From: Candidatus Latescibacterota bacterium
GTDB lineage: Bacteria; Latescibacterota; UBA2968; GCA-2709665
Assembly: GCA_965205485.1 (NCBI GenBank)
Contig: OZ242180.1
Coordinates: 2,336,001-2,400,000, forward strand
Length of the DNA: 64,000 bases
Direction of reading: 5' to 3'
Part shown: positions 1-64,000 of the stretch, piece after piece
How positions within the stretch are numbered: position 1 is the stretch's first letter
How the letters are laid out: every line of letters starts with the position of its first letter
Program-made: the position numbers and the translations under genes
Notes under the pieces: model-generated
What the model was told of the DNA's origin: nothing
Databases searched by the model: none
Seen by the model: only the letters and a program-made list of their open reading frames with translations

Positions 1-1
1 C

Positions 2-1678
2 GACCGCGTTGAAGCCCTGACCGTTGAAGCTTGGGTCGAAACCGACCAGGCCAATACGGACGCCTTCCAGGCGCTGGTCTCCCGGTGGACGCTGCGATCG
101 ACGATGGATACGTTCGAGTCCTACGACGCCGGGGAAACAAACGGCCTGGACACCAAAGGCTATTTCGGCGCCGTCTCGGACGGGCGCTACGTCTACTTCG
201 CGCCGCAATGCAATGCTTCCCAGGAGCGCCACGGCCAGGTCCTGCGATACGACTCCCGGGGCGGGTTCAACGATCCTGAAAGCTGGCAGGGGTACGATGC
301 CGGTTGTACGGACGGCCTCAACACGAAAGGGTATTACGGCGTCGTGCACGCCGGTAACTATATCTACTTTGTCCCGCGCACCGACGGCGAGACCCTGCAC
401 AGCCGTTTTCTGCGTTATGACCGTCGGGGGGAATTCCGGGATCCCGGCAGCTGGGAGGCGTACGACATCGGGAGAACCATGGCCTGCCAGAGCGCCGCGT
501 ACGACGGGCGATACATCTACCTCTCACCGGGATACTACGGTGATTCGGGCGAATCGGGGAGAGCCGTACGCTACGATACCCGGGGCGGCTTCATGGATCC
601 GGACAGCTATGTGATCTTCGATGCCGGAAACACGGACGGGCTGGATGCGAAGAACTACGACGGCGCCACCTTCGACGGGCGTTACGTCTATTACTCGCCG
701 CTCAATGACCGCGGGATCGTTCTCCGCTACGATACCCGCGCCGGGTTCGACGATCCGGCCGCCTGGCAGGCCCTGGATGCCAGCGTTCATGGAATGGGGA
801 TGTGCGTGGGCGCCGTATTCGACGGCCGCTACGTCTACTACGTCCCTTACGCCCACAGCAACGCCGTCAGATACGATACACGGGGCGACTTCAGGGACGC
901 AGAGAGCTGGGAAGCCTGGGATGCAGCCGGTACGTCCGGCCTGCATACAAAGGGCTACGACGGCGCGGCCTTCGACGGCCGGTACGTCTACTACATTCCG
1001 TTCTACGAGGGCGACGAAGACCAACGCGGGTTCCACTGTCGCGTGCTGCGTTACGATACCTGCATGAACTTTAACGACGCGGCCGCGTGGGATGCCGCCG
1101 ACGGGGGCGTCTTTACCTACCCGCCGAACCCCGGCGGATTCAATGGGGGCGCGTTCGACGGACGCTACGTGTACTTCTCCCCGTGGCGCGAAGATCCGGA
1201 CGAAAACGACGATCGCGAATACACTCCGCATGGAAAGGTGCTGCGCTACGACACCGCGGACGACGCTTCGTTCATCCTCAAATACGCGGAATGCGGTCAC
1301 AATGGCGGCCTCTGCGCATCGCTGCCGGGACCGACCTTCACCATTAACACGGACAACGGAACACGCAGCGTACGGGCCAACAGGACGCTACCCCCGGGCC
1401 GGCATCATCTTGCGGGGGTATACAACGGTAAACGGGTAACGCTTTACATTGACGGTACGGCCGTGGCTTCGACCGAAGCAAGCGGTCCCGTTCAGTCAGG
1501 TAATGCACCTGTGGCCATCGGCCGCCTCGCGGGCGGTGGAGCGCATTTTCTGGGCGAAATCGGAGAAGTGCGTATCTCGACTGCCGCCCGGTCGGATCGG
1601 TGGATCGATGCGACCCATCGGAACCTTGCGAATCCGGCGGAATTCGTACGCCTTGGACCGGAAGAAAAAACGGGGTGA
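2..1678 (+). CDS. LamG/concanavalin-like domain protein with inserted 7-repeat (FDGRYVYxxP) beta-propeller; 5'-truncated by window edge
   Basis: Frame is open from nt 2 (DRVEALTVEAWV...LVSRW) into ORF 104..1678. Seven GxxFDGRYVYxxP-like repeats. C-terminal HHLAGVYNGKRVTLYIDG...IG...FLGEIGEVRIS LamG signature. Confidence 0.75.
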   Translation, partial: DRVEALTVEAWVETDQANTDAFQALVSRWTLRSTMDTFESYDAGETNGLDTKGYFGAVSDGRYVYFAPQCNASQERHGQVLRYDSRGGFNDPESWQGYDAGCTDGLNTKGYYGVVHAGNYIYFVPRTDGETLHSRFLRYDRRGEFRDPGSWEAYDIGRTMACQSAAYDGRYIYLSPGYYGDSGESGRAVRYDTRGGFMDPDSYVIFDAGNTDGLDAKNYDGATFDGRYVYYSPLNDRGIVLRYDTRAGFDDPAAWQALDASVHGMGMCVGAVFDGRYVYYVPYAHSNAVRYDTRGDFRDAESWEAWDAAGTSGLHTKGYDGAAFDGRYVYYIPFYEGDEDQRGFHCRVLRYDTCMNFNDAAAWDAADGGVFTYPPNPGGFNGGAFDGRYVYFSPWREDPDENDDREYTPHGKVLRYDTADDASFILKYAECGHNGGLCASLPGPTFTINTDNGTRSVRANRTLPPGRHHLAGVYNGKRVTLYIDGTAVASTEASGPVQSGNAPVAIGRLAGGGAHFLGEIGEVRISTAARSDRWIDATHRNLANPAEFVRLGPEEKTG

Positions 1679-1721
1679 GGCCGGATTGCGCCTTACCCCG
1701 CTCTGGGATCCTGTCCCAGTA

Positions 1722-2624
1722 TTATTTCACCACTCTCCTGCCGATCCTGTTTCCCGCCCTCACGTGCACTTCGATTCCCCGCCGGGAGTCTTCTTTCAGG
1801 TCATCGTCGAAAACGACCGCTCCCGGCTCGAACAGCAGCACAAGCGTGGACCCGCCGAACTGAAAATAACCCTTCTCCTGACCCCGTTCGACCGGTCCCG
1901 GCGTGTACGTCTCAACGATGCTCCCAACCGCAAAGCCGCCTATTTCCAGATAGGCGATCCTTCCGAACCGGTCCGAATCGAATCCGGTTACCGCGCGTCT
2001 GTTCCGCCAGAATACGCCCGGTACCCTTGCAAGGCCCAGCGGGTTGACGATATAGTACCGCCCGGCGACAACGCGCGCCAGCCCGGCCGTTCCGGAATCC
2101 GGAAAGTGGAAACGGTGATAGTCGTACGGCGCGAGCCGCACCACCAGCGCCGAACCTTGCCGATAGGGGCGCGCCTCCTCCGCTGAATCCAGCAGGCGTT
2201 CCAATGGTACAGGCGCTCCCTTGACCGGGATCCCGGCGCCCTCCAGGAGATGCTGAAAGACCATCACCTTGCCGTCCGCGGGACAGGACAACGCTTCGGG
2301 TTCCGGAGCAAACGGCCTGGCGCCGGGTTTCAGGCGGCGGGTGAAGAACGCGTTGAAGTTCGGATACTGCTCCGGGGGATACTCGATCTCTTCCACGTCG
2401 ATGCCGTAGTCCCGCACGAAACGGGAAATCTTCCGGCGGCTTCCGGGCCGCGCCTGCAACCAGCCATAGAACCGGCAGAAGACCGAATTGTTCAGCAGGA
2501 GGTGGAAGAGTCCAAGGGCGAACGAAGACCGGAATACCCGTTGAAAAAACCCGTAGGACAGCGGCTCCGTTATCGTCCGATCCGTTCTTCGATCCCGGTA
2601 CCTGATCTCGAAATCGTCATCCAT
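1722..2624 (-). CDS. psd: Phosphatidylserine decarboxylase proenzyme
   Basis: FNAFFTRRLK, CPADG, RLAPYDYHRFHFP and GYFQFGGST autocleavage motif. Start placed at ATG 2624, just after the upstream gene's stop. Confidence 0.9.
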   Translation of the reverse strand: MDDDFEIRYRDRRTDRTITEPLSYGFFQRVFRSSFALGLFHLLLNNSVFCRFYGWLQARPGSRRKISRFVRDYGIDVEEIEYPPEQYPNFNAFFTRRLKPGARPFAPEPEALSCPADGKVMVFQHLLEGAGIPVKGAPVPLERLLDSAEEARPYRQGSALVVRLAPYDYHRFHFPDSGTAGLARVVAGRYYIVNPLGLARVPGVFWRNRRAVTGFDSDRFGRIAYLEIGGFAVGSIVETYTPGPVERGQEKGYFQFGGSTLVLLFEPGAVVFDDDLKEDSRRGIEVHVRAGNRIGRRVVK

Positions 2625-2628
2625 CTGC

Positions 2629-4452
2629 CTATTGATATCCCGGGATGATGGGAAGGACGATGTGGGAAGGATGTTCCGGATCGTGAAACACCGCGTTTTC
2701 CGCGAGGACAACCCGGCGTTCCCGTCCCAATGGGCCTCCTGTATTCGGATTGATGTCGAATCTGGGGAAATTGCTGCTGGAGACATCCACCCTGATGCGG
2801 TGCCCCGCGCCGAATACGGTGGAGGTCGGATACATCACGATTTCCAGTTCATGGATTTCTCCCGGCGACATCAATTCCGGTGTATCCCGCGAGTTCCGGT
2901 AACGTCCCCTGACGATGCTGTCCGTTATAATCTGGGCGAAGCCATCGGGATAATCCTCGTTCTGGGGATGCGCGTCGATCAGTTTTACCGTAAAGTCCGT
3001 ATCCGTCGCAGAGGAAGACGCCCACAGCTTCATCGTCAGCGGTCCCGTGACTTCCAGGGGCTCCTTCAATTCGGGCGTCTGAAAGACGAGGACGTCGCTC
3101 CGCGCCGACAGCGGCAGGCTGTCCCTGCATCCGTAGAAGCGTGAATCGCCTCGCTGGTCGTACGCGCCGGCAACGAGAATCGGATCCCCCGCGGACAGAT
3201 TGCCGCCGACCGTGGGAACCGGATCCCTTGGATCGAATGTGTACCGGCTCGGATCGGAAGGTTCAGGCAGGTCCTCTCCGATGCTGCCGTCCTGGTGCAG
3301 ATAGTACGGCGTAAACCGCGTCCCGTGAAGCGGCCAGTCCTCCACGTCGCGCCAGACGCCCATGTAATTCAGTCGACCCTCCCGGTTCCTGCGGCCGTCG
3401 CCGCCGCCCATCACGAAGATCCGTACCGGCTTTTCGCGGTCGACGCCGTTGTCAATGCCCTTCAACCACCTGTCGAACCAGCGCAGCCGGTATCCGTCGT
3501 AATCGTCCAGGACGGATTCCTGACCGAAATCCACGTCTCCCGCGAACGAGTTCCCCCAACCGCCGTGAGTCCACGGGCCCATCAGCAGATGCTGCGGGGA
3601 TTCCATCCGTTTGGAAAGCGCCACGTAGTTCGCCGTGGTTCCCCGGGTGTAGGTGTCGTACCACCCGCCCAGATATATCGTGGGCACGTCCGCGTGCTCG
3701 TCGTAGTAGTGGTCGATCGCATATCCCCGCTGCTTCCAATATTCGTTGAAGTCTCCTTCTCCCAGAAGATCCAGCACCCACTGTTCATAGGAGGGCAGAA
3801 ACCGAAGGGCGGAAGACCCCTTCCTGTAGGGCGTCCTCGTCAGCCATTCGCCCACCCTCGCGAAGTCCGCGTCCAGCGCGGCCTTCAGCGTTGCATCGGC
3901 GAGCGCTTCCCTGCTTGTCGTCGCCATCCGGAACGCATAGATCATGAACCGCAATTCCAGGGCGCCGTTCTGCCGCATCGAACTGGTGTGATAGTTCGAC
4001 GTACCCACCGCGACAACCATCGCCTTCAGGTGGGGTGGATTCAGCGTGGCAAGCGCGCTCTGGTCGCTTCCACAGTAGGACCCGCCCATTGTTCCCACGT
4101 TTCCGTCGCACCATGGCTGCGCGGCAACCCATTCTACGGTATCGTACCCGTCCGGCGCTTCCTTTGCGAACGGATGCCACGCGCCTTCCGACCCGAAACG
4201 CCCCCGGACGTCCTGGCGCACGGCCACGTACCCTCTCCGCGCGAGATACCGGCCTTCACTGAATTTGGATTCTTTATCGTACGGCGTGCGCTCGATTACC
4301 GCGGGAAACGCGCCCTGCACAATCTCCCCGTGCTTCGCGGGGAAATACAGGTCCGTCGCCAGCTTCACACCGTCCCGCATGGGGACCATCACGTTTCTTC
4401 GGACGATCACATCGTACTCGATCCACGACCCCCGCGCTTCGGTCTCCGCCAT
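2629..4452 (-). CDS. CocE/NonD family serine hydrolase
   Basis: MRDGVKLATDLY, RTPY, QDVRGRFGSEG, GGSY nucleophile elbow, GPWTHG and SSSNFPRFD motifs. Confidence 0.93.
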   Translation of the reverse strand: MAETEARGSWIEYDVIVRRNVMVPMRDGVKLATDLYFPAKHGEIVQGAFPAVIERTPYDKESKFSEGRYLARRGYVAVRQDVRGRFGSEGAWHPFAKEAPDGYDTVEWVAAQPWCDGNVGTMGGSYCGSDQSALATLNPPHLKAMVVAVGTSNYHTSSMRQNGALELRFMIYAFRMATTSREALADATLKAALDADFARVGEWLTRTPYRKGSSALRFLPSYEQWVLDLLGEGDFNEYWKQRGYAIDHYYDEHADVPTIYLGGWYDTYTRGTTANYVALSKRMESPQHLLMGPWTHGGWGNSFAGDVDFGQESVLDDYDGYRLRWFDRWLKGIDNGVDREKPVRIFVMGGGDGRRNREGRLNYMGVWRDVEDWPLHGTRFTPYYLHQDGSIGEDLPEPSDPSRYTFDPRDPVPTVGGNLSAGDPILVAGAYDQRGDSRFYGCRDSLPLSARSDVLVFQTPELKEPLEVTGPLTMKLWASSSATDTDFTVKLIDAHPQNEDYPDGFAQIITDSIVRGRYRNSRDTPELMSPGEIHELEIVMYPTSTVFGAGHRIRVDVSSSNFPRFDINPNTGGPLGRERRVVLAENAVFHDPEHPSHIVLPIIPGYQ

Positions 4453-4479
4453 TGCGATCCTCTTCTTGTCGATTCAAAC

Positions 4480-5580
4480 TTATCGCCGGTCTACAAACTG
4501 TCCCGCATCCCGCAGTGCCGCCACACCCGAGCCGCGCGCTTCGAGCGGGAAATCGACCGGCCGGTTGCCCGTCAACTGGGACTGATAGATCGCCATCACC
4601 ATCTCCAGTGATCGCAGCCCAATCCGTCCGTCGCTCCGCAGTTTCCCGCGGCCTTCCAGCGCATCGACCAGTTCGTTCAGCGCGACAACGTACGTGGACG
4701 CCGGCGCCGGGTGGTCGACGGGCGTGTGCTGCAGGGCATGCCACTGAAATCCGCTGTCCGGTTCGTAGTCGTCCTCTACCGCGCTGTAGAGATGGACCCG
4801 TTCTCCCAGAAAACGGATCACGCCCTCGGTACCGCGCAACTCGAATGCATTGTCCGTATAGGATGTCAACTCGGCGCCGTGGACCAGGCCCGTCGCACCG
4901 CTCCTGAATTTCATGATGGCCGCGCCGAAGTCCTCCACGGCCCAGGGACGCATCCGCTGCTCCGCCATCCCGCACATCCATGCCACCTCCCCGGCGAACA
5001 TATCCATCAGGTCGAAGTAGTGGGTAAAGTCGTGCAGGAACGGGCCCTCGTTCTCGCTTCGCCACGAGGGGTCCGGCTTGCCGCCGTCCATATAGCAATA
5101 GACGTGGTTCAGCTCTCCGATCGCGCCGTCCCGCAGCAGACGCAGTCCCAGGTTCCACTCCGGCGACCATCGACGGTTGTGATTGACCTGCAGCAGGATG
5201 CCCGCGTTGTCGCAGGCGGCGATCATCCGGTCGCATTCCTCCAGGGACAGCGCCATCGGCTTTTCGCAGATGATCGCTTTCGTCGCGGGCGCCGCGGCGC
5301 ATGTTTCCACCATTTCGCAATGCAGTTCCGGATGGGTGGCCACAATGCAGATATCGGGCCTGGCTTCGTCCAGCATTCGCCGGTAGTCTTGATAAAGTGC
5401 GTCGATCCCGTATCGCTGCCCGAAGATCTCCAGCTTTTCACGACCCCGGTTCACACCCGCCACGAGTTCACAATCCGGATGTTGGCTCAGGGCATCGGCG
5501 TGGTTGTCCGGCAGGTCCCCGAAACTGAACTGGTACCCCACCCGGCCCGTTCCGATGATCGCCGTTCTATACTTCGCCAT
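4480..5580 (-). CDS. Gfo/Idh/MocA family oxidoreductase
   Basis: IIGTGRVG Rossmann motif, CEKPMA, HNRRW. GGAGG RBS before ATG 5580. Confidence 0.92.
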   Translation of the reverse strand: MAKYRTAIIGTGRVGYQFSFGDLPDNHADALSQHPDCELVAGVNRGREKLEIFGQRYGIDALYQDYRRMLDEARPDICIVATHPELHCEMVETCAAAPATKAIICEKPMALSLEECDRMIAACDNAGILLQVNHNRRWSPEWNLGLRLLRDGAIGELNHVYCYMDGGKPDPSWRSENEGPFLHDFTHYFDLMDMFAGEVAWMCGMAEQRMRPWAVEDFGAAIMKFRSGATGLVHGAELTSYTDNAFELRGTEGVIRFLGERVHLYSAVEDDYEPDSGFQWHALQHTPVDHPAPASTYVVALNELVDALEGRGKLRSDGRIGLRSLEMVMAIYQSQLTGNRPVDFPLEARGSGVAALRDAGQFVDRR

Positions 5581-5618
5581 CACAACCTCCTGCATTTGCG
5601 GGCTTGCTCAGGTCGTGC

Positions 5619-6284
5619 CTATTGTGCGGGGCTTCCGCCGAACTGCCAGCCGATCCCCAGTCCGAATTCGAGTCCGCTGTAGTTGCGCCGGCCGCCGATC
5701 TCGTCTGAAAAATCCGTCATCAGGTTATATCCCAGGTCTGCAATCGCCACGAATGAACGACCCATCGCCAGGTCGAATCCCATTCCCGCCCGGCTTCCGA
5801 ATGTCGTCATCGCGCCGGATTCCTGGACAACCTGTAGACCGACGTCGCTTCTGGATTGAAATCCGGTGACCAGCCCGATGCCCGCGGTCAGAAAGGGCCT
5901 GAACGCGGTGTCGAGCGACCCTCTGCGCGGGTAATATCTCATGCCGATAATCATGGGACAGATGACCGCCGCCTTCTGGGAGACGCCCAATGGCCCGGCG
6001 CGTGAGCTCGCCTCGACCGACAGGGCGCCCAACGTAGCGTGACCGGCGACGTTCTCCCTCAGCCAGCGCGAGTAGCCCAACGAAAAGAATACATTGTCCG
6101 CTCCGGCGGTCGTTTCCACCCCCAGCGGACCGATCTGCGTTGCCGCGCCGGTGGTTCCACCGTGATTCCGCAGTCCCATCCGTAGCTCAATCCGGGACCG
6201 CCTTTCCATCTCGCCGGCACTCATAACCTGCGGCGTTGCCAGCAGCAGGAAACACAACAGTACCGTCACTCTCATTGCTGTCAT
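5619..6284 (-). CDS. Outer-membrane beta-barrel protein (OmpW/OmpA-like)
   Basis: Signal peptide, alternating amphipathic strands, RPFLTAGIG, C-terminal GIGWQF. Confidence 0.7.
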   Translation of the reverse strand: MTAMRVTVLLCFLLLATPQVMSAGEMERRSRIELRMGLRNHGGTTGAATQIGPLGVETTAGADNVFFSLGYSRWLRENVAGHATLGALSVEASSRAGPLGVSQKAAVICPMIIGMRYYPRRGSLDTAFRPFLTAGIGLVTGFQSRSDVGLQVVQESGAMTTFGSRAGMGFDLAMGRSFVAIADLGYNLMTDFSDEIGGRRNYSGLEFGLGIGWQFGGSPAQ

Positions 6285-6439
6285 TTCCGCCTCCCTTTTG
6301 AGGGGATTTATCTACGGGTTTTGTGAAATAGTCGCACCGTTTTACTTGATTCCTGGCTGTTTCGGCGACAGTACCGCAAACTACCAGTTTGCTCTACCAT
6401 ATACAGTATTTTTAACTCTGGATCACTATGCCTCGTATT

Positions 6440-6463
6440 GTAGGGGCGTCCCTTTTGGGCGCC
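6440..6463 (+). repeat. GTAG-type REP-like palindrome
   Basis: GTAGGGGCGTCCCTTTTGGGCGCC; near-identical copy at 30097-30119. Confidence 0.6.
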
Positions 6464-6504
6464 TGGCAACCGTCGCCAGTGGTGATCCTGACGATATCTT
6501 CAAG

Positions 6505-7857
6505 TTACGGTTTGTCCGAATCAACCTGCTCCAGCGCGTCGACCAGGCTCTTTCGGACGAGATCGTACAGTTCGTCGATGTCCTCCCGCTGTACGATCAG
6601 CGCCGGGCTCACGGCGAACCACGTGGGGTCGATGCGAATCAGCAGCCCGTTCGCCAGCGAGGTCCGCTTCAGCGCGCGTCCCAGCTCCGGGAACGGGGTC
6701 ATCGACTTCGTATCCCTCACCAGTTCCACGCCCTGCAGCAGCCCTCGCCCGCGCACTTCCCGCACCACGCCCAGGTCCTTCAATCCTTCCAGCTTCGATG
6801 CCAGGTAGCGGCCGAGTTCCCCGGCCTTTCGATCCAGTTCCTGATCCACGATTTCGTCGATCACGGCCATGCCCACGGCACACGCGACGGGATTGGCCGC
6901 GAACGTATGCCCGTGGGCAAAGTTGACATCGGCTTCCACCGGACCGAGAAAGACGTCTCCCATGTCCTCACGCGCCATCATCGCGCCCACCGGATACGCC
7001 CCGCTCGAGATCCCTTTGCCCGCGCAGATGATGTCAGGCGTAACCCCGAACGTCTGGGCGGCGAACATCGAGCCGGTCTTGCCGAACCCCGTAATGATCT
7101 CATCGTAGATCAACATCACGTTGCAGCGGTCGCAGACGTCGCGGATCATCCGGAAGTATTCTTCGGTGGGGGTAATGATGCCTCCGGTATTGCCGATCGG
7201 CTCCAGGATGACGCCTGCCACCGTATCCGGGTCTTCGTTGACGATCACGTCCTCGAACATCTGCGCACTAAAACGGTTGCATTCCTCCCAGGAAGCAAAA
7301 CGGTCCCTGTAGTACGTTGGCGGGAAAACCTTCAGGAATCCGCCCGCCTGCGGTTCGAACGGCGTCTTGCGTTTTCCCGTCCCGCTGGCCGCCATCGCGC
7401 CGAACGTGGCGCCGTGATAGCCGAAGTAACGGCTGACGAACTTGTACTTGCCCGGGTGGCCGCTCTGCCTGAAATACTGCCGGGTGAATTTCAGGGCGGA
7501 TTCGACCGCTTCGGACCCGCCGCTGTAGGACTTGATGAAATTCAGATTCTCCGGCGTCACCTCGCTCAGCTTCTCGACGAAATCCAGCGCCACGTCCGAA
7601 AGCCCGTGCATCGGCGGCGAGAATCCCAGCGTCTCCGCCTGCCTTCGCATCGCCTCCAGCACCCTGGGGTGCCCGTGTCCGAGCGAGGCCACGAAGATGC
7701 CGCCGATCCCGTCGAAATAACGCTTGCCGTCCGTATCCCAATAGTGAAGTCCGTGCGCCCTCTTGACGATAAACGGATGTTGCATGAAGGCCGACGTCTG
7801 CTGATAATCCAGAAATGTCCGCTCAAGCAACCGCCGGCGGCGACCGTCCAGCTTCAT
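6505..7857 (-). CDS. Class III PLP-dependent aminotransferase
   Basis: SGGSEAVE, YHGAT, DEIITGFGKTG, AGKG lysine, HGHTFAANP. Confidence 0.92.
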   Translation of the reverse strand: MKLDGRRRRLLERTFLDYQQTSAFMQHPFIVKRAHGLHYWDTDGKRYFDGIGGIFVASLGHGHPRVLEAMRRQAETLGFSPPMHGLSDVALDFVEKLSEVTPENLNFIKSYSGGSEAVESALKFTRQYFRQSGHPGKYKFVSRYFGYHGATFGAMAASGTGKRKTPFEPQAGGFLKVFPPTYYRDRFASWEECNRFSAQMFEDVIVNEDPDTVAGVILEPIGNTGGIITPTEEYFRMIRDVCDRCNVMLIYDEIITGFGKTGSMFAAQTFGVTPDIICAGKGISSGAYPVGAMMAREDMGDVFLGPVEADVNFAHGHTFAANPVACAVGMAVIDEIVDQELDRKAGELGRYLASKLEGLKDLGVVREVRGRGLLQGVELVRDTKSMTPFPELGRALKRTSLANGLLIRIDPTWFAVSPALIVQREDIDELYDLVRKSLVDALEQVDSDKP

Positions 7858-7902
7858 CGATTCATTCCTCCGTACACGTTGCCTCAACGCCATCGCCAGT
7901 TT

Positions 7903-8670
7903 CTACGACAATTTCTTCGGCGCCAGCACGAGCCGCTCCGCGTTCCTCCAGGCGATCTGTTCCCGTTCGTCGTCCGTAATATCCGCCGCCGCCAGCAACG
8001 CGGGGAACGCCATCGGTTCGTACAGAGGCGAATCCGTACCGAACAACACCCGGTCCGCCCCCACTTCGCGCACCACCAGTCCGATCATGCCCGTGCGAAT
8101 CGCCCTTGCCGTACCCATATCCGTGTAGAGGTTGCCCGTTTTGCAGTCCTGGAGCGCATCGATGGCCTCGTACGTCTGGCCCGGCTGTCCCGCGCCGAAA
8201 TGCGCCGTAATCACCGTTATGGACGGAAAGGCTTCGGCCAGCCGCCGCAGCCGGGCCGGCGCCGCGTACGATTCGTTCTCGCCGTGGGAAAGCACCGGAA
8301 GCCCGAGCGGCTCCAGCTTTTCGAAGAGCCGGAAGGTGGGCTTGATGTCCGCCGGATACTTGTGCTGCACCGGGTGGATCTTGAGGCCGGCGACCTTGGG
8401 ATGATCCCTGAAACGGTCCAGCAGCTCCAGCGACTCGCCCATTTTCAATGGATTCAGTACCAGCCAGACGAGCAGATGATCCAGTTTCTCGGCCTGCTGA
8501 ATGGTCCATTCATTGCCATAGATCAATTCTGTAAACAGGGCGGATCCCGAGGTCACCACGGTTCGCTCGATGCCCGCCCGTTCCTGCATGGCCACGAAGC
8601 CCTCGGCCGTAAATGTCGTTATCTCGTCGAACCACGGTCCCAGGTGGGCGTGTGTGTCGATGTATCGCAT
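7903..8670 (-). CDS. Amidohydrolase family 2 protein
   Basis: IDTHAH, GLKIHP, AHFG, VLFGTDSP; GGAGG RBS. Confidence 0.9.
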   Translation of the reverse strand: MRYIDTHAHLGPWFDEITTFTAEGFVAMQERAGIERTVVTSGSALFTELIYGNEWTIQQAEKLDHLLVWLVLNPLKMGESLELLDRFRDHPKVAGLKIHPVQHKYPADIKPTFRLFEKLEPLGLPVLSHGENESYAAPARLRRLAEAFPSITVITAHFGAGQPGQTYEAIDALQDCKTGNLYTDMGTARAIRTGMIGLVVREVGADRVLFGTDSPLYEPMAFPALLAAADITDDEREQIAWRNAERLVLAPKKLS

Positions 8671-8791
8671 CTGATTGTCCTCCCGAATCAACACCTCTTA
8701 TGCGGCATGCCGCGGACGACCGCGTTTGTCTCAAGCTATCGGGTTGCGGTTCAACAACGTGAAGCCGCTGAAGGGCAGGCAATAAGCGATC

Positions 8792-10117
8792 CTATATCGC
8801 GTCTCCAACGGCATCGATCAATCCGTCCACGTGACCCTCGTCCATCGGCGCGGATACGGCGCACATCAACAGCCCGTTGCCCAGAAAATACCCCTGTTCG
8901 ATCAGTCCTAGCAGCATCCCGTGCGCCGCCGCACCGTCGGTTCGCGCCAGATGGCGGTAATTCAACATCTTTTCGCCCGAAAAGTGAATGCTGAACAACG
9001 ATCCCATGCCTACGGCCGTGGCATCGACTTCACGTTCTGAAAACAGCCGGTTCAACCCGTCCCTGAGACGTTTTCCCAGCCGGTTGATGTACGCGAACAC
9101 GTCCGGCGTCAACTGCTTCAGGGTCGCCAGGCCGGCGGCCATGGCCACGGGATGCCCGCTGAACGTGCCGCTCTGAAAGAAACCTGTCGGTCCCCGGGAC
9201 GAGTCGAAGCGATCCATCAGGTCGGCCCTGCCGCCGAAGGCGCCCACGGGAAATCCGCCGCCGATGACCTTTCCAAACGTCGTCAGATCCGGCTCGATGC
9301 CATAGTGCGCCTGCAGACCCCCGGTGCCGACCCGGAACCCGACGATCTCGTCGAATATGACAATCACATCGTGCCGCCGCGCCATGTCGCATACGAACTG
9401 CGCGAACTCCGCGCGCTGGGACAATATGCCCGCACGGGGGTCGAATATCACGCACGCCAGTTCGCGCCGGTGCCGCGCCAGCAATCGCTCAACGGCGTCT
9501 TCGTCGTCATACGGCAGGATCACCACTTCGCCGGCGGCATTGGGCGAAGCTCCGCCCGCCGTGGAAACCGAATGCGGGGCCGACGCGGGCCCGGCCTTGT
9601 CCAGCGGCGGCGCCACGCTCACCTCCACCACGTCGTGGCTGCCGTGGTATCCGCCCTCGAACTTGGCGATCTTCGTCCTTCCGGTGACGCCTCGCGCCAG
9701 TCGAATGGCGTGCAGGGTGGCTTCCGTGCCGGAATTGCAGAACCGGATCTTCTCAACGGTTTTCACCCGGGCGCATATCTCTTCGGCCAGTGCCGTCTCC
9801 ACGCCGGCGGGTGCGCTCAACGCGATCCCGCGGGATACCTGCTCCTGCACGGCCGCGACGACGGCCGGATGGTTGTGGCCCAGGATCTGCGCCGTGTGGT
9901 GGTTGTTGAAATCCACCAGTCTGCGGCCATCAAGGTCGTACACGTAACAGCCATCGCCGCGCTCGATGGTCAGCGGATAGGGCTGGTAGAAGTACGCCCC
10001 TTTCACGCCGCCGGGCATCACCGCATTGGCCCGATCGAAAGCCGCCCGGGAACGCGGGCTGGCCGTCCGATATCGTTCCTCCACCGAAGGACCGCTACCA
10101 GCCGTTGTCTCATCCAT
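8792..10117 (-). CDS. Glutamate-1-semialdehyde aminomutase-like class III aminotransferase (probably a catabolic paralog)
   Basis: MPGG, FCNSGTEAT, KFEGGYHG, FDEIVGFR, GKVIGGGFPVGAFGG, SGTFSG. Confidence 0.85.
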   Translation of the reverse strand: MDETTAGSGPSVEERYRTASPRSRAAFDRANAVMPGGVKGAYFYQPYPLTIERGDGCYVYDLDGRRLVDFNNHHTAQILGHNHPAVVAAVQEQVSRGIALSAPAGVETALAEEICARVKTVEKIRFCNSGTEATLHAIRLARGVTGRTKIAKFEGGYHGSHDVVEVSVAPPLDKAGPASAPHSVSTAGGASPNAAGEVVILPYDDEDAVERLLARHRRELACVIFDPRAGILSQRAEFAQFVCDMARRHDVIVIFDEIVGFRVGTGGLQAHYGIEPDLTTFGKVIGGGFPVGAFGGRADLMDRFDSSRGPTGFFQSGTFSGHPVAMAAGLATLKQLTPDVFAYINRLGKRLRDGLNRLFSEREVDATAVGMGSLFSIHFSGEKMLNYRHLARTDGAAAHGMLLGLIEQGYFLGNGLLMCAVSAPMDEGHVDGLIDAVGDAI

Positions 10118-10126
10118 TGCGTTTTC

Positions 10127-11128
10127 TCAATTCAACCTGAAACGCTCGAAGACGATTTGCTCGTAGGGGGACCCGGCGCCCGATTCGTACAGGCAGCCGA
10201 CCTCGTTCTCCGGAAGCGTCACGAGACAGGAATACGCCGCGGGGCCTTCGTGGAGCGATTTCGCCAGGGGCCACGTCCGTCCTCCGTCGCTGCTCAGTCT
10301 GACGGTCATGTTCGCCCGCTCTCCGCCGCCGGCTCCTGGCGGAGCGGGCGGAGCGGGATTCGAAAACAGCAGGCTGTTGCTCTTGCCGCCGCCCACGAGG
10401 CTGGCCTGGCATTTGGGGCAGGGCAGGTTGCGGTCGTGCCGGAACCCGGACCAGGACCCGCCTCCGTCCCGGCTCAACGCGGTTCCTCGATACCCCTCGC
10501 TGTGCGTCTGCATCCGGGTGGTCATGACGACGGTCCCGTCCGCGAGTTCGCCGAACTGGCACTCGTTCGCCCCCGGCCTGACCGAACCGCCCAACCGCCA
10601 GGACGCTCCACCGTCATCGCTGTAGACGGAATGAGAACCGCAGTCGTACGCTTCCGGGTTCCGGTGATCGCAGGGAATCAGGAGCCGCCCTTTCCGCGCG
10701 CCGTTCCGGAGCTGGACGCCCACCCCGGGGCCCGTCGCATACCAGGTCCACGCATCTTTCTTTACGTTTACCGTAATGTCGGCGGGACGAGACCACGTCA
10801 GGCCGTCGTCGGTACTGTGCGTGACCAGCACGTCGACGTTATCTCTGCAGAACAGCAACCAGACCGTGCCCGTCCCGGCGTCCACCACGGGGCAGGGATT
10901 GCCGATGGTGACCTCACCCGCTTCGCTGTAGACGACCTGCTGCGCCGACCAGGACCGGCCCTCGTCATCCGAACGCTTTACCAGGAGGTCGATGTCTCCA
11001 TGGTCCGACCGATCGTTGCGCCGGCCTTCGCAAAAAGCCAGCAGCGTTCCGTTCGCCGCGGCAAGCACGGCGGGAATCCGGTACGTGTGGTAGCCATCCC
11101 GTCCGCTTGTGAACACGTTCGTCTTCAC
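10127..11128 (-). CDS. Sialidase family (GH33-like, BNR repeats)
   Basis: YRIP motif, multiple SxDxGxTW Asp-boxes, AYS near the C-terminus. Confidence 0.9.
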   Translation of the reverse strand: MKTNVFTSGRDGYHTYRIPAVLAAANGTLLAFCEGRRNDRSDHGDIDLLVKRSDDEGRSWSAQQVVYSEAGEVTIGNPCPVVDAGTGTVWLLFCRDNVDVLVTHSTDDGLTWSRPADITVNVKKDAWTWYATGPGVGVQLRNGARKGRLLIPCDHRNPEAYDCGSHSVYSDDGGASWRLGGSVRPGANECQFGELADGTVVMTTRMQTHSEGYRGTALSRDGGGSWSGFRHDRNLPCPKCQASLVGGGKSNSLLFSNPAPPAPPGAGGGERANMTVRLSSDGGRTWPLAKSLHEGPAAYSCLVTLPENEVGCLYESGAGSPYEQIVFERFRLN

Positions 11129-11144
11129 GGATGCGCCTTTTCGT

Positions 11145-11960
11145 CTATTCGTGTTGGTCGCGGCGGTCCATGATTTCCGTTGCCCTGAGTTCCCGAACCA
11201 GTTCGATCAGCCCCTCGATGCCCGCCTCGAGGAATTTCTCCCCCTTCTCCCGGCTGGCCTTCGTCGCGTCTCCCATCACGCCGCTGGCGGTTTTCGTGCT
11301 CCAGTACGGCGTGAAATTCGCGCTGGACCCTTCGGGATGGCCTCCCGCCAGCAGATCGGACTGGAAGCTGTTCGACAGGGGCGACCGTTCGTCGACCGCT
11401 TTGCTCATGTCCACCAGGTCCGGCTTCAACGCCAGATACAGCGACGTCTCGAACTCGCCGCCGTGGGAGGTCCCGCCGTAGTCCGACTCCCTCAGTTCGC
11501 GTCCCACCTCTTTCACCTTCCGGAGCCCCCAGTGGTTCACCGAGCCGCACAGAACCCTGCCCTCGGTTTCGATCACCGTCAGGCGGGTTGCCAGGTCCAG
11601 CGGGGGCGTATTGCTGCCGTGGCCGTTCACGACCAGGATCCGCTTGAAGCCGTGGTGGGCGAGGCTGCAGCAGACGTCCTTGACGTATCGGATGAAGGTA
11701 TCCCAGGTTATCGTCAGCGTCCCGTGAAAATCCATGTGATGGGGGCTGTACCCGTGCGGGACCGGCGGAGCCAGAACGGCCTCCGACGGGATCCGCGCCA
11801 CCGCCCTTTCACAGATCTCCGTGCAGAGGACGACGTCGGTATCCACGGGAAGGTGCGGTCCGTGATCCTCGTACGTCGCGACCGGCAGGACGGCAACACG
11901 GTCCTGCTCCGCGGCCTCCTTGATTTCATACCAGATCATTTCGGCAAAGCGGTATTTCAT
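11145..11960 (-). CDS. Creatininase family amidohydrolase
   Basis: EDHGPHLPVDTD, NGHGSN, HGGEFETS. Confidence 0.9.
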   Translation of the reverse strand: MKYRFAEMIWYEIKEAAEQDRVAVLPVATYEDHGPHLPVDTDVVLCTEICERAVARIPSEAVLAPPVPHGYSPHHMDFHGTLTITWDTFIRYVKDVCCSLAHHGFKRILVVNGHGSNTPPLDLATRLTVIETEGRVLCGSVNHWGLRKVKEVGRELRESDYGGTSHGGEFETSLYLALKPDLVDMSKAVDERSPLSNSFQSDLLAGGHPEGSSANFTPYWSTKTASGVMGDATKASREKGEKFLEAGIEGLIELVRELRATEIMDRRDQHE

Positions 11961-12003
11961 TCTCGACTCCTTGAAGCATAAATCCAGAAACCCATAGCGC
12001 CGA

Positions 12004-12465
12004 TCAGTGAATTGGGAAGAAGATGTCGGTGCGCCATTTCGACGGGTCGGGCTCCTCACCGGGATCCGTCACGTAAACCTCCCAGGGCGCGCCCGCCGCC
12101 TGCAGGCTCTCTTCTTCCATCCATTGCATCAGTGCCGACCACGTCTGTCCCAACTGCTCGTAGGGACCCATGTGGGTAACGGTCGCGACCTTCCCGGCGG
12201 GCAGTTCTCCAGGTCGAACGCGCTCGGTGCCCTCAACGGGCGAAGCCACCGGCATCCCGCATTCCATTTCCAGCCGTTCGGCGTCCATGTCGTGGTAAAT
12301 GGTAAACGGCATCCCCGCCGGCGCAAGTCCGTTCCCGGTGAGATATGCCATAACCTCGCCGAAAAGGGCGCCGATGACCTGTTTGATCTCCTCCATCGTG
12401 GTTGTGGCGCGGATGCCCACGATCGGCTGCGAATCGATTTCCCGGGTGGCGAAATTCAAACTCAT
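12004..12465 (-). CDS. GyrI-like small-molecule-binding domain protein
   Basis: HMGPYEQL, WEVYVTDP, RTDIFFP; GAGGAG RBS before ATG 12465. Confidence 0.85.
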   Translation of the reverse strand: MSLNFATREIDSQPIVGIRATTTMEEIKQVIGALFGEVMAYLTGNGLAPAGMPFTIYHDMDAERLEMECGMPVASPVEGTERVRPGELPAGKVATVTHMGPYEQLGQTWSALMQWMEEESLQAAGAPWEVYVTDPGEEPDPSKWRTDIFFPIH

Positions 12466-12545
12466 CGGCGTCTCCTCAATTGATGGGGTGACTTCGAAAT
12501 GGAATTCAGATCGTCCGGATGCACCCCTGCCTCGCGTACGGTCGT

Positions 12546-12959
12546 TCAATCCTTCTCTTCTGTATCCTTCTCCACAAAATCCAGGGCCGCGGAATTCATG
12601 CAGTACCTCAGTCCCGTGGGCCGGGGACCGTCGTCGAAAACATGCCCGAGATGCGCGTCGCACCGGCTGCACTTCACCTCCGTGCGCACCATGCCGTACG
12701 ACACATCCGCTTCCGTTTCCACGTTCGCGTCATCCGACGGCGCCCAGAAACTCGGCCAGCCCGTGCAGGAATCGTACTTGGTATCCGACTGAAACAGCTC
12801 GTTTCCGCAGCACACACACAGATAGATCCCTTTTCCTTTGAAGTCGTGGTACTCGCCGGTAAACGCCCGTTCCGTTCCGCTTCTTCTTGTCACGTGGTAC
12901 TGTTCCGGCGTGAGCAACTCCCGCCATTCCTCCTCGGTCTTCCGGATTTTATCTCCCAC
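12546..12959 (-). CDS. msrB: Peptide-methionine (R)-S-oxide reductase
   Basis: GTERAFTG, two CxxC pairs, [21 protein letters not shown]. Confidence 0.96.
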
Positions 12960-13055
12960 AGCACCCTCCAATATGAACGAGTGTACAGCCGAAATTGGGG
13001 CCGGAATCCGTCATGCGGGGTCCGCAGTCGTCGTCGCCGTGCGTTTTCTCGATCC

Positions 13056-14724
13056 TCATTCCTGAAGAATGTCCAGGCTCAGTTCGTACCGGCTCCTGTC
13101 TTCGCCGAACGGCAGCGCGAGCACCAGCCGGGCTTGCCCGACGCCGGCCTCTCCTCCCTTTGTATACGCGTTGTGGGGCAACGCCGGCCACACAAGCCGC
13201 GCGCCGGCGGGGAGCGACAGCCGCCATCCCGCGTGTTCGAACCAGGCGCCGTCGGCCCCCGTCCATTCCACGACGTCCGTCTGCAGTTCAGCACGCTCGC
13301 CGGTCGACGAACGCAGCGCCTCCCTCAAATGCGGGATCAACGTCACGTGTGCTTCCATTCCGCTTTCGGAAATGCCGGACGACTCAAGAATCAGGAGCAA
13401 TTGCGAGTCTCCGCGTGGAACGAGCGTAACGCGTCCCACGTCCGCGCCATAATGCAAATCAATGCCGGGACATGCTTCATCCGCCCTGATTTCCGCCCTG
13501 TCGGGAATATGCGCCAGCCCTTCGAACGGACCGAAGTCAGGATCGGCGTCCCCGGGCGTATGCCGCATCAGGGACGTATCGCCCACGCTGAACGTGCTCC
13601 ATTGCGGCTGCAGCTTGGTATTGCCGCCGCCAACGATTAAACCGGTCGACTCGTGAAAGACACTCACGAAATTCTGCCGGTCCTGCCGGAACCGGTTCTC
13701 GTCCAAAGGACAGCAATAGGCCGACAGGCTCAGAAACCAGGGCTTGCGTGAGACGATCAGCGCATCGCCGCCCATCGCATAGGTACGCCCGTCCCGGTCG
13801 GCCTCCATCTCCTCGATTTCGCCGTCGCCTGCATAGAGCAGCATGTGCGCGGCGTAATCCACATCGAATTTCCCGCCGGCTTCCAGGAAGAGGCGATGCT
13901 GCCGTGCCAGATAGCCTCTGCCCGTTGCTGTGTGGCTGAATCCGGGATTCCCCGGCCGCACCTCGCTGTTGTACGCATTTCGCTCATCCACCGTCTCCAC
14001 GGCGCTTCCATCCGGATACGTATAGTTCCTGTGGAATCGGGCCGCCCGTTCCAGCGCTTCGAGTACGCGTCCGTCCCCGGACAGCTTGTAATACACGCCC
14101 ATCGCGTCCGAATACACGTAGTTATAGGAAACGACCGGGCCCACGTTCTCGGTCCACCACCCGTACGGAGACTGCGCCGCCACAACCTCGTGGATGAATT
14201 CCCGCGCCTGCGTCTTCCAGTCTTCGCGCTCAAACACCATCCCGGCGCAATAAAGGGACATCGCGTGATGGGTCGGAATGTTGTGAACGTGCGACAGGCA
14301 CGTTTTTGAAATCCCCTCGAAACCCTGTTCCAATGCGGCGTCCCACCGTGCTCGCGCCTCGCCGTCCATCCCGGATCGCGCCAGCATATACGCGCGAATC
14401 CAGCGGCTGTACGTCCAGGGCATGTAGATCTGCCCCCACTCCGAGTAGTCCTTTTTCAGAAAGGTCCACATCCCCTCCTCGTCTTGAGCTTCGATCAGCG
14501 CGTCGCCGCCACGCACAATAGCCGCCAGCACTTCGTCGTTATGAGACCAGGGACTGTTCTCGAGGCTCCAGGCGGCGGACAGGTGGAAGATCCGATGCTG
14601 GTCCAGACAGGTCCAGGGCGTCGGTGCCGAACCGTCCGTCTTCCCGCTGATCCGCGAGGATCCCGGGTACGGCCTCCCGCAATGTGTCCCACATTTCAGG
14701 CTCGGGTCTCCACAAGGTAGCCAT
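13056..14724 (-). pseudogene. Hypothetical protein (possible (alpha/alpha)-toroid lyase-like) split by an apparent +1 frameshift near 14620
   Basis: ORF MATLWRPEPE...GRFGTD joins PWTCLDQHRIFHLSAAWSLENSPWSHNDEVLAAIVRGG (ORF 13056..14531) if one base is removed; total span is 3n+1. Confidence 0.65.
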
Positions 14725-14776
14725 TTTCCGCTTTCCTTTCACCGTCCTTCACAGCGCATTTTCGGTTTTGGCTCGG

Positions 14777-16577
14777 CTATAATATCTCCGCCGCGAACAG
14801 CCGGTGTCCCGAAGACAGATACAGCTCGTTCCCCAGGATCGGCCCGCCCGCCGCGTGGCCGGTCAACCGTCTCGTCGAATTCGACGATCACGTCAAATTT
14901 CAGGGAACCGGGATCCAGCCGATAGATGAGGGTGTGGGTGAGGCCATAGATCATCCCGTCCGGTCCCAACAGCAGTCCGTTGTCCACCGGACCGCCCTCA
15001 GGCGCGGCGATCCGTTCCGTAAACGCCCGCGCCCCGGGGTCGAACACGAAGAGTTCGGGTCCGCGTTCGCTGCCGGCGAACGTGCCGATAAGCCTGCCAT
15101 CCGGTACGGCTGCAAGGGCATTGAATATCGTCACGGGCGGGTCGGGCGCGCCTTCCCAGACTTTCTCTTCCTTCCCGTAGTCGAAGAGGAAGAGCACGGC
15201 CTCGTCCACCCTCGGCTGGGTCCCGCTGCCCGCGGCTATGGTTGTGCCGACGGCGATCAGCGATTCCGCCTCCAGGTGCGCCAGCGTATAGCAGCTCCCG
15301 TCTCCCACGATGCGGTAAAACGCCTTTTTCTCCTCCGTGCGCGGGTCGTAATACGAGAGCGGCCCGCCCCACATTCCGTAGTCCGGAATGGATGCCAGCC
15401 AGACCTTTCCGCCGGGACCCGCCAGCGTGGAACGCGGCCGGTACGAAATGTCGTCCACCCGCCCGATGTCCCAGGGATTGCTGCCCCGGCTCTCGCCGAA
15501 GTTGTACGGCTGCGAAGGATCGTAAATGGAGATTCTCGCACCCGGGTATGACGAGATGTAGACTTTACCGTCCAGGTTCGCCATGGAATACGCCTCGCCG
15601 GTCGCGGTCGAACAGATGCCCAGGTCCGCCAGGTCATCGTTTCCGGGGTCGTATCGAAACAGCCGCTCCGGTAATACGCTGGATCCGTACACACACCCGT
15701 CGGGACCGCCGTGCAGGCAGAAGATATCGGTCCCCGCGGCTTCGAATTCGATGTCGAAGGTCTTCGCGGCGCCGTCCGGGCCCGTTACCTCCAGAATCCT
15801 GCATGTCTGCTCCACGGCATCCACGAACCGGAAGGTGCTGCCGTCCGGCAGGGTGGGCGCCGCAGCTTTCGCCGCGACGGTTTCTTCCACGGGAACGGCG
15901 TTCATGCCCTCCAGGCGGAAATTCCCCTCGCTCGATTCAATATAGAGGTTCCCGTCCGCCCCCCGGTGAAGGTTCAATGTTCCTTCGCCGCGCGTAACGA
16001 CGGGTCCTACCGTCCTTTTTTCACCGGTCTTCGGGTCCAGGACCACCACGTGCGGTTGGGTCTGCATGATCAGCGACGCGATCGTATCGTCGGTATTCAC
16101 GTGGCAATAGGCGTACATATCGACTTCATCCAGCCGTCCGTACCGGGTAAACTCACCGGTTTCCGGATTAAAGCTCGTCAGATCCGCGGTGCCGTAGCTG
16201 GAAATCCAGATCACGCCCTGTGAATCCTCGTCGATACTGCAGGGAAAAATAGCCGCCGTGCCGTTGATGGTGCCGAAATTCACCAGGTCGTCCTGCTCGG
16301 GATCGAAACAGTATAGTTGTCCCGAGTGCGCCGCCCCGATATAGAGGCGTCCGTTCCGCGCCTGATACACCGCCGTGGTATAGTTCGAATCGGGAACGTC
16401 CGGCCAGAATTGACGCAACCTGCCCGTCTGCGGATCGATCTGCAATACGAAGAGATTCGCGGCCTGCTGCGACATGGTCGCATACAGACACGGCTCCCCG
16501 GCGCCGTTTCGTCCCGCGTACAACGCCGCGCGATTCACCGCGCGAACCGGTATGCCAACTTCCCTCACCTGCGACAT
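14777..16577 (-). CDS. Beta-propeller repeat protein (streptogramin-lyase/PQQ-like) with apparent +1 frameshift near 14867
   Basis: Repeated GPDGxxYG and LFxYDP blades. The shifted frame gives a propeller-like end GGPILGNELYLSSGHRLFAAEIL-TAG(14777); as called, the ORF ends at 14739. Confidence 0.7.
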
Positions 16578-17019
16578 GTCAACCTCCTCCGAAAAACCGA
16601 CAATGCGAGCCCGTGTCGAACGATCAAGATGTACGAACCCTGCGCCCCGCGCGCGGCGTCTCAGGCCGCGAAAACTCCGGTATCGCGCGGGACGTCAACA
16701 AGTATCCAAAAACTGCAAAATCCCCGTACAAGACCGGGCATTCCCGTCTGTTCCTGAATTCCGCCAATATTGATTTTTCGCCTGTAAGTGTCAAGACCCT
16801 TCTAAACCGCTGACCCTGCCCGCACTTCAGCCCGGTCACTGCGTCCTTGTATGAATCCCACTTTCACCGTACCTTCGCAGGACGTATTGTTCTGTCCGGG
16901 AAACAGGTTGACGAATGGTCAGAATTCTTCGGTACAAGATACCGGAGTACCAGCCATGCGCTGGATGCCGGGTCTTCGTTAAGCGCCCGGGCGACGTGAA
17001 CGATTTGAGGGGAACCGCA

Positions 17020-17892
17020 ATGAAAAAACTCAGAGGCATCTGCGCGGCTTTATGCACGCCGTTTACAGATGACGGCGAACGGGTCGACGAAACCGCGCTG
17101 AGGAATCATATCGACTCCATGCTCGAAGCGGGTGTCCACAGCATCCTCATCAACGGCGGCACGGGTGAGTTCGCCTGTCTGCGACCGGATGAACGCAGAC
17201 GGCTTTCCGAACTCGCTGCCGGGCACATCGACGGCAGGGCCGACTTTGTCGCCATGGCCTCCGCGGTGAGTACGTCTGAGACGATTGAATACGCCCGGCA
17301 CGCGGAGGGCGTGGGCGCCGACTGCCTGCTCGTGCTGCCGCCCTACTTCGAAGGTCCTGACATGGAAGGCGTGTACGACCACTACGCGGAAATCTCCGAT
17401 GCCGTCAGCACGCCCATTATGGTCTACAACATCCCCGTCCACACGGGAATCGATATCACGCCCGCGTTCTTCAAGCGCCTGTTGGAGGTGGAGAACATCC
17501 ATTATATCAAGGACAGCATGGCGGATATTCTGCGAATACAGGAACTCCTGGCTATCGGCGCCGAGGTCTTCAACGGCGGCGACCCCATCGCTTTCTTCAG
17601 CCTGGTTGCAGGATGTCCGGGCTGCGTGTGGGGCGCGGTCAACGCCATGCCCAAGGAAGCCGTCGATCTCTACAATCTGGTGGACGCCGGGCGGCTTTCC
17701 GAGGCCCGCGACCTCTGGCGCCGCATGTTTCCCGCAAACCGTTTCTTCTGGAAGCACGTCTATAACGCTTCCGTCAAGGCTGCCACCAATCTCTCCGGTA
17801 GACCCGTGGGACCGTGCCGCAAACCCGTAAAGCCCCTTACGGAACGCGAAATGGCCGAACTCAAAGAGGCCATGAGACCCCTGCTGACATAA
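17020..17892 (+). CDS. Dihydrodipicolinate synthase family aldolase/lyase
   Basis: TPF, GGTGEF, PPYF, YNIP and IKDS Schiff-base Lys. Confidence 0.9.
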   Translation: MKKLRGICAALCTPFTDDGERVDETALRNHIDSMLEAGVHSILINGGTGEFACLRPDERRRLSELAAGHIDGRADFVAMASAVSTSETIEYARHAEGVGADCLLVLPPYFEGPDMEGVYDHYAEISDAVSTPIMVYNIPVHTGIDITPAFFKRLLEVENIHYIKDSMADILRIQELLAIGAEVFNGGDPIAFFSLVAGCPGCVWGAVNAMPKEAVDLYNLVDAGRLSEARDLWRRMFPANRFFWKHVYNASVKAATNLSGRPVGPCRKPVKPLTEREMAELKEAMRPLLT

Positions 17893-18102
17893 GAAGCTGT
17901 CTTAAAATTCCCAGCGGTCTTCGCGCGGCTGCAAAAGCGCCGGTCGGCGTTGGTCAAACCCACCCGTCCTACGAGATCGAGGCTGCGCTTGCTCGCCTCT
18001 CATAGGCGGATTTTCCCGTCGGCGCTGCGCGCCCCTCGCGCCTCATAACCGCCACTTTTTCGCTCGCGCTCGGGAACTCACCGGTAATTTTAAAACAGCT
18101 TC
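17893..18102. mobile_element. MITE (non-autonomous IS derivative), 17-bp TIRs, TAA target-site duplication
   Basis: Left GAAGCTGTCTTAAAATT (17893-17909); right AATTTTAAAACAGCTTC (18086-18102), 1 mismatch. TAA on both sides (17890-92, 18103-05). No transposase. Confidence 0.85.
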
Positions 18103-18182
18103 TAAAAACAGGGCGCATACCAAGGCACCCTGTTTGCTGCGAAAAACACCTGGACTCCGGATATCCTCAACTGGCAGACTCC

Positions 18183-18581
18183 CTAACTGAGATTGATCGT
18201 TCCGCCAGGCGGCGTCGCGCCCGGCAGCCCTCCCGCGCCCGGCACCACAATCCGGGAGGACTCCTGTCGCCGCCTTTCCTTGGCATCCTCCATCATATCC
18301 TCGACGGCTTTCGCGATGGCCTGCGGAAACTTCCGAAGCGCCTCTTCAAGATCCGCGGCTTCGATGTCGCACTGCACGGGGAGCGGGCCGACCTGGGACA
18401 TCAGATTGGTCTGTCCAATGAACCTCTGGCGACGGGTCCCGTCAGGCGATCCATCGGGATTGACCGGCACCAGCCGGCGAATGGACGCCACCTTCAGGTC
18501 CGTATAGTTTTCCTCACGGTACAGGTTGGTCCGATCGACCTGTATATCGCTCAGCTGCTGCTCGTTCCTGTTCACGGACAT
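18183..18581 (-). CDS. Conserved hypothetical cytoplasmic protein
   Basis: NLYREENYTDLKVASIRRLVPV...SRIVVPG; AAAGGAG RBS. Confidence 0.75.
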   Translation of the reverse strand: MSVNRNEQQLSDIQVDRTNLYREENYTDLKVASIRRLVPVNPDGSPDGTRRQRFIGQTNLMSQVGPLPVQCDIEAADLEEALRKFPQAIAKAVEDMMEDAKERRRQESSRIVVPGAGGLPGATPPGGTINLS

Positions 18582-18603
18582 TCTCCTTTCAACGTCCAAT
18601 AGG

Positions 18604-18630
18604 TTTTGTGCCTTTTGTGCCTTCTGTGGC
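18604..18630. repeat. Short 9-mer tandem repeat (TTTTGTGCC)x3, degenerate
   Basis: ttttgtgcc ttttgtgcc ttctgtggc in the intergenic space. Confidence 0.6.
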
Positions 18631-18650
18631 TATTGTCCGATTGGCTTGTG

Positions 18651-19310
18651 TTACCTGAATCTCGACGGCCAGAACGCCTCAAGCGCCGCCTCGAACGTCA
18701 TCTCTTCCCTGCGGGTGGGATGCGACAGCGTGAGGGCCCGCGCATGGAGCGCAAGGCTCTTTTCCGGAAATCCGATTCTCGCTCCGTACCGAAGATCGCC
18801 CAGAACGGGATGCCCCCGGTGCGCGAACTGTACCCGGATCTGATGATGCCGCCCTGTTTTCGGCCTGATCTCCACCCACGAGATCCCCTGCTCGAACCGC
18901 AATCGACGGAACCCGAGCACCGCCTCCCGGCCGTTGTCGGAGATCTTACTGGATGGTCCCGCCCGCAACAGCCTGTCCGCCATCCGGCCTTCCCGGGGCG
19001 TTTTCCCTTCCACCAGCGCCCAGTATATCTTTCCGACTCTTTGAGTGCGGAACTGTTCCGACAGTCTTGCCGCCGCCTTGGACGTCCTGGCAAAAACCAC
19101 GACGCCGGACGTCGGCCGGTCCAGCCGATGCACCAGCCCCAAGAACGCGTCGCCAGGCTTGTTGAACGCCGCCTTCACGTACGCCTTGCCATAATCCAGA
19201 AGTGAAATGTTTCCCGTGCGGTCTCCCTGGACAAGCATCCCCGCGGGTTTCCGGACCACCAGCAGATGGTTGTCCATATAAATGACTTCCAGATTCACGG
19301 GGTCTTGCAT
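18651..19310 (-). CDS. RluA family pseudouridine synthase
   Basis: KPAG, HRLDRPTSG catalytic Asp, TGRHHQIR, GDLRYG, LHA. Confidence 0.93.
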   Translation of the reverse strand: MQDPVNLEVIYMDNHLLVVRKPAGMLVQGDRTGNISLLDYGKAYVKAAFNKPGDAFLGLVHRLDRPTSGVVVFARTSKAAARLSEQFRTQRVGKIYWALVEGKTPREGRMADRLLRAGPSSKISDNGREAVLGFRRLRFEQGISWVEIRPKTGRHHQIRVQFAHRGHPVLGDLRYGARIGFPEKSLALHARALTLSHPTRREEMTFEAALEAFWPSRFR

Positions 19311-19334
19311 TGGTGTGGCCTTCAGATGTCCGCG

Positions 19335-20702
19335 CTATCTCACCCGGTTCAGCCCGTTGAGCGCCGCCACGCGATAGGCTTCGGCCATCGTGGGATAGTT
19401 AAATGTCGTGTTGATGAAGTACATCAGGGTATTGCCGCCGCCCTTCTGCGACATAATCGCCTGGCCGATGTGGACGATTTCAGATGCCTCGGACCCGAAA
19501 CAGTGGATACCCAGAATCTCCAGCGTCTCCCGATGAAACAGGATTTTCAGCATCCCCGTGGTCCGGCCCGTGATCTGTGCCCGCGCGAGGTGCCTGAATG
19601 ACGCGTGTCCAACCTCGTAAGGAATCCTGTCGGAGGTCAACTCGCGCTCCGTCATCCCCACCGAACTGATTTCGGGCAGCGTGTAGATCCCCGTGGGGAT
19701 GTCCTTGACAAGGTGGTCCTCGCACTCACCGAATATCAGATGGGTGGCCGCGAAACGCCCCTGGTCGTATGCCGCGCTGGCCAGGTTGGGATACCCCACC
19801 ACGTCGCCCACGGCGTAGATGTGGCTCTGCGCCGTCTGGTAGCAGTCGTTTACGCCGACGACGCCCCTGTGGTCCGTCTGAATGCCGATCTCCTCGAGTC
19901 CCATTCCGTCTGAATTCCCGGTCCGCCCCTGCGCCCAGAAAAGACAGTCGCTGAGAATCTCCTTCTGGGACTTGAGGTGGAGGCGTACGCCGTGATCGAC
20001 CGCCTCCACGCTATCGTATTCCTCGTTGTGCCTGATCAGTACGCCCTGTTCACGCAGGTGATAGCTCAGGGCATCCACAATCTCGTCGTCAAGGAACGCC
20101 AGCAGACGGTCGAGACTGTTGATCAGATTCACCTTGATCTGCAAGCCTCTGAAAATGGACGCATACTCGCAACCGACGATCCCCGCCCCGTAAATCGTGA
20201 CGGACCTTGGATGATCCTGGAACGCCAGAATCGAATCGCTGTCCACAATTCGGGGATGCGAAAAATCCACGTCCGGCGGGTGGTACGGCCTTGCGCCGGT
20301 GGCAATGACGAATCCGTCCGCACGATAACTCCGCACGCCTCCGTTCTGCATCCGGACCTGAATCCCGTGGCTGTCCTCGAACGCGGCGCGGCCGTGGATG
20401 ACCTCCACGAAATTCCTGGCGTAGAACCCTTCTCGCAGGTCGACCTGCTGGCGGATCACGCCTTCGGCTGCCCGCAGAAGATCGGGAAACCGGGAATCGC
20501 CGTACCTGCCAGTATCGACGAGATTCTGGATGGCGTGACGGAGCGCTTTGCTCGGAATTGTGGTCTGGTGGGTACAGCTTCCGCCCACCGAGGCCCGGTC
20601 ATCCACCATGGCGACCCGCTTCCCCTCCTTGGTCGCCTTCATCGCCGCCCCCTCACCACCCGGTCCGCTGCCGATTACGATCACGTCGAAGTGGTTTTCC
20701 AT
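19335..20702 (-). CDS. sthA: Soluble (Si-specific) pyridine nucleotide transhydrogenase
   Basis: [27 protein letters not shown] (single Cys), [20 protein letters not shown]. Confidence 0.95.
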
Positions 20703-20724
20703 AGGCGCGAGTCTGTTTGTGGTT

Positions 20725-20755
20725 AAAAAAAGGCGCCGATTCTTGAATCGACGCC
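20725..20755 (-). terminator. Intrinsic terminator after cold-shock gene
   Basis: Minus strand GGCGTCGATT-CAAG-AATCGGCGCC followed by T7. Confidence 0.8.
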
Positions 20756-20810
20756 CTCCGGTTGGATCTGTTGAGGATTTACAAGGAAAAAAACGAACCG
20801 CGGCTACAGG

Positions 20811-21020
20811 TCAGACCTGACCTATCTTGACAACGTCCGCGGCCTGGTAACCCTTGGGCCCCTGCACGACTTCAAAGGAAACCACTTCACCTTCCGTCAA
20901 CGACTTGAATCCCTCACCCTGAATAGCCGAAAAATGCACAAAGACATCTTCGCCTTCATCCCTCTCAATAAAGCCGTAACCTTTGGCGTCGTTGAACCAC
21001 TTCACGCGACCTTCTGGCAC
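20811..21020 (-). CDS. csp: Cold-shock protein (CspA family)
   Basis: [28 protein letters not shown]. Confidence 0.97.
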
Positions 21021-21150
21021 AGTGCTTCACCACCTTTCAACGTTAGAAACCGACAAAAAACCAAAAACGGCAAGGACCGGGACTTCTGATCCTTGCCAGA
21101 CAAACTTCAGGACTGCAAAGGAGACAGAAACTTCATCCTTCTTCAGATGC

Positions 21151-21179
21151 ATAATAATTCATTTTTGTTCAATTGTCAA
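21151..21179 (-). promoter_or_regulatory. Sigma70 promoter of csp, giving a roughly 125-nt 5'UTR
   Basis: Minus strand TTGACA-17 nt-TATTAT. Confidence 0.75.
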
Positions 21180-21571
21180 CCTTTTTTGAATCATTTTTCC
21201 GTACGAGTTTTTGATTCCGGGAAGGGAAAGCCCGTATGTGTCGTCCGGTTATGCGCCGCGCTTCGAAGAATCCATTCAGATTATTTATTTTCAACAAGAT
21301 ATGACTCATCGCTTCGAGATTTCTGTATCGGAATCCAGACCGGACACGGCCGGCTGTCCCGTATTCGCGGATATCGTCCTTTTCCCTTGACAGGCGCGCG
21401 GGCCTTCTCCATTTTGGTTTTTTCGAGCGGTGGAGGTGTTTCGGCCCGGGTACACGCGGACTTTCAGGACGCCGCAGATGTCCGTTAATTCACCCCATCG
21501 GGAAGCCCGCTCGTCGGGTCCCCGCGAACAGGGCGGGATCCGCGCAAGGTCATTCCTGAAATGGAGGTCCC

Positions 21572-24500
21572 ATGCCGGCCTGGAACAGCAGCGAAGAGCA
21601 GGAATGCAGGCGTCGCCTCGAAGAAACGAAGGTGATCTGGTGTCGGAGCGCCGGAGAGGTTGAACACCCGTGCCTGACGGTAAAGGACGACAACCTCGAT
21701 ATCGCCCGCGAGAACTTGCGCCGCCACGATTGGGCAAAAGAGCATTACGAGGAACTGCTGAAACTGGGTGCATACTATACGGATCGCTCCGATGCCTGGA
21801 TCGCCAGGATGGTCCCCGATCAGAGTCCCGCACAGATCTACGGGACATTCTGTCCGGTCTGCGCCGCGGACAACACCTATAACATGCGATGGATCGACCG
21901 CGACCCCGACAAACTGGTCTGTTTCCACTGCGGCGCCATCATGACCGACGAGGCCCATCCCGAAGAGGGGCGCCTCGAACTGCCGCGCTCCGGCCAGACC
22001 CTCACCTATTACATTCGTCCGGAAGAAAAAAACGACCCGGAATTCACCACCGGCCGAAACGCATTCAGTTGGGCGGGGCGCCGGGTCCACTCTTCGTACA
22101 GCGGCGCCATCCGGCAGCAGAAAGCCCATCGCATGCCCGCGGTCGCGCGCAATCTGGCCATCCTGTATCGCATGGAAGGCGAGGATCGATATGCCCGTGC
22201 CGCGGCGGCCATCCTGAAACGCTTTGCCGCCGTATACCCCACCTATCTCTTCCGCGACTATTGGAACACCTACATGGACTGCGATCCGCTCTACGCCTGC
22301 GAACTGATGGCGCAGGACAGAGGAATCGCCAGGTACGAAGTCAACCCGTGTCCGGACCAGAACGCCCGATCCCCGATGAAGAGTGGAAGACTCATACAGA
22401 CGTTCTGGGGCTGCGGACGCCTGTCGGGCGGCGGCGTTCAGGCCGAAGCGCATTACATCTGCATGCTGGCCGAAGCCCTGGATCTGCTCTGGGACGAAAA
22501 GGACGCCGACGGACGTTTCCATCTGGCTGAAAAGGAACGCGACCGCGTCGTCAAAGACCTGCTCGTGGAGGGTCTCTTCACGTTCACGCACTGGGAGGGC
22601 ATCAACAACAAAGTGGCGGGCTGCCGCGAGGGCGAAGTCGCCCTCGGGCGCTTCCTGGGCGTGCCGGAGTACGTGCACCGGGGAGTCGAGGGTTTTGAAC
22701 CGTACCTGAAGGGGTTCTTCAAATTCGACGGCAGCACCGCCGAGGGCTCCAGCTATTACCTCTACGCGGTTTCCAACGTGCGAAATCTGCCCGAACTCGC
22801 CCACGGGTATTCCGATCCGCCGTCGTATCGCGACGAGGACCGTTATGACAACCTCGACCTCTACGAGCCGGGCGGCCCGTACCACACCGTCCTTCGCGCA
22901 CGGACCCTGATGACGCTGCCCGACGGCCGACTGCCCCACACCGCCGACGCGCGCGAAGGACCGTCCGACTGGCCCTATCCCGCCTGGATTCACAACGTGG
23001 GTCTCGTACGTATGGGACAGGATTTCGCCCCGTTCGTGCGATTGGACACCGGGGACGCGTTCACCCTCTTCAACCGGCCCGCGGAACTCGAATGCGCGCC
23101 GCCGCCGCGCGTGCGGGACCGGTTCTTCCCGGGATGGCTGCTGGCAATCTTCAATACGGGCTACAGCGGCATGTTCCGGACCGATCTCACGGGTTCGGCC
23201 ACCTTCCTGATGAACTTCTATCAGCCGGAGGGCCACGACCACCCGGACGCCCTCAACATCGCCATGAACGTGGAGGGGGTGGAGGTCCTTTCCGACCTGG
23301 GATACATCGGCGACCATCCGCTCAACGCGAGCATCCGGAGCACGCTCAAACACAACCTGGTGGTTCTGGACGAAGCGAACCAGCTCCCCCGGGACCGGAG
23401 ACCTCCGGGAAACCTGCGCTTGCTTGCGACGTCGCCCGCCACGAAGATCATCGAAGCGGACTGCAGGGCGTACGAACAGGCTGAAACGTACAGACGCTCT
23501 TGCGCGATGATCCGCAGGAGTTCGGGACCCGCGTATCTGGTCGACGTCTTTCGCGTCCGGGGCGGCAGGGTCCACGACTACGCCGTCCATGGGGAAGGGA
23601 GAATCAGCGCGCCGCCCGCCCAGGACCGGCCGATCCCAATGAAGGAACGTCCGGGCGTGCTCGGCGAAGATATCGAGCGGCTCCGCTCGGGAGAAACCTC
23701 GGACCGGTGGAGCGCATCCTGGACCGATGAAGGGATGACCATGCGGGTACACATGGTATCGCCCGTGGACGAGATTATCGTGGGTGAAGGACCAGGGCAG
23801 CGGAGTCATTCTGAAATCGGTGCGCGCAACGACTATCTCTTCGCCCGCAAAGCCGAATCCGGGAACGGAAACACATTTGTCGCCGTCATCGACCATTACC
23901 GGGAAGACCCGGATATCCGCGACGTTCAACCGCTTTGTCTACCCGACGACGCTGGCGGACCCATGGCGCTTCGCGTCGGCCGCCGGACGGGCGGCGACAC
24001 CGTCATCCTGACTCCGGATCAGAACGAACGTGCGTTCGGTGACATCTCCTTCGCCGGTCGAGCCGCCGTGTACACGCGGCGCCGGGACGCCCGGCAGTCG
24101 CTCTTTCTGACCCAATCGACCCGCTTCGCCTCGCCCGACCTGACCGTCGCCCTCGAAGTCGCCTCGTTCGGCGGTGATATCGCAGATCATGACCGCGAGG
24201 GATTCCGGACCCGCGAAACCCTCCTGTTTCCGGACGCACTCGTGGATCATTTCGTCCGGGTGCAGGACCCCGATCAGGGCTGCTGGACGTCGTACCGCAT
24301 CGGCTCCGCGGCCGCCAACCGGATCGACGTGGACGAATTCCCCTTCAACGCCGGCACGACCTGGCAGATTCCCTCGCTGTTCTCAATCGAACAGGCTTCG
24401 GCGGACACCTTTCAGGTCAGAACTACAACCCCCGCCCGGCTCTCGATCCGGACACCGCACCGCCGCGCCTTCATCGAACACGAAGAAGGCCCGCGGACCG

Positions 24501-24592
24501 AACTCGAAACGGACAAAGCAGCCGGCATGCTGTCCCTCACCATCGACCCCGCCACGACCCGACCTCACGGAACTCTGCTGCGTCTGGTATAG
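21572..24592 (+). CDS. Heparinase II/III-like polysaccharide lyase family protein
   Basis: DGSTAEGSSYY, HDHPDALNI, DLGY, STLKHNLVVLD, YLVDVFRVRGG; N-terminal CPVC/CFHC pairs. Confidence 0.75.
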   Translation: MPAWNSSEEQECRRRLEETKVIWCRSAGEVEHPCLTVKDDNLDIARENLRRHDWAKEHYEELLKLGAYYTDRSDAWIARMVPDQSPAQIYGTFCPVCAADNTYNMRWIDRDPDKLVCFHCGAIMTDEAHPEEGRLELPRSGQTLTYYIRPEEKNDPEFTTGRNAFSWAGRRVHSSYSGAIRQQKAHRMPAVARNLAILYRMEGEDRYARAAAAILKRFAAVYPTYLFRDYWNTYMDCDPLYACELMAQDRGIARYEVNPCPDQNARSPMKSGRLIQTFWGCGRLSGGGVQAEAHYICMLAEALDLLWDEKDADGRFHLAEKERDRVVKDLLVEGLFTFTHWEGINNKVAGCREGEVALGRFLGVPEYVHRGVEGFEPYLKGFFKFDGSTAEGSSYYLYAVSNVRNLPELAHGYSDPPSYRDEDRYDNLDLYEPGGPYHTVLRARTLMTLPDGRLPHTADAREGPSDWPYPAWIHNVGLVRMGQDFAPFVRLDTGDAFTLFNRPAELECAPPPRVRDRFFPGWLLAIFNTGYSGMFRTDLTGSATFLMNFYQPEGHDHPDALNIAMNVEGVEVLSDLGYIGDHPLNASIRSTLKHNLVVLDEANQLPRDRRPPGNLRLLATSPATKIIEADCRAYEQAETYRRSCAMIRRSSGPAYLVDVFRVRGGRVHDYAVHGEGRISAPPAQDRPIPMKERPGVLGEDIERLRSGETSDRWSASWTDEGMTMRVHMVSPVDEIIVGEGPGQRSHSEIGARNDYLFARKAESGNGNTFVAVIDHYREDPDIRDVQPLCLPDDAGGPMALRVGRRTGGDTVILTPDQNERAFGDISFAGRAAVYTRRRDARQSLFLTQSTRFASPDLTVALEVASFGGDIADHDREGFRTRETLLFPDALVDHFVRVQDPDQGCWTSYRIGSAAANRIDVDEFPFNAGTTWQIPSLFSIEQASADTFQVRTTTPARLSIRTPHRRAFIEHEEGPRTELETDKAAGMLSLTIDPATTRPHGTLLRLV

Positions 24593-24954
24593 CGTCAGCG
24601 GAAAACCTATACTTTGCCTGTGGCGATCAGTGTCACACGATCGCATCGCAAACGCCGGTGCGTCGCTGCGGTTAAGTCTGTCGCTTCCCTGTTTGGAAAC
24701 CTTCAGACCGCATGCACGGTTCGTGAGGGTCGTTTTCAGATTCCCATGACGTGACATTGGACGATTCCCGGCGATACGTCTTCGCACTGGGGGACGGATC
24801 GCAGTTGCACGTCGATCCGTCCCTTCGCATTTGACCCCGGCAAGCGTGTTTGCCGGCGATTTCGTTCAACCTGCCTGAAAACGCATGGTCCGCGCCACGG
24901 ATCCTTTCGTCAGGGCGCAGGGGACCTCTTGAACCCGGGGTTCCGTGGATGTCG

Positions 24955-25362
24955 ATGCCTGCGCCGTTCGTGGTGTCGGTGCGGGACCAGAACGGGGACC
25001 CGTTCCCGGGCATGCCCGTGATCTTCAACGTCACAGGTGGCGGCGGCACGTTGTCTGCGACGGCGGCCAGGACCGATACGAGCGGGAACGCGTCCACGAC
25101 GCTCACGCTGGGTCCCGCGGCGGGGATGAACACCGTGACGGCGCGTGCGGCGGGCCTTTCGCTGGCGGTGTTTAGCGCCACGGCTTGGGGCAGCCCGGAC
25201 GTGAACGCCGACGGTACGGTGGATTTCGGGGATTTCGTGCTGTTCGCCCAGGGCTTCGGAACAGGCTGCGGCGAGGAGGGGTATGATGTCCGCTACGACC
25301 TTGACGGCGACGGGGCGATAGGCTTCGGCGACTTCGTCATCTTTGCCGGCGCATTCGGACAA
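24955..25362 (+). pseudogene. Remnant of a secreted protein: Big-1/Ig-like domain plus paired EF-hand (dockerin-like) tail
   Basis: PFVVSVRDQNG...GGGTLS...TLTLG...NTVTA, then PDVNADGTVDFGDF and YDLDGDGAIGFGDFVIFAGAFG. No signal peptide or N-terminal body; the ORF runs on into AT-rich DNA. Confidence 0.65.
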
Positions 25363-26176
25363 ATGCGAATCCCAATTGGACCGTGTGATACAATAGTCAC
25401 GATAAATTCATATATTATACCTACAATAAAGCATTAAATCATAATTAAGTTGTGAAAATATCATTTCTATGTTATACTATGAACTTTAATATCATATAAA
25501 CGCAAACATGTTGGTCCGGCATCGTCTGACGATTTGAGGCGACGGCACAAGAAATTCTGTGGGGTCTTCCAGGTTCAGCGACGCGTTCGACACGTGATCC
25601 ACAACTCTGACGATAGTGAAAGCCGCGCGCCGGGTCTGGATTCGTTCCATTCCGGGAAGCTCGAATTCGGCCTCAGGACGAGTGGCGACGGAAATGGATT
25701 GGCATTTCAATGCACGGGACGGGAGCGGTCCAACAGCAGCCTGGCATGTGGGCGTCAGCCGCCTTAAGGGCAACGACGTGCCGACAGAGGTGGCAACCGG
25801 GATGCCGGCCTTGCCCTGCCGCTCCCAAACGTACCCCGGTGGCTTCTGATGGCCCGCTTCGCCGCTCTCGGATTGAACGATGCGTCGACGTATTACCCGG
25901 CGCGGCGGTACCGGAGCCCAATTAACAACGAAAGGATTTCTGCAATGAGGAAGACGGCTCGTATTGGGAAACGTATCCATCACACGCCGGCTGACGAAGG
26001 ATCTACTGCGGCATGGAATCGACCGCACGCGAATTTTACGTGTCGATACCTGAAGGGCGGCACGTTGGGCACCGCTCCCCTTCCCGTGTCGGGGAGGGGC
26101 CGGTTGAGGGGTCTCGATACCTGGCATCGTCAGCTAAACCCGGGTCTCGTAATTCGGTCTGAAAGAGGATGATGAC

Positions 26177-29100
26177 ATGAGGCGACGTGGACAATTGTTG
26201 GGTATGAATCAGAGGGCATTGATCCTCCTTTCTGCCGTGACGATTTTCACGTCCTTTCCTCTTGAGGGTCTCAATGCACAGATTCGTCAAACTGCGATGT
26301 CGGCCTCAAGCGGTGGCCATACCGCATGGGCGATTGGGCTTGAAACCGGGCCGTCCGCCATTACCGAGATCTGGGTCGAAGTACAACAAGCAAGCCCCCC
26401 TCGCCATCTCGGCACCTTTCCCGGCCGACCCGGACGACTGGAATGGATTGCAGGCGGGAAACGACTTCGCTACAGGGAGACGCCCTTACGGGTCCCCCTG
26501 CATACGCTTACCATGCTCCCGAAGCGGTCCGTACCCATTGTCCGGTCCAGTGTCTGGGAAATCGCCATCCGGGATGGTTCCATTTCGCGGGTGAACGATG
26601 CGGCAGACACGGATCCGGGAACAACGTCGGATGCGGCGCCCGCCGCCCCGCCGGACCCGAGTCCCGCCGCAAAGGCGGTGTTGTGGGGCGTGGCGACCGC
26701 ATTCAATGCCTCGGCCCTGGCCTACACCACCGTACACCGCTGGGAATTTCATTGGGCGGTGGACCGGTACCATAGAGCCTCCCGGGCGTGGAAGGCCCTG
26801 GCTGCGCGATTCGACAAGTACGGGCTCTACACGGAGCCAGTCCTGTCCTACGCGAAGTCGCTGGCCTTAACCTCGAGGAGTGCCTACGTGGCGCCCGGGG
26901 CACGCTGGGTGTGCAGGGACCACCTGACCGTCATCAGTGACGCCCTTGATGCCTATGAACATGCACACGAAAACCAGCGGCCGCCCACCCTCTTGACGCT
27001 CAAGAACTGGATTGAAACCCATACGTTGACGCACGCGGACTCTATCGTCATGAAAACGCTGTTCCGCTCCGCGATGGATCCCAAAAAAGGCCGCCGGATC
27101 AGTTACACACACGGATACCGGCCTGCCGCAGCGGACGGCGAGGCCGTTGTCACGAGCTTCTTTCACGACGGTTACCTGGTTGAATCCGTCCGCAGCGGCG
27201 CGGGTTACCGCACCGTCGACCGGCGTGCGGGCAAAACGCAGATCGACTCCCTCCTCAATCTCGGCACTGAACTAACCCGGCGAGAGCCGCTCAGGGCGAT
27301 CTCAACCCTCGAAATCCTGGCCGGCGTAGCTCAGGATTACGCCCCCGGGCACAGCAGGCTCGGGTTCGCCTATCTGGAAGTCGAGAAGCTGGTGCGGGCG
27401 GTCAATGCGTTCGAACGCGCGATCGAATGCGACCACACGCTGGCCGAGGCCTACTACGGCCTGGGTCTCACCTTCCGCAAGTGGCCCCGAGGATCGTACG
27501 ATGCCATCCGCTATTTTCAGAAAGCACTCCAATACGACCGGGACCACGTGGAAGCCCGGTTCAATATTGCCGATATACGGCACGAACTGAAAGAACACGA
27601 CGTGCGGCGAGAAATAAAGAAAGTGCTTGCAATAGACCCCAGGTTTCCCCCGGCCTATCTGCTGATGGGGAAATGGGTGGAGGAGTTCGAGAAGGACTAC
27701 GAGGAAGCCGCGCTCTACTATGCGCAATACATGGGCTTGCGGCCCGATGATCCTGAGGGGCGGAAGCGACTGGGAAGGATCTACCTGAGAACGAAGGACT
27801 ACGGCCGCATCCTGGAGGTATTGGAGGAATACGCCGTTCAGAATCCGGATGACGACGAGGTACTGCCCATTCTAGCTCAGGCCTGCATGAAGCTGGAAGC
27901 GTATGACAGGGCTCACGCCTTTTTCACGGACTACCTTGACGGCGCCGGCGATCAGGTGCGGGCGCACTATGAAGATATCCGGCTGGTCGCCTCCGCGGGG
28001 GCTCTCGCGGCACTTGACGAAACCCCGGCGGCCGACAGAGCCGCGTTCGTGGAGAAATTCTGGTCGGAACAGGACCCGGACCTGACCACGGCGGCCAACG
28101 AACGCCGCCTGGAACACTATCGGCGCGTCTGGTACGCACAGCAGAGTTTTTCGGAGGGAAAGCAGCCGTGGGACCAGCGCGGCGAGGTCTACGTCCGGTT
28201 TGGCGAGCCCGATCACAGGGCCCGCTCTGACGACATGAATTTCCAGCAATCCCTCGCGGTCCAGCGGGTCAAGGAACGGCTTTCCACGGCGCTGTACGGG
28301 GTTGCCGTGCCGCCGCACATGTTGATGAAGCCCACAACCAACGCCGACGGGGTGGGGCACCTCTGGGGCGACCTGCCGATTCAGTCCTCCGGCCCGGGTG
28401 CAAGTTACGTTGGTCCGGTCTACCCGGTGCGCAGCATGCGCGGCGGCGTGGGTGAGGCGCCGGGCTTTCGGGCACAGGTATATGACGGGGAACCGGGCGG
28501 GCAAGAAGATCAATCAGAATCCACGGGCATCGCACAGGATGAGTTTTCATCCGGCGCGGGCAGGGGCAGCGGGATCTTATCGGACTTCAAGCCGGTGACT
28601 TCCGGGGAAGACGCCTCGATGGTCCCGTGGGAGACGTGGACGTACGTCAACGTGGGCAGCGGAATCGAGATTACCTTCACCGACGAGTTCCACAACGGAA
28701 CCTATAACTACGCCCCTGCACCGCTGGATGCCCGCATTCCCGCGCGCCAGCAGGCGATGCTGAACCGCTACAATCCCCGCAACGTCTATCGCATGGCCGC
28801 CGCGGCGCAGCCGAACTACTTCGTGCCGCCGAAAAACACGATGCCGATGGAATTCTATTTCAATTCGGCGGATTTCAGGAGTGAAAGGGATTTCCGGACC
28901 GCCCTGGAAGTCTACGTGGGGATACCGCGACACCAGGGGCGCTACATGGTCGATGACGACCGGACGGAAATATGGGTCGACCGGACCGTGGCGCTGCGGA
29001 ATCCGACAACCGGCGCCGTCTACCGGAGCGAGGACAAGGTACACTTCGCGGCGAAGGGGAACGTGACCGGAGAAAGGAGCGCGTTCGTTCCGGACCTCGC

Positions 29101-29662
29101 GCGCATGGACGTGCCCCCCGGGCGCTACCGGATGGAAGTTAAAATAAAGGACAACCTGTCCGTACAGCACGGGCGGTATCGTCAGGACATTGAAATCGAG
29201 TCCTATGAACGGGACAGCCTCCAGGTGAGCGACCTGGAACTGGCCTGGCGGATTTCCGGCCGCAAGCACGAGGACAAATTCAACAAAGGCGCGCTGTGGG
29301 TCATTCCGATGCCAACGCGGACCTACAGGGTGGGCCAGAATGTATTCGTCTACTACGAAATATACAACCTGACGCAGGATGAATTCGGTCTGACGAACTA
29401 CCGGGTTTCCTACACGGTCACGAAGGAGGACGGCTTCAGCCCCCGGGGTATCATCACCAGCCTTATACGGTGGAAGAAAGGCAAACGTGAGGAACTGGAA
29501 GTCACGTACGAAATGGAGGGTGAGGATACCATGGAAGTCGAATACGTGGAACTCAAGCTGGAAAACCGCCCCGCGGGCAAGTATTTCCTGAACGTCTCAG
29601 TTGTCGATTTGAAGAGCGGTGAAACAGCTTGGAAAAAGGCCAGCTTCATTCTCGCCCGATAG
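26177..29662 (+). CDS. GWxTD-domain protein with TPR repeats
   Basis: Signal-like N-terminus, TPR repeats (AEAYYGLG, VEARFNIA), FWSEQDPDLTTAANERRLEHYRRVWYA...WDQRGEVYVRFGEPD, C-terminal beta-rich domains. Confidence 0.85.
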   Translation: MRRRGQLLGMNQRALILLSAVTIFTSFPLEGLNAQIRQTAMSASSGGHTAWAIGLETGPSAITEIWVEVQQASPPRHLGTFPGRPGRLEWIAGGKRLRYRETPLRVPLHTLTMLPKRSVPIVRSSVWEIAIRDGSISRVNDAADTDPGTTSDAAPAAPPDPSPAAKAVLWGVATAFNASALAYTTVHRWEFHWAVDRYHRASRAWKALAARFDKYGLYTEPVLSYAKSLALTSRSAYVAPGARWVCRDHLTVISDALDAYEHAHENQRPPTLLTLKNWIETHTLTHADSIVMKTLFRSAMDPKKGRRISYTHGYRPAAADGEAVVTSFFHDGYLVESVRSGAGYRTVDRRAGKTQIDSLLNLGTELTRREPLRAISTLEILAGVAQDYAPGHSRLGFAYLEVEKLVRAVNAFERAIECDHTLAEAYYGLGLTFRKWPRGSYDAIRYFQKALQYDRDHVEARFNIADIRHELKEHDVRREIKKVLAIDPRFPPAYLLMGKWVEEFEKDYEEAALYYAQYMGLRPDDPEGRKRLGRIYLRTKDYGRILEVLEEYAVQNPDDDEVLPILAQACMKLEAYDRAHAFFTDYLDGAGDQVRAHYEDIRLVASAGALAALDETPAADRAAFVEKFWSEQDPDLTTAANERRLEHYRRVWYAQQSFSEGKQPWDQRGEVYVRFGEPDHRARSDDMNFQQSLAVQRVKERLSTALYGVAVPPHMLMKPTTNADGVGHLWGDLPIQSSGPGASYVGPVYPVRSMRGGVGEAPGFRAQVYDGEPGGQEDQSESTGIAQDEFSSGAGRGSGILSDFKPVTSGEDASMVPWETWTYVNVGSGIEITFTDEFHNGTYNYAPAPLDARIPARQQAMLNRYNPRNVYRMAAAAQPNYFVPPKNTMPMEFYFNSADFRSERDFRTALEVYVGIPRHQGRYMVDDDRTEIWVDRTVALRNPTTGAVYRSEDKVHFAAKGNVTGERSAFVPDLARMDVPPGRYRMEVKIKDNLSVQHGRYRQDIEIESYERDSLQVSDLELAWRISGRKHEDKFNKGALWVIPMPTRTYRVGQNVFVYYEIYNLTQDEFGLTNYRVSYTVTKEDGFSPRGIITSLIRWKKGKREELEVTYEMEGEDTMEVEYVELKLENRPAGKYFLNVSVVDLKSGETAWKKASFILAR

Positions 29663-29799
29663 AGATTTCCCCATGCCCAACACGGTCTAGTAAAGCGATT
29701 TCCCGGTCTCTTCCGGGCGCGCGGATTGGAGAGCTACATCGTCTTGACATCGCTGGTCCGTATCCGGTATGGCTCCTCAGCGTCCGGCGCGAATGAGGC

Positions 29800-29984
29800 G
29801 CCCCCATTTTCCCGGGCGTTCTCGGCGGCGGGGTGGATTCTGGCAGCTTCGTGAGAATCGCCGCGAAATTGCGGTTCAGCCGCGGCAACGCTGGTTTGAA
29901 TCGCGCTACGACCGGGACTGAAACGGCAGTGTCAAATTCCCCGATTTTCTCATCTTCGCCGGTGCGTTCGGGCAGACCGCGTAA
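29800..29984 (+). pseudogene. Decayed second copy of the paired EF-hand/dockerin-like tail
   Basis: GGVDSGSFVRIAAK...RGNAG, frameshift, then ESRYDRD*NGSVKFPDFLIFAGAFGQTA-TAA; aligns to the tail at 25195-25362. Confidence 0.65.
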
Positions 29985-30096
29985 TCTGGCCCTCCCACTG
30001 TCGCAAAATGCGACATCAGTGACACAATTCGCGTCACATCTGCCTGCGCCGCGAAACCCCAATTCGCAGTACCCATTCGCCCGACACGTTGCACGT

Positions 30097-30119
30097 GTAG
30101 GGGCGTCCCTCGTGGGCGC
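30097..30119 (+). repeat. GTAG-type REP-like palindrome
   Basis: GTAGGGGCGTCCCTCGTGGGCGC; matches 6440-6463. An oppositely oriented GTAG end (CCCTAC) lies at about 30208-30213. Confidence 0.6.
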
Positions 30120-30315
30120 ACGCATTGCTCCCCACCCAGCGTTGCCAAGGTGCCGATCCGCCCTTTCCAACGTCCCCGCCGGCTCCAGGCCACATCGGAC
30201 TTGCAATCCCTACGTCCATGTTGTAGACTCTTGATATCGGCTGCCAGGCCCGTCCGTGCTGGGGTCCGGTCAAATAACGTTCACTCCCGATATGGTCTTT
30301 CCACGGGATACTTAC

Positions 30316-31431
30316 ATGTCCATGTCCTCCGCGTCCCACCCTACGTACGAATCCATCGGGGTACGTCCCCTGATCAATTGTATGGGGACCTACACCATCA
30401 TCTCCGGCTCCCTGATGCTGCCGGAGGTCCGGCGGGCAATCCATGAAGCCTCGAAGGCGTACGTGCATCTGGACGAGCTGATGGATAAAGTGGGCGCCCG
30501 GATCGCGGATCTCATGCAATGCGAATCGGGCATGGTCACCAGCGGCTGCGCCGCGGCGCTGTGCCAGGTCACGGCCGCCTGCGTGGCCGGGCTGGATCCG
30601 GACAAGATGAAACGCCTGCCCGATACGTCCGGGATGAAGAACCGGGTCATCACGCAGCCCTCCCACAGGCACGTCTACGACCACGCCATCCGCATGGTGG
30701 GCGTTCAAATCGTCGAGGTCGAGACCGCTGGCGAACTGGAGGCCGCCGTTGACGAATCCACCGCCATGATCGCCATCTTCGGCGACGCCGCCGACCGGGG
30801 GACCATCACCGTTTCCGAGATCGTCGATATCGCCCGCAAATACAAGGTACCGACGTTCGTCGACGCCGCCGCCGAGAGGCCGGACGTCCCGAATCCCTAT
30901 CTGTCGGAAGGGGTGGACGTGGTCGCCTACAGCGGCGGCAAGTGCCTTCGGGGCCCTCAGGCTTCCGGCCTGGTTCTGGGCAGAAAGGACGTCCTGCACG
31001 CCGCATTCATGAACGGCGCACCCCATCACGCGCTCGCGCGTCCCATGAAGGCCGGGAAGGAGGAGGTGATGGGACTGCTCGCCGCCGTGGAACAGTGGGT
31101 GCGGCGGGACCACGACGCGGAATGGAAGGAATGGGAGCGCCGGCTGGAAGTCATTGCGGGCGCAATAGCGCATATTCCCACGCTGACGACGGGCATCCTT
31201 CAACCCGGCCGGTCGAACGTCGCCCCGGTCCTGTCCATCGAATGGGACCCGGAAACCGTCCGCATCACGCCGGAAGAAGCCAGGCGGCAACTCTCCGATT
31301 CGGATCCTCGCATCGAGCTCTTCCACACCGGGACGGGCGTGGAAGTCATGCCCTACATGATGGAAGACGGTGAAGATGAAATCGTCGCCCGGCGCCTGAG
31401 ACAGGTTTTCGACGGGGCGCTGCCGGTCTGA
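30316..31431 (+). CDS. SelA-like/DgaE-family PLP-dependent enzyme
   Basis: GVRPLINCMGTYTIISGS, VDAAAE, YSGGKCLRGPQASG, RPMKAGKEE; lacks the N-terminal domain of true SelA. Confidence 0.8.
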   Translation: MSMSSASHPTYESIGVRPLINCMGTYTIISGSLMLPEVRRAIHEASKAYVHLDELMDKVGARIADLMQCESGMVTSGCAAALCQVTAACVAGLDPDKMKRLPDTSGMKNRVITQPSHRHVYDHAIRMVGVQIVEVETAGELEAAVDESTAMIAIFGDAADRGTITVSEIVDIARKYKVPTFVDAAAERPDVPNPYLSEGVDVVAYSGGKCLRGPQASGLVLGRKDVLHAAFMNGAPHHALARPMKAGKEEVMGLLAAVEQWVRRDHDAEWKEWERRLEVIAGAIAHIPTLTTGILQPGRSNVAPVLSIEWDPETVRITPEEARRQLSDSDPRIELFHTGTGVEVMPYMMEDGEDEIVARRLRQVFDGALPV

Positions 31432-31503
31432 GATCTCATTGCTGTTCAGCATAGACCCGGGACGGGTTGTCTCACCGGGTCAGAGGCCCGACGGAACCGC
31501 CCG

Positions 31504-32739
31504 ATGCGCGTTGAAATCGCCCGCCACGCCCTGGACCGCGTCCCCCTCTCGATCATCTTCGATGACTCCACGCTGCTGGTCAACCTGAACTACTTCTTCA
31601 TGCGGGACCGAAATCCCATCGACGGTGAGCGACGCAGGTGGGAGGACGTACCCGTGGTCCACCCCGAGTCCTTTACGCGGGAATTCGCCGAATACTGCCT
31701 TGACGAGGGCGTCAAGGGGAAATTCAGCGTCGTACCCTGCCCGGCGGCGCTTGGGCGGATCGACCACGGACTCCCTCTCTTCAGCAGGGCCCAGCAGGAG
31801 AGCTGGCTGGATATGTGCAGGGAGCTCATCGTTCCCAATTACGACATCACCCCCGAGATGATCACCCATACGTTCGTCGTGGACCTGAAGACGCTCAAGC
31901 CGGTGGACCCCAACCTCTGGGAACAATGGGGATGGAATCAGCTGCCCACCGACAGGGAGGAGCTGGTAACGGACTACATCGCGCTTGCCTGCGAGATTCT
32001 CCAGAACGTGGGTCTGACGCCCGCCGGCGTCACCTCGCCGGGGGGATTCGGCAATCCGCTCGACTTCTACGCGCGGTGCGCCGAAGCCGCGTGCCGCCGG
32101 GTCACCGGCAATCCGACGCCGTATCTGTTCAAACGCGTGTCCAGCGGCGCGGTGGAGACCCCCGTCTGGTATGCGGACCGCGACGCCGGCACCGCCATGG
32201 GCGAAATCATCGCCGGGACGGGCGACTGGACGGGGTCGTGGACGGGATACGGAGAGGTCAACGCCGACAAGTACATCACGGCCGACCTTCAGGGCGGGCG
32301 ACTGCCGGCCCTCATCGACGCGGGAGATCCCGCCGTCCTCATCAGCCACTGGCAGGGCTTCTACGGACTTCACGACGCCGACCGCCGGGGTTTCAACGCC
32401 TTCAAGACCGTCGTCCGCCGGCTGAAGGAACGCGATCCGGCCGGAGAACGCACCAGGTGGCGCAAATGCAGCGAGATTACCACCTACGCCATCATGCGGG
32501 AGATGGCAGAACTCGCCGTAAGGGACAACTCCGTCACGCTGGACCTGCCCGTGCGCATGCCGGAATTGACACTGCGCTTCACGGGCAGGGATATCCATTC
32601 CGTGTCCGTAGACGGAATTCCGCTTGCGCGCGCGCGCACGAGGGCGGCATTCGAAGACCGGACCTTCTACGGTGAGAACGGCACAACCTACGTCGCTCTG
32701 GATCCACAGCGCCGTACGACCACCGTTGTCGTCCGGTAG
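31504..32739 (+). CDS. Hypothetical protein, possible polysaccharide-deacetylase-like barrel
   Basis: Long ORF with IIFDDS, GKFSVVP, EMITHT, GVTSPGGFG, SHWQG. Confidence 0.6.
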   Translation: MRVEIARHALDRVPLSIIFDDSTLLVNLNYFFMRDRNPIDGERRRWEDVPVVHPESFTREFAEYCLDEGVKGKFSVVPCPAALGRIDHGLPLFSRAQQESWLDMCRELIVPNYDITPEMITHTFVVDLKTLKPVDPNLWEQWGWNQLPTDREELVTDYIALACEILQNVGLTPAGVTSPGGFGNPLDFYARCAEAACRRVTGNPTPYLFKRVSSGAVETPVWYADRDAGTAMGEIIAGTGDWTGSWTGYGEVNADKYITADLQGGRLPALIDAGDPAVLISHWQGFYGLHDADRRGFNAFKTVVRRLKERDPAGERTRWRKCSEITTYAIMREMAELAVRDNSVTLDLPVRMPELTLRFTGRDIHSVSVDGIPLARARTRAAFEDRTFYGENGTTYVALDPQRRTTTVVVR

Positions 32740-32755
32740 AACGGGAATCAGCACC

Positions 32756-33214
32756 ATGAAACTTTGCGACGCATTGGCCGGCGACCGTATTGCACTCAAC
32801 CTGACCAGTTCCGATCGGGACGGCGCCATCCGCGAGCTGATCGAAATGATCGGCCGGTCGGTCCGCCTGCCCGACCCCAACGCGCTGCTCGGCCTCATCC
32901 TGGAACAGGAAGCCATCAAGACCAGCGGCGTGGACCAGCACGTGGCGATACCCCACGCCCGGTCGGACGACGTCGAAGGCGTGGTCGCGGCGTTGGGCGT
33001 ATCCGGGGAAGGCATCGATTTTCAGAGCCTGGACGGGCAACCCGTACACCTGATCTTCCTGATTCTTTCCTCCGAAATATCGATGCCGGCGTACATGAGC
33101 GTTCTGAGCCGCACCGCCCGCATTTTCGACCGCGAGGAGATCCGGCGGCAGGTCCTTGCAGCCGCGTCTCCCGATGAAATTATGGAGATCATCCGCGCAC
33201 AGGAGCCTTTTTAA
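32756..33214 (+). CDS. Stand-alone PTS EIIA (PtsN/Fru-type) protein
   Basis: E..KTSGVDQHVAIPHARS phospho-His motif, GIDFQSLDGQPVHLIFL. Confidence 0.9.
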   Translation: MKLCDALAGDRIALNLTSSDRDGAIRELIEMIGRSVRLPDPNALLGLILEQEAIKTSGVDQHVAIPHARSDDVEGVVAALGVSGEGIDFQSLDGQPVHLIFLILSSEISMPAYMSVLSRTARIFDREEIRRQVLAAASPDEIMEIIRAQEPF

Positions 33215-33654
33215 GACAACTTCTAACCTTGATTCGTAAAGTTTTCGTGGACGTTAATTCGAATATGTGCTAGTAAATAAAGGCGATTAGAAGGCGGATT
33301 ACCAGGATACTTTAGGTCACTGGACATGTTCGGGACCTCTCCCCCGGCCCCTCGGATGCGGGTAGACGTGAGACGGTAGACGGCCCTATCAGCTGGGCCT
33401 CATCGCCGGGTGAACACACGGCCACAACAGATGCCTGCGCACGCACCGCTTTTGATCGCGGAGCACGGGAGATTTCCTGCCTTGTGGAGTTTCTTCTCCT
33501 GCCGGAGGCAAGAAGGAAATAGAGTAGCGGGCAAGGGTTTCTTCTACCGTCTTCCCTCTACCCTCTACCCGCATTCAGGCTCTTTGTGGCCAATCTGACT
33601 GTTGTCTTTTTTCAAATTGGGGCTAAGGCCCACCCCTGGCGGAATAACTTCGAC

Positions 33655-33990
33655 ATGCATCTGCTCTTTATCACACTCTACCGCGAGGACCTGCTCGACG
33701 AGGTCCTCTCCGGCCTCGTTGAGATGGAAATCACGGGCGCGACGGTCCTGGATGGAACCCCTATGGAGCGGATCCTCTCCGAGGACGTGCCCATCTTTGC
33801 CGGGTTGCTCCCGTCCGGGTCCGGTCGTTCCAGCGTGATCGTCGCACCCGTGAAGGACCGGTCTCTTCTCGACCCGCTCATCCGGCTCTTCCATGAAACC
33901 GGTGTTGACTTCACGCGGCCCGGCGTCGGGAGACTCTTTCTGTTGCCCGTCGACTTCTGCCTCGGACCGGAGGGCGGAGAACCGCCATGA
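33655..33990 (+). CDS. PII-like small regulatory protein
   Basis: LDEVLSGL.E.EITGATVLD...GVGRLFLLPV pattern; stop overlaps the next start (ATGA). Confidence 0.6.
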   Translation: MHLLFITLYREDLLDEVLSGLVEMEITGATVLDGTPMERILSEDVPIFAGLLPSGSGRSSVIVAPVKDRSLLDPLIRLFHETGVDFTRPGVGRLFLLPVDFCLGPEGGEPP

Positions 33991-35174
33991 AACTGGTCTT
34001 CGCCGCCATCCTGATCGTTGTTATCGCCTTCGTCGGCTCCCGCTTCAGTTTCGTCCATATCCGCCTGCCCCTCGGTGTCAGAAACCTCTTTCTCACCGGT
34101 ATCGAGTACCTCCTGGTCGGCTTTCTTCTCGGCAGCGCCGTGCTCGATCTGCTGGACACGGCGACCCTCGACGGCCTCTATCCGTTTGTGGGCATGGGCC
34201 TCTCGTGGATCGGCATGCTCTTCGGCGTTCAGTGGGAGTTTAGACGGCTGAGTCATATTCCCGGACGGGTCTTCGGCGTTGCGCTTGTCCAGAGCCTGAT
34301 CACCATTGTGGTTGTGGCCGTCCCCTTCCTGCTGCTCTTTCAGAGGCTCTATTCTCACGAAACGGAACTGCTGGTGATCGGCGCCGTCACGCTGGCGGCA
34401 GCGGCGTCGGGCACGGCGTCCAGCGGCCTCTCGCTGTTTTCCCGAAACACGCCGTCTCCGGCGCGGCCCCTCATGCGGCTTCTCACGAACGTCTCGAATA
34501 TGGACGACCTGGTCGGCCTTACCGCGTTCGGTCTCATTTCGTGCCTGGCCGTATTGCACGCCGGCGAGCCCACGTTCTTATGGATCGGCGTCTCGGTGGG
34601 GCTCGGCCTTACCGTCGGTCTACTGATTGTCGCCCTCACCGCGTACCGCCTCAAGGACGACGAAATGCTGCTGGTGGTCATGGGCGCCATAACCTTTTCG
34701 GGCGGGCTTGCGCTGTATCTCAGCCTGTCCCCTCTCCTGGTCAACCTCATCGCGGGCACCGTTGTCGCGAACCTGGCAAGAGGTCGGGCGAGGAGGGGCA
34801 TTCGCAGCGTGCTCCTGAGGGGCGAACACTCCATCTACATCATCTTTCTCATCCTGGTGGGCGCCGGGTGGCGTATCGAATCGGTCTGGCTTCTGGCTCT
34901 CGTGCCCGTCTACGTCCTCGTACGCACCCTTGGCAAGTCCCTTGGCGGCTTCGTTTCGGTACGCCTGTTTCTGCCCGGTTCAGGAACGCTGGGCGGTCTG
35001 GGGCTCGGTCTGCTTTCCCACGGCGGCATGGCGGTGGCCATCGTTGTCAACCTGCACCAGATCCACCGCTCAGAGGTGACGGACGCCGTGATTACCGTCG
35101 TGCTGCTGGGCATCATCGTCAGCGAACTCATCGCTCCGGCCTCGACGCGACGACTGCTTGGTAGAGTACAATGA
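33987..35174 (+). CDS. Cation:proton antiporter (CPA2-like) subunit 1
   Basis: Multiple TM helices, SNMDD, LSLSPLL, RTLGK, GLLSHGGMAVA. Confidence 0.8.
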   Translation: MKLVFAAILIVVIAFVGSRFSFVHIRLPLGVRNLFLTGIEYLLVGFLLGSAVLDLLDTATLDGLYPFVGMGLSWIGMLFGVQWEFRRLSHIPGRVFGVALVQSLITIVVVAVPFLLLFQRLYSHETELLVIGAVTLAAAASGTASSGLSLFSRNTPSPARPLMRLLTNVSNMDDLVGLTAFGLISCLAVLHAGEPTFLWIGVSVGLGLTVGLLIVALTAYRLKDDEMLLVVMGAITFSGGLALYLSLSPLLVNLIAGTVVANLARGRARRGIRSVLLRGEHSIYIIFLILVGAGWRIESVWLLALVPVYVLVRTLGKSLGGFVSVRLFLPGSGTLGGLGLGLLSHGGMAVAIVVNLHQIHRSEVTDAVITVVLLGIIVSELIAPASTRRLLGRVQ

Positions 35175-36484
35175 GGCTGATTATCGTTTTTGTCGCCCTG
35201 AGTCTGCTCATGGCGTGGGCAGGAGCAACACCGCCCGGAGACGCGCCCGGCGCCTACACAACGCTGGTTGTCGGTCTGCTCCTGCTTTCCGGTTACGCGG
35301 CGGGCCACGTCCTCGCCCGGCTGCGCCTCCCGCGGATCACCGGATACCTCTGCGTCGGCATGCTCACGGGACCCTACCTGATGGGCTTCCTGACCGGAGA
35401 AGCCGTGGGTCAACTCGGGTTTCTGAACGAACTGGCCGTGACGTTCATCGCACTGGCGGCGGGCGGCGAGTTGAGGATGGCCGAACTGAGGGAGCGGATG
35501 AGCGTCATCCTGCACTCTATCCTCTCCCAGACCACCATCGTCTTCATCATCGTCACCACATTCGTGTTTCTTGCAGCACCGCTGCTGCCGTTCACCGCAT
35601 CCTTTTCGAATCTCCAACTGCTGACGGTGGGCACGCTCTTCGGCGTGCTCGCCGTGGCGCGGTCGCCTTCCAGCGCCATCGCCATTGTAAACGAGACACG
35701 TGCGACGGGCCCGTTCACCGAAACCGCGCTCGGCGTCACCGTGGCGCTGGACGTCTTCGTGATCGTGCTGTTCGGCGCAGCGATTTCGTTCTGCGAGGTG
35801 GCGATGTCTCCCGCCGCCGCGATGGACCTGGGGTTCATTGCCGGCCTGAGCGTGGAAGTCCTGCTGGGCATCGGTGCGGGTCTGGGCGTGGGGCTGGCGC
35901 TGGGTTTCTATATTGACCGGGTCCGGGCGAACCTTCCGCTGCTGTTGCTGGGTACGGCCCTTCTGGTGACCAGCATCTCGCACGGGTTCGCCACGTATAT
36001 CAAAGAGGCGTACGGCCTCAGTATCCACCTCGAGCCCCTGCTGATCTGCGTTACCGCCGGATTCACCGTGCAGAACGTCTCCCGTCAGGGTTCCCGCTTC
36101 ATAGAAGCGATTGAATCGGTCGGTCTTCCAGTGTACGTTTTGTTCTTTACGCTGGCGGGAGCGGGACTGAACCTGGACGCCCTGATGCAGACGTGGACCG
36201 TCGCGATTCTGCTCGTTGGCGTGAGGGCCGGCGCCATCTGCCTGAGCGCGTACGCCGGGGGGCGCCTTGGCGGCGACCCTCCCCGCTTCAACCGCATCGC
36301 GGGTCTGGCCTATCTCACGCAGGCCGGCGTCAGCCTGGGACTGGCTCTGGAGGTGACACGGCGGTTTCCAGGCTGGGGTGACGCCTTCATGACGGTGATC
36401 GTCGCCGTAATAGCGGTCAATCAGATGATTGGTCCCATCGCGATGAAACAGGCGCTGATACGCGCCGGAGAAACCAGGAAATAA
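35171..36484 (+). CDS. Cation:proton antiporter (CPA2-like) subunit 2
   Basis: LPRITGYL, AGGEL, SPSSAIA, VALDV, FFTLAGA, QAGVSLGL. Confidence 0.85.
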   Translation: MRLIIVFVALSLLMAWAGATPPGDAPGAYTTLVVGLLLLSGYAAGHVLARLRLPRITGYLCVGMLTGPYLMGFLTGEAVGQLGFLNELAVTFIALAAGGELRMAELRERMSVILHSILSQTTIVFIIVTTFVFLAAPLLPFTASFSNLQLLTVGTLFGVLAVARSPSSAIAIVNETRATGPFTETALGVTVALDVFVIVLFGAAISFCEVAMSPAAAMDLGFIAGLSVEVLLGIGAGLGVGLALGFYIDRVRANLPLLLLGTALLVTSISHGFATYIKEAYGLSIHLEPLLICVTAGFTVQNVSRQGSRFIEAIESVGLPVYVLFFTLAGAGLNLDALMQTWTVAILLVGVRAGAICLSAYAGGRLGGDPPRFNRIAGLAYLTQAGVSLGLALEVTRRFPGWGDAFMTVIVAVIAVNQMIGPIAMKQALIRAGETRK

Positions 36485-36718
36485 ACCACCTGAAATGGCA
36501 ATAAACAGTCGTAGACAGGAAATGTAGAGGTTGCGGAAATTAAAAGACCGCATATCTTTCAGGTGTAAGCGTATCATTTTGAGACACTCTTAATAGCGTG
36601 CGGTTAATTGGAATGGCAGCCGGTTCCCCGACCTTTCCAACCCCTGTAGAGAACGCGGGACTCAGGCGGTTCCCGGTTGCAATTCGATCCGTTCGCCAAC
36701 TGAAAGGGGAACTTCCCG

Positions 36719-38275
36719 ATGTCTGCCGCGGGAGCGCCCCCCCAATCACATGATGGCGCGCAGTACCGCCGGCTGTTCGGCCTGGATATCCACCTGACCC
36801 CGGTGTTCGTAATCTCCAGCATTACCATCGTCGCGTTCGTCCTGGGCTCGCTTGTCTTCCGGGAAGCCGCGACCGGGGTATTCAAGGACACCCGCGTCTG
36901 GCTTACCACGAATCTCGACTGGTTCTTTATGATCGCGGCGAACGTCGTCGTGATCTTCTGTCTCTACATCGCCTTATCGCCGCTGGGGCGGGTCCGTCTG
37001 GGAGGCGCGGACGCAAAGCCGGAATACACGAATGCGACCTGGCTTGCGATGCTCTTTGCGGCCGGCGTGGGAATCGGTCTGCTGTTCTTCGGCGTGGCGG
37101 AACCGGTCTACTATCTAAAGAACCCCCCGCTGGGTATCGCCCCGGGAACGGAAGCGGCCGCCATCGCCGGCATTGCCGCCACGACGTTTCACTGGGGACT
37201 GCACGGCTGGGCGATCTACGGCGTCGTCGGTCTGGCGCTGGGGTACTTCGCGTACAACCGCGGACTGCCGCTGACAATCCGATCCGCGTTCCATACCATG
37301 TTTGGCGACCGCATCTGGGGCTGGCCGGGGCACGTCATCGACACCTTCGCGATATTCGCGGGGCTGTTCGGGGTGGCGACGTCCCTCGGGCTGGGGGTCC
37401 AGCAGGTGACGTCCGGCTTCAACTACCTGTTCGACGTCCCGGTCAGCGGCACGACGATGGTGGCCCTGATCGTCGTGATCACCGCCGTCGCCCTGACGTC
37501 GGTGCTGACGGGTATCGACGTGGGCATCAAACGTCTGAGCCAGTTCAACGTGATCCTCGCGCTCCTGTTACTGCTTGCCGTGATCCTGCTCGGCCCCACC
37601 GCCTACGCGCTTCGGAGCATCGTGGCAGGGTTCGGCGAGTATCTGGCCCGGATTGTGCCGCTGAGCAACTGGATGGGACGCGAGGATACCGGATTCGTAC
37701 GCGACTGGACCACGTTCTATTGGGCATGGTGGTTCGCCTGGGCCCCGTTCGTGGGTACGTTCATCGCCCGGATTTCCCGGGGGCGCACGGTCCGCGAGTT
37801 CGTCGTCTTCGTACTCCTGATGCCCACAATCCTGTGCCTGCTGTGGTTTGGCGCGTTCGGCGGCACCGCCTTCCACCAGCACCTCGTGGAGGGATATACC
37901 GGGGTTACCGGCAACGTCGAAGCCTGGAAGCTTGAAATCGCACTGTTCAAAATGCTTGACAGATTGCCCGCTCCCGCGGTGCTCTCGTGTGTCGCGATGT
38001 TGTTGACGATCGTGTTTTTCGTGACGTCGTCGGACTCCGCGTCGCTGATTATCGATACGATTGCGGCAGGCGGCAGGATCGACGCCCCGGTGGCGCAGCG
38101 TGTCTTCTGGTGCACGATCGAGGGACTGGTCGCGATCGCCCTCTTGCTGGGCGGCGGACTTGAGGCGCTTCAGGCCGCTTCGCTCGCCACCGGCTTCCCG
38201 TTCGCCGTCGTTCTACTTGGAATGGCGTTCTGCGTCTGGAAAGGGCTGCGCGCTGAAATACGGGAGTCGACATGA
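36719..38275 (+). CDS. BCCT family (betaine/carnitine/choline) transporter
   Basis: WLAMLFAAGVGIGL, FHWGLHGW, WTTFYWAWWFAWAPFVGTFIARISRGRT, FFVTSSDS. Confidence 0.95.
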   Translation: MSAAGAPPQSHDGAQYRRLFGLDIHLTPVFVISSITIVAFVLGSLVFREAATGVFKDTRVWLTTNLDWFFMIAANVVVIFCLYIALSPLGRVRLGGADAKPEYTNATWLAMLFAAGVGIGLLFFGVAEPVYYLKNPPLGIAPGTEAAAIAGIAATTFHWGLHGWAIYGVVGLALGYFAYNRGLPLTIRSAFHTMFGDRIWGWPGHVIDTFAIFAGLFGVATSLGLGVQQVTSGFNYLFDVPVSGTTMVALIVVITAVALTSVLTGIDVGIKRLSQFNVILALLLLLAVILLGPTAYALRSIVAGFGEYLARIVPLSNWMGREDTGFVRDWTTFYWAWWFAWAPFVGTFIARISRGRTVREFVVFVLLMPTILCLLWFGAFGGTAFHQHLVEGYTGVTGNVEAWKLEIALFKMLDRLPAPAVLSCVAMLLTIVFFVTSSDSASLIIDTIAAGGRIDAPVAQRVFWCTIEGLVAIALLLGGGLEALQAASLATGFPFAVVLLGMAFCVWKGLRAEIREST

Positions 38276-38374
38276 AGTGGAACGCACGTTCACAGGGTCC
38301 GGAACCCAGGGACACGGCCGGGCGGATGTACCGGCTATCCAGCAAGCCTTTATAGCACAAGGCGAGGAGGCGTC

Positions 38375-41300
38375 ATGTGGTTCAGAGGTACGTATCTTTC
38401 GTTACTGGCAGGCGCTGCCATTCTTCTTTCCGCGCACGGGGTCGGAGCGCAGTCGACCGGCGCCGTGACCGGGACCGTCGTCGACGCCGAGACCGGAGAT
38501 CCGCTGGAAGGCGTTAACGTGACCATTGCCGCGCTGAACCTGGTCGAGGAGTCGGACGCGGCAGGACGCTTTACCATCCGGGACGTACCGGCGGGCACAC
38601 ACCAGCTCAGCGTGCAGCTGATCGGCTATACGGGCGAGCCGCGCACGATCACGGTCACCGCCGGCGCGACCCTTACCGTTGCGTTGAGTATGGACCTGTC
38701 GCTGCTATACATGGACGAACTCGTGGTGACCGGCACGGCCTTCAAGGAATCCCCCATCAACCAGACGTACGCGGTTGTGGCGGTCGGACGCGAGGAGATG
38801 GCGGAGCAGGGGTCTCCGCAGGCCGTCGACTTTTTCAAGAATCTCGGCGCGAGCCACGGCGTGATCGGGGAGCGCAGCAGCTGGTACAATTCAGGCCAGG
38901 CCGCCACACTCACCGAAAGCATCGCAAACGTCAACCTCCGGGGCCTGGGGGCGTCGCGCACCCTCGTGCTGATCAACAGCCGGCGACAGACTTACGTCCC
39001 GGCGCGACTGATCGGGGGCCGCTTTGTCGATGTCAACGTGATCCCCTCGATTGCCATCGAAAGGGTGGAAGTGCTCAAGGAAGGGGCTTCCGCCATATAC
39101 GGGTCGGATGCGGTTGGGGGCGTGGCCAACTTCCTCACGCGCCGGAACTTTGAGGGCTTCGAGGTTTCCGCCGCGCACGAGTACTTCCCGGGCGCGGGCG
39201 ATACCAACGCCGGCGCGATATGGGGCGGGAAACTCGGAGAAGCCCACGCGGTCGTCTCCGCCGAATGGAGGGGACGCCAGGCCTTGCCGTCCTGGGAAAG
39301 GGACTATCTGCTGCAGCCATGGCACGGCGGCGGGCAGCGCCTGGGGTGGTCGAGCCTGGGCAATCCCGGCACCTTCGCCATCGGGGCGCCGGCCCCATGG
39401 ACCGCCGCCATTCACGCCCCACGGTGCGAGGAATTCGGCGGCTTCCGGGAGTCCTGGACATGCCGGTTCCGATATCAGCAATATGAGAATCTGATCGAAG
39501 ATATGAGTCATATGCGCGCTTTTGCCGAGATCAACGGGAAGCTGGATAACGGTGCGGAGTATCACGTCGAAGGTCTGTGGGCGCAGGCCACGATTGCCGA
39601 TTGGTACACGACGCCTTCGTATCCGCCGTTTCCCCTCACGGACACGAGTATCATGGAGGTCGCGCCGGACCACCCGGGCCGGGGGGCATTCTGCGAGGAC
39701 TTCGGCGCGGACCCATCCGATCCATACTACGAGGCATGTCAGGGAGGCGAGAACTGGTACTTCAACGGACGTCCGTTCGGAAACTCGGGTCCGGGGCGAA
39801 CGCTGGACCGTGACTCTCGCACGTTGCGGCTGGCGGCTTCCATAAATGGAGACTTCGATGGATTCGGCGATCGGAAGAACCAATTTGACCTGGGTCTGTC
39901 CTATTCCCGGACCGAGGGCAACTACAACCTGCCCGGCGTGTACATCGAAAGGCTTTTCCTCGGCTTCCGGGGCTACGGAGGGCCGCGCTGCGGCGTTGGC
40001 GTGGTGGCGGATCGATCGTCGCTGGCCGGAATGCGCCTCGGCCCCCTGAGCGGTCAGGTGGCAGGGCAGGGTGACTGCCAGTATTACAATCCCTTCGGCA
40101 ATGCCATCGAGTTCACGGACCAATACGGGTCGGCGTACGCAACCCGGGCGAATCCCACCTACCGAGCCGCGCTTGCCAACAGCGAGGCGCTTCGACTCTG
40201 GCTCAACCAGGAAGTGGACATGCACAGTACGGCTGACATGCTGGTCGCCGACGCGACGCTGACCGGGACCTGGGTCGAGGACGTCGCCAGTTACGCGGCG
40301 GGCTACCAGTTCCGGCTTTTCAATGCCAGCGGGGACCCCAACGACGAGGGCGACGTCACCATCAACCCCTGTCCGGTCGTGGGCGACAGGAACTGCTCGG
40401 CGGAGGACCGATTCGGTCCCTATGCGTTCACCAATGTGCATCGCCCTTACGATGAATCCCAAACGGTGCATCGCTTCTTCGCGGAAACGCCTCTGAGCCT
40501 GGGCGAGTCGTTCGACGTACAGCTCGCGGCCAACTACGAGTTCCACGACGTGGCGAGCAGCTTCGATCCCAAGTTCGGGTGGCGCTATCAACTGATGGAA
40601 TCGCCGGACCAGTCCCTGTTCCTGCGCGGTTCTGTTCAGACGACGTTCCGCACGCCGGCGCTGGACGACGTGAATGAGAGCCCGCTCTCGACCCTCGAGT
40701 GGATCAACGAGACGGGCGCGTATCAAACGGTGGACAGAATCGGGAGCAAGGACCTCAAACCCGAACGGGCATTCACCTTTAACGCGGGCCTTGCCCTGGT
40801 CACCGAGACGGGCTTCGAGGCGACACTGGACTACTGGAGTTACGATTTCAGCGACGTGATCGGTTCCATGCCCCACGGCGCCATTACCGCCTTATACGCC
40901 GACGAAGCAAATAAGAACGCCCTGAAGCAATTCATCGTGTGTCCGGACGGAATCGGTACCGGAACCTGCGCGGCCTCGGAACTCGAGCGGGTGCAGGTGG
41001 ATATCGTCAATTGGCCGGGGCTCAAGACCTCGGGAATCGATCTGCATCTGGGTACGCGGGTGCCGCAGGGAGCAGGACTGTTCACAGCAGGCCTCGAAGG
41101 CACCTATACGCTGGCGTACGAGACAAAGGCGCTGATGCTGGGCAACCTGGTGCTGCTGGAGGATGCGGACGCCGCCGGTTACCTGAACTTCGGCAATCCC
41201 ATCGCGACGTCGCTTCCCAAGTTCAAGGGCCGGATTTCGGGGAGCTATTACTGGCAGGATTACAGTCTCGCGACCTATCTGAACTACATCTCGTCTTACG

Positions 41301-41551
41301 AGGACCGCGGGTCGATGGGCTCCGACAATTCGAAGATCAAGAGTATTTTCGGTACCATCGAATCGTATGTAACTTGGGACATGACGTTCCTGTGGAACAT
41401 GCCGAACGGGTTGAACATCGCTCTATCCGGCATGAATCTGCTCGACGCCATGCCTCCTCTCGTGAATATCGAGCAGGCCTACGACGGTTTCACCCACGAT
41501 CCCAAGGGCCGGCGGTTGAAGCTGGCCGTAACCTGGCGTCTCGGGCGATAG
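38375..41551 (+). CDS. TonB-dependent receptor with N-terminal carboxypeptidase-regulatory-like domain
   Basis: Signal peptide, ELVVTG TonB box, NLRGLGASRTLVLIN, IERVEVLKEGASAIYGSDAVGGVANF plug, NLLD...GR C-terminus; Cys-rich loops. Confidence 0.95.
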   Translation: MWFRGTYLSLLAGAAILLSAHGVGAQSTGAVTGTVVDAETGDPLEGVNVTIAALNLVEESDAAGRFTIRDVPAGTHQLSVQLIGYTGEPRTITVTAGATLTVALSMDLSLLYMDELVVTGTAFKESPINQTYAVVAVGREEMAEQGSPQAVDFFKNLGASHGVIGERSSWYNSGQAATLTESIANVNLRGLGASRTLVLINSRRQTYVPARLIGGRFVDVNVIPSIAIERVEVLKEGASAIYGSDAVGGVANFLTRRNFEGFEVSAAHEYFPGAGDTNAGAIWGGKLGEAHAVVSAEWRGRQALPSWERDYLLQPWHGGGQRLGWSSLGNPGTFAIGAPAPWTAAIHAPRCEEFGGFRESWTCRFRYQQYENLIEDMSHMRAFAEINGKLDNGAEYHVEGLWAQATIADWYTTPSYPPFPLTDTSIMEVAPDHPGRGAFCEDFGADPSDPYYEACQGGENWYFNGRPFGNSGPGRTLDRDSRTLRLAASINGDFDGFGDRKNQFDLGLSYSRTEGNYNLPGVYIERLFLGFRGYGGPRCGVGVVADRSSLAGMRLGPLSGQVAGQGDCQYYNPFGNAIEFTDQYGSAYATRANPTYRAALANSEALRLWLNQEVDMHSTADMLVADATLTGTWVEDVASYAAGYQFRLFNASGDPNDEGDVTINPCPVVGDRNCSAEDRFGPYAFTNVHRPYDESQTVHRFFAETPLSLGESFDVQLAANYEFHDVASSFDPKFGWRYQLMESPDQSLFLRGSVQTTFRTPALDDVNESPLSTLEWINETGAYQTVDRIGSKDLKPERAFTFNAGLALVTETGFEATLDYWSYDFSDVIGSMPHGAITALYADEANKNALKQFIVCPDGIGTGTCAASELERVQVDIVNWPGLKTSGIDLHLGTRVPQGAGLFTAGLEGTYTLAYETKALMLGNLVLLEDADAAGYLNFGNPIATSLPKFKGRISGSYYWQDYSLATYLNYISSYEDRGSMGSDNSKIKSIFGTIESYVTWDMTFLWNMPNGLNIALSGMNLLDAMPPLVNIEQAYDGFTHDPKGRRLKLAVTWRLGR

Positions 41552-41780
41552 CTCGAAGCGTGTGTCGGCAGGACGGTGGTGAGGAGTGGGCGTTTTGGAA
41601 GAAGGGTCCGAAGCGAGGCGGGTTTTTGGATTCCAGTTATGCGAATTTTCATGAAAAAATCATCAAAAGCAATATAATCATTGCCATTTTGTCATAACAA
41701 GTTGCTGATATAGTCTCTAACGGAGACGAGCCGGCGCATCCAGGCCGGCAATATTGAACGGACGATTGCAGTACGGCGAG

Positions 41781-41815
41781 AGACCACCCGCGTGAGGGGT
41801 GGTCTTTTTTGTTTT
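41781..41815 (+). terminator. Intrinsic terminator (end of a putative sRNA or of the TBDR transcript)
   Basis: AGACCACCC-7 nt loop-GGGTGGTCT then TTTTTGTTTT. Confidence 0.85.
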
Positions 41816-41876
41816 GGAGTTTGGGGTTGGTCAGGTCGATCAACCGAACGGCCGGGGAGTGGACTCGAAATCTTTA

Positions 41877-41980
41877 TTGACATCGTCAAACGATATACCT
41901 AAAATTCGCTCGCATCAAATGGAATCACGAAAAAATCATATTTTTCTTACGTGTCGAGAAAATAGTTCACATATGCGTAA
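41877..41980 (+). promoter_or_regulatory. Sigma70 promoter and conserved box of the NHLP export operon
   Basis: TTGACA(41877)-17 nt-TAAAAT(41900), then ATCACGAAAAAATCATATTTTTCTTAC (41924-41950). Confidence 0.75.
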
Positions 41981-42100
41981 TCCGGTCGCCGGTCTCGCGG
42001 TCCCGATGCAGACCGGCAATTTGACGGCGCGAACCTGCCTTGCAAGTTGCCAAAGATCAGATTATAACGCCGCACGCCTGATTTCCCGACCCTCTCGAAT

Positions 42101-43348
42101 ATGAATGAATCCGACCGGAACAATTCACTTGATCGTCTGAGGACGCCCGAACACCTGGACCGCGCGCTGTACGTGACAACGCCGATGACATGGCTGTGGC
42201 TCTGCGTCCTCCTGGCGCTGACCGGCGCTGTCGTTGCGTGGGGGTTCTGGGGCGAGATTTCCATCTACGTGGAGGCCGAGGGTATCTTTCTGAGTCGCAA
42301 GGGCATGGTATTCGACGCGGCGTCTGACGGCGGCGGCAGACTGGCGCGAATCACGGCCACCGTCGGACAGCAGGTTCGTGAAGGCGACGTGGTGGCTGAA
42401 ATCTTCGACGCAGAGACGAGTGAACGGCTGGAGGGAGCCGTCGCGCTCGTGGCCGAGCACAAACTGGAACTCAGGGATCGCATCGCCGAGACCAATGAGG
42501 AGAACAGGCTCGCGGCGGAGAACATCGCCAGGCAGCGAGACCGCATGGACGAGATGGAACGCATAAACCGCGAGTTGAAAGAAAAGGCCGACATGCGCCT
42601 TCAGGAGGACCGGAAGCTGTTCGCGCAGCGTATGATCGATCGGACGGCCGTCGAGCGAAGCGAACAGGCGCTGAGCGTCTTGCAGCAGAATCTGTTCGAA
42701 TTACTGCGCCGGCGGGACGCGCTCGAAGTGGACGACGTTCGGCGGCGGAGCGGCATCAATTCCCGACTCTCTCACGCAAAGGGCGAACTCCTGAAAGCCG
42801 AGTTGGACGTCAGCGAACTCAAGGCGCTTATCGAGACCTGGCGAATTCGAGCTCCGGTCTCAGGGAGGATCATCGAAATCAAGGCGCAGATTGGCGCGAC
42901 GCTCAACCCCGGAGAGTCCGTACTGAGCATTGAGACCGGTGGAGAAGGTCTGGACGTGCTTACCTATATCTCTGCCATGGATGGCAAGAGCGTCAAGGCG
43001 GGTATGTCCGTCCTTGTATCTCCCGCCACCGTCCGACGCGAGGAGTACGGCTCCATGATTGGTACTGTAGAACACGTGTCCGAGTTTCCGGCGAGTCTGA
43101 ACGGCATGGTCGCCGTGCTCCGGAACCAGGAGCTTGCCGGGACCTTCTCAGCAGCGGGCCCGCCATATCCGGCACGAATCGCGCTCATGCCGGATGCGAC
43201 GACGCGTAGCGGCTTCGCCTGGACCTCGCCGCACGCCACTCGCCTTGAAATCACACCCGGAACGCTTGCAACCGTCGAAATCCGGGAGTCCACCAAACCG
43301 CCAGCCGCGCTCGTCCTGCCATGGATCAAAGAAAAACTGAGTCATTGA
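42101..43348 (+). CDS. NHLP bacteriocin system secretion protein (HlyD-type membrane fusion protein)
   Basis: LDRLRTPEHLD, one TM helix, coiled coil, IRAPVSGRI, SPATVRREEYGSMIG, SGFAWTS. Confidence 0.93.
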   Translation: MNESDRNNSLDRLRTPEHLDRALYVTTPMTWLWLCVLLALTGAVVAWGFWGEISIYVEAEGIFLSRKGMVFDAASDGGGRLARITATVGQQVREGDVVAEIFDAETSERLEGAVALVAEHKLELRDRIAETNEENRLAAENIARQRDRMDEMERINRELKEKADMRLQEDRKLFAQRMIDRTAVERSEQALSVLQQNLFELLRRRDALEVDDVRRRSGINSRLSHAKGELLKAELDVSELKALIETWRIRAPVSGRIIEIKAQIGATLNPGESVLSIETGGEGLDVLTYISAMDGKSVKAGMSVLVSPATVRREEYGSMIGTVEHVSEFPASLNGMVAVLRNQELAGTFSAAGPPYPARIALMPDATTRSGFAWTSPHATRLEITPGTLATVEIRESTKPPAALVLPWIKEKLSH

Positions 43349-45541
43349 ATCCCTCGCCCTGAGCTGCATCCGAACCTCCGGTCCGATCGGGGCGGGCGTT
43401 TCAGGACGCCGACGATCCTGCAAATGGAGACCACGGAGTGCGCGGCCGCTTGTCTGGGCATCATTCTCGCCTATCACGGACGATGGGTACCCCTCGAAGC
43501 GCTGCGGGTACGCTGCGGCGTCTCCAGGGACGGCGCCAATGCCGCCAATATGTTGAATGCGGCGCGGGAATACGGCCTTATTGCCCGGGGTTTCCGCAGT
43601 CAGCACCAGCAATTGTTCGACGTCCCGTTTCCCATGGTGGTCTTCTGGGAGTTCAACCATTTCGTCGTTCTCGAAGGGATCAAAGGCGACAGGGTCTATA
43701 TCAACGATCCCGGCGAAGGCCCTCGAAGGATAACGATGCAGGAGTTCGTGCAGGGCTTCGCGGGCGTCTGCTTCGGTTTCGCGCCTTCGGCCGGGTTCAG
43801 TCCGGGCGGACAGCAGCCCAATCTGGTTCGCGGACTGCGCGACCGCTTTGGCGAGGCGGGAAGTCCGTTTGCGTTTGCGGCGCTGGCGACCCTGGCCCTC
43901 GTTGTGCCCGGCGTGGCCGTCCCGACCCTGATCAAGGTATTCATAGACGATGTACTCATCGGGCAGAACAGCGCCTGGGTGTCTCCGATGCTGATCGGAC
44001 TGGCCTTCGCGGCTGTTGTCCAGGGCGCGCTGACCTGGCTGCAGCGCATCCTCCTTGCAAGGATGGAGACCAAGCTGTCCGTTATCTCGACGGTGCGCTT
44101 TTTCTGGCACGTCGCGACGTTGCCGATGTTGTTCTTCAGCCAGCGCTATGCGGGTGACATCGCCAGCCGCGTGGCGTCGAATGACACGGTCGCACGGCTG
44201 CTTTCCGGCGAACTGGCCATCAATGCGATAAACGTATTCACGATGGTGTTCTATGCGCTGGTCATGTTATCGTACGACGTTCCGCTGACGTTGATCGCAT
44301 TGGGGATGGTCGCCATAAATCTGATCGTGCTGCGTTTCGCGGCACGCGCCCGCGAAAACGCCAACCGCAGGCTTCTCAAGGAGAAGGGCAGGGTTGCCGG
44401 CGCCTCCATAAACGGCATCAGGATCATCGAGACGTTCAAGGCCAACGGTACCGAGGACGATTTCTTCGCCCGATGGTCCGGTATCCACGCCAATGCGCTT
44501 CGCGCCCAGCAGAGCCTCGATTACGTATCGACCGTTGCGAACGTGGCGCCCGTTCTGCTCTCGGCGCTTACCGCCATCATCGTCCTGGGATACGGAGGTA
44601 TTCGCATCCTCGACGGGGCGCTTTCCATCGGCGGGCTGATCGCCTTTCAGAGTCTCACGCTGAGTTTCTCACGACCTGTTGAGGGTCTGGTTCGGTTCGG
44701 CGCCAGTCTACAGATGATCAGGGCCGATATCGGCCGGCTCGACGACGTCCTGAACTACGCCCCCGACGAGCGAACGCTCAGTGGCATCAACACGGGAGCG
44801 CCTGTATCGGACGCACCCGTACCCCGGGGTTCTATCGATCTCGAAGGCGTGACGTTCGGTTACAATGCCACGGATCCGCCCCTGATCGAGGATTTCAGCC
44901 TTTCCATCAGGCCGGGCCGCCGCGTGGCGCTGGTGGGCGCATCGGGAAGCGGAAAGTCGACAGTCGCCAGGATGGTATGCGGTCTGCTGACCCCCTGGTC
45001 CGGAACCGTGCGCATCGACGGTCAGGCATTCGAGGACGTCCCTCCCGCCCGTTTCGCCGAAATCGTGTCCTACGTCGACCAGGAGGTTGTCCTGTTCGAG
45101 GACAGCGTGCGGGAAAACGTCACGCTGTGGGACCCCGATATCGAAGAACGCGACGTGGTACAGGCGCTCAGGGATGCCGCGATCCATGACGTCGTCTCTG
45201 CAAGGCCGATGAAGTACGATTGCCCCGTCAGCGAGGGAGGGCGCAATTTCAGTGGCGGTCAGCGGCAGCGCCTGGAAATCGCGCGTGCGCTTGTGAGGAA
45301 TCCGGCCGTACTGGTGCTCGACGAGGCCACCGCCGCGCTGGACCCGATTACCGAGGTCGAGATCGACGACCACCTTCGACGCCGCGGATGCTCCTGCCTC
45401 ATCATCGCCCACAGGCTGAGTACCATCAGAGACGCGGACCAGATTGTTGTTCTCGACCGGGGCCGTATCGTCCAGCGCGGCACACACGACAGCCTGATCG
45501 CGAAAGACGGCCTTTACAGAACCCTGGTCATGTCGGATTGA
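43345..45541 (+). CDS. NHLP export ABC transporter, C39 peptidase/permease/ATPase (true start upstream of called ATG 43424; probable +1 frameshift at about 43357)
   Basis: RTPTILQMETTECAAACL (Cys), FNHFVV (His), INDP (Asp), GASGSGKST, FSGGQRQR, LDEAT. Confidence 0.93.
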
Positions 45542-45545
45542 CACG

Positions 45546-48488
45546 ATGTCTGAAATACCCCTCATCGAACGCATACGCGGCGTCCGGATCGAAACCGGCG
45601 CCCACCGGCCGTTCCCGATGGACGACACGGCCGTTGTCTACTTTGTCGAACGGGGATACCTGGACGTCTTCGCCGTCGAACTCGAAGGCAACGAAGCCGC
45701 GGGACGCCGGAACTTCGTCGCCCGCGTTCCGGCCGGAGAAATGGCCTTTGGCGCGGACACCATCAGGCATCCGGTTCAGCCTCATCGCACGTTCGGATTC
45801 CTCGCCGTGCCATCTCTCGACGGGGTCATCGTACGGGGAGAGCGGGACGGCGTCGCTTCGGACGAGTTCGATCTTGCCGCGACCAGCTGGATCGACGAAT
45901 GGATTTCCCGGGTCTCGGAATTCGTGGTTCGGGACCGGCCGCCGCCCCGGGACGCACAGTTGCTGGAGGCGGAACCGGACGTTTCCTATGCAGCCGGCAG
46001 CGTGCTCAGCGCTCAGCATATGGACGTCATCTGGGTTGGCGCGGATGCGCAGATGCGCCTTGCAGGGCGCGATGCACTGGCCGTGCCGGCGGGCAGTCCG
46101 CTCGTGCCGGTCATCGAGCGAACATGGCTGCAGATCGACGCCGACGCGACGGTGTCCGCATTCTATACGCCAACTGCCCTTCTCACGGACCGGTTCTGGG
46201 AAGCGTTTGAGCGTTTCGGTACGCGAATCCTGGAATTCGCCATTCTTGCCGAGTCTGAATCGGTTGGGAACCTGCAGACCCGACGCCGCAATGCGCACGA
46301 AATCAGGAGAACTTCGGTTACGCGGGCCCTCGGCGGATTCGAGAGAATTCTGGCCGGGCCCGGCGACAACGCGACCGCCACCGTAAGCGACGGAACGCCG
46401 CTTCAAGCGGCGGCAGCCATCGTGGCTTCTTCGTGCGGGGCCTCGCTGGAGATTCCGTCGACCTCCGGGGAAGCACAGACGTCCGTGGAGGCCGTCGAGA
46501 GGATTGCCCGCAGGTCCGGGATCCGGACGCGATGGATTTCGCTGGCACCAGGATGGTGGCGGAAGGACGGACCTTCCCTGGTGGGTTTCAAAGCCGGGGA
46601 AGGCGGCACGGACCGGCCGCTCGCGCTCATTTCCGACAACCGCGGCACGTACCGGGCAATTGATCCGGTCACGAGCGAATCTTTTGTGGTCAACGAAAGC
46701 AACGCGGGGGGGATCACCCCGGGCGGCATGGCTTTCTACGCGCCGCTGCCCAACCACATCGAGTCGGGCGGGTCCGTACTTCGATTCTCGCTGCATCGCC
46801 GCGGTGGGGATCTTCGTACGGTGTTATTGGTGGGCATCGTGGGCGGGATGGCTTCACTCCTGACGCCGATACTTACCGGCGAGATTCTCGTCCGCATCAT
46901 TCCCCGGGCAGAAATCTCCCTGTGGTCTGTCGCACTGATCGCGCTGTTGTTGGCTGCTTTCGGGAACGCGGTCTTCGAGATCGTGCGCGGAATCGCCCTG
47001 CTGAGGATCGAGGGTCGCGTCGACGAGCGCCTCCAGTCCGCCATCTGGAGCAGGCTGATTGCGCTTCGCGCGCCGTTCTTTCGCGACTACACGGTGGGGG
47101 ACCTTGAGAATCGCGCGAACGGAATCAGCGAGATCAGACGCATCATCTCCTTCGCGGCCGTGGGCGCGGCCATGGGCGGCATCTTTTCCGTATTCAACCT
47201 CGCATTGCTCTTCTACTACAGCTGGTCACTCGCTTTGTACGTCTGTGGGTTGCTGTTCGTCCTGGTGGGTGCGGCATGGTTTCTGGCAAGGGGGCAGCTT
47301 CGTCATTATCGTGACGTATTTCGCATTCAGGGAGCGATCAACGGGTTCGTATTTCAACTGATAACCGGCCTGGCCAAGCTTCGGGTCGCCAATTCAGAGA
47401 CATTCGCGCTGGCGCGCTGGGCCCGGCGCTTCGCCCGGCAGAAGCAGGCCGCCTTCTCCGCGCTGAAGTGGACCGCGGGGCAATACGTCGTTGTCGGTAT
47501 GTTTCATCCCCTGGCGCTTATCGTCATCTTCGAGTCGGTGCAGCACGCCATACTGGACGGGAGAGGATCGGCATTCGACCTGGCGGGTTTTCTGTCCTTC
47601 AATGCCGCGTTCGGCCAGCTCACAGGCGCAGTATTTGCCCTCACCTCCGCCGCGGCAACCGCAATCGCCGTGATCCCGCTTCTCGAGCGCGTACGACCGA
47701 TTTTCAATGCCACGCCCGAAACCGCGGACGGACGCATCGAGCTTTCGGACATAAAGGGCGAGCTGGAATTCTCGAGCGTGAACTTTCGATACGGTCCGGA
47801 TGCATCAAAGGCGATCGACAGCGTATCGTTTCGAATCCGGCAGGGCGACTACGTCGCGTTCGTGGGACCCTCCGGCTGCGGAAAATCAACCGTCTACCGC
47901 CTGTTGCTCGGCTTCGAGCGGCCGGAGTCAGGGACGGTGTTTCTGGACGGGCACGACCTGTCCAGCCTGGACCTGACGACCCTCCGCAGGCATATGGGCG
48001 TCGTCCTGCAGAACGGCCAGATTGTCGCCGGAAATATATTCGAGAATATCGCCGGGATGTCTCCGTTGAGCGATGAAGAGGCGTGGGCTGCCGCCAGGGC
48101 GGCTGCGCTCGAAGACGATATACGGGCGATGCCGATGGGTATGCATACCATCCTGCCGGAAGGCGGTGTGGGTCTTTCGTCAGGACAGAAGCAGCGTTTG
48201 CTGATCGCGCGCGCATTCGCCCGCAAGCCGCGCATTCTGCTTTTCGACGAGGCCACCAGCGCCCTGGACAACCGGGCGCAGGCAGTGGTACAATCGTCCC
48301 TGAAGGGGTTGGGGGTGACCCGTGTCGTCATTGCTCACCGGCTGAGCACCATCCGCGACGTGGACAGAATCTTCGTGATGGACGCCGGGCGTATCGTGGA
48401 AAGCGGCAGCTTCCGGCAGCTTGTCGAGCACAACGGGGTCTTTGCCGCGCTCGCGCGGCGTCAGACGCTTCAGTCAACGAATGCGTAG
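45546..48488 (+). CDS. NHLP export ABC transporter permease/ATPase subunit (no peptidase)
   Basis: N-terminal VYFVERGYLDVF cNMP-like domain, permease, GPSGCGKST, LSSGQKQR, FDEATSALDN. Confidence 0.93.
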   Translation: MSEIPLIERIRGVRIETGAHRPFPMDDTAVVYFVERGYLDVFAVELEGNEAAGRRNFVARVPAGEMAFGADTIRHPVQPHRTFGFLAVPSLDGVIVRGERDGVASDEFDLAATSWIDEWISRVSEFVVRDRPPPRDAQLLEAEPDVSYAAGSVLSAQHMDVIWVGADAQMRLAGRDALAVPAGSPLVPVIERTWLQIDADATVSAFYTPTALLTDRFWEAFERFGTRILEFAILAESESVGNLQTRRRNAHEIRRTSVTRALGGFERILAGPGDNATATVSDGTPLQAAAAIVASSCGASLEIPSTSGEAQTSVEAVERIARRSGIRTRWISLAPGWWRKDGPSLVGFKAGEGGTDRPLALISDNRGTYRAIDPVTSESFVVNESNAGGITPGGMAFYAPLPNHIESGGSVLRFSLHRRGGDLRTVLLVGIVGGMASLLTPILTGEILVRIIPRAEISLWSVALIALLLAAFGNAVFEIVRGIALLRIEGRVDERLQSAIWSRLIALRAPFFRDYTVGDLENRANGISEIRRIISFAAVGAAMGGIFSVFNLALLFYYSWSLALYVCGLLFVLVGAAWFLARGQLRHYRDVFRIQGAINGFVFQLITGLAKLRVANSETFALARWARRFARQKQAAFSALKWTAGQYVVVGMFHPLALIVIFESVQHAILDGRGSAFDLAGFLSFNAAFGQLTGAVFALTSAAATAIAVIPLLERVRPIFNATPETADGRIELSDIKGELEFSSVNFRYGPDASKAIDSVSFRIRQGDYVAFVGPSGCGKSTVYRLLLGFERPESGTVFLDGHDLSSLDLTTLRRHMGVVLQNGQIVAGNIFENIAGMSPLSDEEAWAAARAAALEDDIRAMPMGMHTILPEGGVGLSSGQKQRLLIARAFARKPRILLFDEATSALDNRAQAVVQSSLKGLGVTRVVIAHRLSTIRDVDRIFVMDAGRIVESGSFRQLVEHNGVFAALARRQTLQSTNA

Positions 48489-48538
48489 ATCGTAAGGGGA
48501 CATGCCCCGACAATCTCCGGTGGGTCCATACGCCGGGG

Positions 48539-48663
48539 TTGACATGCGACGGAAAATCGTTATATTTGCCTTGTGGTAAATATCACGAAAAGATCATGTT
48601 TTCTTACCGTATTAGACCGAAAATATCACGAATAATGCGATAAATATAATTATCATCACGAAA
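48539..48663 (+). promoter_or_regulatory. Sigma70 promoter and conserved box of the RiPP precursor
   Basis: TTGACA(48539)-16 nt-TATATT(48561), then ATCACGAAAAGATCATGTTTTCTTAC (48582-48607); ATCACGAA repeated at 48625 and 48655. Confidence 0.7.
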
Positions 48664-48702
48664 CATTCACTTCTTCTCACCACTCCAAACCAGGGGGCCA
48701 CG

Positions 48703-49017
48703 ATGAAGACCATGCAGGAAATGCAGGACCACGTCGTATTCAAAGCGTCTTCCGACGCGCAGTTTCGTGCCAGTCTGCTGAAGAATCCCAAGGGCTCAAT
48801 AGAAAAAGAGCTCGGCGTGAAGATTCCGGAGAATTTCTCGGTCGAAATTCACGAAGACAACCTGACGACCGCGCACCTGGTTCTTCCGCTGAGAAACGGA
48901 CCGGAGGCGATGAGCGAGGACGAGTTGGCGGCGGTTGTGGGCGGTGCAGGCGCAGAGAACTGTGAATGGGGTCACGATCATCACGACGAATACCACGTTC
49001 CGTTGGGAGGTCCCTGA
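48703..49017 (+). CDS. NHLP-leader RiPP precursor; 81-aa leader plus 23-aa core AGAENCEWGHDHHDEYHVPLGGP
   Basis: KASSDAQFRASLLKNPK...HLVLP...MSEDELAAVVGG double-glycine cleavage motif; adjacent to the NHLP transporter trio. Confidence 0.93.
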   Translation: MKTMQEMQDHVVFKASSDAQFRASLLKNPKGSIEKELGVKIPENFSVEIHEDNLTTAHLVLPLRNGPEAMSEDELAAVVGGAGAENCEWGHDHHDEYHVPLGGP

Positions 49018-49089
49018 TCGTTCGAAGAATCTTGCCGAGACTTCAGGAGGCGAGGTCAGGAATCCCGCATGGTTATACGACGTATTTTC

Positions 49090-49121
49090 CCGGTGCCGCC
49101 CGAAGGCGGCGCCGGTTTTTT
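49090..49121 (+). terminator. Intrinsic terminator between precursor and maturase
   Basis: CCGGTGCCGCC-CGAA-GGCGGCGCCGG then T6. Confidence 0.85.
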
Positions 49122-49195
49122 CGTACGTGCGATGCGAAGTGAGAAGAACGGAACGGCCTGATTGCGTACAACACGGTTTGACGAAGGAGCTGACG

Positions 49196-50287
49196 ATGCC
49201 GGAGCGCCTCAGGGTGATTTCACCGGAATCGCGCCGTTTCATTCCGTCGGAACTCGTCGCCGGTCACGGCTGGGACCGCCTGGTGCGCCGGGTCGGCGAA
49301 CTTCCCGGCTGGCCGGTGTTGAACAGGGTGTTCTTCGAGTTCGGCCTCGGAGACCCCGCGCCCGTTGCCGACTTCTCCGTCCGCGTCCTTCCGGGGCATC
49401 CGGGATTGCCTGGCCACTTCGTCAATCGGGGAAGGACGGCCCGGCAGAATTCCGCGGCTGCCGCGCTGGGCAGATTCCTTTCAGATTTTGCGGATGCTCG
49501 GGCGGGGTCCGGATCCGCCTTGAGCGCCAGGTTCAACGATATCATGCTCGAATACGATATCGCCGGAATCAAGACGGAAGCATCACCGGATCCCGGATTG
49601 TTTCTGGGATTGCGGCCCGCCGCGTCGCCGGACGATTCAGAGGTCCGTTCTCCACGAGACGTGGTTGCAGAGTTGACGAATGCGGTAGGATGGAATGTTG
49701 ACACCGGCGAGCGCCGGGTTGTGGAACGGATCGTCAAGGCGCTCCCGCCGGGGGGTCGGCTGGATCACGTGGGAGCGATGCCCGGCCGCTCCGTCAGGGC
49801 CGTGCGTGTGATTGTCAACGGCATTACGTCGGAGGAAATGCCGGTTTTCCTGGAGCGCGCCGGCTGGCCGGGTTCGGTACGAAACGTGATGGACGCCCTT
49901 GTTGAATGGCGTGACGTATTTCCGTACTTTCGACCCTGTTTCGACGCTTCCGCTCGCGGCTTGCGTCCGCGTCTCGGACTCGAGATGTTTCCGCGAAGTG
50001 AAAGAAAGGGCCGCTGGCCGGTGGGGGATTGGCTCAATACGGGTATCCGGACATGGCTGCCGGTTCTGGAACGCCTGGAGGAGCGGGAACTGTGTCTGCC
50101 GGCAAAGGGTAACGGCTTGCGTGTCTTCCCGGGACTGGAACGGGTTTTCGACAAGAACGGTGTGTATATGCTTCACAAGGGACTCAACCACGTCAAACTG
50201 GCGATCGAAGATGGCGGCGTACAGGCCAAAGCATATGCCGGCCTCAGATTGCTGCGGTTCGGTCCGGAAGCGGCTGCAATGCCCTGA
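49196..50287 (+). CDS. Uncharacterised RiPP maturase, probably ABBA-fold prenyltransferase-like
   Basis: AAGGAG RBS. Motif series FEFGL..ADFS, MLEYD, PGLFLG, GAMPGR..AVR, PRLGLE, LC.PAK..L..FPG, GLNHVKL, AKAY resembles proteins I recall beside NHLP/Nif11 precursors. The CDS is solid; the function is inference. Confidence 0.5.
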   Translation: MPERLRVISPESRRFIPSELVAGHGWDRLVRRVGELPGWPVLNRVFFEFGLGDPAPVADFSVRVLPGHPGLPGHFVNRGRTARQNSAAAALGRFLSDFADARAGSGSALSARFNDIMLEYDIAGIKTEASPDPGLFLGLRPAASPDDSEVRSPRDVVAELTNAVGWNVDTGERRVVERIVKALPPGGRLDHVGAMPGRSVRAVRVIVNGITSEEMPVFLERAGWPGSVRNVMDALVEWRDVFPYFRPCFDASARGLRPRLGLEMFPRSERKGRWPVGDWLNTGIRTWLPVLERLEERELCLPAKGNGLRVFPGLERVFDKNGVYMLHKGLNHVKLAIEDGGVQAKAYAGLRLLRFGPEAAAMP

Positions 50288-50507
50288 TTCGGCGGTCGAA
50301 CGGTGACACATTTCCGGAACGGAACACCAGAGCCAAAGAAACGGTTGCAGACGCTGTCATTGAAGCGCATATTGTCATTGCACGTCCCGCATTTGGACGC
50401 GATCCCGGGTCGAGGGTATGGGGAAGACGGTAGACCAAAAGTGGTAAGACGGGAGCTTGCACATAAATGAACTCACGTCACCGAAAACCGACGAATCCTG
50501 GTCTAAG

Positions 50508-51002
50508 ATGAACAAACGCGAAGACTATCTCTCGTGGGACGAATATTTCATGGGCGTCGCGCTGCTCTCCGCCCTCAGGAGCAAGGACCCCAACACCCGC
50601 GTCGGCGCATGCATCATCAACGAGAAAAAGAAAATCGTGGGCATCGGCTATAACGGCCTGCCGATCGGCTGCTCGGACGACGAGTATCCGTGGGCAAGAG
50701 AGGGGGACTTTCTCGACACCAAGTACCCGTACATATGCCACGCCGAACTCAACGCGATCCTGAACAAGATCGACACCAACCTCTACAACTGCACGATCTA
50801 CGTTACGCACTTTCCGTGCAACGAATGCGCGAAAGTGATCATTCAATCCGGCATTCGGGAAGTCATCTACCTGGCGGACAAATACGCGGAAACCGAACCC
50901 GTCATGGCCTCCAAACGCATGTTCGACAGCGCCGGAGTCGACTACCGCCGGCTCACCGGGTACCGGGATCACCTGCACATCGAATTCAAAGACCTTTCCT
51001 GA
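50508..51002 (+). CDS. dCMP deaminase (ComEB family)
   Basis: RSKDPNTRVGACI, GYNG, CHAELNAI, FPCNECAK. Confidence 0.93.
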   Translation: MNKREDYLSWDEYFMGVALLSALRSKDPNTRVGACIINEKKKIVGIGYNGLPIGCSDDEYPWAREGDFLDTKYPYICHAELNAILNKIDTNLYNCTIYVTHFPCNECAKVIIQSGIREVIYLADKYAETEPVMASKRMFDSAGVDYRRLTGYRDHLHIEFKDLS

Positions 51003-51026
51003 TATTGGATCAGAGAGGAAGCCGAA

Positions 51027-51863
51027 ATGCCGGCCACGGATCCCTGGCTGCCGGTTGGACCGGACCTGAAAACCGTCAACGCGGCGTACGAAAATCCGCT
51101 CAAAGCCCTTTCAGCGGCCGAGATACCGGCCATCCTCCTGCCTCGGTCCTACGACCCGGCCCACTGTGCCGGCCTGATTCGCCGTTTCATAGACCGCGGC
51201 CTGATGCGGGATCCCGCGGACACGGAATCCGACGATGCCCGAACCCGAATCGACATCGGCACCAGCCTGGGGAACCTGGGTAACGACCGGGAGCGATTTC
51301 TCGATCACGCCGTAAAGACTCACGACCTGTTCGGGGATCTCTTCAACGGATTCGACAATCCGGTCGACGTCATCTATGACAGCCTCACCGCCCTCGCGGC
51401 GGGTAAACGGGTGTTGACGGCGCGCGAACCAGACGGCCGCCTTTACGGACCGGCCATCTTCCGCATCCACTACACCCACCACACCTACCGGCCGCACATC
51501 GACCACGTCACGCTGCGCGAAAAACGCTTCAATTACGATGTCTCCCGGTTCGAACACCAGTTCGCCGGCATCCTCTGCTTTCAAAACGCGGCTCAGGCCG
51601 GGCCGGCGACCCAGGCGATCCTGCACCGGTGCCTGTGGACGGAAGACGTCGAGGCGCACATTGCCGAAAACGCCTTTCACGAATACGCCCGGCTGAACGA
51701 CGTCGGACAGTGCCGCGTCGAGCTTGAACCGGGCGATCTCTACTTCTTCAACACCCGCTGCATCCACGAGGTCCCCGCGGTCGAGGGAACAGACCCCAGA
51801 ATCGTCCTGGCCGTCTTCATCGGCTGGTCAGACGACGACGGCGAGGTCTACGTCTGGGCGTAG
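51027..51863 (+). CDS. 2OG-Fe(II) oxygenase-like protein
   Basis: PHID (HxD), PGDLYFFN..IHEV distal His, downstream Arg (PRIV). Confidence 0.7.
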   Translation: MPATDPWLPVGPDLKTVNAAYENPLKALSAAEIPAILLPRSYDPAHCAGLIRRFIDRGLMRDPADTESDDARTRIDIGTSLGNLGNDRERFLDHAVKTHDLFGDLFNGFDNPVDVIYDSLTALAAGKRVLTAREPDGRLYGPAIFRIHYTHHTYRPHIDHVTLREKRFNYDVSRFEHQFAGILCFQNAAQAGPATQAILHRCLWTEDVEAHIAENAFHEYARLNDVGQCRVELEPGDLYFFNTRCIHEVPAVEGTDPRIVLAVFIGWSDDDGEVYVWA

Positions 51864-51950
51864 CGTTATCCCGCCACAAGTCGGAATCTGTCGCCCACAG
51901 TGTCATTTTCACGATGGGAATTCGCGGGTTGCGTCCCGGAATCCGCCGCC

Positions 51951-53336
51951 ATGGCTGAAACCCTGTATCGGGGAAACCTCCTTCCCGAGCGTCCTGCCCT
52001 CCGCGACGTCAGGTCCGTTCTGCCCGACTACCGCGCTATGCTGCTTGCGGTGATGGCCGCCATCGCGGATCGGTACGAACACGAGCCCGACTACCCCTTC
52101 ATCGATACCAAGCTGGACCTCATCTCCGGAGAGGACTTCCCGCCGGACGATCCCGTAAGGGGTGCGAACGCGGTCTTCGGCTGGATTCAGGGTCGCGGCC
52201 TCGAATCCCTGGCCGGGCACTGCCGATGGATGCGCCGTCACAATCTGGCGCCGGAACTTCGGCGGCGCCTGGAGAGAATCACGTCGGACGTGCTCGCGGT
52301 ACTGCTAGACATTCGCGCCAGAAACGCCGGCCGCCTGTCCTTTTTCATGTCACCCGATGGAAACCCGTTCACGCTGGACGAGAATGGCGGGATCCGGACG
52401 CTGCAGCTCACGGAGGAATCGCACTATGGATTCAGCGACCTCTTCAGCGCCAAGGGCATGGTTGCCGCGGCGAGATACCTCGAGTTGCTGGATGCCGAAG
52501 CGGAAGCCATGGAATACTGCCGCCGGGTGGACGATGCAATTCACGAAGGCGGGTTCACCACCGACCAGATTTCGCTGGATCCGATGAATCCCGCCGGTCC
52601 CCGACCGGGACGCCATCCCCACGGCGCGTACATGATTCAGATCGGCGCCGCCGCCGTGCTGGCCGAACACCGTATTTCCGACAGCGTGGAAATGGGTCTG
52701 CGCCTCATTCGACACGAAATGCGGACCTACGTCAATCTGGGCGGGCGGGTGCCGCGTCTCCGGGAGTACGACTTCTGGGAAGCGGTGGACGACGACGGCC
52801 GGCCCTTCGAGGAGGACGGCAGGATCCTTTCCGATCCGGGCCACGTCCTCGAGTTCATCGGCCTGACGCTGAAATTCGCCTCGGCCGTCAGAGAAAACGC
52901 GCTGGCGGATGCCGAACAACTTACGGAAATCGCGGACGTCGAAGCCCATATGCCCGCGCTGCTCGCGCATACCTTCGCGGGAGGCTTCCAACCCGGTCCC
53001 GGCGGCATCTGCAAGGTGTTCGACCTGATTTCCCGCGCACCCGCCAATACCGACATGCCGTGGTGGAACCTTCCTGAAACGCTGCGCGCCGCCGCGTACT
53101 GCTTTTCGATTGCCTCATCCACGGCACAGCGGCAGGACGCTCTGAGCATATTCAGCGCGTGCCACAACGCCTTCACAAGGCACTTCGTTCGTCCGGACCT
53201 CCATCTGATGGCCTATCAGACGCGAAACGAAGCCGGACAGGTCGTGCCGGTCATTCCCGCTACCGCGGATGCGGACCCGGGATACCACACGGGTCTGAGC
53301 ATCATCGACGTACTCGAAATCTTCGAGAATGCGTAG
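51951..53336 (+). CDS. AGE (N-acylglucosamine 2-epimerase)-like (alpha/alpha)6 protein
   Basis: WIQGRG, HPHG, DPGHVLEF, MPWWNLPE, DPGYH. Confidence 0.7.
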   Translation: MAETLYRGNLLPERPALRDVRSVLPDYRAMLLAVMAAIADRYEHEPDYPFIDTKLDLISGEDFPPDDPVRGANAVFGWIQGRGLESLAGHCRWMRRHNLAPELRRRLERITSDVLAVLLDIRARNAGRLSFFMSPDGNPFTLDENGGIRTLQLTEESHYGFSDLFSAKGMVAAARYLELLDAEAEAMEYCRRVDDAIHEGGFTTDQISLDPMNPAGPRPGRHPHGAYMIQIGAAAVLAEHRISDSVEMGLRLIRHEMRTYVNLGGRVPRLREYDFWEAVDDDGRPFEEDGRILSDPGHVLEFIGLTLKFASAVRENALADAEQLTEIADVEAHMPALLAHTFAGGFQPGPGGICKVFDLISRAPANTDMPWWNLPETLRAAAYCFSIASSTAQRQDALSIFSACHNAFTRHFVRPDLHLMAYQTRNEAGQVVPVIPATADADPGYHTGLSIIDVLEIFENA

Positions 53337-53359
53337 CCAGACGCACTAGACGGGAAGCC

Positions 53360-54022
53360 ATGCGCCTCGAGATCAAAAACCTTTCACTTCGGTACGGCAC
53401 AAAAAAACCGCTGTTTCAACGCGTGGACCTCACCGTTGACAGCGGAGACTTCGTCCTCATCCACGGGCCGTCGGGAAGCGGTAAATCCAGCTTCCTCAGG
53501 CTGCCCAACCGGCTGCAGGAGCCCTCATCGGGCGACATTCTGCTAGACGGCAGCCCGGTGTCTCGCCACAACGTCACCGAACTGCGGCGAATGGTCGGTT
53601 ACGTCCAGCAGACGCCCGCGATGGCCGGGGGCAACATTCGTACCAACCTGACCCTGTCATTCACGTTCAAAGCCGGACGGGAACGGCAACAGCCGGACGG
53701 AGACCGGCTCAGAGGCCTCCTGGACGAATTCCTGCTTCAGGACGTGGACCTCGACGACGACGCGGAAACCCTGTCCGTAGGGCAGAAACAGCGGATCGCC
53801 CTGATCCGTGCGCTGCTGTCCGAACCCGGCTTTCTCCTCTGCGACGAACCCACTTCCGCCCTCGACCCCGAGTCCAAATCCGTGGTGGAAACATGGCTGG
53901 AACGACTCGCGCTGGAACAGAACATCGGCATCTTGCTGGTGACGCACCTGGACTTCACGCCCGTTCGAGTCAGGGCCCGGCGATACCGGCTCGACGGCGG
54001 TCTTCAGGAGGTCTCCGCTTGA
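53360..54022 (+). CDS. ABC ATP-binding protein (FetA/YbbL-like)
   Basis: GPSGSGKSS, LSVGQKQR, CDEPTSALD; coupled to a FetB-like permease. Confidence 0.85.
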   Translation: MRLEIKNLSLRYGTKKPLFQRVDLTVDSGDFVLIHGPSGSGKSSFLRLPNRLQEPSSGDILLDGSPVSRHNVTELRRMVGYVQQTPAMAGGNIRTNLTLSFTFKAGRERQQPDGDRLRGLLDEFLLQDVDLDDDAETLSVGQKQRIALIRALLSEPGFLLCDEPTSALDPESKSVVETWLERLALEQNIGILLVTHLDFTPVRVRARRYRLDGGLQEVSA

Positions 54023-54792
54023 ACCTGATCGAGATCACTCCCATCCAACTGCTTCTGTGTCTCGTTTTCGTTTTGATCGCGGGCACCGGCTCGGTTGTCT
54101 TCCGCCTCAACCTGGAAAAGGACCTCGCGTGGGGCACCGTACGCACCTTCGCGCAGCTCTTCCTCGTTGGCTACGTCCTGAAGTACATCTTCCAGATCAA
54201 CAACCCGTACCTGATTCTCATCCTCTTCGTCTGGATGGTCTTCTGGGCCGCCCACGCCATCCGCGGACGCGTAAAGGAAAAAGAGGTCCGATACTTCATC
54301 CCAACGTTCATTTCAATGGTGGCCAGCTACACGACCGTTTCCATCCTGGTTACGGCGGCGATCGTTCAGGTCAAGCCCTGGTACACGCCTCAGTACTTCA
54401 TCCCCCTCGGCGGCATGATTATCGGCAACTCCATGAACGCGGTCACGATCGCACTGGAACGCCTCTTCTCAGACCTGCGCAAACAGCGGGACCAGATCGA
54501 ACTCGCCCTTTGCCTCGGCGCCACCTACCAGGAAGCGACGGCCACGATTCTTCGCGACGTGGTCAAGGCCGGTATGATCCCTTCAATCAACTCCCTGATG
54601 ACCGTCGGCCTCGTTTCCCTGCCCGGGATGATGACGGGTCAGATCCTGGCTGGCTCGGACCCGATGACTGCCATCAAGTATCAGATCATTGTGATGCTGA
54701 TGATCGTTGCCGCCACTGCTATTGGCTCGATTATCGTCGTACACGTCGTCCGCCGCCGCTGCTTTACCCGGGCGCATCAGCTGGCGATATAA
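54019..54792 (+). CDS. fetB: FetB/YbbM (UPF0014) ABC permease
   Basis: QLFLVGYVL, IPLGGMIIGNSMN, GLVSLPGMMTGQILAG..P..AIKYQI; TTG start overlaps the upstream stop. Confidence 0.85.
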   Translation: MNLIEITPIQLLLCLVFVLIAGTGSVVFRLNLEKDLAWGTVRTFAQLFLVGYVLKYIFQINNPYLILILFVWMVFWAAHAIRGRVKEKEVRYFIPTFISMVASYTTVSILVTAAIVQVKPWYTPQYFIPLGGMIIGNSMNAVTIALERLFSDLRKQRDQIELALCLGATYQEATATILRDVVKAGMIPSINSLMTVGLVSLPGMMTGQILAGSDPMTAIKYQIIVMLMIVAATAIGSIIVVHVVRRRCFTRAHQLAI

Positions 54793-54797
54793 ACTGG

Positions 54798-55583
54798 TTA
54801 GACCGTTTCACCCGACCCGCCGTCGAAGTTGATCGCGGCGCCGGTGATGAAGGCGCCCCGGTCGGACACCAGAAACGCGACCAGATCGGCCACCTCGGCG
54901 GGTTCGCCCATCCTGCCCAGCGGCACGTCCTTTCCGAGTTTCTCACACCAGGCATCGAAATCCATGTCGCTGCCGGAGGCCGTCCAGGCCCGCTCCGCCT
55001 GCGCCGACCTGATATTCGTGAGGCACACCGTATTGACGCGAATCCGGTGCTGCGCCAGGTCCTTCGACATCGCCTTGCTCAATGCGATCCCCGCCGCGCG
55101 GCTCACCGACGTGGGCACTGAACCCGGCCCCGGCGCCTTACCCCCCGGATGCGTGATGTTCACGATGCTGCCCCCGCCACGCGACTTCATGTGCGGAACC
55201 GCCAGACGTGAACCGCGGACCGCGGCCCAGAACTTCAAGTCGAAATCTCCCTGCCAGACGGACTCGGGTGCATCTTCGAAGTGATGGCCTTCGGAACGGC
55301 CGGCGTTGTTGACCAGGATATCGATTCCGCCGAATCCGGACACTGCGTCATTTACGAACCGTTCCACGTCCGCGGCAAGCGTGACGTCCGCCGCCACCGC
55401 GAGGACCTCGGCGCCGGATTCCGATCTGATGGCGTCCGCCGCGGCCGCCAAAACGTCCTGACGCCGCGCGCACATCGCAACCCGGCATCCCTCCCCGGCC
55501 AACTTCAGGGCGATCCCTTTTCCGATGCCCTCGCTGCCCCCTGTCACCAGCGCCACCTTGTCCGTCAGATTCAACTCCAGCAT
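54798..55583 (-). CDS. SDR family oxidoreductase
   Basis: VTGGSEGIG, LVNNAG, PLGRMGEPAEVA, GAAINFDGG. Confidence 0.92.
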   Translation of the reverse strand: MLELNLTDKVALVTGGSEGIGKGIALKLAGEGCRVAMCARRQDVLAAAADAIRSESGAEVLAVAADVTLAADVERFVNDAVSGFGGIDILVNNAGRSEGHHFEDAPESVWQGDFDLKFWAAVRGSRLAVPHMKSRGGGSIVNITHPGGKAPGPGSVPTSVSRAAGIALSKAMSKDLAQHRIRVNTVCLTNIRSAQAERAWTASGSDMDFDAWCEKLGKDVPLGRMGEPAEVADLVAFLVSDRGAFITGAAINFDGGSGETV

Positions 55584-55707
55584 TTCACTCCCTCCTTGAG
55601 TCGACACCCTGTGCCACAACCGGCGCCTTCGGTAAACGAGCGAGGCCGCAGTCCGGCTGCGCGACGCGCTCTCGACCTCTCGAAGCGTCGTCTTCTGCGT
55701 GTGACGT

Positions 55708-56346
55708 TCAACCCGCGGCCCATCGCACGCCCTGGCAGAGCATGACCTGTACCGGAGGCCTCGCAAACGTCCCGGGGCCGTGACCGAGCGCCGTGTAGAA
55801 GACCCGGCCCGACCCATAAGGTTTCACCCACGCAATGGGAAACGTCCCGCCATGCCATTGCGCCGAAGCGAGAATCCGCAGTTGAGGCTCGTACGCCGAA
55901 ATGTAGATTTCGTCGTCCACCTCGAAATCCTCGATGCCCATCATTACCGGATGGTCCCCGTCTGCCACCCGTACGCTGAACTTCAACCCGGGCGGGTGCC
56001 AATTGGCGTGCCCGCCCAGGAGGTCCGCCGCACGCCCGCCGATCCACCATGCCGATCCGTGAATACCCACCAGCCCCTTGCCGCCGGCGACGAACCCGAA
56101 GAGCCCGTCCTCCTGTGCGGGCGTCAGGTCCGGTTCGCGGGCGATCGAACCGTCCTCCCGCTTGACGGTGCGCGTGAACCCGGTTCCGAATACGCAGACG
56201 TCATATTGTTCCATCCCGCTGGCCAGAAGGTCCTTGTCCGTTCTCAGTTCCACGGACAGATCGGGCTGGTCGTCCAGGAACCCATGGATCATTCCGGCGC
56301 TCTGATCGAAGCCGTGATTCGCACCCGACAGAATCAATACGTTCAT
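55708..56346 (-). CDS. ThuA-like domain protein
   Basis: GGKGLVGIHG, HPVM, DEIY, GRVFYTALGH, GVRWAAG. Confidence 0.88.
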   Translation of the reverse strand: MNVLILSGANHGFDQSAGMIHGFLDDQPDLSVELRTDKDLLASGMEQYDVCVFGTGFTRTVKREDGSIAREPDLTPAQEDGLFGFVAGGKGLVGIHGSAWWIGGRAADLLGGHANWHPPGLKFSVRVADGDHPVMMGIEDFEVDDEIYISAYEPQLRILASAQWHGGTFPIAWVKPYGSGRVFYTALGHGPGTFARPPVQVMLCQGVRWAAG

Positions 56347-56642
56347 TGCAAACCCTCCTCCGGATAACCGTTGCCCTTCGAATTCCGCTGCGCCGGCCCC
56401 GCGAACCCGCTGGCGACAGGCTCCAGCAGAGCCGGATGAATTCCTTATCTAATTGATTTTATTCATCTTCCATCCGGTAACCGCGCGTCGTACAAAACAT
56501 GCATCGCAGGAATTCCGATGTCAACGGTTTTTCTCGGCGTCGGCGTTCGAGATACGCGCCCCTTGATTCGGGTACATATATCGCCTAAATTCAACGGGGC
56601 GGCGGTCCCGCTCCCAGGTGCGGGTATCGAATTTGTCCCTCG

Positions 56643-56972
56643 TTGGAAACCACATCATCTGCGCCCATCGTCAATTTACAGGAACACGACGCAATGTACG
56701 AAGGTGAAGTCAGGGATTGGTACGCTCGTTCCCCCGCGGAGCGTTTCGTCGAGTCTCAGAAACTCTGGGAGATATTCCTGCTCTTTGGAGGAGACCTTGA
56801 ACCAGAGCCCGATACCCAAAGCCCTTTCCACGATATTCGGTTCCAGAGTCCGGGCGCTGCTGATGGGCGGCCAAGCCTGTATCCTTTACGGAGCGGCGGA
56901 GTTCAGCCGGGACATCGATCTGGCGATACTGGCATCGGCCGACAATCTGAATCACCTGCAGACTGTTCTTGA
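56643..56972 (+). CDS. Small hypothetical protein overlapping the nucleotidyltransferase (putative partner)
   Basis: DWYARSPAERFVESQKLW...GGDLEPEPDTQSPF reads as protein-like; start is TTG 56643 or ATG 56694. Confidence 0.55.
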   Translation: METTSSAPIVNLQEHDAMYEGEVRDWYARSPAERFVESQKLWEIFLLFGGDLEPEPDTQSPFHDIRFQSPGAADGRPSLYPLRSGGVQPGHRSGDTGIGRQSESPADCS

Positions 56973-57543
56973 TCAATTGCAGGCCGAAACGACGTACGTG
57001 CCTGATTTAAGCCGGGAAGTGCTCGTTCGGGGACATGCCTGCCACTTCAGGTGCGGCGCTCCCGGTGTCGAGGGACTTCGAATCGATGTAATGGGCAAGC
57101 TGAGAGGTCTGCCTAACTTCGATGTATTGTGGAATCGTCGGACGGAAATCGAACTACCCGAGGTCTGTGCCGTTCCGGTGATCGCGTTGGAAGATCTGGT
57201 TCGCGCGAAGAAAACGCAGCGCGACAAGGACTGGCCTATGATCCGTCGCCTGATCGAGGCCGACTACTTTCGGCGTCACAACAGGGCATCTGAAGAAAAG
57301 GTGCGTTTCTGGCTCGCAGAATGCAGGACGCCGGACATCCTTCAGGAGATCGTGAGAAAGTATCCTGGTTTAGCCCGCGACATGGTCAGGAGTCGACCGC
57401 TCTTGATAAGCATTCTGGAGGGACGGCGCGCGGACGTCGAAGATCAATTGCGCGACGAGGAAGATCGCGAACGTAATCTGGACCGTCGTTACTGGGCGCC
57501 TCTGAGAAAAGAACTGGCTGCCTGGCGCCGCCGGCGAGGATGA
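56797..57543 (+). CDS. Nucleotidyltransferase-fold protein
   Basis: LLMGGQACILYG..EFSRDID (GG...DxD), RIDVM, DLVRAKKTQRDKDW; TTG start at 56797. Confidence 0.75.
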   Translation: MNQSPIPKALSTIFGSRVRALLMGGQACILYGAAEFSRDIDLAILASADNLNHLQTVLDQLQAETTYVPDLSREVLVRGHACHFRCGAPGVEGLRIDVMGKLRGLPNFDVLWNRRTEIELPEVCAVPVIALEDLVRAKKTQRDKDWPMIRRLIEADYFRRHNRASEEKVRFWLAECRTPDILQEIVRKYPGLARDMVRSRPLLISILEGRRADVEDQLRDEEDRERNLDRRYWAPLRKELAAWRRRRG

Positions 57544-57579
57544 ATTCAACGAAGGGTTTCTGCCAACCGGAGCGGCGCC

Positions 57580-58599
57580 ATGGCTGCCAGGCCGCTGAGC
57601 GAAGCCATCCTGAATTACACGGTCCCCTGGACACGAGTGGACTGGCCGCCTGATTGGGGCACGATTTTCGGCCGTCCGGGCTCGGTGGTCGTTGAAATCG
57701 GCTTCGGCACGGGCGAGTTTCTGGTGGACCGGGCCCTTACGCATCCGGAGATGAATTTCGTTGGGATCGAACGATCATGGGTGTCGGTACAGAGGCTGTT
57801 CAGGCGGTTGGATCGAAGCGGACCCGGGAACGTGCGGGTGGTCCACGGTGGGGCGGATTTTGTGCTGGAACGCCTCTTTTCGGTGGAGAGTGTCGCACAA
57901 GTCTACATCAACTTCCCGGATCCCTGGCCGAAGGAGCGCCATCACGGCAGACGCCTGATCCAGCCGGCGTTCGTCCAGGTGCTTGCGGAGCGACTGGCGC
58001 CGGGCGGGACGGTGACCGTGGCGACCGACCACGGGGGATATGCGTCGTGGATTACAGGGATACTGGAAGCGCAGCCGCTTCTGCGATCCGGTTACCGGTC
58101 TCCGTCGGTGTCCGGTTTGCACGGCAGAAAACCCACCAAATATGAACGCAAGGCCCTGTGTGGCGGCGCGCCCGTCCACTATTTCGTCTGGTTGCGCGAA
58201 TCCGGCTTCGCCAGGGCGAAAACCGTTGAAAAGGTTGGACCAATGCCGAATATGCTGCTGAAAGGGAAGTACGACCGTGCGCGGTTGCCGGCGGAATTCG
58301 ACGCGTGCTCCTGGCGGACGGACCATCACGGCGTAACGGTGGTGATCAGGCTGGTGTCCCTCTACACGGACCGGAACGGGGACAGTCTGGTGGAGGCGAT
58401 GGTGAGGGAGGGCGCATTCTCCCAGCACTTCGGCATCCTGGTTCTGGCGCGATCCGGAAACCGGGTGTTGATCAAACTCTCGCCGATCGGTCAGCCGCGG
58501 CCCACCTGGGGGGTGAAGCAGGCGGTAGGCAGGGTGGGCGAGATGGTGCTGAAGCACTGTCCCGGGTTGAGCGTAGCGGAAAGCGCGGTGGGCCGATAG
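57580..58599 (+). CDS. trmB: tRNA (guanine-N7)-methyltransferase with C-terminal extension
   Basis: EIGFGTGEF, NFPDPWPKERHHGRRL, ATD, TKYERK. Confidence 0.93.
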   Translation: MAARPLSEAILNYTVPWTRVDWPPDWGTIFGRPGSVVVEIGFGTGEFLVDRALTHPEMNFVGIERSWVSVQRLFRRLDRSGPGNVRVVHGGADFVLERLFSVESVAQVYINFPDPWPKERHHGRRLIQPAFVQVLAERLAPGGTVTVATDHGGYASWITGILEAQPLLRSGYRSPSVSGLHGRKPTKYERKALCGGAPVHYFVWLRESGFARAKTVEKVGPMPNMLLKGKYDRARLPAEFDACSWRTDHHGVTVVIRLVSLYTDRNGDSLVEAMVREGAFSQHFGILVLARSGNRVLIKLSPIGQPRPTWGVKQAVGRVGEMVLKHCPGLSVAESAVGR

Positions 58600-58655
58600 C
58601 GTTCTGTCCCGGACACAGATTTCCCGATTGGCGAGGGTTTTTCGGGGCAGGACTC

Positions 58656-59714
58656 TTATGCAAAGATGATCTGCGCGCTCCCGTCCAGGGGCTTCGCGGC
58701 GCCGATGATACGTGCCCGTCCCTCCCCGGCGTCGTGGAGCGCGGTCAGAAGGCTCCGGCCCTGGTCGGGCGGGACCGAGACCAGCAGACCGCCGCTGGTC
58801 TGGGGATCGACGAATATCTCGTCGTGCCGATCGGGCAGGACCGCGTCAAAACGGGTCGCGTCCCGGATGAGTTCCCTGTTGGCGGCGTTCGCGCCGGTAC
58901 CCACGCCCTTCTCGTACATTTCAAGGGCTTCCGACATGACGGGGACGTCCGACGCGGCGATCTCCAGGGTGAGCCCGGAACCCCTGGCGATTTCAAGGGC
59001 ATGGCCGGCCAGGCCGAATCCGGTCACGTCGGTGGCCGCGTGGATGTCGAAACCGGCCATGGCGTCAGCCGCGGTCTTGTTCAGTGCGGCGGTGGTGTCG
59101 AGGCACTCCTTCACGGCTGCGTCCGAGACCCATCCTTTGAGGTTGGCGTTGAAGAGTACGCCGCTGCCGATGGGTTTGGTCAGGATGAGCAGGTCGCCCG
59201 GCCGTGCGCCCGAGTTGTGCCAGTATTCTTCAGGGTGGACGACTCCGGTTACGGACAGCCCGAATTTGGGCTCCTCATCGTCGGTCGTGTGCCCGCCCGC
59301 CAGCACGGCGCCGGCTTCCGTGATCTTGCTGAGGGCGCCCTCTACGATGCCCGCCAGGACCTCCGGCCCGAGGCGACGGGAGGGGAATCCGATCAGGTTC
59401 AGGCACGCGATCGGCCGCCCGCCCATGGCGTAGACGTCGCTGAGGGCGTTGGCCGCGCCGATCTGTCCGAAAACGTACGGATCGTCCACAGGAGGCGTGA
59501 TGAAGTCCGCCGTGAGTACGAGGGCGGTCTCATCGTCCATCCGGTAGACGCCGGCGTCGTCGCTGGACTGAAATCCCACCATCAGATTCGGATCGGCGTT
59601 TTGAGGCAGGCCGTCCAGAAGTTTCTTCAGTCCGACCGGACTGACTTTGGCCGCTCACCCGCAGGTCCGCGCCAGGCTTGTGAGCGTATGTTTTTTCCTG
59701 ATGAACGGTAACAC
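58656..59714 (-). CDS. selD: Selenide, water dikinase; selenoprotein (Sec at codon 20)
   Basis: GTG 59714 reads LTSLARTCG-TGA-AAKVSP in frame with DDAGVY, DFITP, NALSDVYAMGG, GGHT, TDVTGFGLAGH, DPQTSGGLL. Confidence 0.93.
59627..59644 (-). promoter_or_regulatory. Bacterial SECIS hairpin of selD
   Basis: TCAGTCC-GGTC-GGACTGA starts 10 nt 3' of the in-frame TGA (59655-59657). Confidence 0.8.
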
Positions 59715-59862
59715 AGGTACGTCCCCGGAGGTTCTTGCGTATCGCGATCCGTGCTGAGATAGATACGGGAAAACAACCGCGATCGCAACCTCAAACCATC
59801 TGCATGCTCCCGCGCCGGCCCGGCTCCGGCGGGCCTATGCGCTAATCGGCGGTAATGCCCTG

Positions 59863-60579
59863 ATGAACCGTGGATTCGAAACAGTACACGCGCTCTCGTT
59901 TGTAGACGTTTCGAAAGTCTACGATGCGGGAGTCGGATTGCGTTATGCGCTTCGCGGCGTGTCGTTTGTCGTTGAGCCTGCCCGGAAGGTGGCCGTTGTT
60001 GGACGCAGCGGGAGCGGGAAGTCCACCCTGCTGCACCTTGCGGCCGGCATTGACGTTCCCACCGGAGGGATGGTGAAGGTTGGCAATCGGGACCTGAGCG
60101 CGCTGACCGAAGAAGCCAGAACGAAACTGCGCCGCGACGAGGTGGGACTCATTTTTCAGTTTTTCTATCTCATGCCGCACCTGCCGGTGGCGGACAACGT
60201 CGCATTACCCGCGATGATCGCGGGGGAAAAGCCGCGGTCGTACCGCCCCCGGGTTATGGAACTCCTGGAGCGCGTGGAACTTGGCGACCGCGCGGGAGAC
60301 CCGGTGCAGAAGCTGTCAGGCGGCGAGCAGCAGCGGGTGGCCATCTGCCGGGCGTTGTTGCGCCGGCCCGGTCTGCTGCTGGCGGACGAACCGACGGGCA
60401 ACCTGGACGACGATAACGGGCGACGGGTGATGGAACTGATGATGGAACTGGTTGATCATGAGGGCGCGACGCTGGTATACGTAACCCACAGCCGGGAATT
60501 CGCCTCACTTGCCGATGACGTCTGGGAACTGCACAGCGGAGAGTTGAGCCATCCGTCACCGCCGCGCGCCCCCGCGTAA
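59863..60579 (+). CDS. ABC ATP-binding protein (LolD/MacB-like)
   Basis: [33 protein letters not shown]. Confidence 0.92.
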
Positions 60580-60639
60580 CCGGCCGGGGCGCCGAACGCA
60601 TCGTATGTTGACTGTTTTTCGCAGATCAGGGCCGTTCCG

Positions 60640-63171
60640 TTGATCCGATACTTCGCTAAATCGCTGGGCGCCCAGCTGCGCGCGGGAGGCAGCCTCTATT
60701 TTCTGACGGTATTCGGCGTAGCGCTTGGCGTTGCTTCGGTACTCTCCATTCAAATTGTGAATTTCAATGCGCTGGCCGCGTTCGAGGGGACGGTGCGGGC
60801 GGTAAGCGGGGAGGCGGACTTGAGCGTGCTGGGAAAGACGCCGGCGTTTTCGGAATATCTTTACTCCGATGCGCTGTCCGTGGAGGGTGTGGCGGCGGCC
60901 TGGCCGTTGTACCGCACGGACGTGGCGCTGGCGGGCCGGGAGAGGTTTTACCTCGAGGTTCTGGGGGTTGACTTTTTCACGCCTATGCGCATCCCTTGGC
61001 GGGACGACCCCGGGGATCTTCCGGCCGCGCTCGCTGGCGACGGCTGGAGCGCAGTAACGCCGGACCTGGCAAAGCGGTTCGGCTGGGCCGTGGGCGATAC
61101 GTTCGAGGTACACAGCGGGATTCGACGGGTGCGGCTGCGCGTGGGGGCGCTGGTGGACTTCCGGGCGCTGAGCCCGGTCGCCAGTCGGAAGCTGGTGGTT
61201 ATGGATATCGCGCAGGCGCAGGCGCTGCTGGGGCGGAAGGGCCAGCTTCATCAGATTGACGTGCGGGTGGCCAGGGGCGCGGACCCCGCCGCCGTCCGAA
61301 GACGATTGCAGGAAAGGCTTGGACCCGGGGTGCGCGTGGCAACGCCCGGCCAGCGGTCGGAGCAGGCCGAGGGTCTGCTTGCGGCATTCAGGCTGAATCT
61401 CTCGGCGATGAGCCTGATCAGCCTGTTCGTCGGGTTGTTTCTGGTTTACAGCAGCACCCAGGCGGGGTTGATACGGCGGCGGACGGAGTTGGGACTTCTG
61501 CGCTCGCTTGGCGCCACACGGGCGCAGGTCCTTGCGCTGATCCTGGGGGAGGTGGCGCTTCTGGGGGCGGTAGGCGTGCTGCTCGGGCTGCCGTTGGGGT
61601 ACTGGGCCGCCGAGGCGAACCTGGAGGTCGTGAGCGCGACGCTGACCAATCTCTACCTTCTGGAGGAAATCTCATCCCTTAAGCTGCCAGGGTGGTTGTA
61701 CGGACTGGGCGTGGCGATCGGGATGGGCGGCGCCGTGGCGGGCGCCCTGGCGCCGGCGCTGGACATGAGTCGGCGGGATACCCGCGTCCTCCTTTCGGCA
61801 GTTCCGCTTCAGGAACGGACAGGTCCGCTGGTATTGCGGCTTTTCTGCGCGGGCATGGGTATTCTTGCGGCGGCCGGAATCTGGTACCTCGCGTGGGGCA
61901 GGGAATGGAAACACGCCGGGTTCGTGCTTTGCGTGGCGCTCCTCATCGGACTGCCGTTATGCGCGCCCTTCGCGATCAGCCAGGTTTGCGGCCGGGTGCG
62001 CGTAAGGGGATTCGGGCCGGGTTACAGCCTGAGGGCGCTGGCCGTCCGCATCCGGACGACGTCGTTCGCGGTGGCGTCTCTGGCCATCGCCGTCAGCATG
62101 CTGGTCGGCATCACGCTGATGATCGGAAGCTTCCGCCGGACGATGGAAGTGTGGGTCAACGCGTCTGTTCGGGCGGATGTGTATATTTCGCCCTCTTCCT
62201 GGCGTGGGCGCGGAAACGAGGGTACACTGAATGATGAACTCGTGGCTTCGTTGGCTAGTTATCCGGGCGTGAAGATGGTGGACCGCCTCCGGGGATTCCC
62301 CGCCTGGTCCGGCGACCGTCAGATTGGACTGGCCGGGGTTGACATGGCGCTTCCCGGAGGCGAGGTACGTTTTCCGCTGCTCGACGGGAACGTGGATGAG
62401 GCGATCCGAAGGGTGCGGGAGGAGTCCGCGGTTCTTGTCGGAGAAACGCTTGCCCGTGGTGTTGATAAGTGGAAGGGCGACGAAATCGCGGTATCCGGGC
62501 CGGACGGGGAGGTCCGGTTTGACGTGGCGGGTGTGTACTACGACTACCACACGGGCGGCGGCGCGGTTGTCATGGACCTGAAAACACTTGAGACCATCTT
62601 CGGACCCGGGCCGGTCAACGGGGCGGCGCTCTTCCTCGAGCCAGGATGGGACGCGGACACGGTAATCGAGAATCTGAAAGCGCGGTATTCGGAAGCGCCA
62701 CTTCAGATTCGCAGCAATCGCCGGCTCAGAGACGAGGTGTTCCGGATCTTCGATCAGACGTTTCTGGTCACACGGATCCTGCAGGGGATGAGTCTGCTGA
62801 TTGCCGTATGCGGCATCATGCTGATGCTTCTCGTGCTCGTGCGGGAGCAAGCGGCCGAACTGGCGTTGTATCGCGCGGTTGGGGCGAAGCGCAGCCAGGT
62901 CTTCCTGGTGTTTCTGGGCCAGGGCATGGGTTTCGGACTGTTGGGATTGGCGCTCGGACTTCTAGGGGGCGTGCTGCTCGCGGGGGTGCTTGTCTTCGAG
63001 ATAAACAGGGCGTATTTCGGATGGACCATACAGGTCTATTGGCCCTGGGGACCCGTTCTCCAGCAGGTGGCCGCCATACTCGGCGCGGCCCTGCTGGCAA
63101 GTCTCTACCCCGCGGCGCGCGCGAGCCGTACTCCGGCTACCGAACTGGGCCGGGACGATCTGATGGCGTGA
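60640..63171 (+). CDS. Double FtsX/MacB-type ABC permease
   Basis: Two MacB periplasmic plus FtsX halves; RRRTELGLLRSLGA, LYRAVGA, INRAYFGW, YPA. Confidence 0.9.
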   Translation: MIRYFAKSLGAQLRAGGSLYFLTVFGVALGVASVLSIQIVNFNALAAFEGTVRAVSGEADLSVLGKTPAFSEYLYSDALSVEGVAAAWPLYRTDVALAGRERFYLEVLGVDFFTPMRIPWRDDPGDLPAALAGDGWSAVTPDLAKRFGWAVGDTFEVHSGIRRVRLRVGALVDFRALSPVASRKLVVMDIAQAQALLGRKGQLHQIDVRVARGADPAAVRRRLQERLGPGVRVATPGQRSEQAEGLLAAFRLNLSAMSLISLFVGLFLVYSSTQAGLIRRRTELGLLRSLGATRAQVLALILGEVALLGAVGVLLGLPLGYWAAEANLEVVSATLTNLYLLEEISSLKLPGWLYGLGVAIGMGGAVAGALAPALDMSRRDTRVLLSAVPLQERTGPLVLRLFCAGMGILAAAGIWYLAWGREWKHAGFVLCVALLIGLPLCAPFAISQVCGRVRVRGFGPGYSLRALAVRIRTTSFAVASLAIAVSMLVGITLMIGSFRRTMEVWVNASVRADVYISPSSWRGRGNEGTLNDELVASLASYPGVKMVDRLRGFPAWSGDRQIGLAGVDMALPGGEVRFPLLDGNVDEAIRRVREESAVLVGETLARGVDKWKGDEIAVSGPDGEVRFDVAGVYYDYHTGGGAVVMDLKTLETIFGPGPVNGAALFLEPGWDADTVIENLKARYSEAPLQIRSNRRLRDEVFRIFDQTFLVTRILQGMSLLIAVCGIMLMLLVLVREQAAELALYRAVGAKRSQVFLVFLGQGMGFGLLGLALGLLGGVLLAGVLVFEINRAYFGWTIQVYWPWGPVLQQVAAILGAALLASLYPAARASRTPATELGRDDLMA

Positions 63172-63272
63172 AGCCGGGCGGTGTGCCGCGAATTCTGTTT
63201 GCCAACGTCATCATGTGGCTGGATATTCCCGTTAGCACGACACAATCTTCGCCACTTTACAGGGGGTACCCA

Positions 63273-64000
63273 ATGAATCCTTTCCTGGTTCTGCAGACCG
63301 TACTGATCGCCCTGCTTGTGCTTGCGCTGGGGGCATTCGTGTGCTTCCTGTTCGTACCCGGTGCCGCATATTCCATATCTGCGGCTCTGAGTATTGACCA
63401 GAAAGCCGATGCGCTAAAGTTCCTGGGTATAGGCGCTGCCGGTGTCCTGGTTGCTCTGAACGCCCTGATGTTCTACAGACGCGCCAGGGCGATGGAGGAG
63501 GTCGCCAGAGCGCAGGCCGACGCCGCTTTTGAGCAGGCCAGGGCCACAGCGGAGCAGGCGCGCGCGCGCCGCGACGCCGAACTGGGACGGAGGCATCAAC
63601 GCCTGCATCACGGCGTCGAACACATGGGGCACGAGTCGGCTGCGGTTCGCCTGGGCGGCGCCTTTGAACTCTTCCACCTCGCGCAGGATACCGAATCTTT
63701 ACGACAGCCCGTGCTGGACATACTCTGCTCGCATATCCGCCGCACCACGGAACAGGACGCCTATCGGAGAAGGTACAGGTCGAGTCCTTCGGAGGAGGTC
63801 CAGAGCCTGCTTAACCTGTTGTTCACCTCCCCTCGCGGGATCTGTAGAGGGCTACGCATCGACCTGCAGGGATGCTGGTTGAACGGAGCGACACTCTGTG
63901 CCGCGTACCTGTGCGGCGCCAATCTTGCGGAGGCGAGGCTGCAGGGCGCGGACCTGGTCGGCGCGCAACTCCAGGGGGCGGACCTGTCATGGGCGCACCT
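63273..64000 (+). CDS. Membrane-anchored pentapeptide-repeat protein, 3'-truncated by window edge (frame also open from GTG 63168)
   Basis: Not in ORF track because it has no stop. Two TM helices, VRLGGAFEL..LAQD, ILCSHIR, then ANLAEARLQGADLVGAQLQGADLS repeats. Confidence 0.85.
   Translation, partial: MNPFLVLQTVLIALLVLALGAFVCFLFVPGAAYSISAALSIDQKADALKFLGIGAAGVLVALNALMFYRRARAMEEVARAQADAAFEQARATAEQARARRDAELGRRHQRLHHGVEHMGHESAAVRLGGAFELFHLAQDTESLRQPVLDILCSHIRRTTEQDAYRRRYRSSPSEEVQSLLNLLFTSPRGICRGLRIDLQGCWLNGATLCAAYLCGANLAEARLQGADLVGAQLQGADLSWAH

Follow-up and report, generated by a model that had tools for sequence, protein, structure and literature searches.

A stand-alone ABBA-type enzyme predicted to prenylate a His-rich proteusin precursor in a Latescibacterota genome

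Introduction

A locus that encodes an NHLP-type exporter, one precursor peptide and a single unannotated protein raises the question of what this protein does to the peptide. Such a locus lies in the genome of a Candidatus Latescibacterota bacterium (assembly GCA_965205485.1, contig OZ242180.1, positions 2,336,001 to 2,400,000); this stretch of 64 000 nucleotides is referred to as the window, and all coordinates (Table 1) are counted from its first letter. The initial annotation had regarded the locus as an undescribed RiPP subclass. This was too strong a claim because Trp prenylation of long-leader RiPPs has already been published, as the available parts of the respective reports describe for MppC (PMC12715784), NctPC (PMC13290415) and PalQ (PMC10853753). 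The cassette fits an uncharacterised stand-alone variant of prenylated proteusins and not a new class.

Table 1. Features of the cassette and its flank in window coordinates.
Feature	Position	Strand	Evidence or remark
Terminator-like hairpin close to the left cassette border	41778..41808	+	kept in 6/6 cassette genomes
Putative sigma-70-like promoter before hlyD	41877..41905	+	11/12 consensus matches
CACGAAAAAATCA motif	41925-41939		after the hlyD promoter; recurs before the precursor (repeat families D1/D2)
HlyD-type membrane-fusion protein, NHLP exporter	42101..43348	+	TIGR03794, 237.7 bits (cut-off 156.2)
C39 peptidase/ABC transporter	43424..45541	+	TIGR03796, 975 (cut-off 853.3); Pfam C39 PF03412
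Second ABC permease/ATPase, NHLP exporter	45546..48488	+	TIGR03797, 804.4 (cut-off 709.4)
Sigma-70-like precursor promoter, TTGACA-16-TATATT	48539..48566	+	both hexamers kept in 6/6 genomes
NHLP leader, 81 aa, with M70-x4-L75 and G80-G81	48703..48945	+	TIGR03793, 64.3 (cut-off 50.9)
Core AGAENCEWGHDHHDEYHVPLGGP and stop	48946..49017	+	sequence; Trp8 codon 48967-48969, predicted prenylation site
Hairpin in the precursor-enzyme spacer, terminator-like (11 bp and T run)	49090..49115	+	
ABBA-barrel peptide prenyltransferase (predicted), MppC-related, 363 aa	49196..50287	+	fold model, homology
WelO5-family 2OG-Fe oxygenase	51027-51863		flank, 740 bp downstream of the cassette

Results and Discussion

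Content and borders of the cassette

The cluster is real and its five genes form one cassette: among 14 same-genus genomes, five carry all five genes and the remaining nine show an empty site. The locus was rightly described as a self-contained RiPP unit of NHLP/proteusin type that has one maturase and no canonical enzyme, and the borders of the cassette agree with the empty-site comparison; terminal repeats bordering it were not found. The genes for a dCMP deaminase, a WelO5-like oxygenase and an AGE-fold protein downstream and for a TonB receptor upstream were rejected as cluster parts, being kept in the empty-site genomes. An Rfam search returned no RNA family.

As first reported, no YcaO, LanM, radical SAM enzyme or flavin halogenase was present among the 47 window ORFs scanned (several of them without a family), nor were cyanobactin proteases. 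The whole genome yielded no YcaO, no close halogenase by tblastn and no terpene cyclase, which is likewise missing from the cassette. LanM gave no match by tblastn in the genome or by BLAST in 52 related loci; the LanM domain search was also blank, though likewise in its controls. Two polyprenyl synthases and TolC-family genes are encoded in the genome. A second NHLP-like match in the genome was discarded; it is below the cut-off and lies in a 206-residue frame that by eye reads as a nitrile hydratase alpha subunit.

It is extremely unlikely that the pathway extends beyond the cassette and that its product is completed by enzymes encoded elsewhere, such as the WelO5-like oxygenase or the distant halogenase-like genes. 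The position of the oxygenase gene next to the cassette, two weakly matching loci of the Trp_halogenase family in distant parts of the genome and the cyclases, JmjC proteins, FAD oxidases, YcaO proteins or halogenases at 29 of the 52 related loci would suit this reading. However, the oxygenase gene was found in 15 of 15 genus genomes and belongs to the flank because nine of these have no cassette; accessory-enzyme queries taken from the related loci gave one weak FAD-oxidase match in this genome, and at 23 of the 52 loci all seven enzyme queries were blank.

The exporter and a surplus base

By the TIGRFAM NHLP models, the three exporter proteins and the precursor all exceed the curated cut-offs, and Cys6, His79 and Asp95 of the C39 domain (numbered from 43424) are present; the exporter trio with a C39 peptidase that is typical of proteusins is thus complete, as had been claimed, with one caveat at the 5' end of the peptidase gene. 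In five of five relatives, the peptidase frame is open from an ATG that overlaps the end of hlyD, approximately 100 bases before 43424, and this extension holds ∼34 conserved residues, including a Gln directly before METTEC. The window assembly has one surplus base in the C-run 43351-43353, by which the upstream ATG falls out of frame. A contig from DNA run X5 that is nearly identical to the cassette has one base fewer at 43351 (depth 13/13); the extra base is therefore an assembly error or a strain-level lesion. A real insertion upstream of the C39 domain that cripples the exporter in this strain, a reading compatible with all others given here, would explain why the window lacks the in-frame start that all five relatives possess. 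It is considered rather improbable, as the X5 contig lacks the base, the base stands within a short homopolymer and the remainder of the cassette gives no sign of decay.

The precursor and its expression signals

The precursor (48703-49017) has a proteusin leader, with an NHLP match above the curated cut-off and a double-glycine end; in 65 related precursors, G81 never varies, and leader positions 70 and 75 are Leu with a conservation of at least 90%. The core that follows VVGG was correctly described as acidic, His-rich and free of Ser and Thr: its 23 residues include four His, five Asp/Glu, one Trp, one Tyr and one Cys. Its computed monoisotopic mass without modification is 2526.04, to which a chain derived from DMAPP, GPP, FPP or GGPP would add 68.06, 136.13, 204.19 or 272.25, respectively. 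It is under strong purifying selection, its variable codons across six genomes comprising 11 synonymous and one non-synonymous case (pN/pS 0.02 versus 0.30 for the enzyme). As none of 92 related cores holds three or more His, the His-rich core is, judged by these sequences, specific to the lineage. The Trp is kept in eight of eight distinct-source relatives of this core (two sets, five and three); this invariance is shared by the four His and by the Tyr, and conservation therefore cannot choose the acceptor residue.

An exact match to 48780-48951 is provided by a 172-base contig (depth 3.1) of an RNA run that carries the label sponge metagenome. It was not taken as evidence of transcription because its share is small, the run itself had come up through this stretch and carry-over of DNA is possible.

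The −35 element of the hlyD promoter and the motif behind it are kept in six of six genomes; where the left hairpin stands in the cassette genomes, the empty-site genomes have a different intergenic region. The hairpin between precursor and enzyme is largely kept in the six genomes; its loop and stem differ in G002, and in G004 one arm is shorter. It is likely to give precursor mRNA in excess. The whole spacer does not fold better than shuffled sequences (z −1.1). At 48639, a Fur-box-like sequence (15/19 to the consensus; eight matches in the genome, one of them counted on both strands) was rejected: it is not conserved in relatives, and metal regulation is therefore unsupported.

Fold and family of the maturase

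The reading frame of the maturase is intact in six of six genomes, as is the ribosome-binding site at its start. A longer frame of 450 aa from 48935 was rejected; it overlaps the precursor, and homologues have ∼363 aa. Searches of Pfam, NCBIfam and PDB sequences with the protein gave nothing significant, and neither the enzyme nor 28 members of its alignment matched Pfam, PF19156 included. Leads from Atlas, all below 0.9, were DUF5838, Trp_DMAT and PTase_Orf2. To this extent, the initial reading of an adjacent unknown protein stands; its kind is nevertheless known. The AlphaFold model (pLDDT 86.6) is a beta-barrel of the ABBA kind, antiparallel and enclosed by alpha-beta-beta-alpha repeats. 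All 37 of the Foldseek matches listed are ABBA prenyltransferases (best E 6.6e-6), and in a VIA comparison with 48,161 chains, 19 ABBA enzymes scored Z 11.4-15.4 (rmsd 4.2-5.0, 253-309 residues aligned), the next fold 5.7. These matches are distant (5-16% identity) and include PatF. Model and homology together identify the maturase as a predicted ABBA-barrel prenyltransferase.

Closer kinship was found at a Moorena locus, L110, the content of which agrees with the published mpp cluster: a LanM, two arginase-like genes, a halogenase and a Nif11 precursor with ACWRWSG as its C-terminus. The product of its MppC-like gene beside the precursor is homologous to the enzyme over the full length (family HMM E 2.3e-55; hhalign 99.9%; BLAST identity 23%); the comparison is with this orthologue from another strain and not with the published MppC sequence. 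The W336/F340 numbering of the MppC paper has no direct mapping here. A scan for further MppC-like loci returned the query alone. An insert of ∼16 residues in the MppC-like protein is absent from the enzyme, and leader binding may therefore differ from that of MppC. The family profile matches 3,645 clusters at 50% identity, and the family has no Pfam or NCBIfam model.

Conserved in the enzyme are D59, E119 and D121 together with E48, R198, R204, K304, H332, K334, K345 and Y347, the latter group being family-conserved and common to the MppC-like protein. Across 156 homologues, the acidic and basic residues of the barrel are 92-99% conserved, and the present enzyme has them too; E48, on the first strand, and the Lys/Arg/Tyr-type residues of a putative diphosphate site may correspond to catalytic residues of solved ABBA enzymes. 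Position 46, on the first barrel strand two residues before Glu48 and probably facing inwards, is Phe in this clade and Gly in 128 of the 156 homologues; 12 of the 14 Phe46 carriers belong to this clade.

Could the barrel have ceased to prenylate, serving instead in binding, as a chaperone or in other chemistry, so that the product is an unmodified Cys/His/Asp metal-binding peptide? PatF is reportedly an inactive ABBA member, constraint is stronger on the core than on the enzyme, and the GC3 of the enzyme is the lowest of the four long cassette genes. Against this, all family-invariant acidic and basic residues are retained, the frame is intact throughout with pN/pS well below 1, and the unconserved Fur-box-like site speaks against a metal-binding peptide; this reading is held to be very unlikely.

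The predicted complex of enzyme and precursor scored 0.42 (best control 0.01), with at least 51% of contacts agreeing between runs and a partner pLDDT of at least 69, which lends weak support to their interaction: of 157 solved complexes, 116 attained the mark applied, as did two of 215 mismatches; at scores of 0.60 or less, it was attained by only 18 of the 157 yet by both mismatches.

The acceptor residue

The tie of maturase homologues to NHLP precursors, on which the initial reading depended, was found at 39 of 47 loci outside the genus; at the other eight, the precursor was not seen within the fetched flank. The informative residue of the present core had been passed over: its single Trp. 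Trp is present in 88 of 92 distinct neighbouring cores (background expectation 17-25) and lacking in four, and 59 of the 92 end in it. As a control, cores were grouped by their distance from the enzyme: Trp occurs in 31 of 33 at up to 10 kb versus six of 24 farther off, and in one of 12 cores from genomes in which no homologue was found; cores of over 80 or under 3 residues are left out of these control counts. Precursor matches short of the end of the leader (profile position under 76) and five own-genus loci were dropped before counting; the counts are not independent, since the loci are related and were found with motifs of this clade. Because Trp is frequent in cores near the enzyme and not in distant ones, core Trp8, and not the histidines, is the likely acceptor by this family pattern. 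Asp or Asn precedes the last Trp in 48 related cores; here the Trp follows Glu or Ala. In a quick tree, the nearest group has internal-Trp cores, for example FGAFWG.

A switch of acceptor, with a tail His (or else Tyr or Cys) prenylated in place of Trp or in addition to it, is unlikely. The clade-specific Gly-to-Phe change near Glu48, a His-rich core that is unique among the 92 and the position of FunA and AuraA, two His/imidazole enzymes, near the top of the fold search would favour it. These two matches nevertheless lie within 1 Z unit of Trp enzymes, all relatives retain the core Trp, and in the MppC study no product was formed when Trp was changed to His or Tyr (PMC12715784).

Comparison with known systems

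The nearest described system is MppC/MppE of the Moorena producens mpp cluster. The ABBA fold, the homology to the L110 orthologue, the long structured leader ending in GG and the Trp-containing core are shared, and leader-dependent prenylation is to be expected here. According to the available parts of two reports (PMC12715784, PMC11791876), MppE has a Nif11 leader, MppC prefers a LanM-cyclised core, and the cluster encodes, besides LanM and arginases, a terpene synthase, an oxygenase and a halogenase and lacks a transporter peptidase domain. In contrast, the present enzyme, at 23% identity, is the sole maturase and is accompanied by an NHLP leader, a linear core and a full NHLP exporter trio; with neither Ser/Thr in the core for rings with Cys nor a LanM match, the precursor is not an mpp-type lanthipeptide.

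NctPC, a cyanobacterial enzyme on Trp with an ABBA fold and low similarity to cyanobactin enzymes, resembles the maturase by description; it is reported, in the text available, as a prenyltransferase-cyclase fusion that geranylgeranylates and then cyclises (PMC13290415), whereas no cyclase is found here. Terpene-cyclase-like genes at seven of the 52 related loci recall NctPC. NctPC reportedly acts in a proteusin context.

PalQ/PalX of Paenibacillus alvei, as far as its report is available (PMC10853753), likewise pairs, in a minimal design, an NHLP precursor of linear core with one Trp prenyltransferase, the activity of which is enhanced by the leader; PalQ has an isoprenoid-synthase (ComQ-like) fold, needs a C-terminal Trp and adjoins a histidine kinase. 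Here, the Trp is internal, an NHLP exporter trio is present, and the modelled beta-barrel, which matches ABBA enzymes, is not the all-helical PalQ/ComQ fold.

The cyanobactin F-family (PagF, PatF and DciF in the fold search) also uses an ABBA barrel on peptide side chains. LimF is a further prenyltransferase of this family. Its members are leader-independent, act after proteolysis and carry PF19156, which the present enzyme lacks, as its neighbourhood lacks cyanobactin proteases.

The srp clusters of sponges (SrpE/SrpC/SrpI) share the NHLP leader, the Trp-containing core and the NHLP exporter, as seen in the accessible portions of the reports (PMC10286304; bioRxiv 2022.04.01.486688); the cassette has no YcaO, brominase or poly-Cys core of the LCCCW type. 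A homologue of the enzyme is encoded at an srp-like locus (L133) with YcaO, LCCCW precursor and halogenase. Searches of mainly open-access literature yielded no study of a linear NHLP peptide prenylated by a stand-alone ABBA enzyme, nor one of this core.

Proposed pathway and role of the product

The cassette probably makes a linear, singly prenylated proteusin. From its own promoter, the precursor would be transcribed in excess over the enzyme, as promoter and hairpin suggest. The structured NHLP leader would then be bound by the ABBA enzyme, as in MppC and in line with the weak support from the complex model, and an allylic diphosphate from primary metabolism would be ionised to alkylate the indole of core Trp8; fold and family of the enzyme are established, and the acceptor is suggested by the family pattern. 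By analogy with MppC, a C10 prenyl chain may be guessed. The C39 domain would cleave after G80-G81, and the 23-mer would be exported by the two ABC proteins together with HlyD and a TolC from another part of the genome, a chemistry expected from the observed family membership of these proteins.

The product may act as a receptor-specific lipopeptide signal, a role given somewhat less than even confidence; it is favoured because the core is invariant and no immunity gene is present. A membrane-anchored metal binder with a Cys/His/Asp tail seems doubtful, and an antimicrobial slightly more so.

Conclusion

The chemistry has precedents, so that the surprise is moderate; most likely, the stand-alone form with a fixed His-rich tail is uncharacterised so far. 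More speculatively, and with little confidence, a stand-alone ABBA enzyme with a private active-site change might make a lipidated metal-binding peptide, with a prenyl-Trp anchor and a fixed Cys/His4/Asp-Glu site, or the first leader-dependent His-prenylated proteusin; it would be a fixed, vertically inherited member of a linear prenyl-peptide family in uncultured bacteria of at least six phyla, which would also supply an unrecognised step of the cryptic srp clusters.

An unannotated protein family can now be tested as an enzyme, since its substrate residue is named and masses are predicted. If the prediction is true, leader-dependent ABBA prenylation would extend from cyclised cyanobacterial to linear NHLP peptides, would be usable as a site-specific lipidation tool and would explain NHLP clusters seemingly without a maturase, including the gene in the srp-like cluster. 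A specific receptor or metal partner is suggested by the invariance of the His-rich core, which contrasts with the core libraries of related loci, where sequences vary.

Cassette composition and limits

All five genes lie where the initial annotation had placed them. HlyD, the peptidase-ABC protein and the second ABC protein each scored above the curated cut-off of the respective NHLP exporter model, and the 104-aa precursor above that of the NHLP leader model; the catalytic Cys, His and Asp of the C39 domain are intact, also as first read. In 5/5 relatives the peptidase gene starts ∼34 codons further upstream, via a conserved RTPTILQ stretch, and in the window this start is cut off by an extra base in the C-run ahead of the gene. 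An assembly error is the likelier explanation of the extra base, because the corresponding contig of a separate DNA run is one base shorter there.

DNA of the genus genomes was searched by using window positions 36700-56400 as the query. The cassette was present in 5/14 relatives; the other nine carry a cassette-free site, in which the TonB receptor gene and the dCMP deaminase gene are 246-436 bases apart. From this empty-site comparison the unit comprises exactly five genes, and the adjoining WelO5-like oxygenase belongs to the flank. The cassette is a real, bounded RiPP unit, a proteusin system by leader and exporter with an ABBA enzyme by fold. Flanking genes gave a midpoint-rooted FastTree in which all six carriers fell into a single clade, with one non-carrier (genome G014) nested among them; this pattern is compatible with a single gain and a single loss. 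The genome holds one true NHLP precursor and one enzyme copy.

Records of close relatives are labelled as Gemmatimonadota or Candidatus Latescibacterota MAGs. One run label, a contig of 172 bases that matches exactly and one family name among homologues hint at a sponge habitat, indications that cover few of the records.

Coordinates of features in the window and in related loci (L-numbers)
Location	Feature	Remarks
Window 42101-43348	hlyD	
Window 43351-43353	C-run with extra base	
Window 43424-45541	C39 peptidase-ABC gene	
Window 45546-48488	Second ABC gene	
Window 48703-49017	NHLP precursor gene	
Window 49196-50287	Enzyme gene (363 aa)	
Window 41649-41808	Conserved promoter-like site and terminator, ∼100-130 bases apart	Inside left edge of cassette; no Rfam match; could be a small RNA
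Window 50285-50503	Short stretches matching many places in genus genomes	Right edge of cassette; possibly a small repeated element
Window 50457-53336	dCMP deaminase, WelO5-family 2OG-Fe oxygenase, AGE-fold protein (weak family match only)	Genus-wide block, unrelated to cassette
Window 13059-14531, 21572-24592, 30034-33015, 33987-35174	Long ORFs	No Pfam match at E 1e-5
L028:10867-13344	Five NHLP precursors, each with a long hydrophobic core that has Trp at its end	YcaO and distant prenyltransferase homologue; host another member of the window's phylum
L054:5454-6545	Terpene-cyclase-like gene (weak AstC match, E 0.003) adjoining prenyltransferase	Also at six other loci; echoes NctPC and mppD
L070:5147-6160	337-aa frame, no Pfam match	Near enzyme in 9 loci
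L117:4539-5540	NHLP precursor with 161-residue "core", adjoining prenyltransferase homologue	Later core part resembles a Hint (intein-like) domain on visual inspection only
L133:1244-6707	srp-like cluster: YcaO, LCCCW precursor, halogenase	Full-length prenyltransferase homologue directly following YcaO; srp product may be prenylated

Fold and family of the enzyme

Sequence-library searches, including Pfam and NCBIfam, named no family for the enzyme. An AlphaFold model built from 28 homologues (pLDDT 86.6) was used for structure searches: only ABBA prenyltransferases were among the matches listed by Foldseek, and VIA ranked 19 ABBA chains first (Z 11.4-15.4; next fold 5.7). The family profile matched 3645 clusters (50 % identity). 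Eleven residues (E48, D59, E119, D121, R198, R204, K304, H332, K334, K345 and Y347) are 92-99 % conserved among 156 full-length members, and all are retained in the window enzyme. One 679-aa database protein (P0165) consists of two tandem prenyltransferase domains.

A characterised relative was sought with the published MppE core sequence, which led to a Moorena locus (L110) encoding a LanM, two arginase-like proteins, a Nif11 precursor (77+7 residues) and a halogenase. The gene beside this precursor aligned over its full length with the enzyme family (E 2.3e-55, hhalign 99.9 %, 23 % pairwise); it is taken as the orthologue, from another strain, of published MppC, and the comparison rests on that orthologue. 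MppC is reported to perform leader-dependent geranylation of Trp at indole C5 (PMC12715784). The single maturase of the initial annotation stands, while its kind, then taken as unknown, is recognised by ABBA fold and full-length homology as that of an MppC-related prenyltransferase.

Tryptophan in neighbouring cores

An NHLP precursor was found at 44/52 loci with an enzyme homologue (39/47 outside the genus). Trp occurs in 88 of the 92 distinct cores outside the genus (17-25 expected to contain it), and is C-terminal in 59; 25 of the cores contain His, 33 Tyr and 10 Cys. Trp is solely internal in 20 cores, and none of the 92 has three or more His. As a control, NHLP cores were gathered irrespective of the enzyme: Trp was present in 31/33 cores within 10 kb of a homologue versus 6/24 farther off, five of these six coming from genomes with the enzyme elsewhere, and in 1/12 cores from genomes in which no homologue was found. 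By genome, the enzyme occurs in 8/11 NHLP-positive members of the window's phylum (168 genomes) and 9/14 of another order (151-genome sample), and the precursor in 8/9 and 9/11 enzyme carriers, respectively. As the genomes are related, these counts are to be read as a pattern, not as a test.

In a quick tree the window clade grouped with Dehalococcoidia/SAR202 enzymes (support 93), whose partners have internal-Trp cores, often with W-G like the window core. A model of the enzyme-precursor complex gave weak support for binding (score 0.42, best control 0.01; contact agreement no lower than 51 %, partner pLDDT 69 or higher). The mark applied was passed by 116/157 solved and 2/215 mismatched pairs; passing scores of 0.60 or below came from 18 of these solved pairs and both mismatched ones.

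Position 46 is Phe in the window clade and Gly in most homologues. Because of Phe46, the only sequence hint of an altered acceptor or donor, a switch of the acceptor to His in this lineage was kept in consideration, improbable as it is. Prenylation of Trp by the enzyme is considered probable.

Orphan NHLP precursors with Trp cores were seen at L122, L125, L127, L119 and L131, where the prenyltransferase is only elsewhere in the genome; modification in trans is possible. Arrays at L030, L032, L033, L034 and L041 each comprise ∼10-14 NHLP precursors, whose Trp-containing cores vary. Near-identical array cores recur in records of Gamma- and Alphaproteobacteria and Binatia, which suggests transfer between phyla.

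Relation to known systems

Lanthipeptide, cyanobactin, PalQ-type and srp clusters were rejected as assignments for the cassette. In its proposed mechanism it works like MppC (PMC12715784, PMC11791876) and NctPC (review PMC13290415), and it resembles PalQ/PalX in design (PMC10853753); the variant with a stand-alone ABBA enzyme is new. Within the literature covered, which excludes important subscription articles and the supplement on MppC, no characterised example was found of a linear NHLP peptide prenylated by a stand-alone ABBA enzyme. A sponge-metagenome survey describes NHLP clusters that carry several enzymes, cupin-4 among them; prenylation is not mentioned in it. JmjC genes adjoin the enzyme in 6/52 loci.

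Core selection, expression and proposed role

Many related loci hold libraries of up to ∼14 variable cores; the window locus has a single core, and this core is under selection. Across six genomes its variable codons were 11 synonymous versus 1 non-synonymous (pN/pS 0.02; leader 0.20, enzyme 0.30, HlyD 0.23), and W-G-H-D-H-H-D-E-Y-H-V-P is kept in three further database precursors. A conserved promoter precedes the precursor gene, a T-run hairpin lies between precursor and enzyme, and a short motif is repeated downstream of both promoters; a Fur-like box was rejected, as it was not conserved.

In the proposed pathway the enzyme, guided by the leader, would prenylate Trp8, the sole Trp of the core. 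Cleavage would follow after G81, since leader positions 70, 75 and 81 match 65 related leaders, and the peptide would be exported via the exporter trio and a TolC encoded elsewhere. Because the core is invariant and an immunity gene is lacking, a specific signal is favoured as the role of the product, ahead of metal binding or killing.
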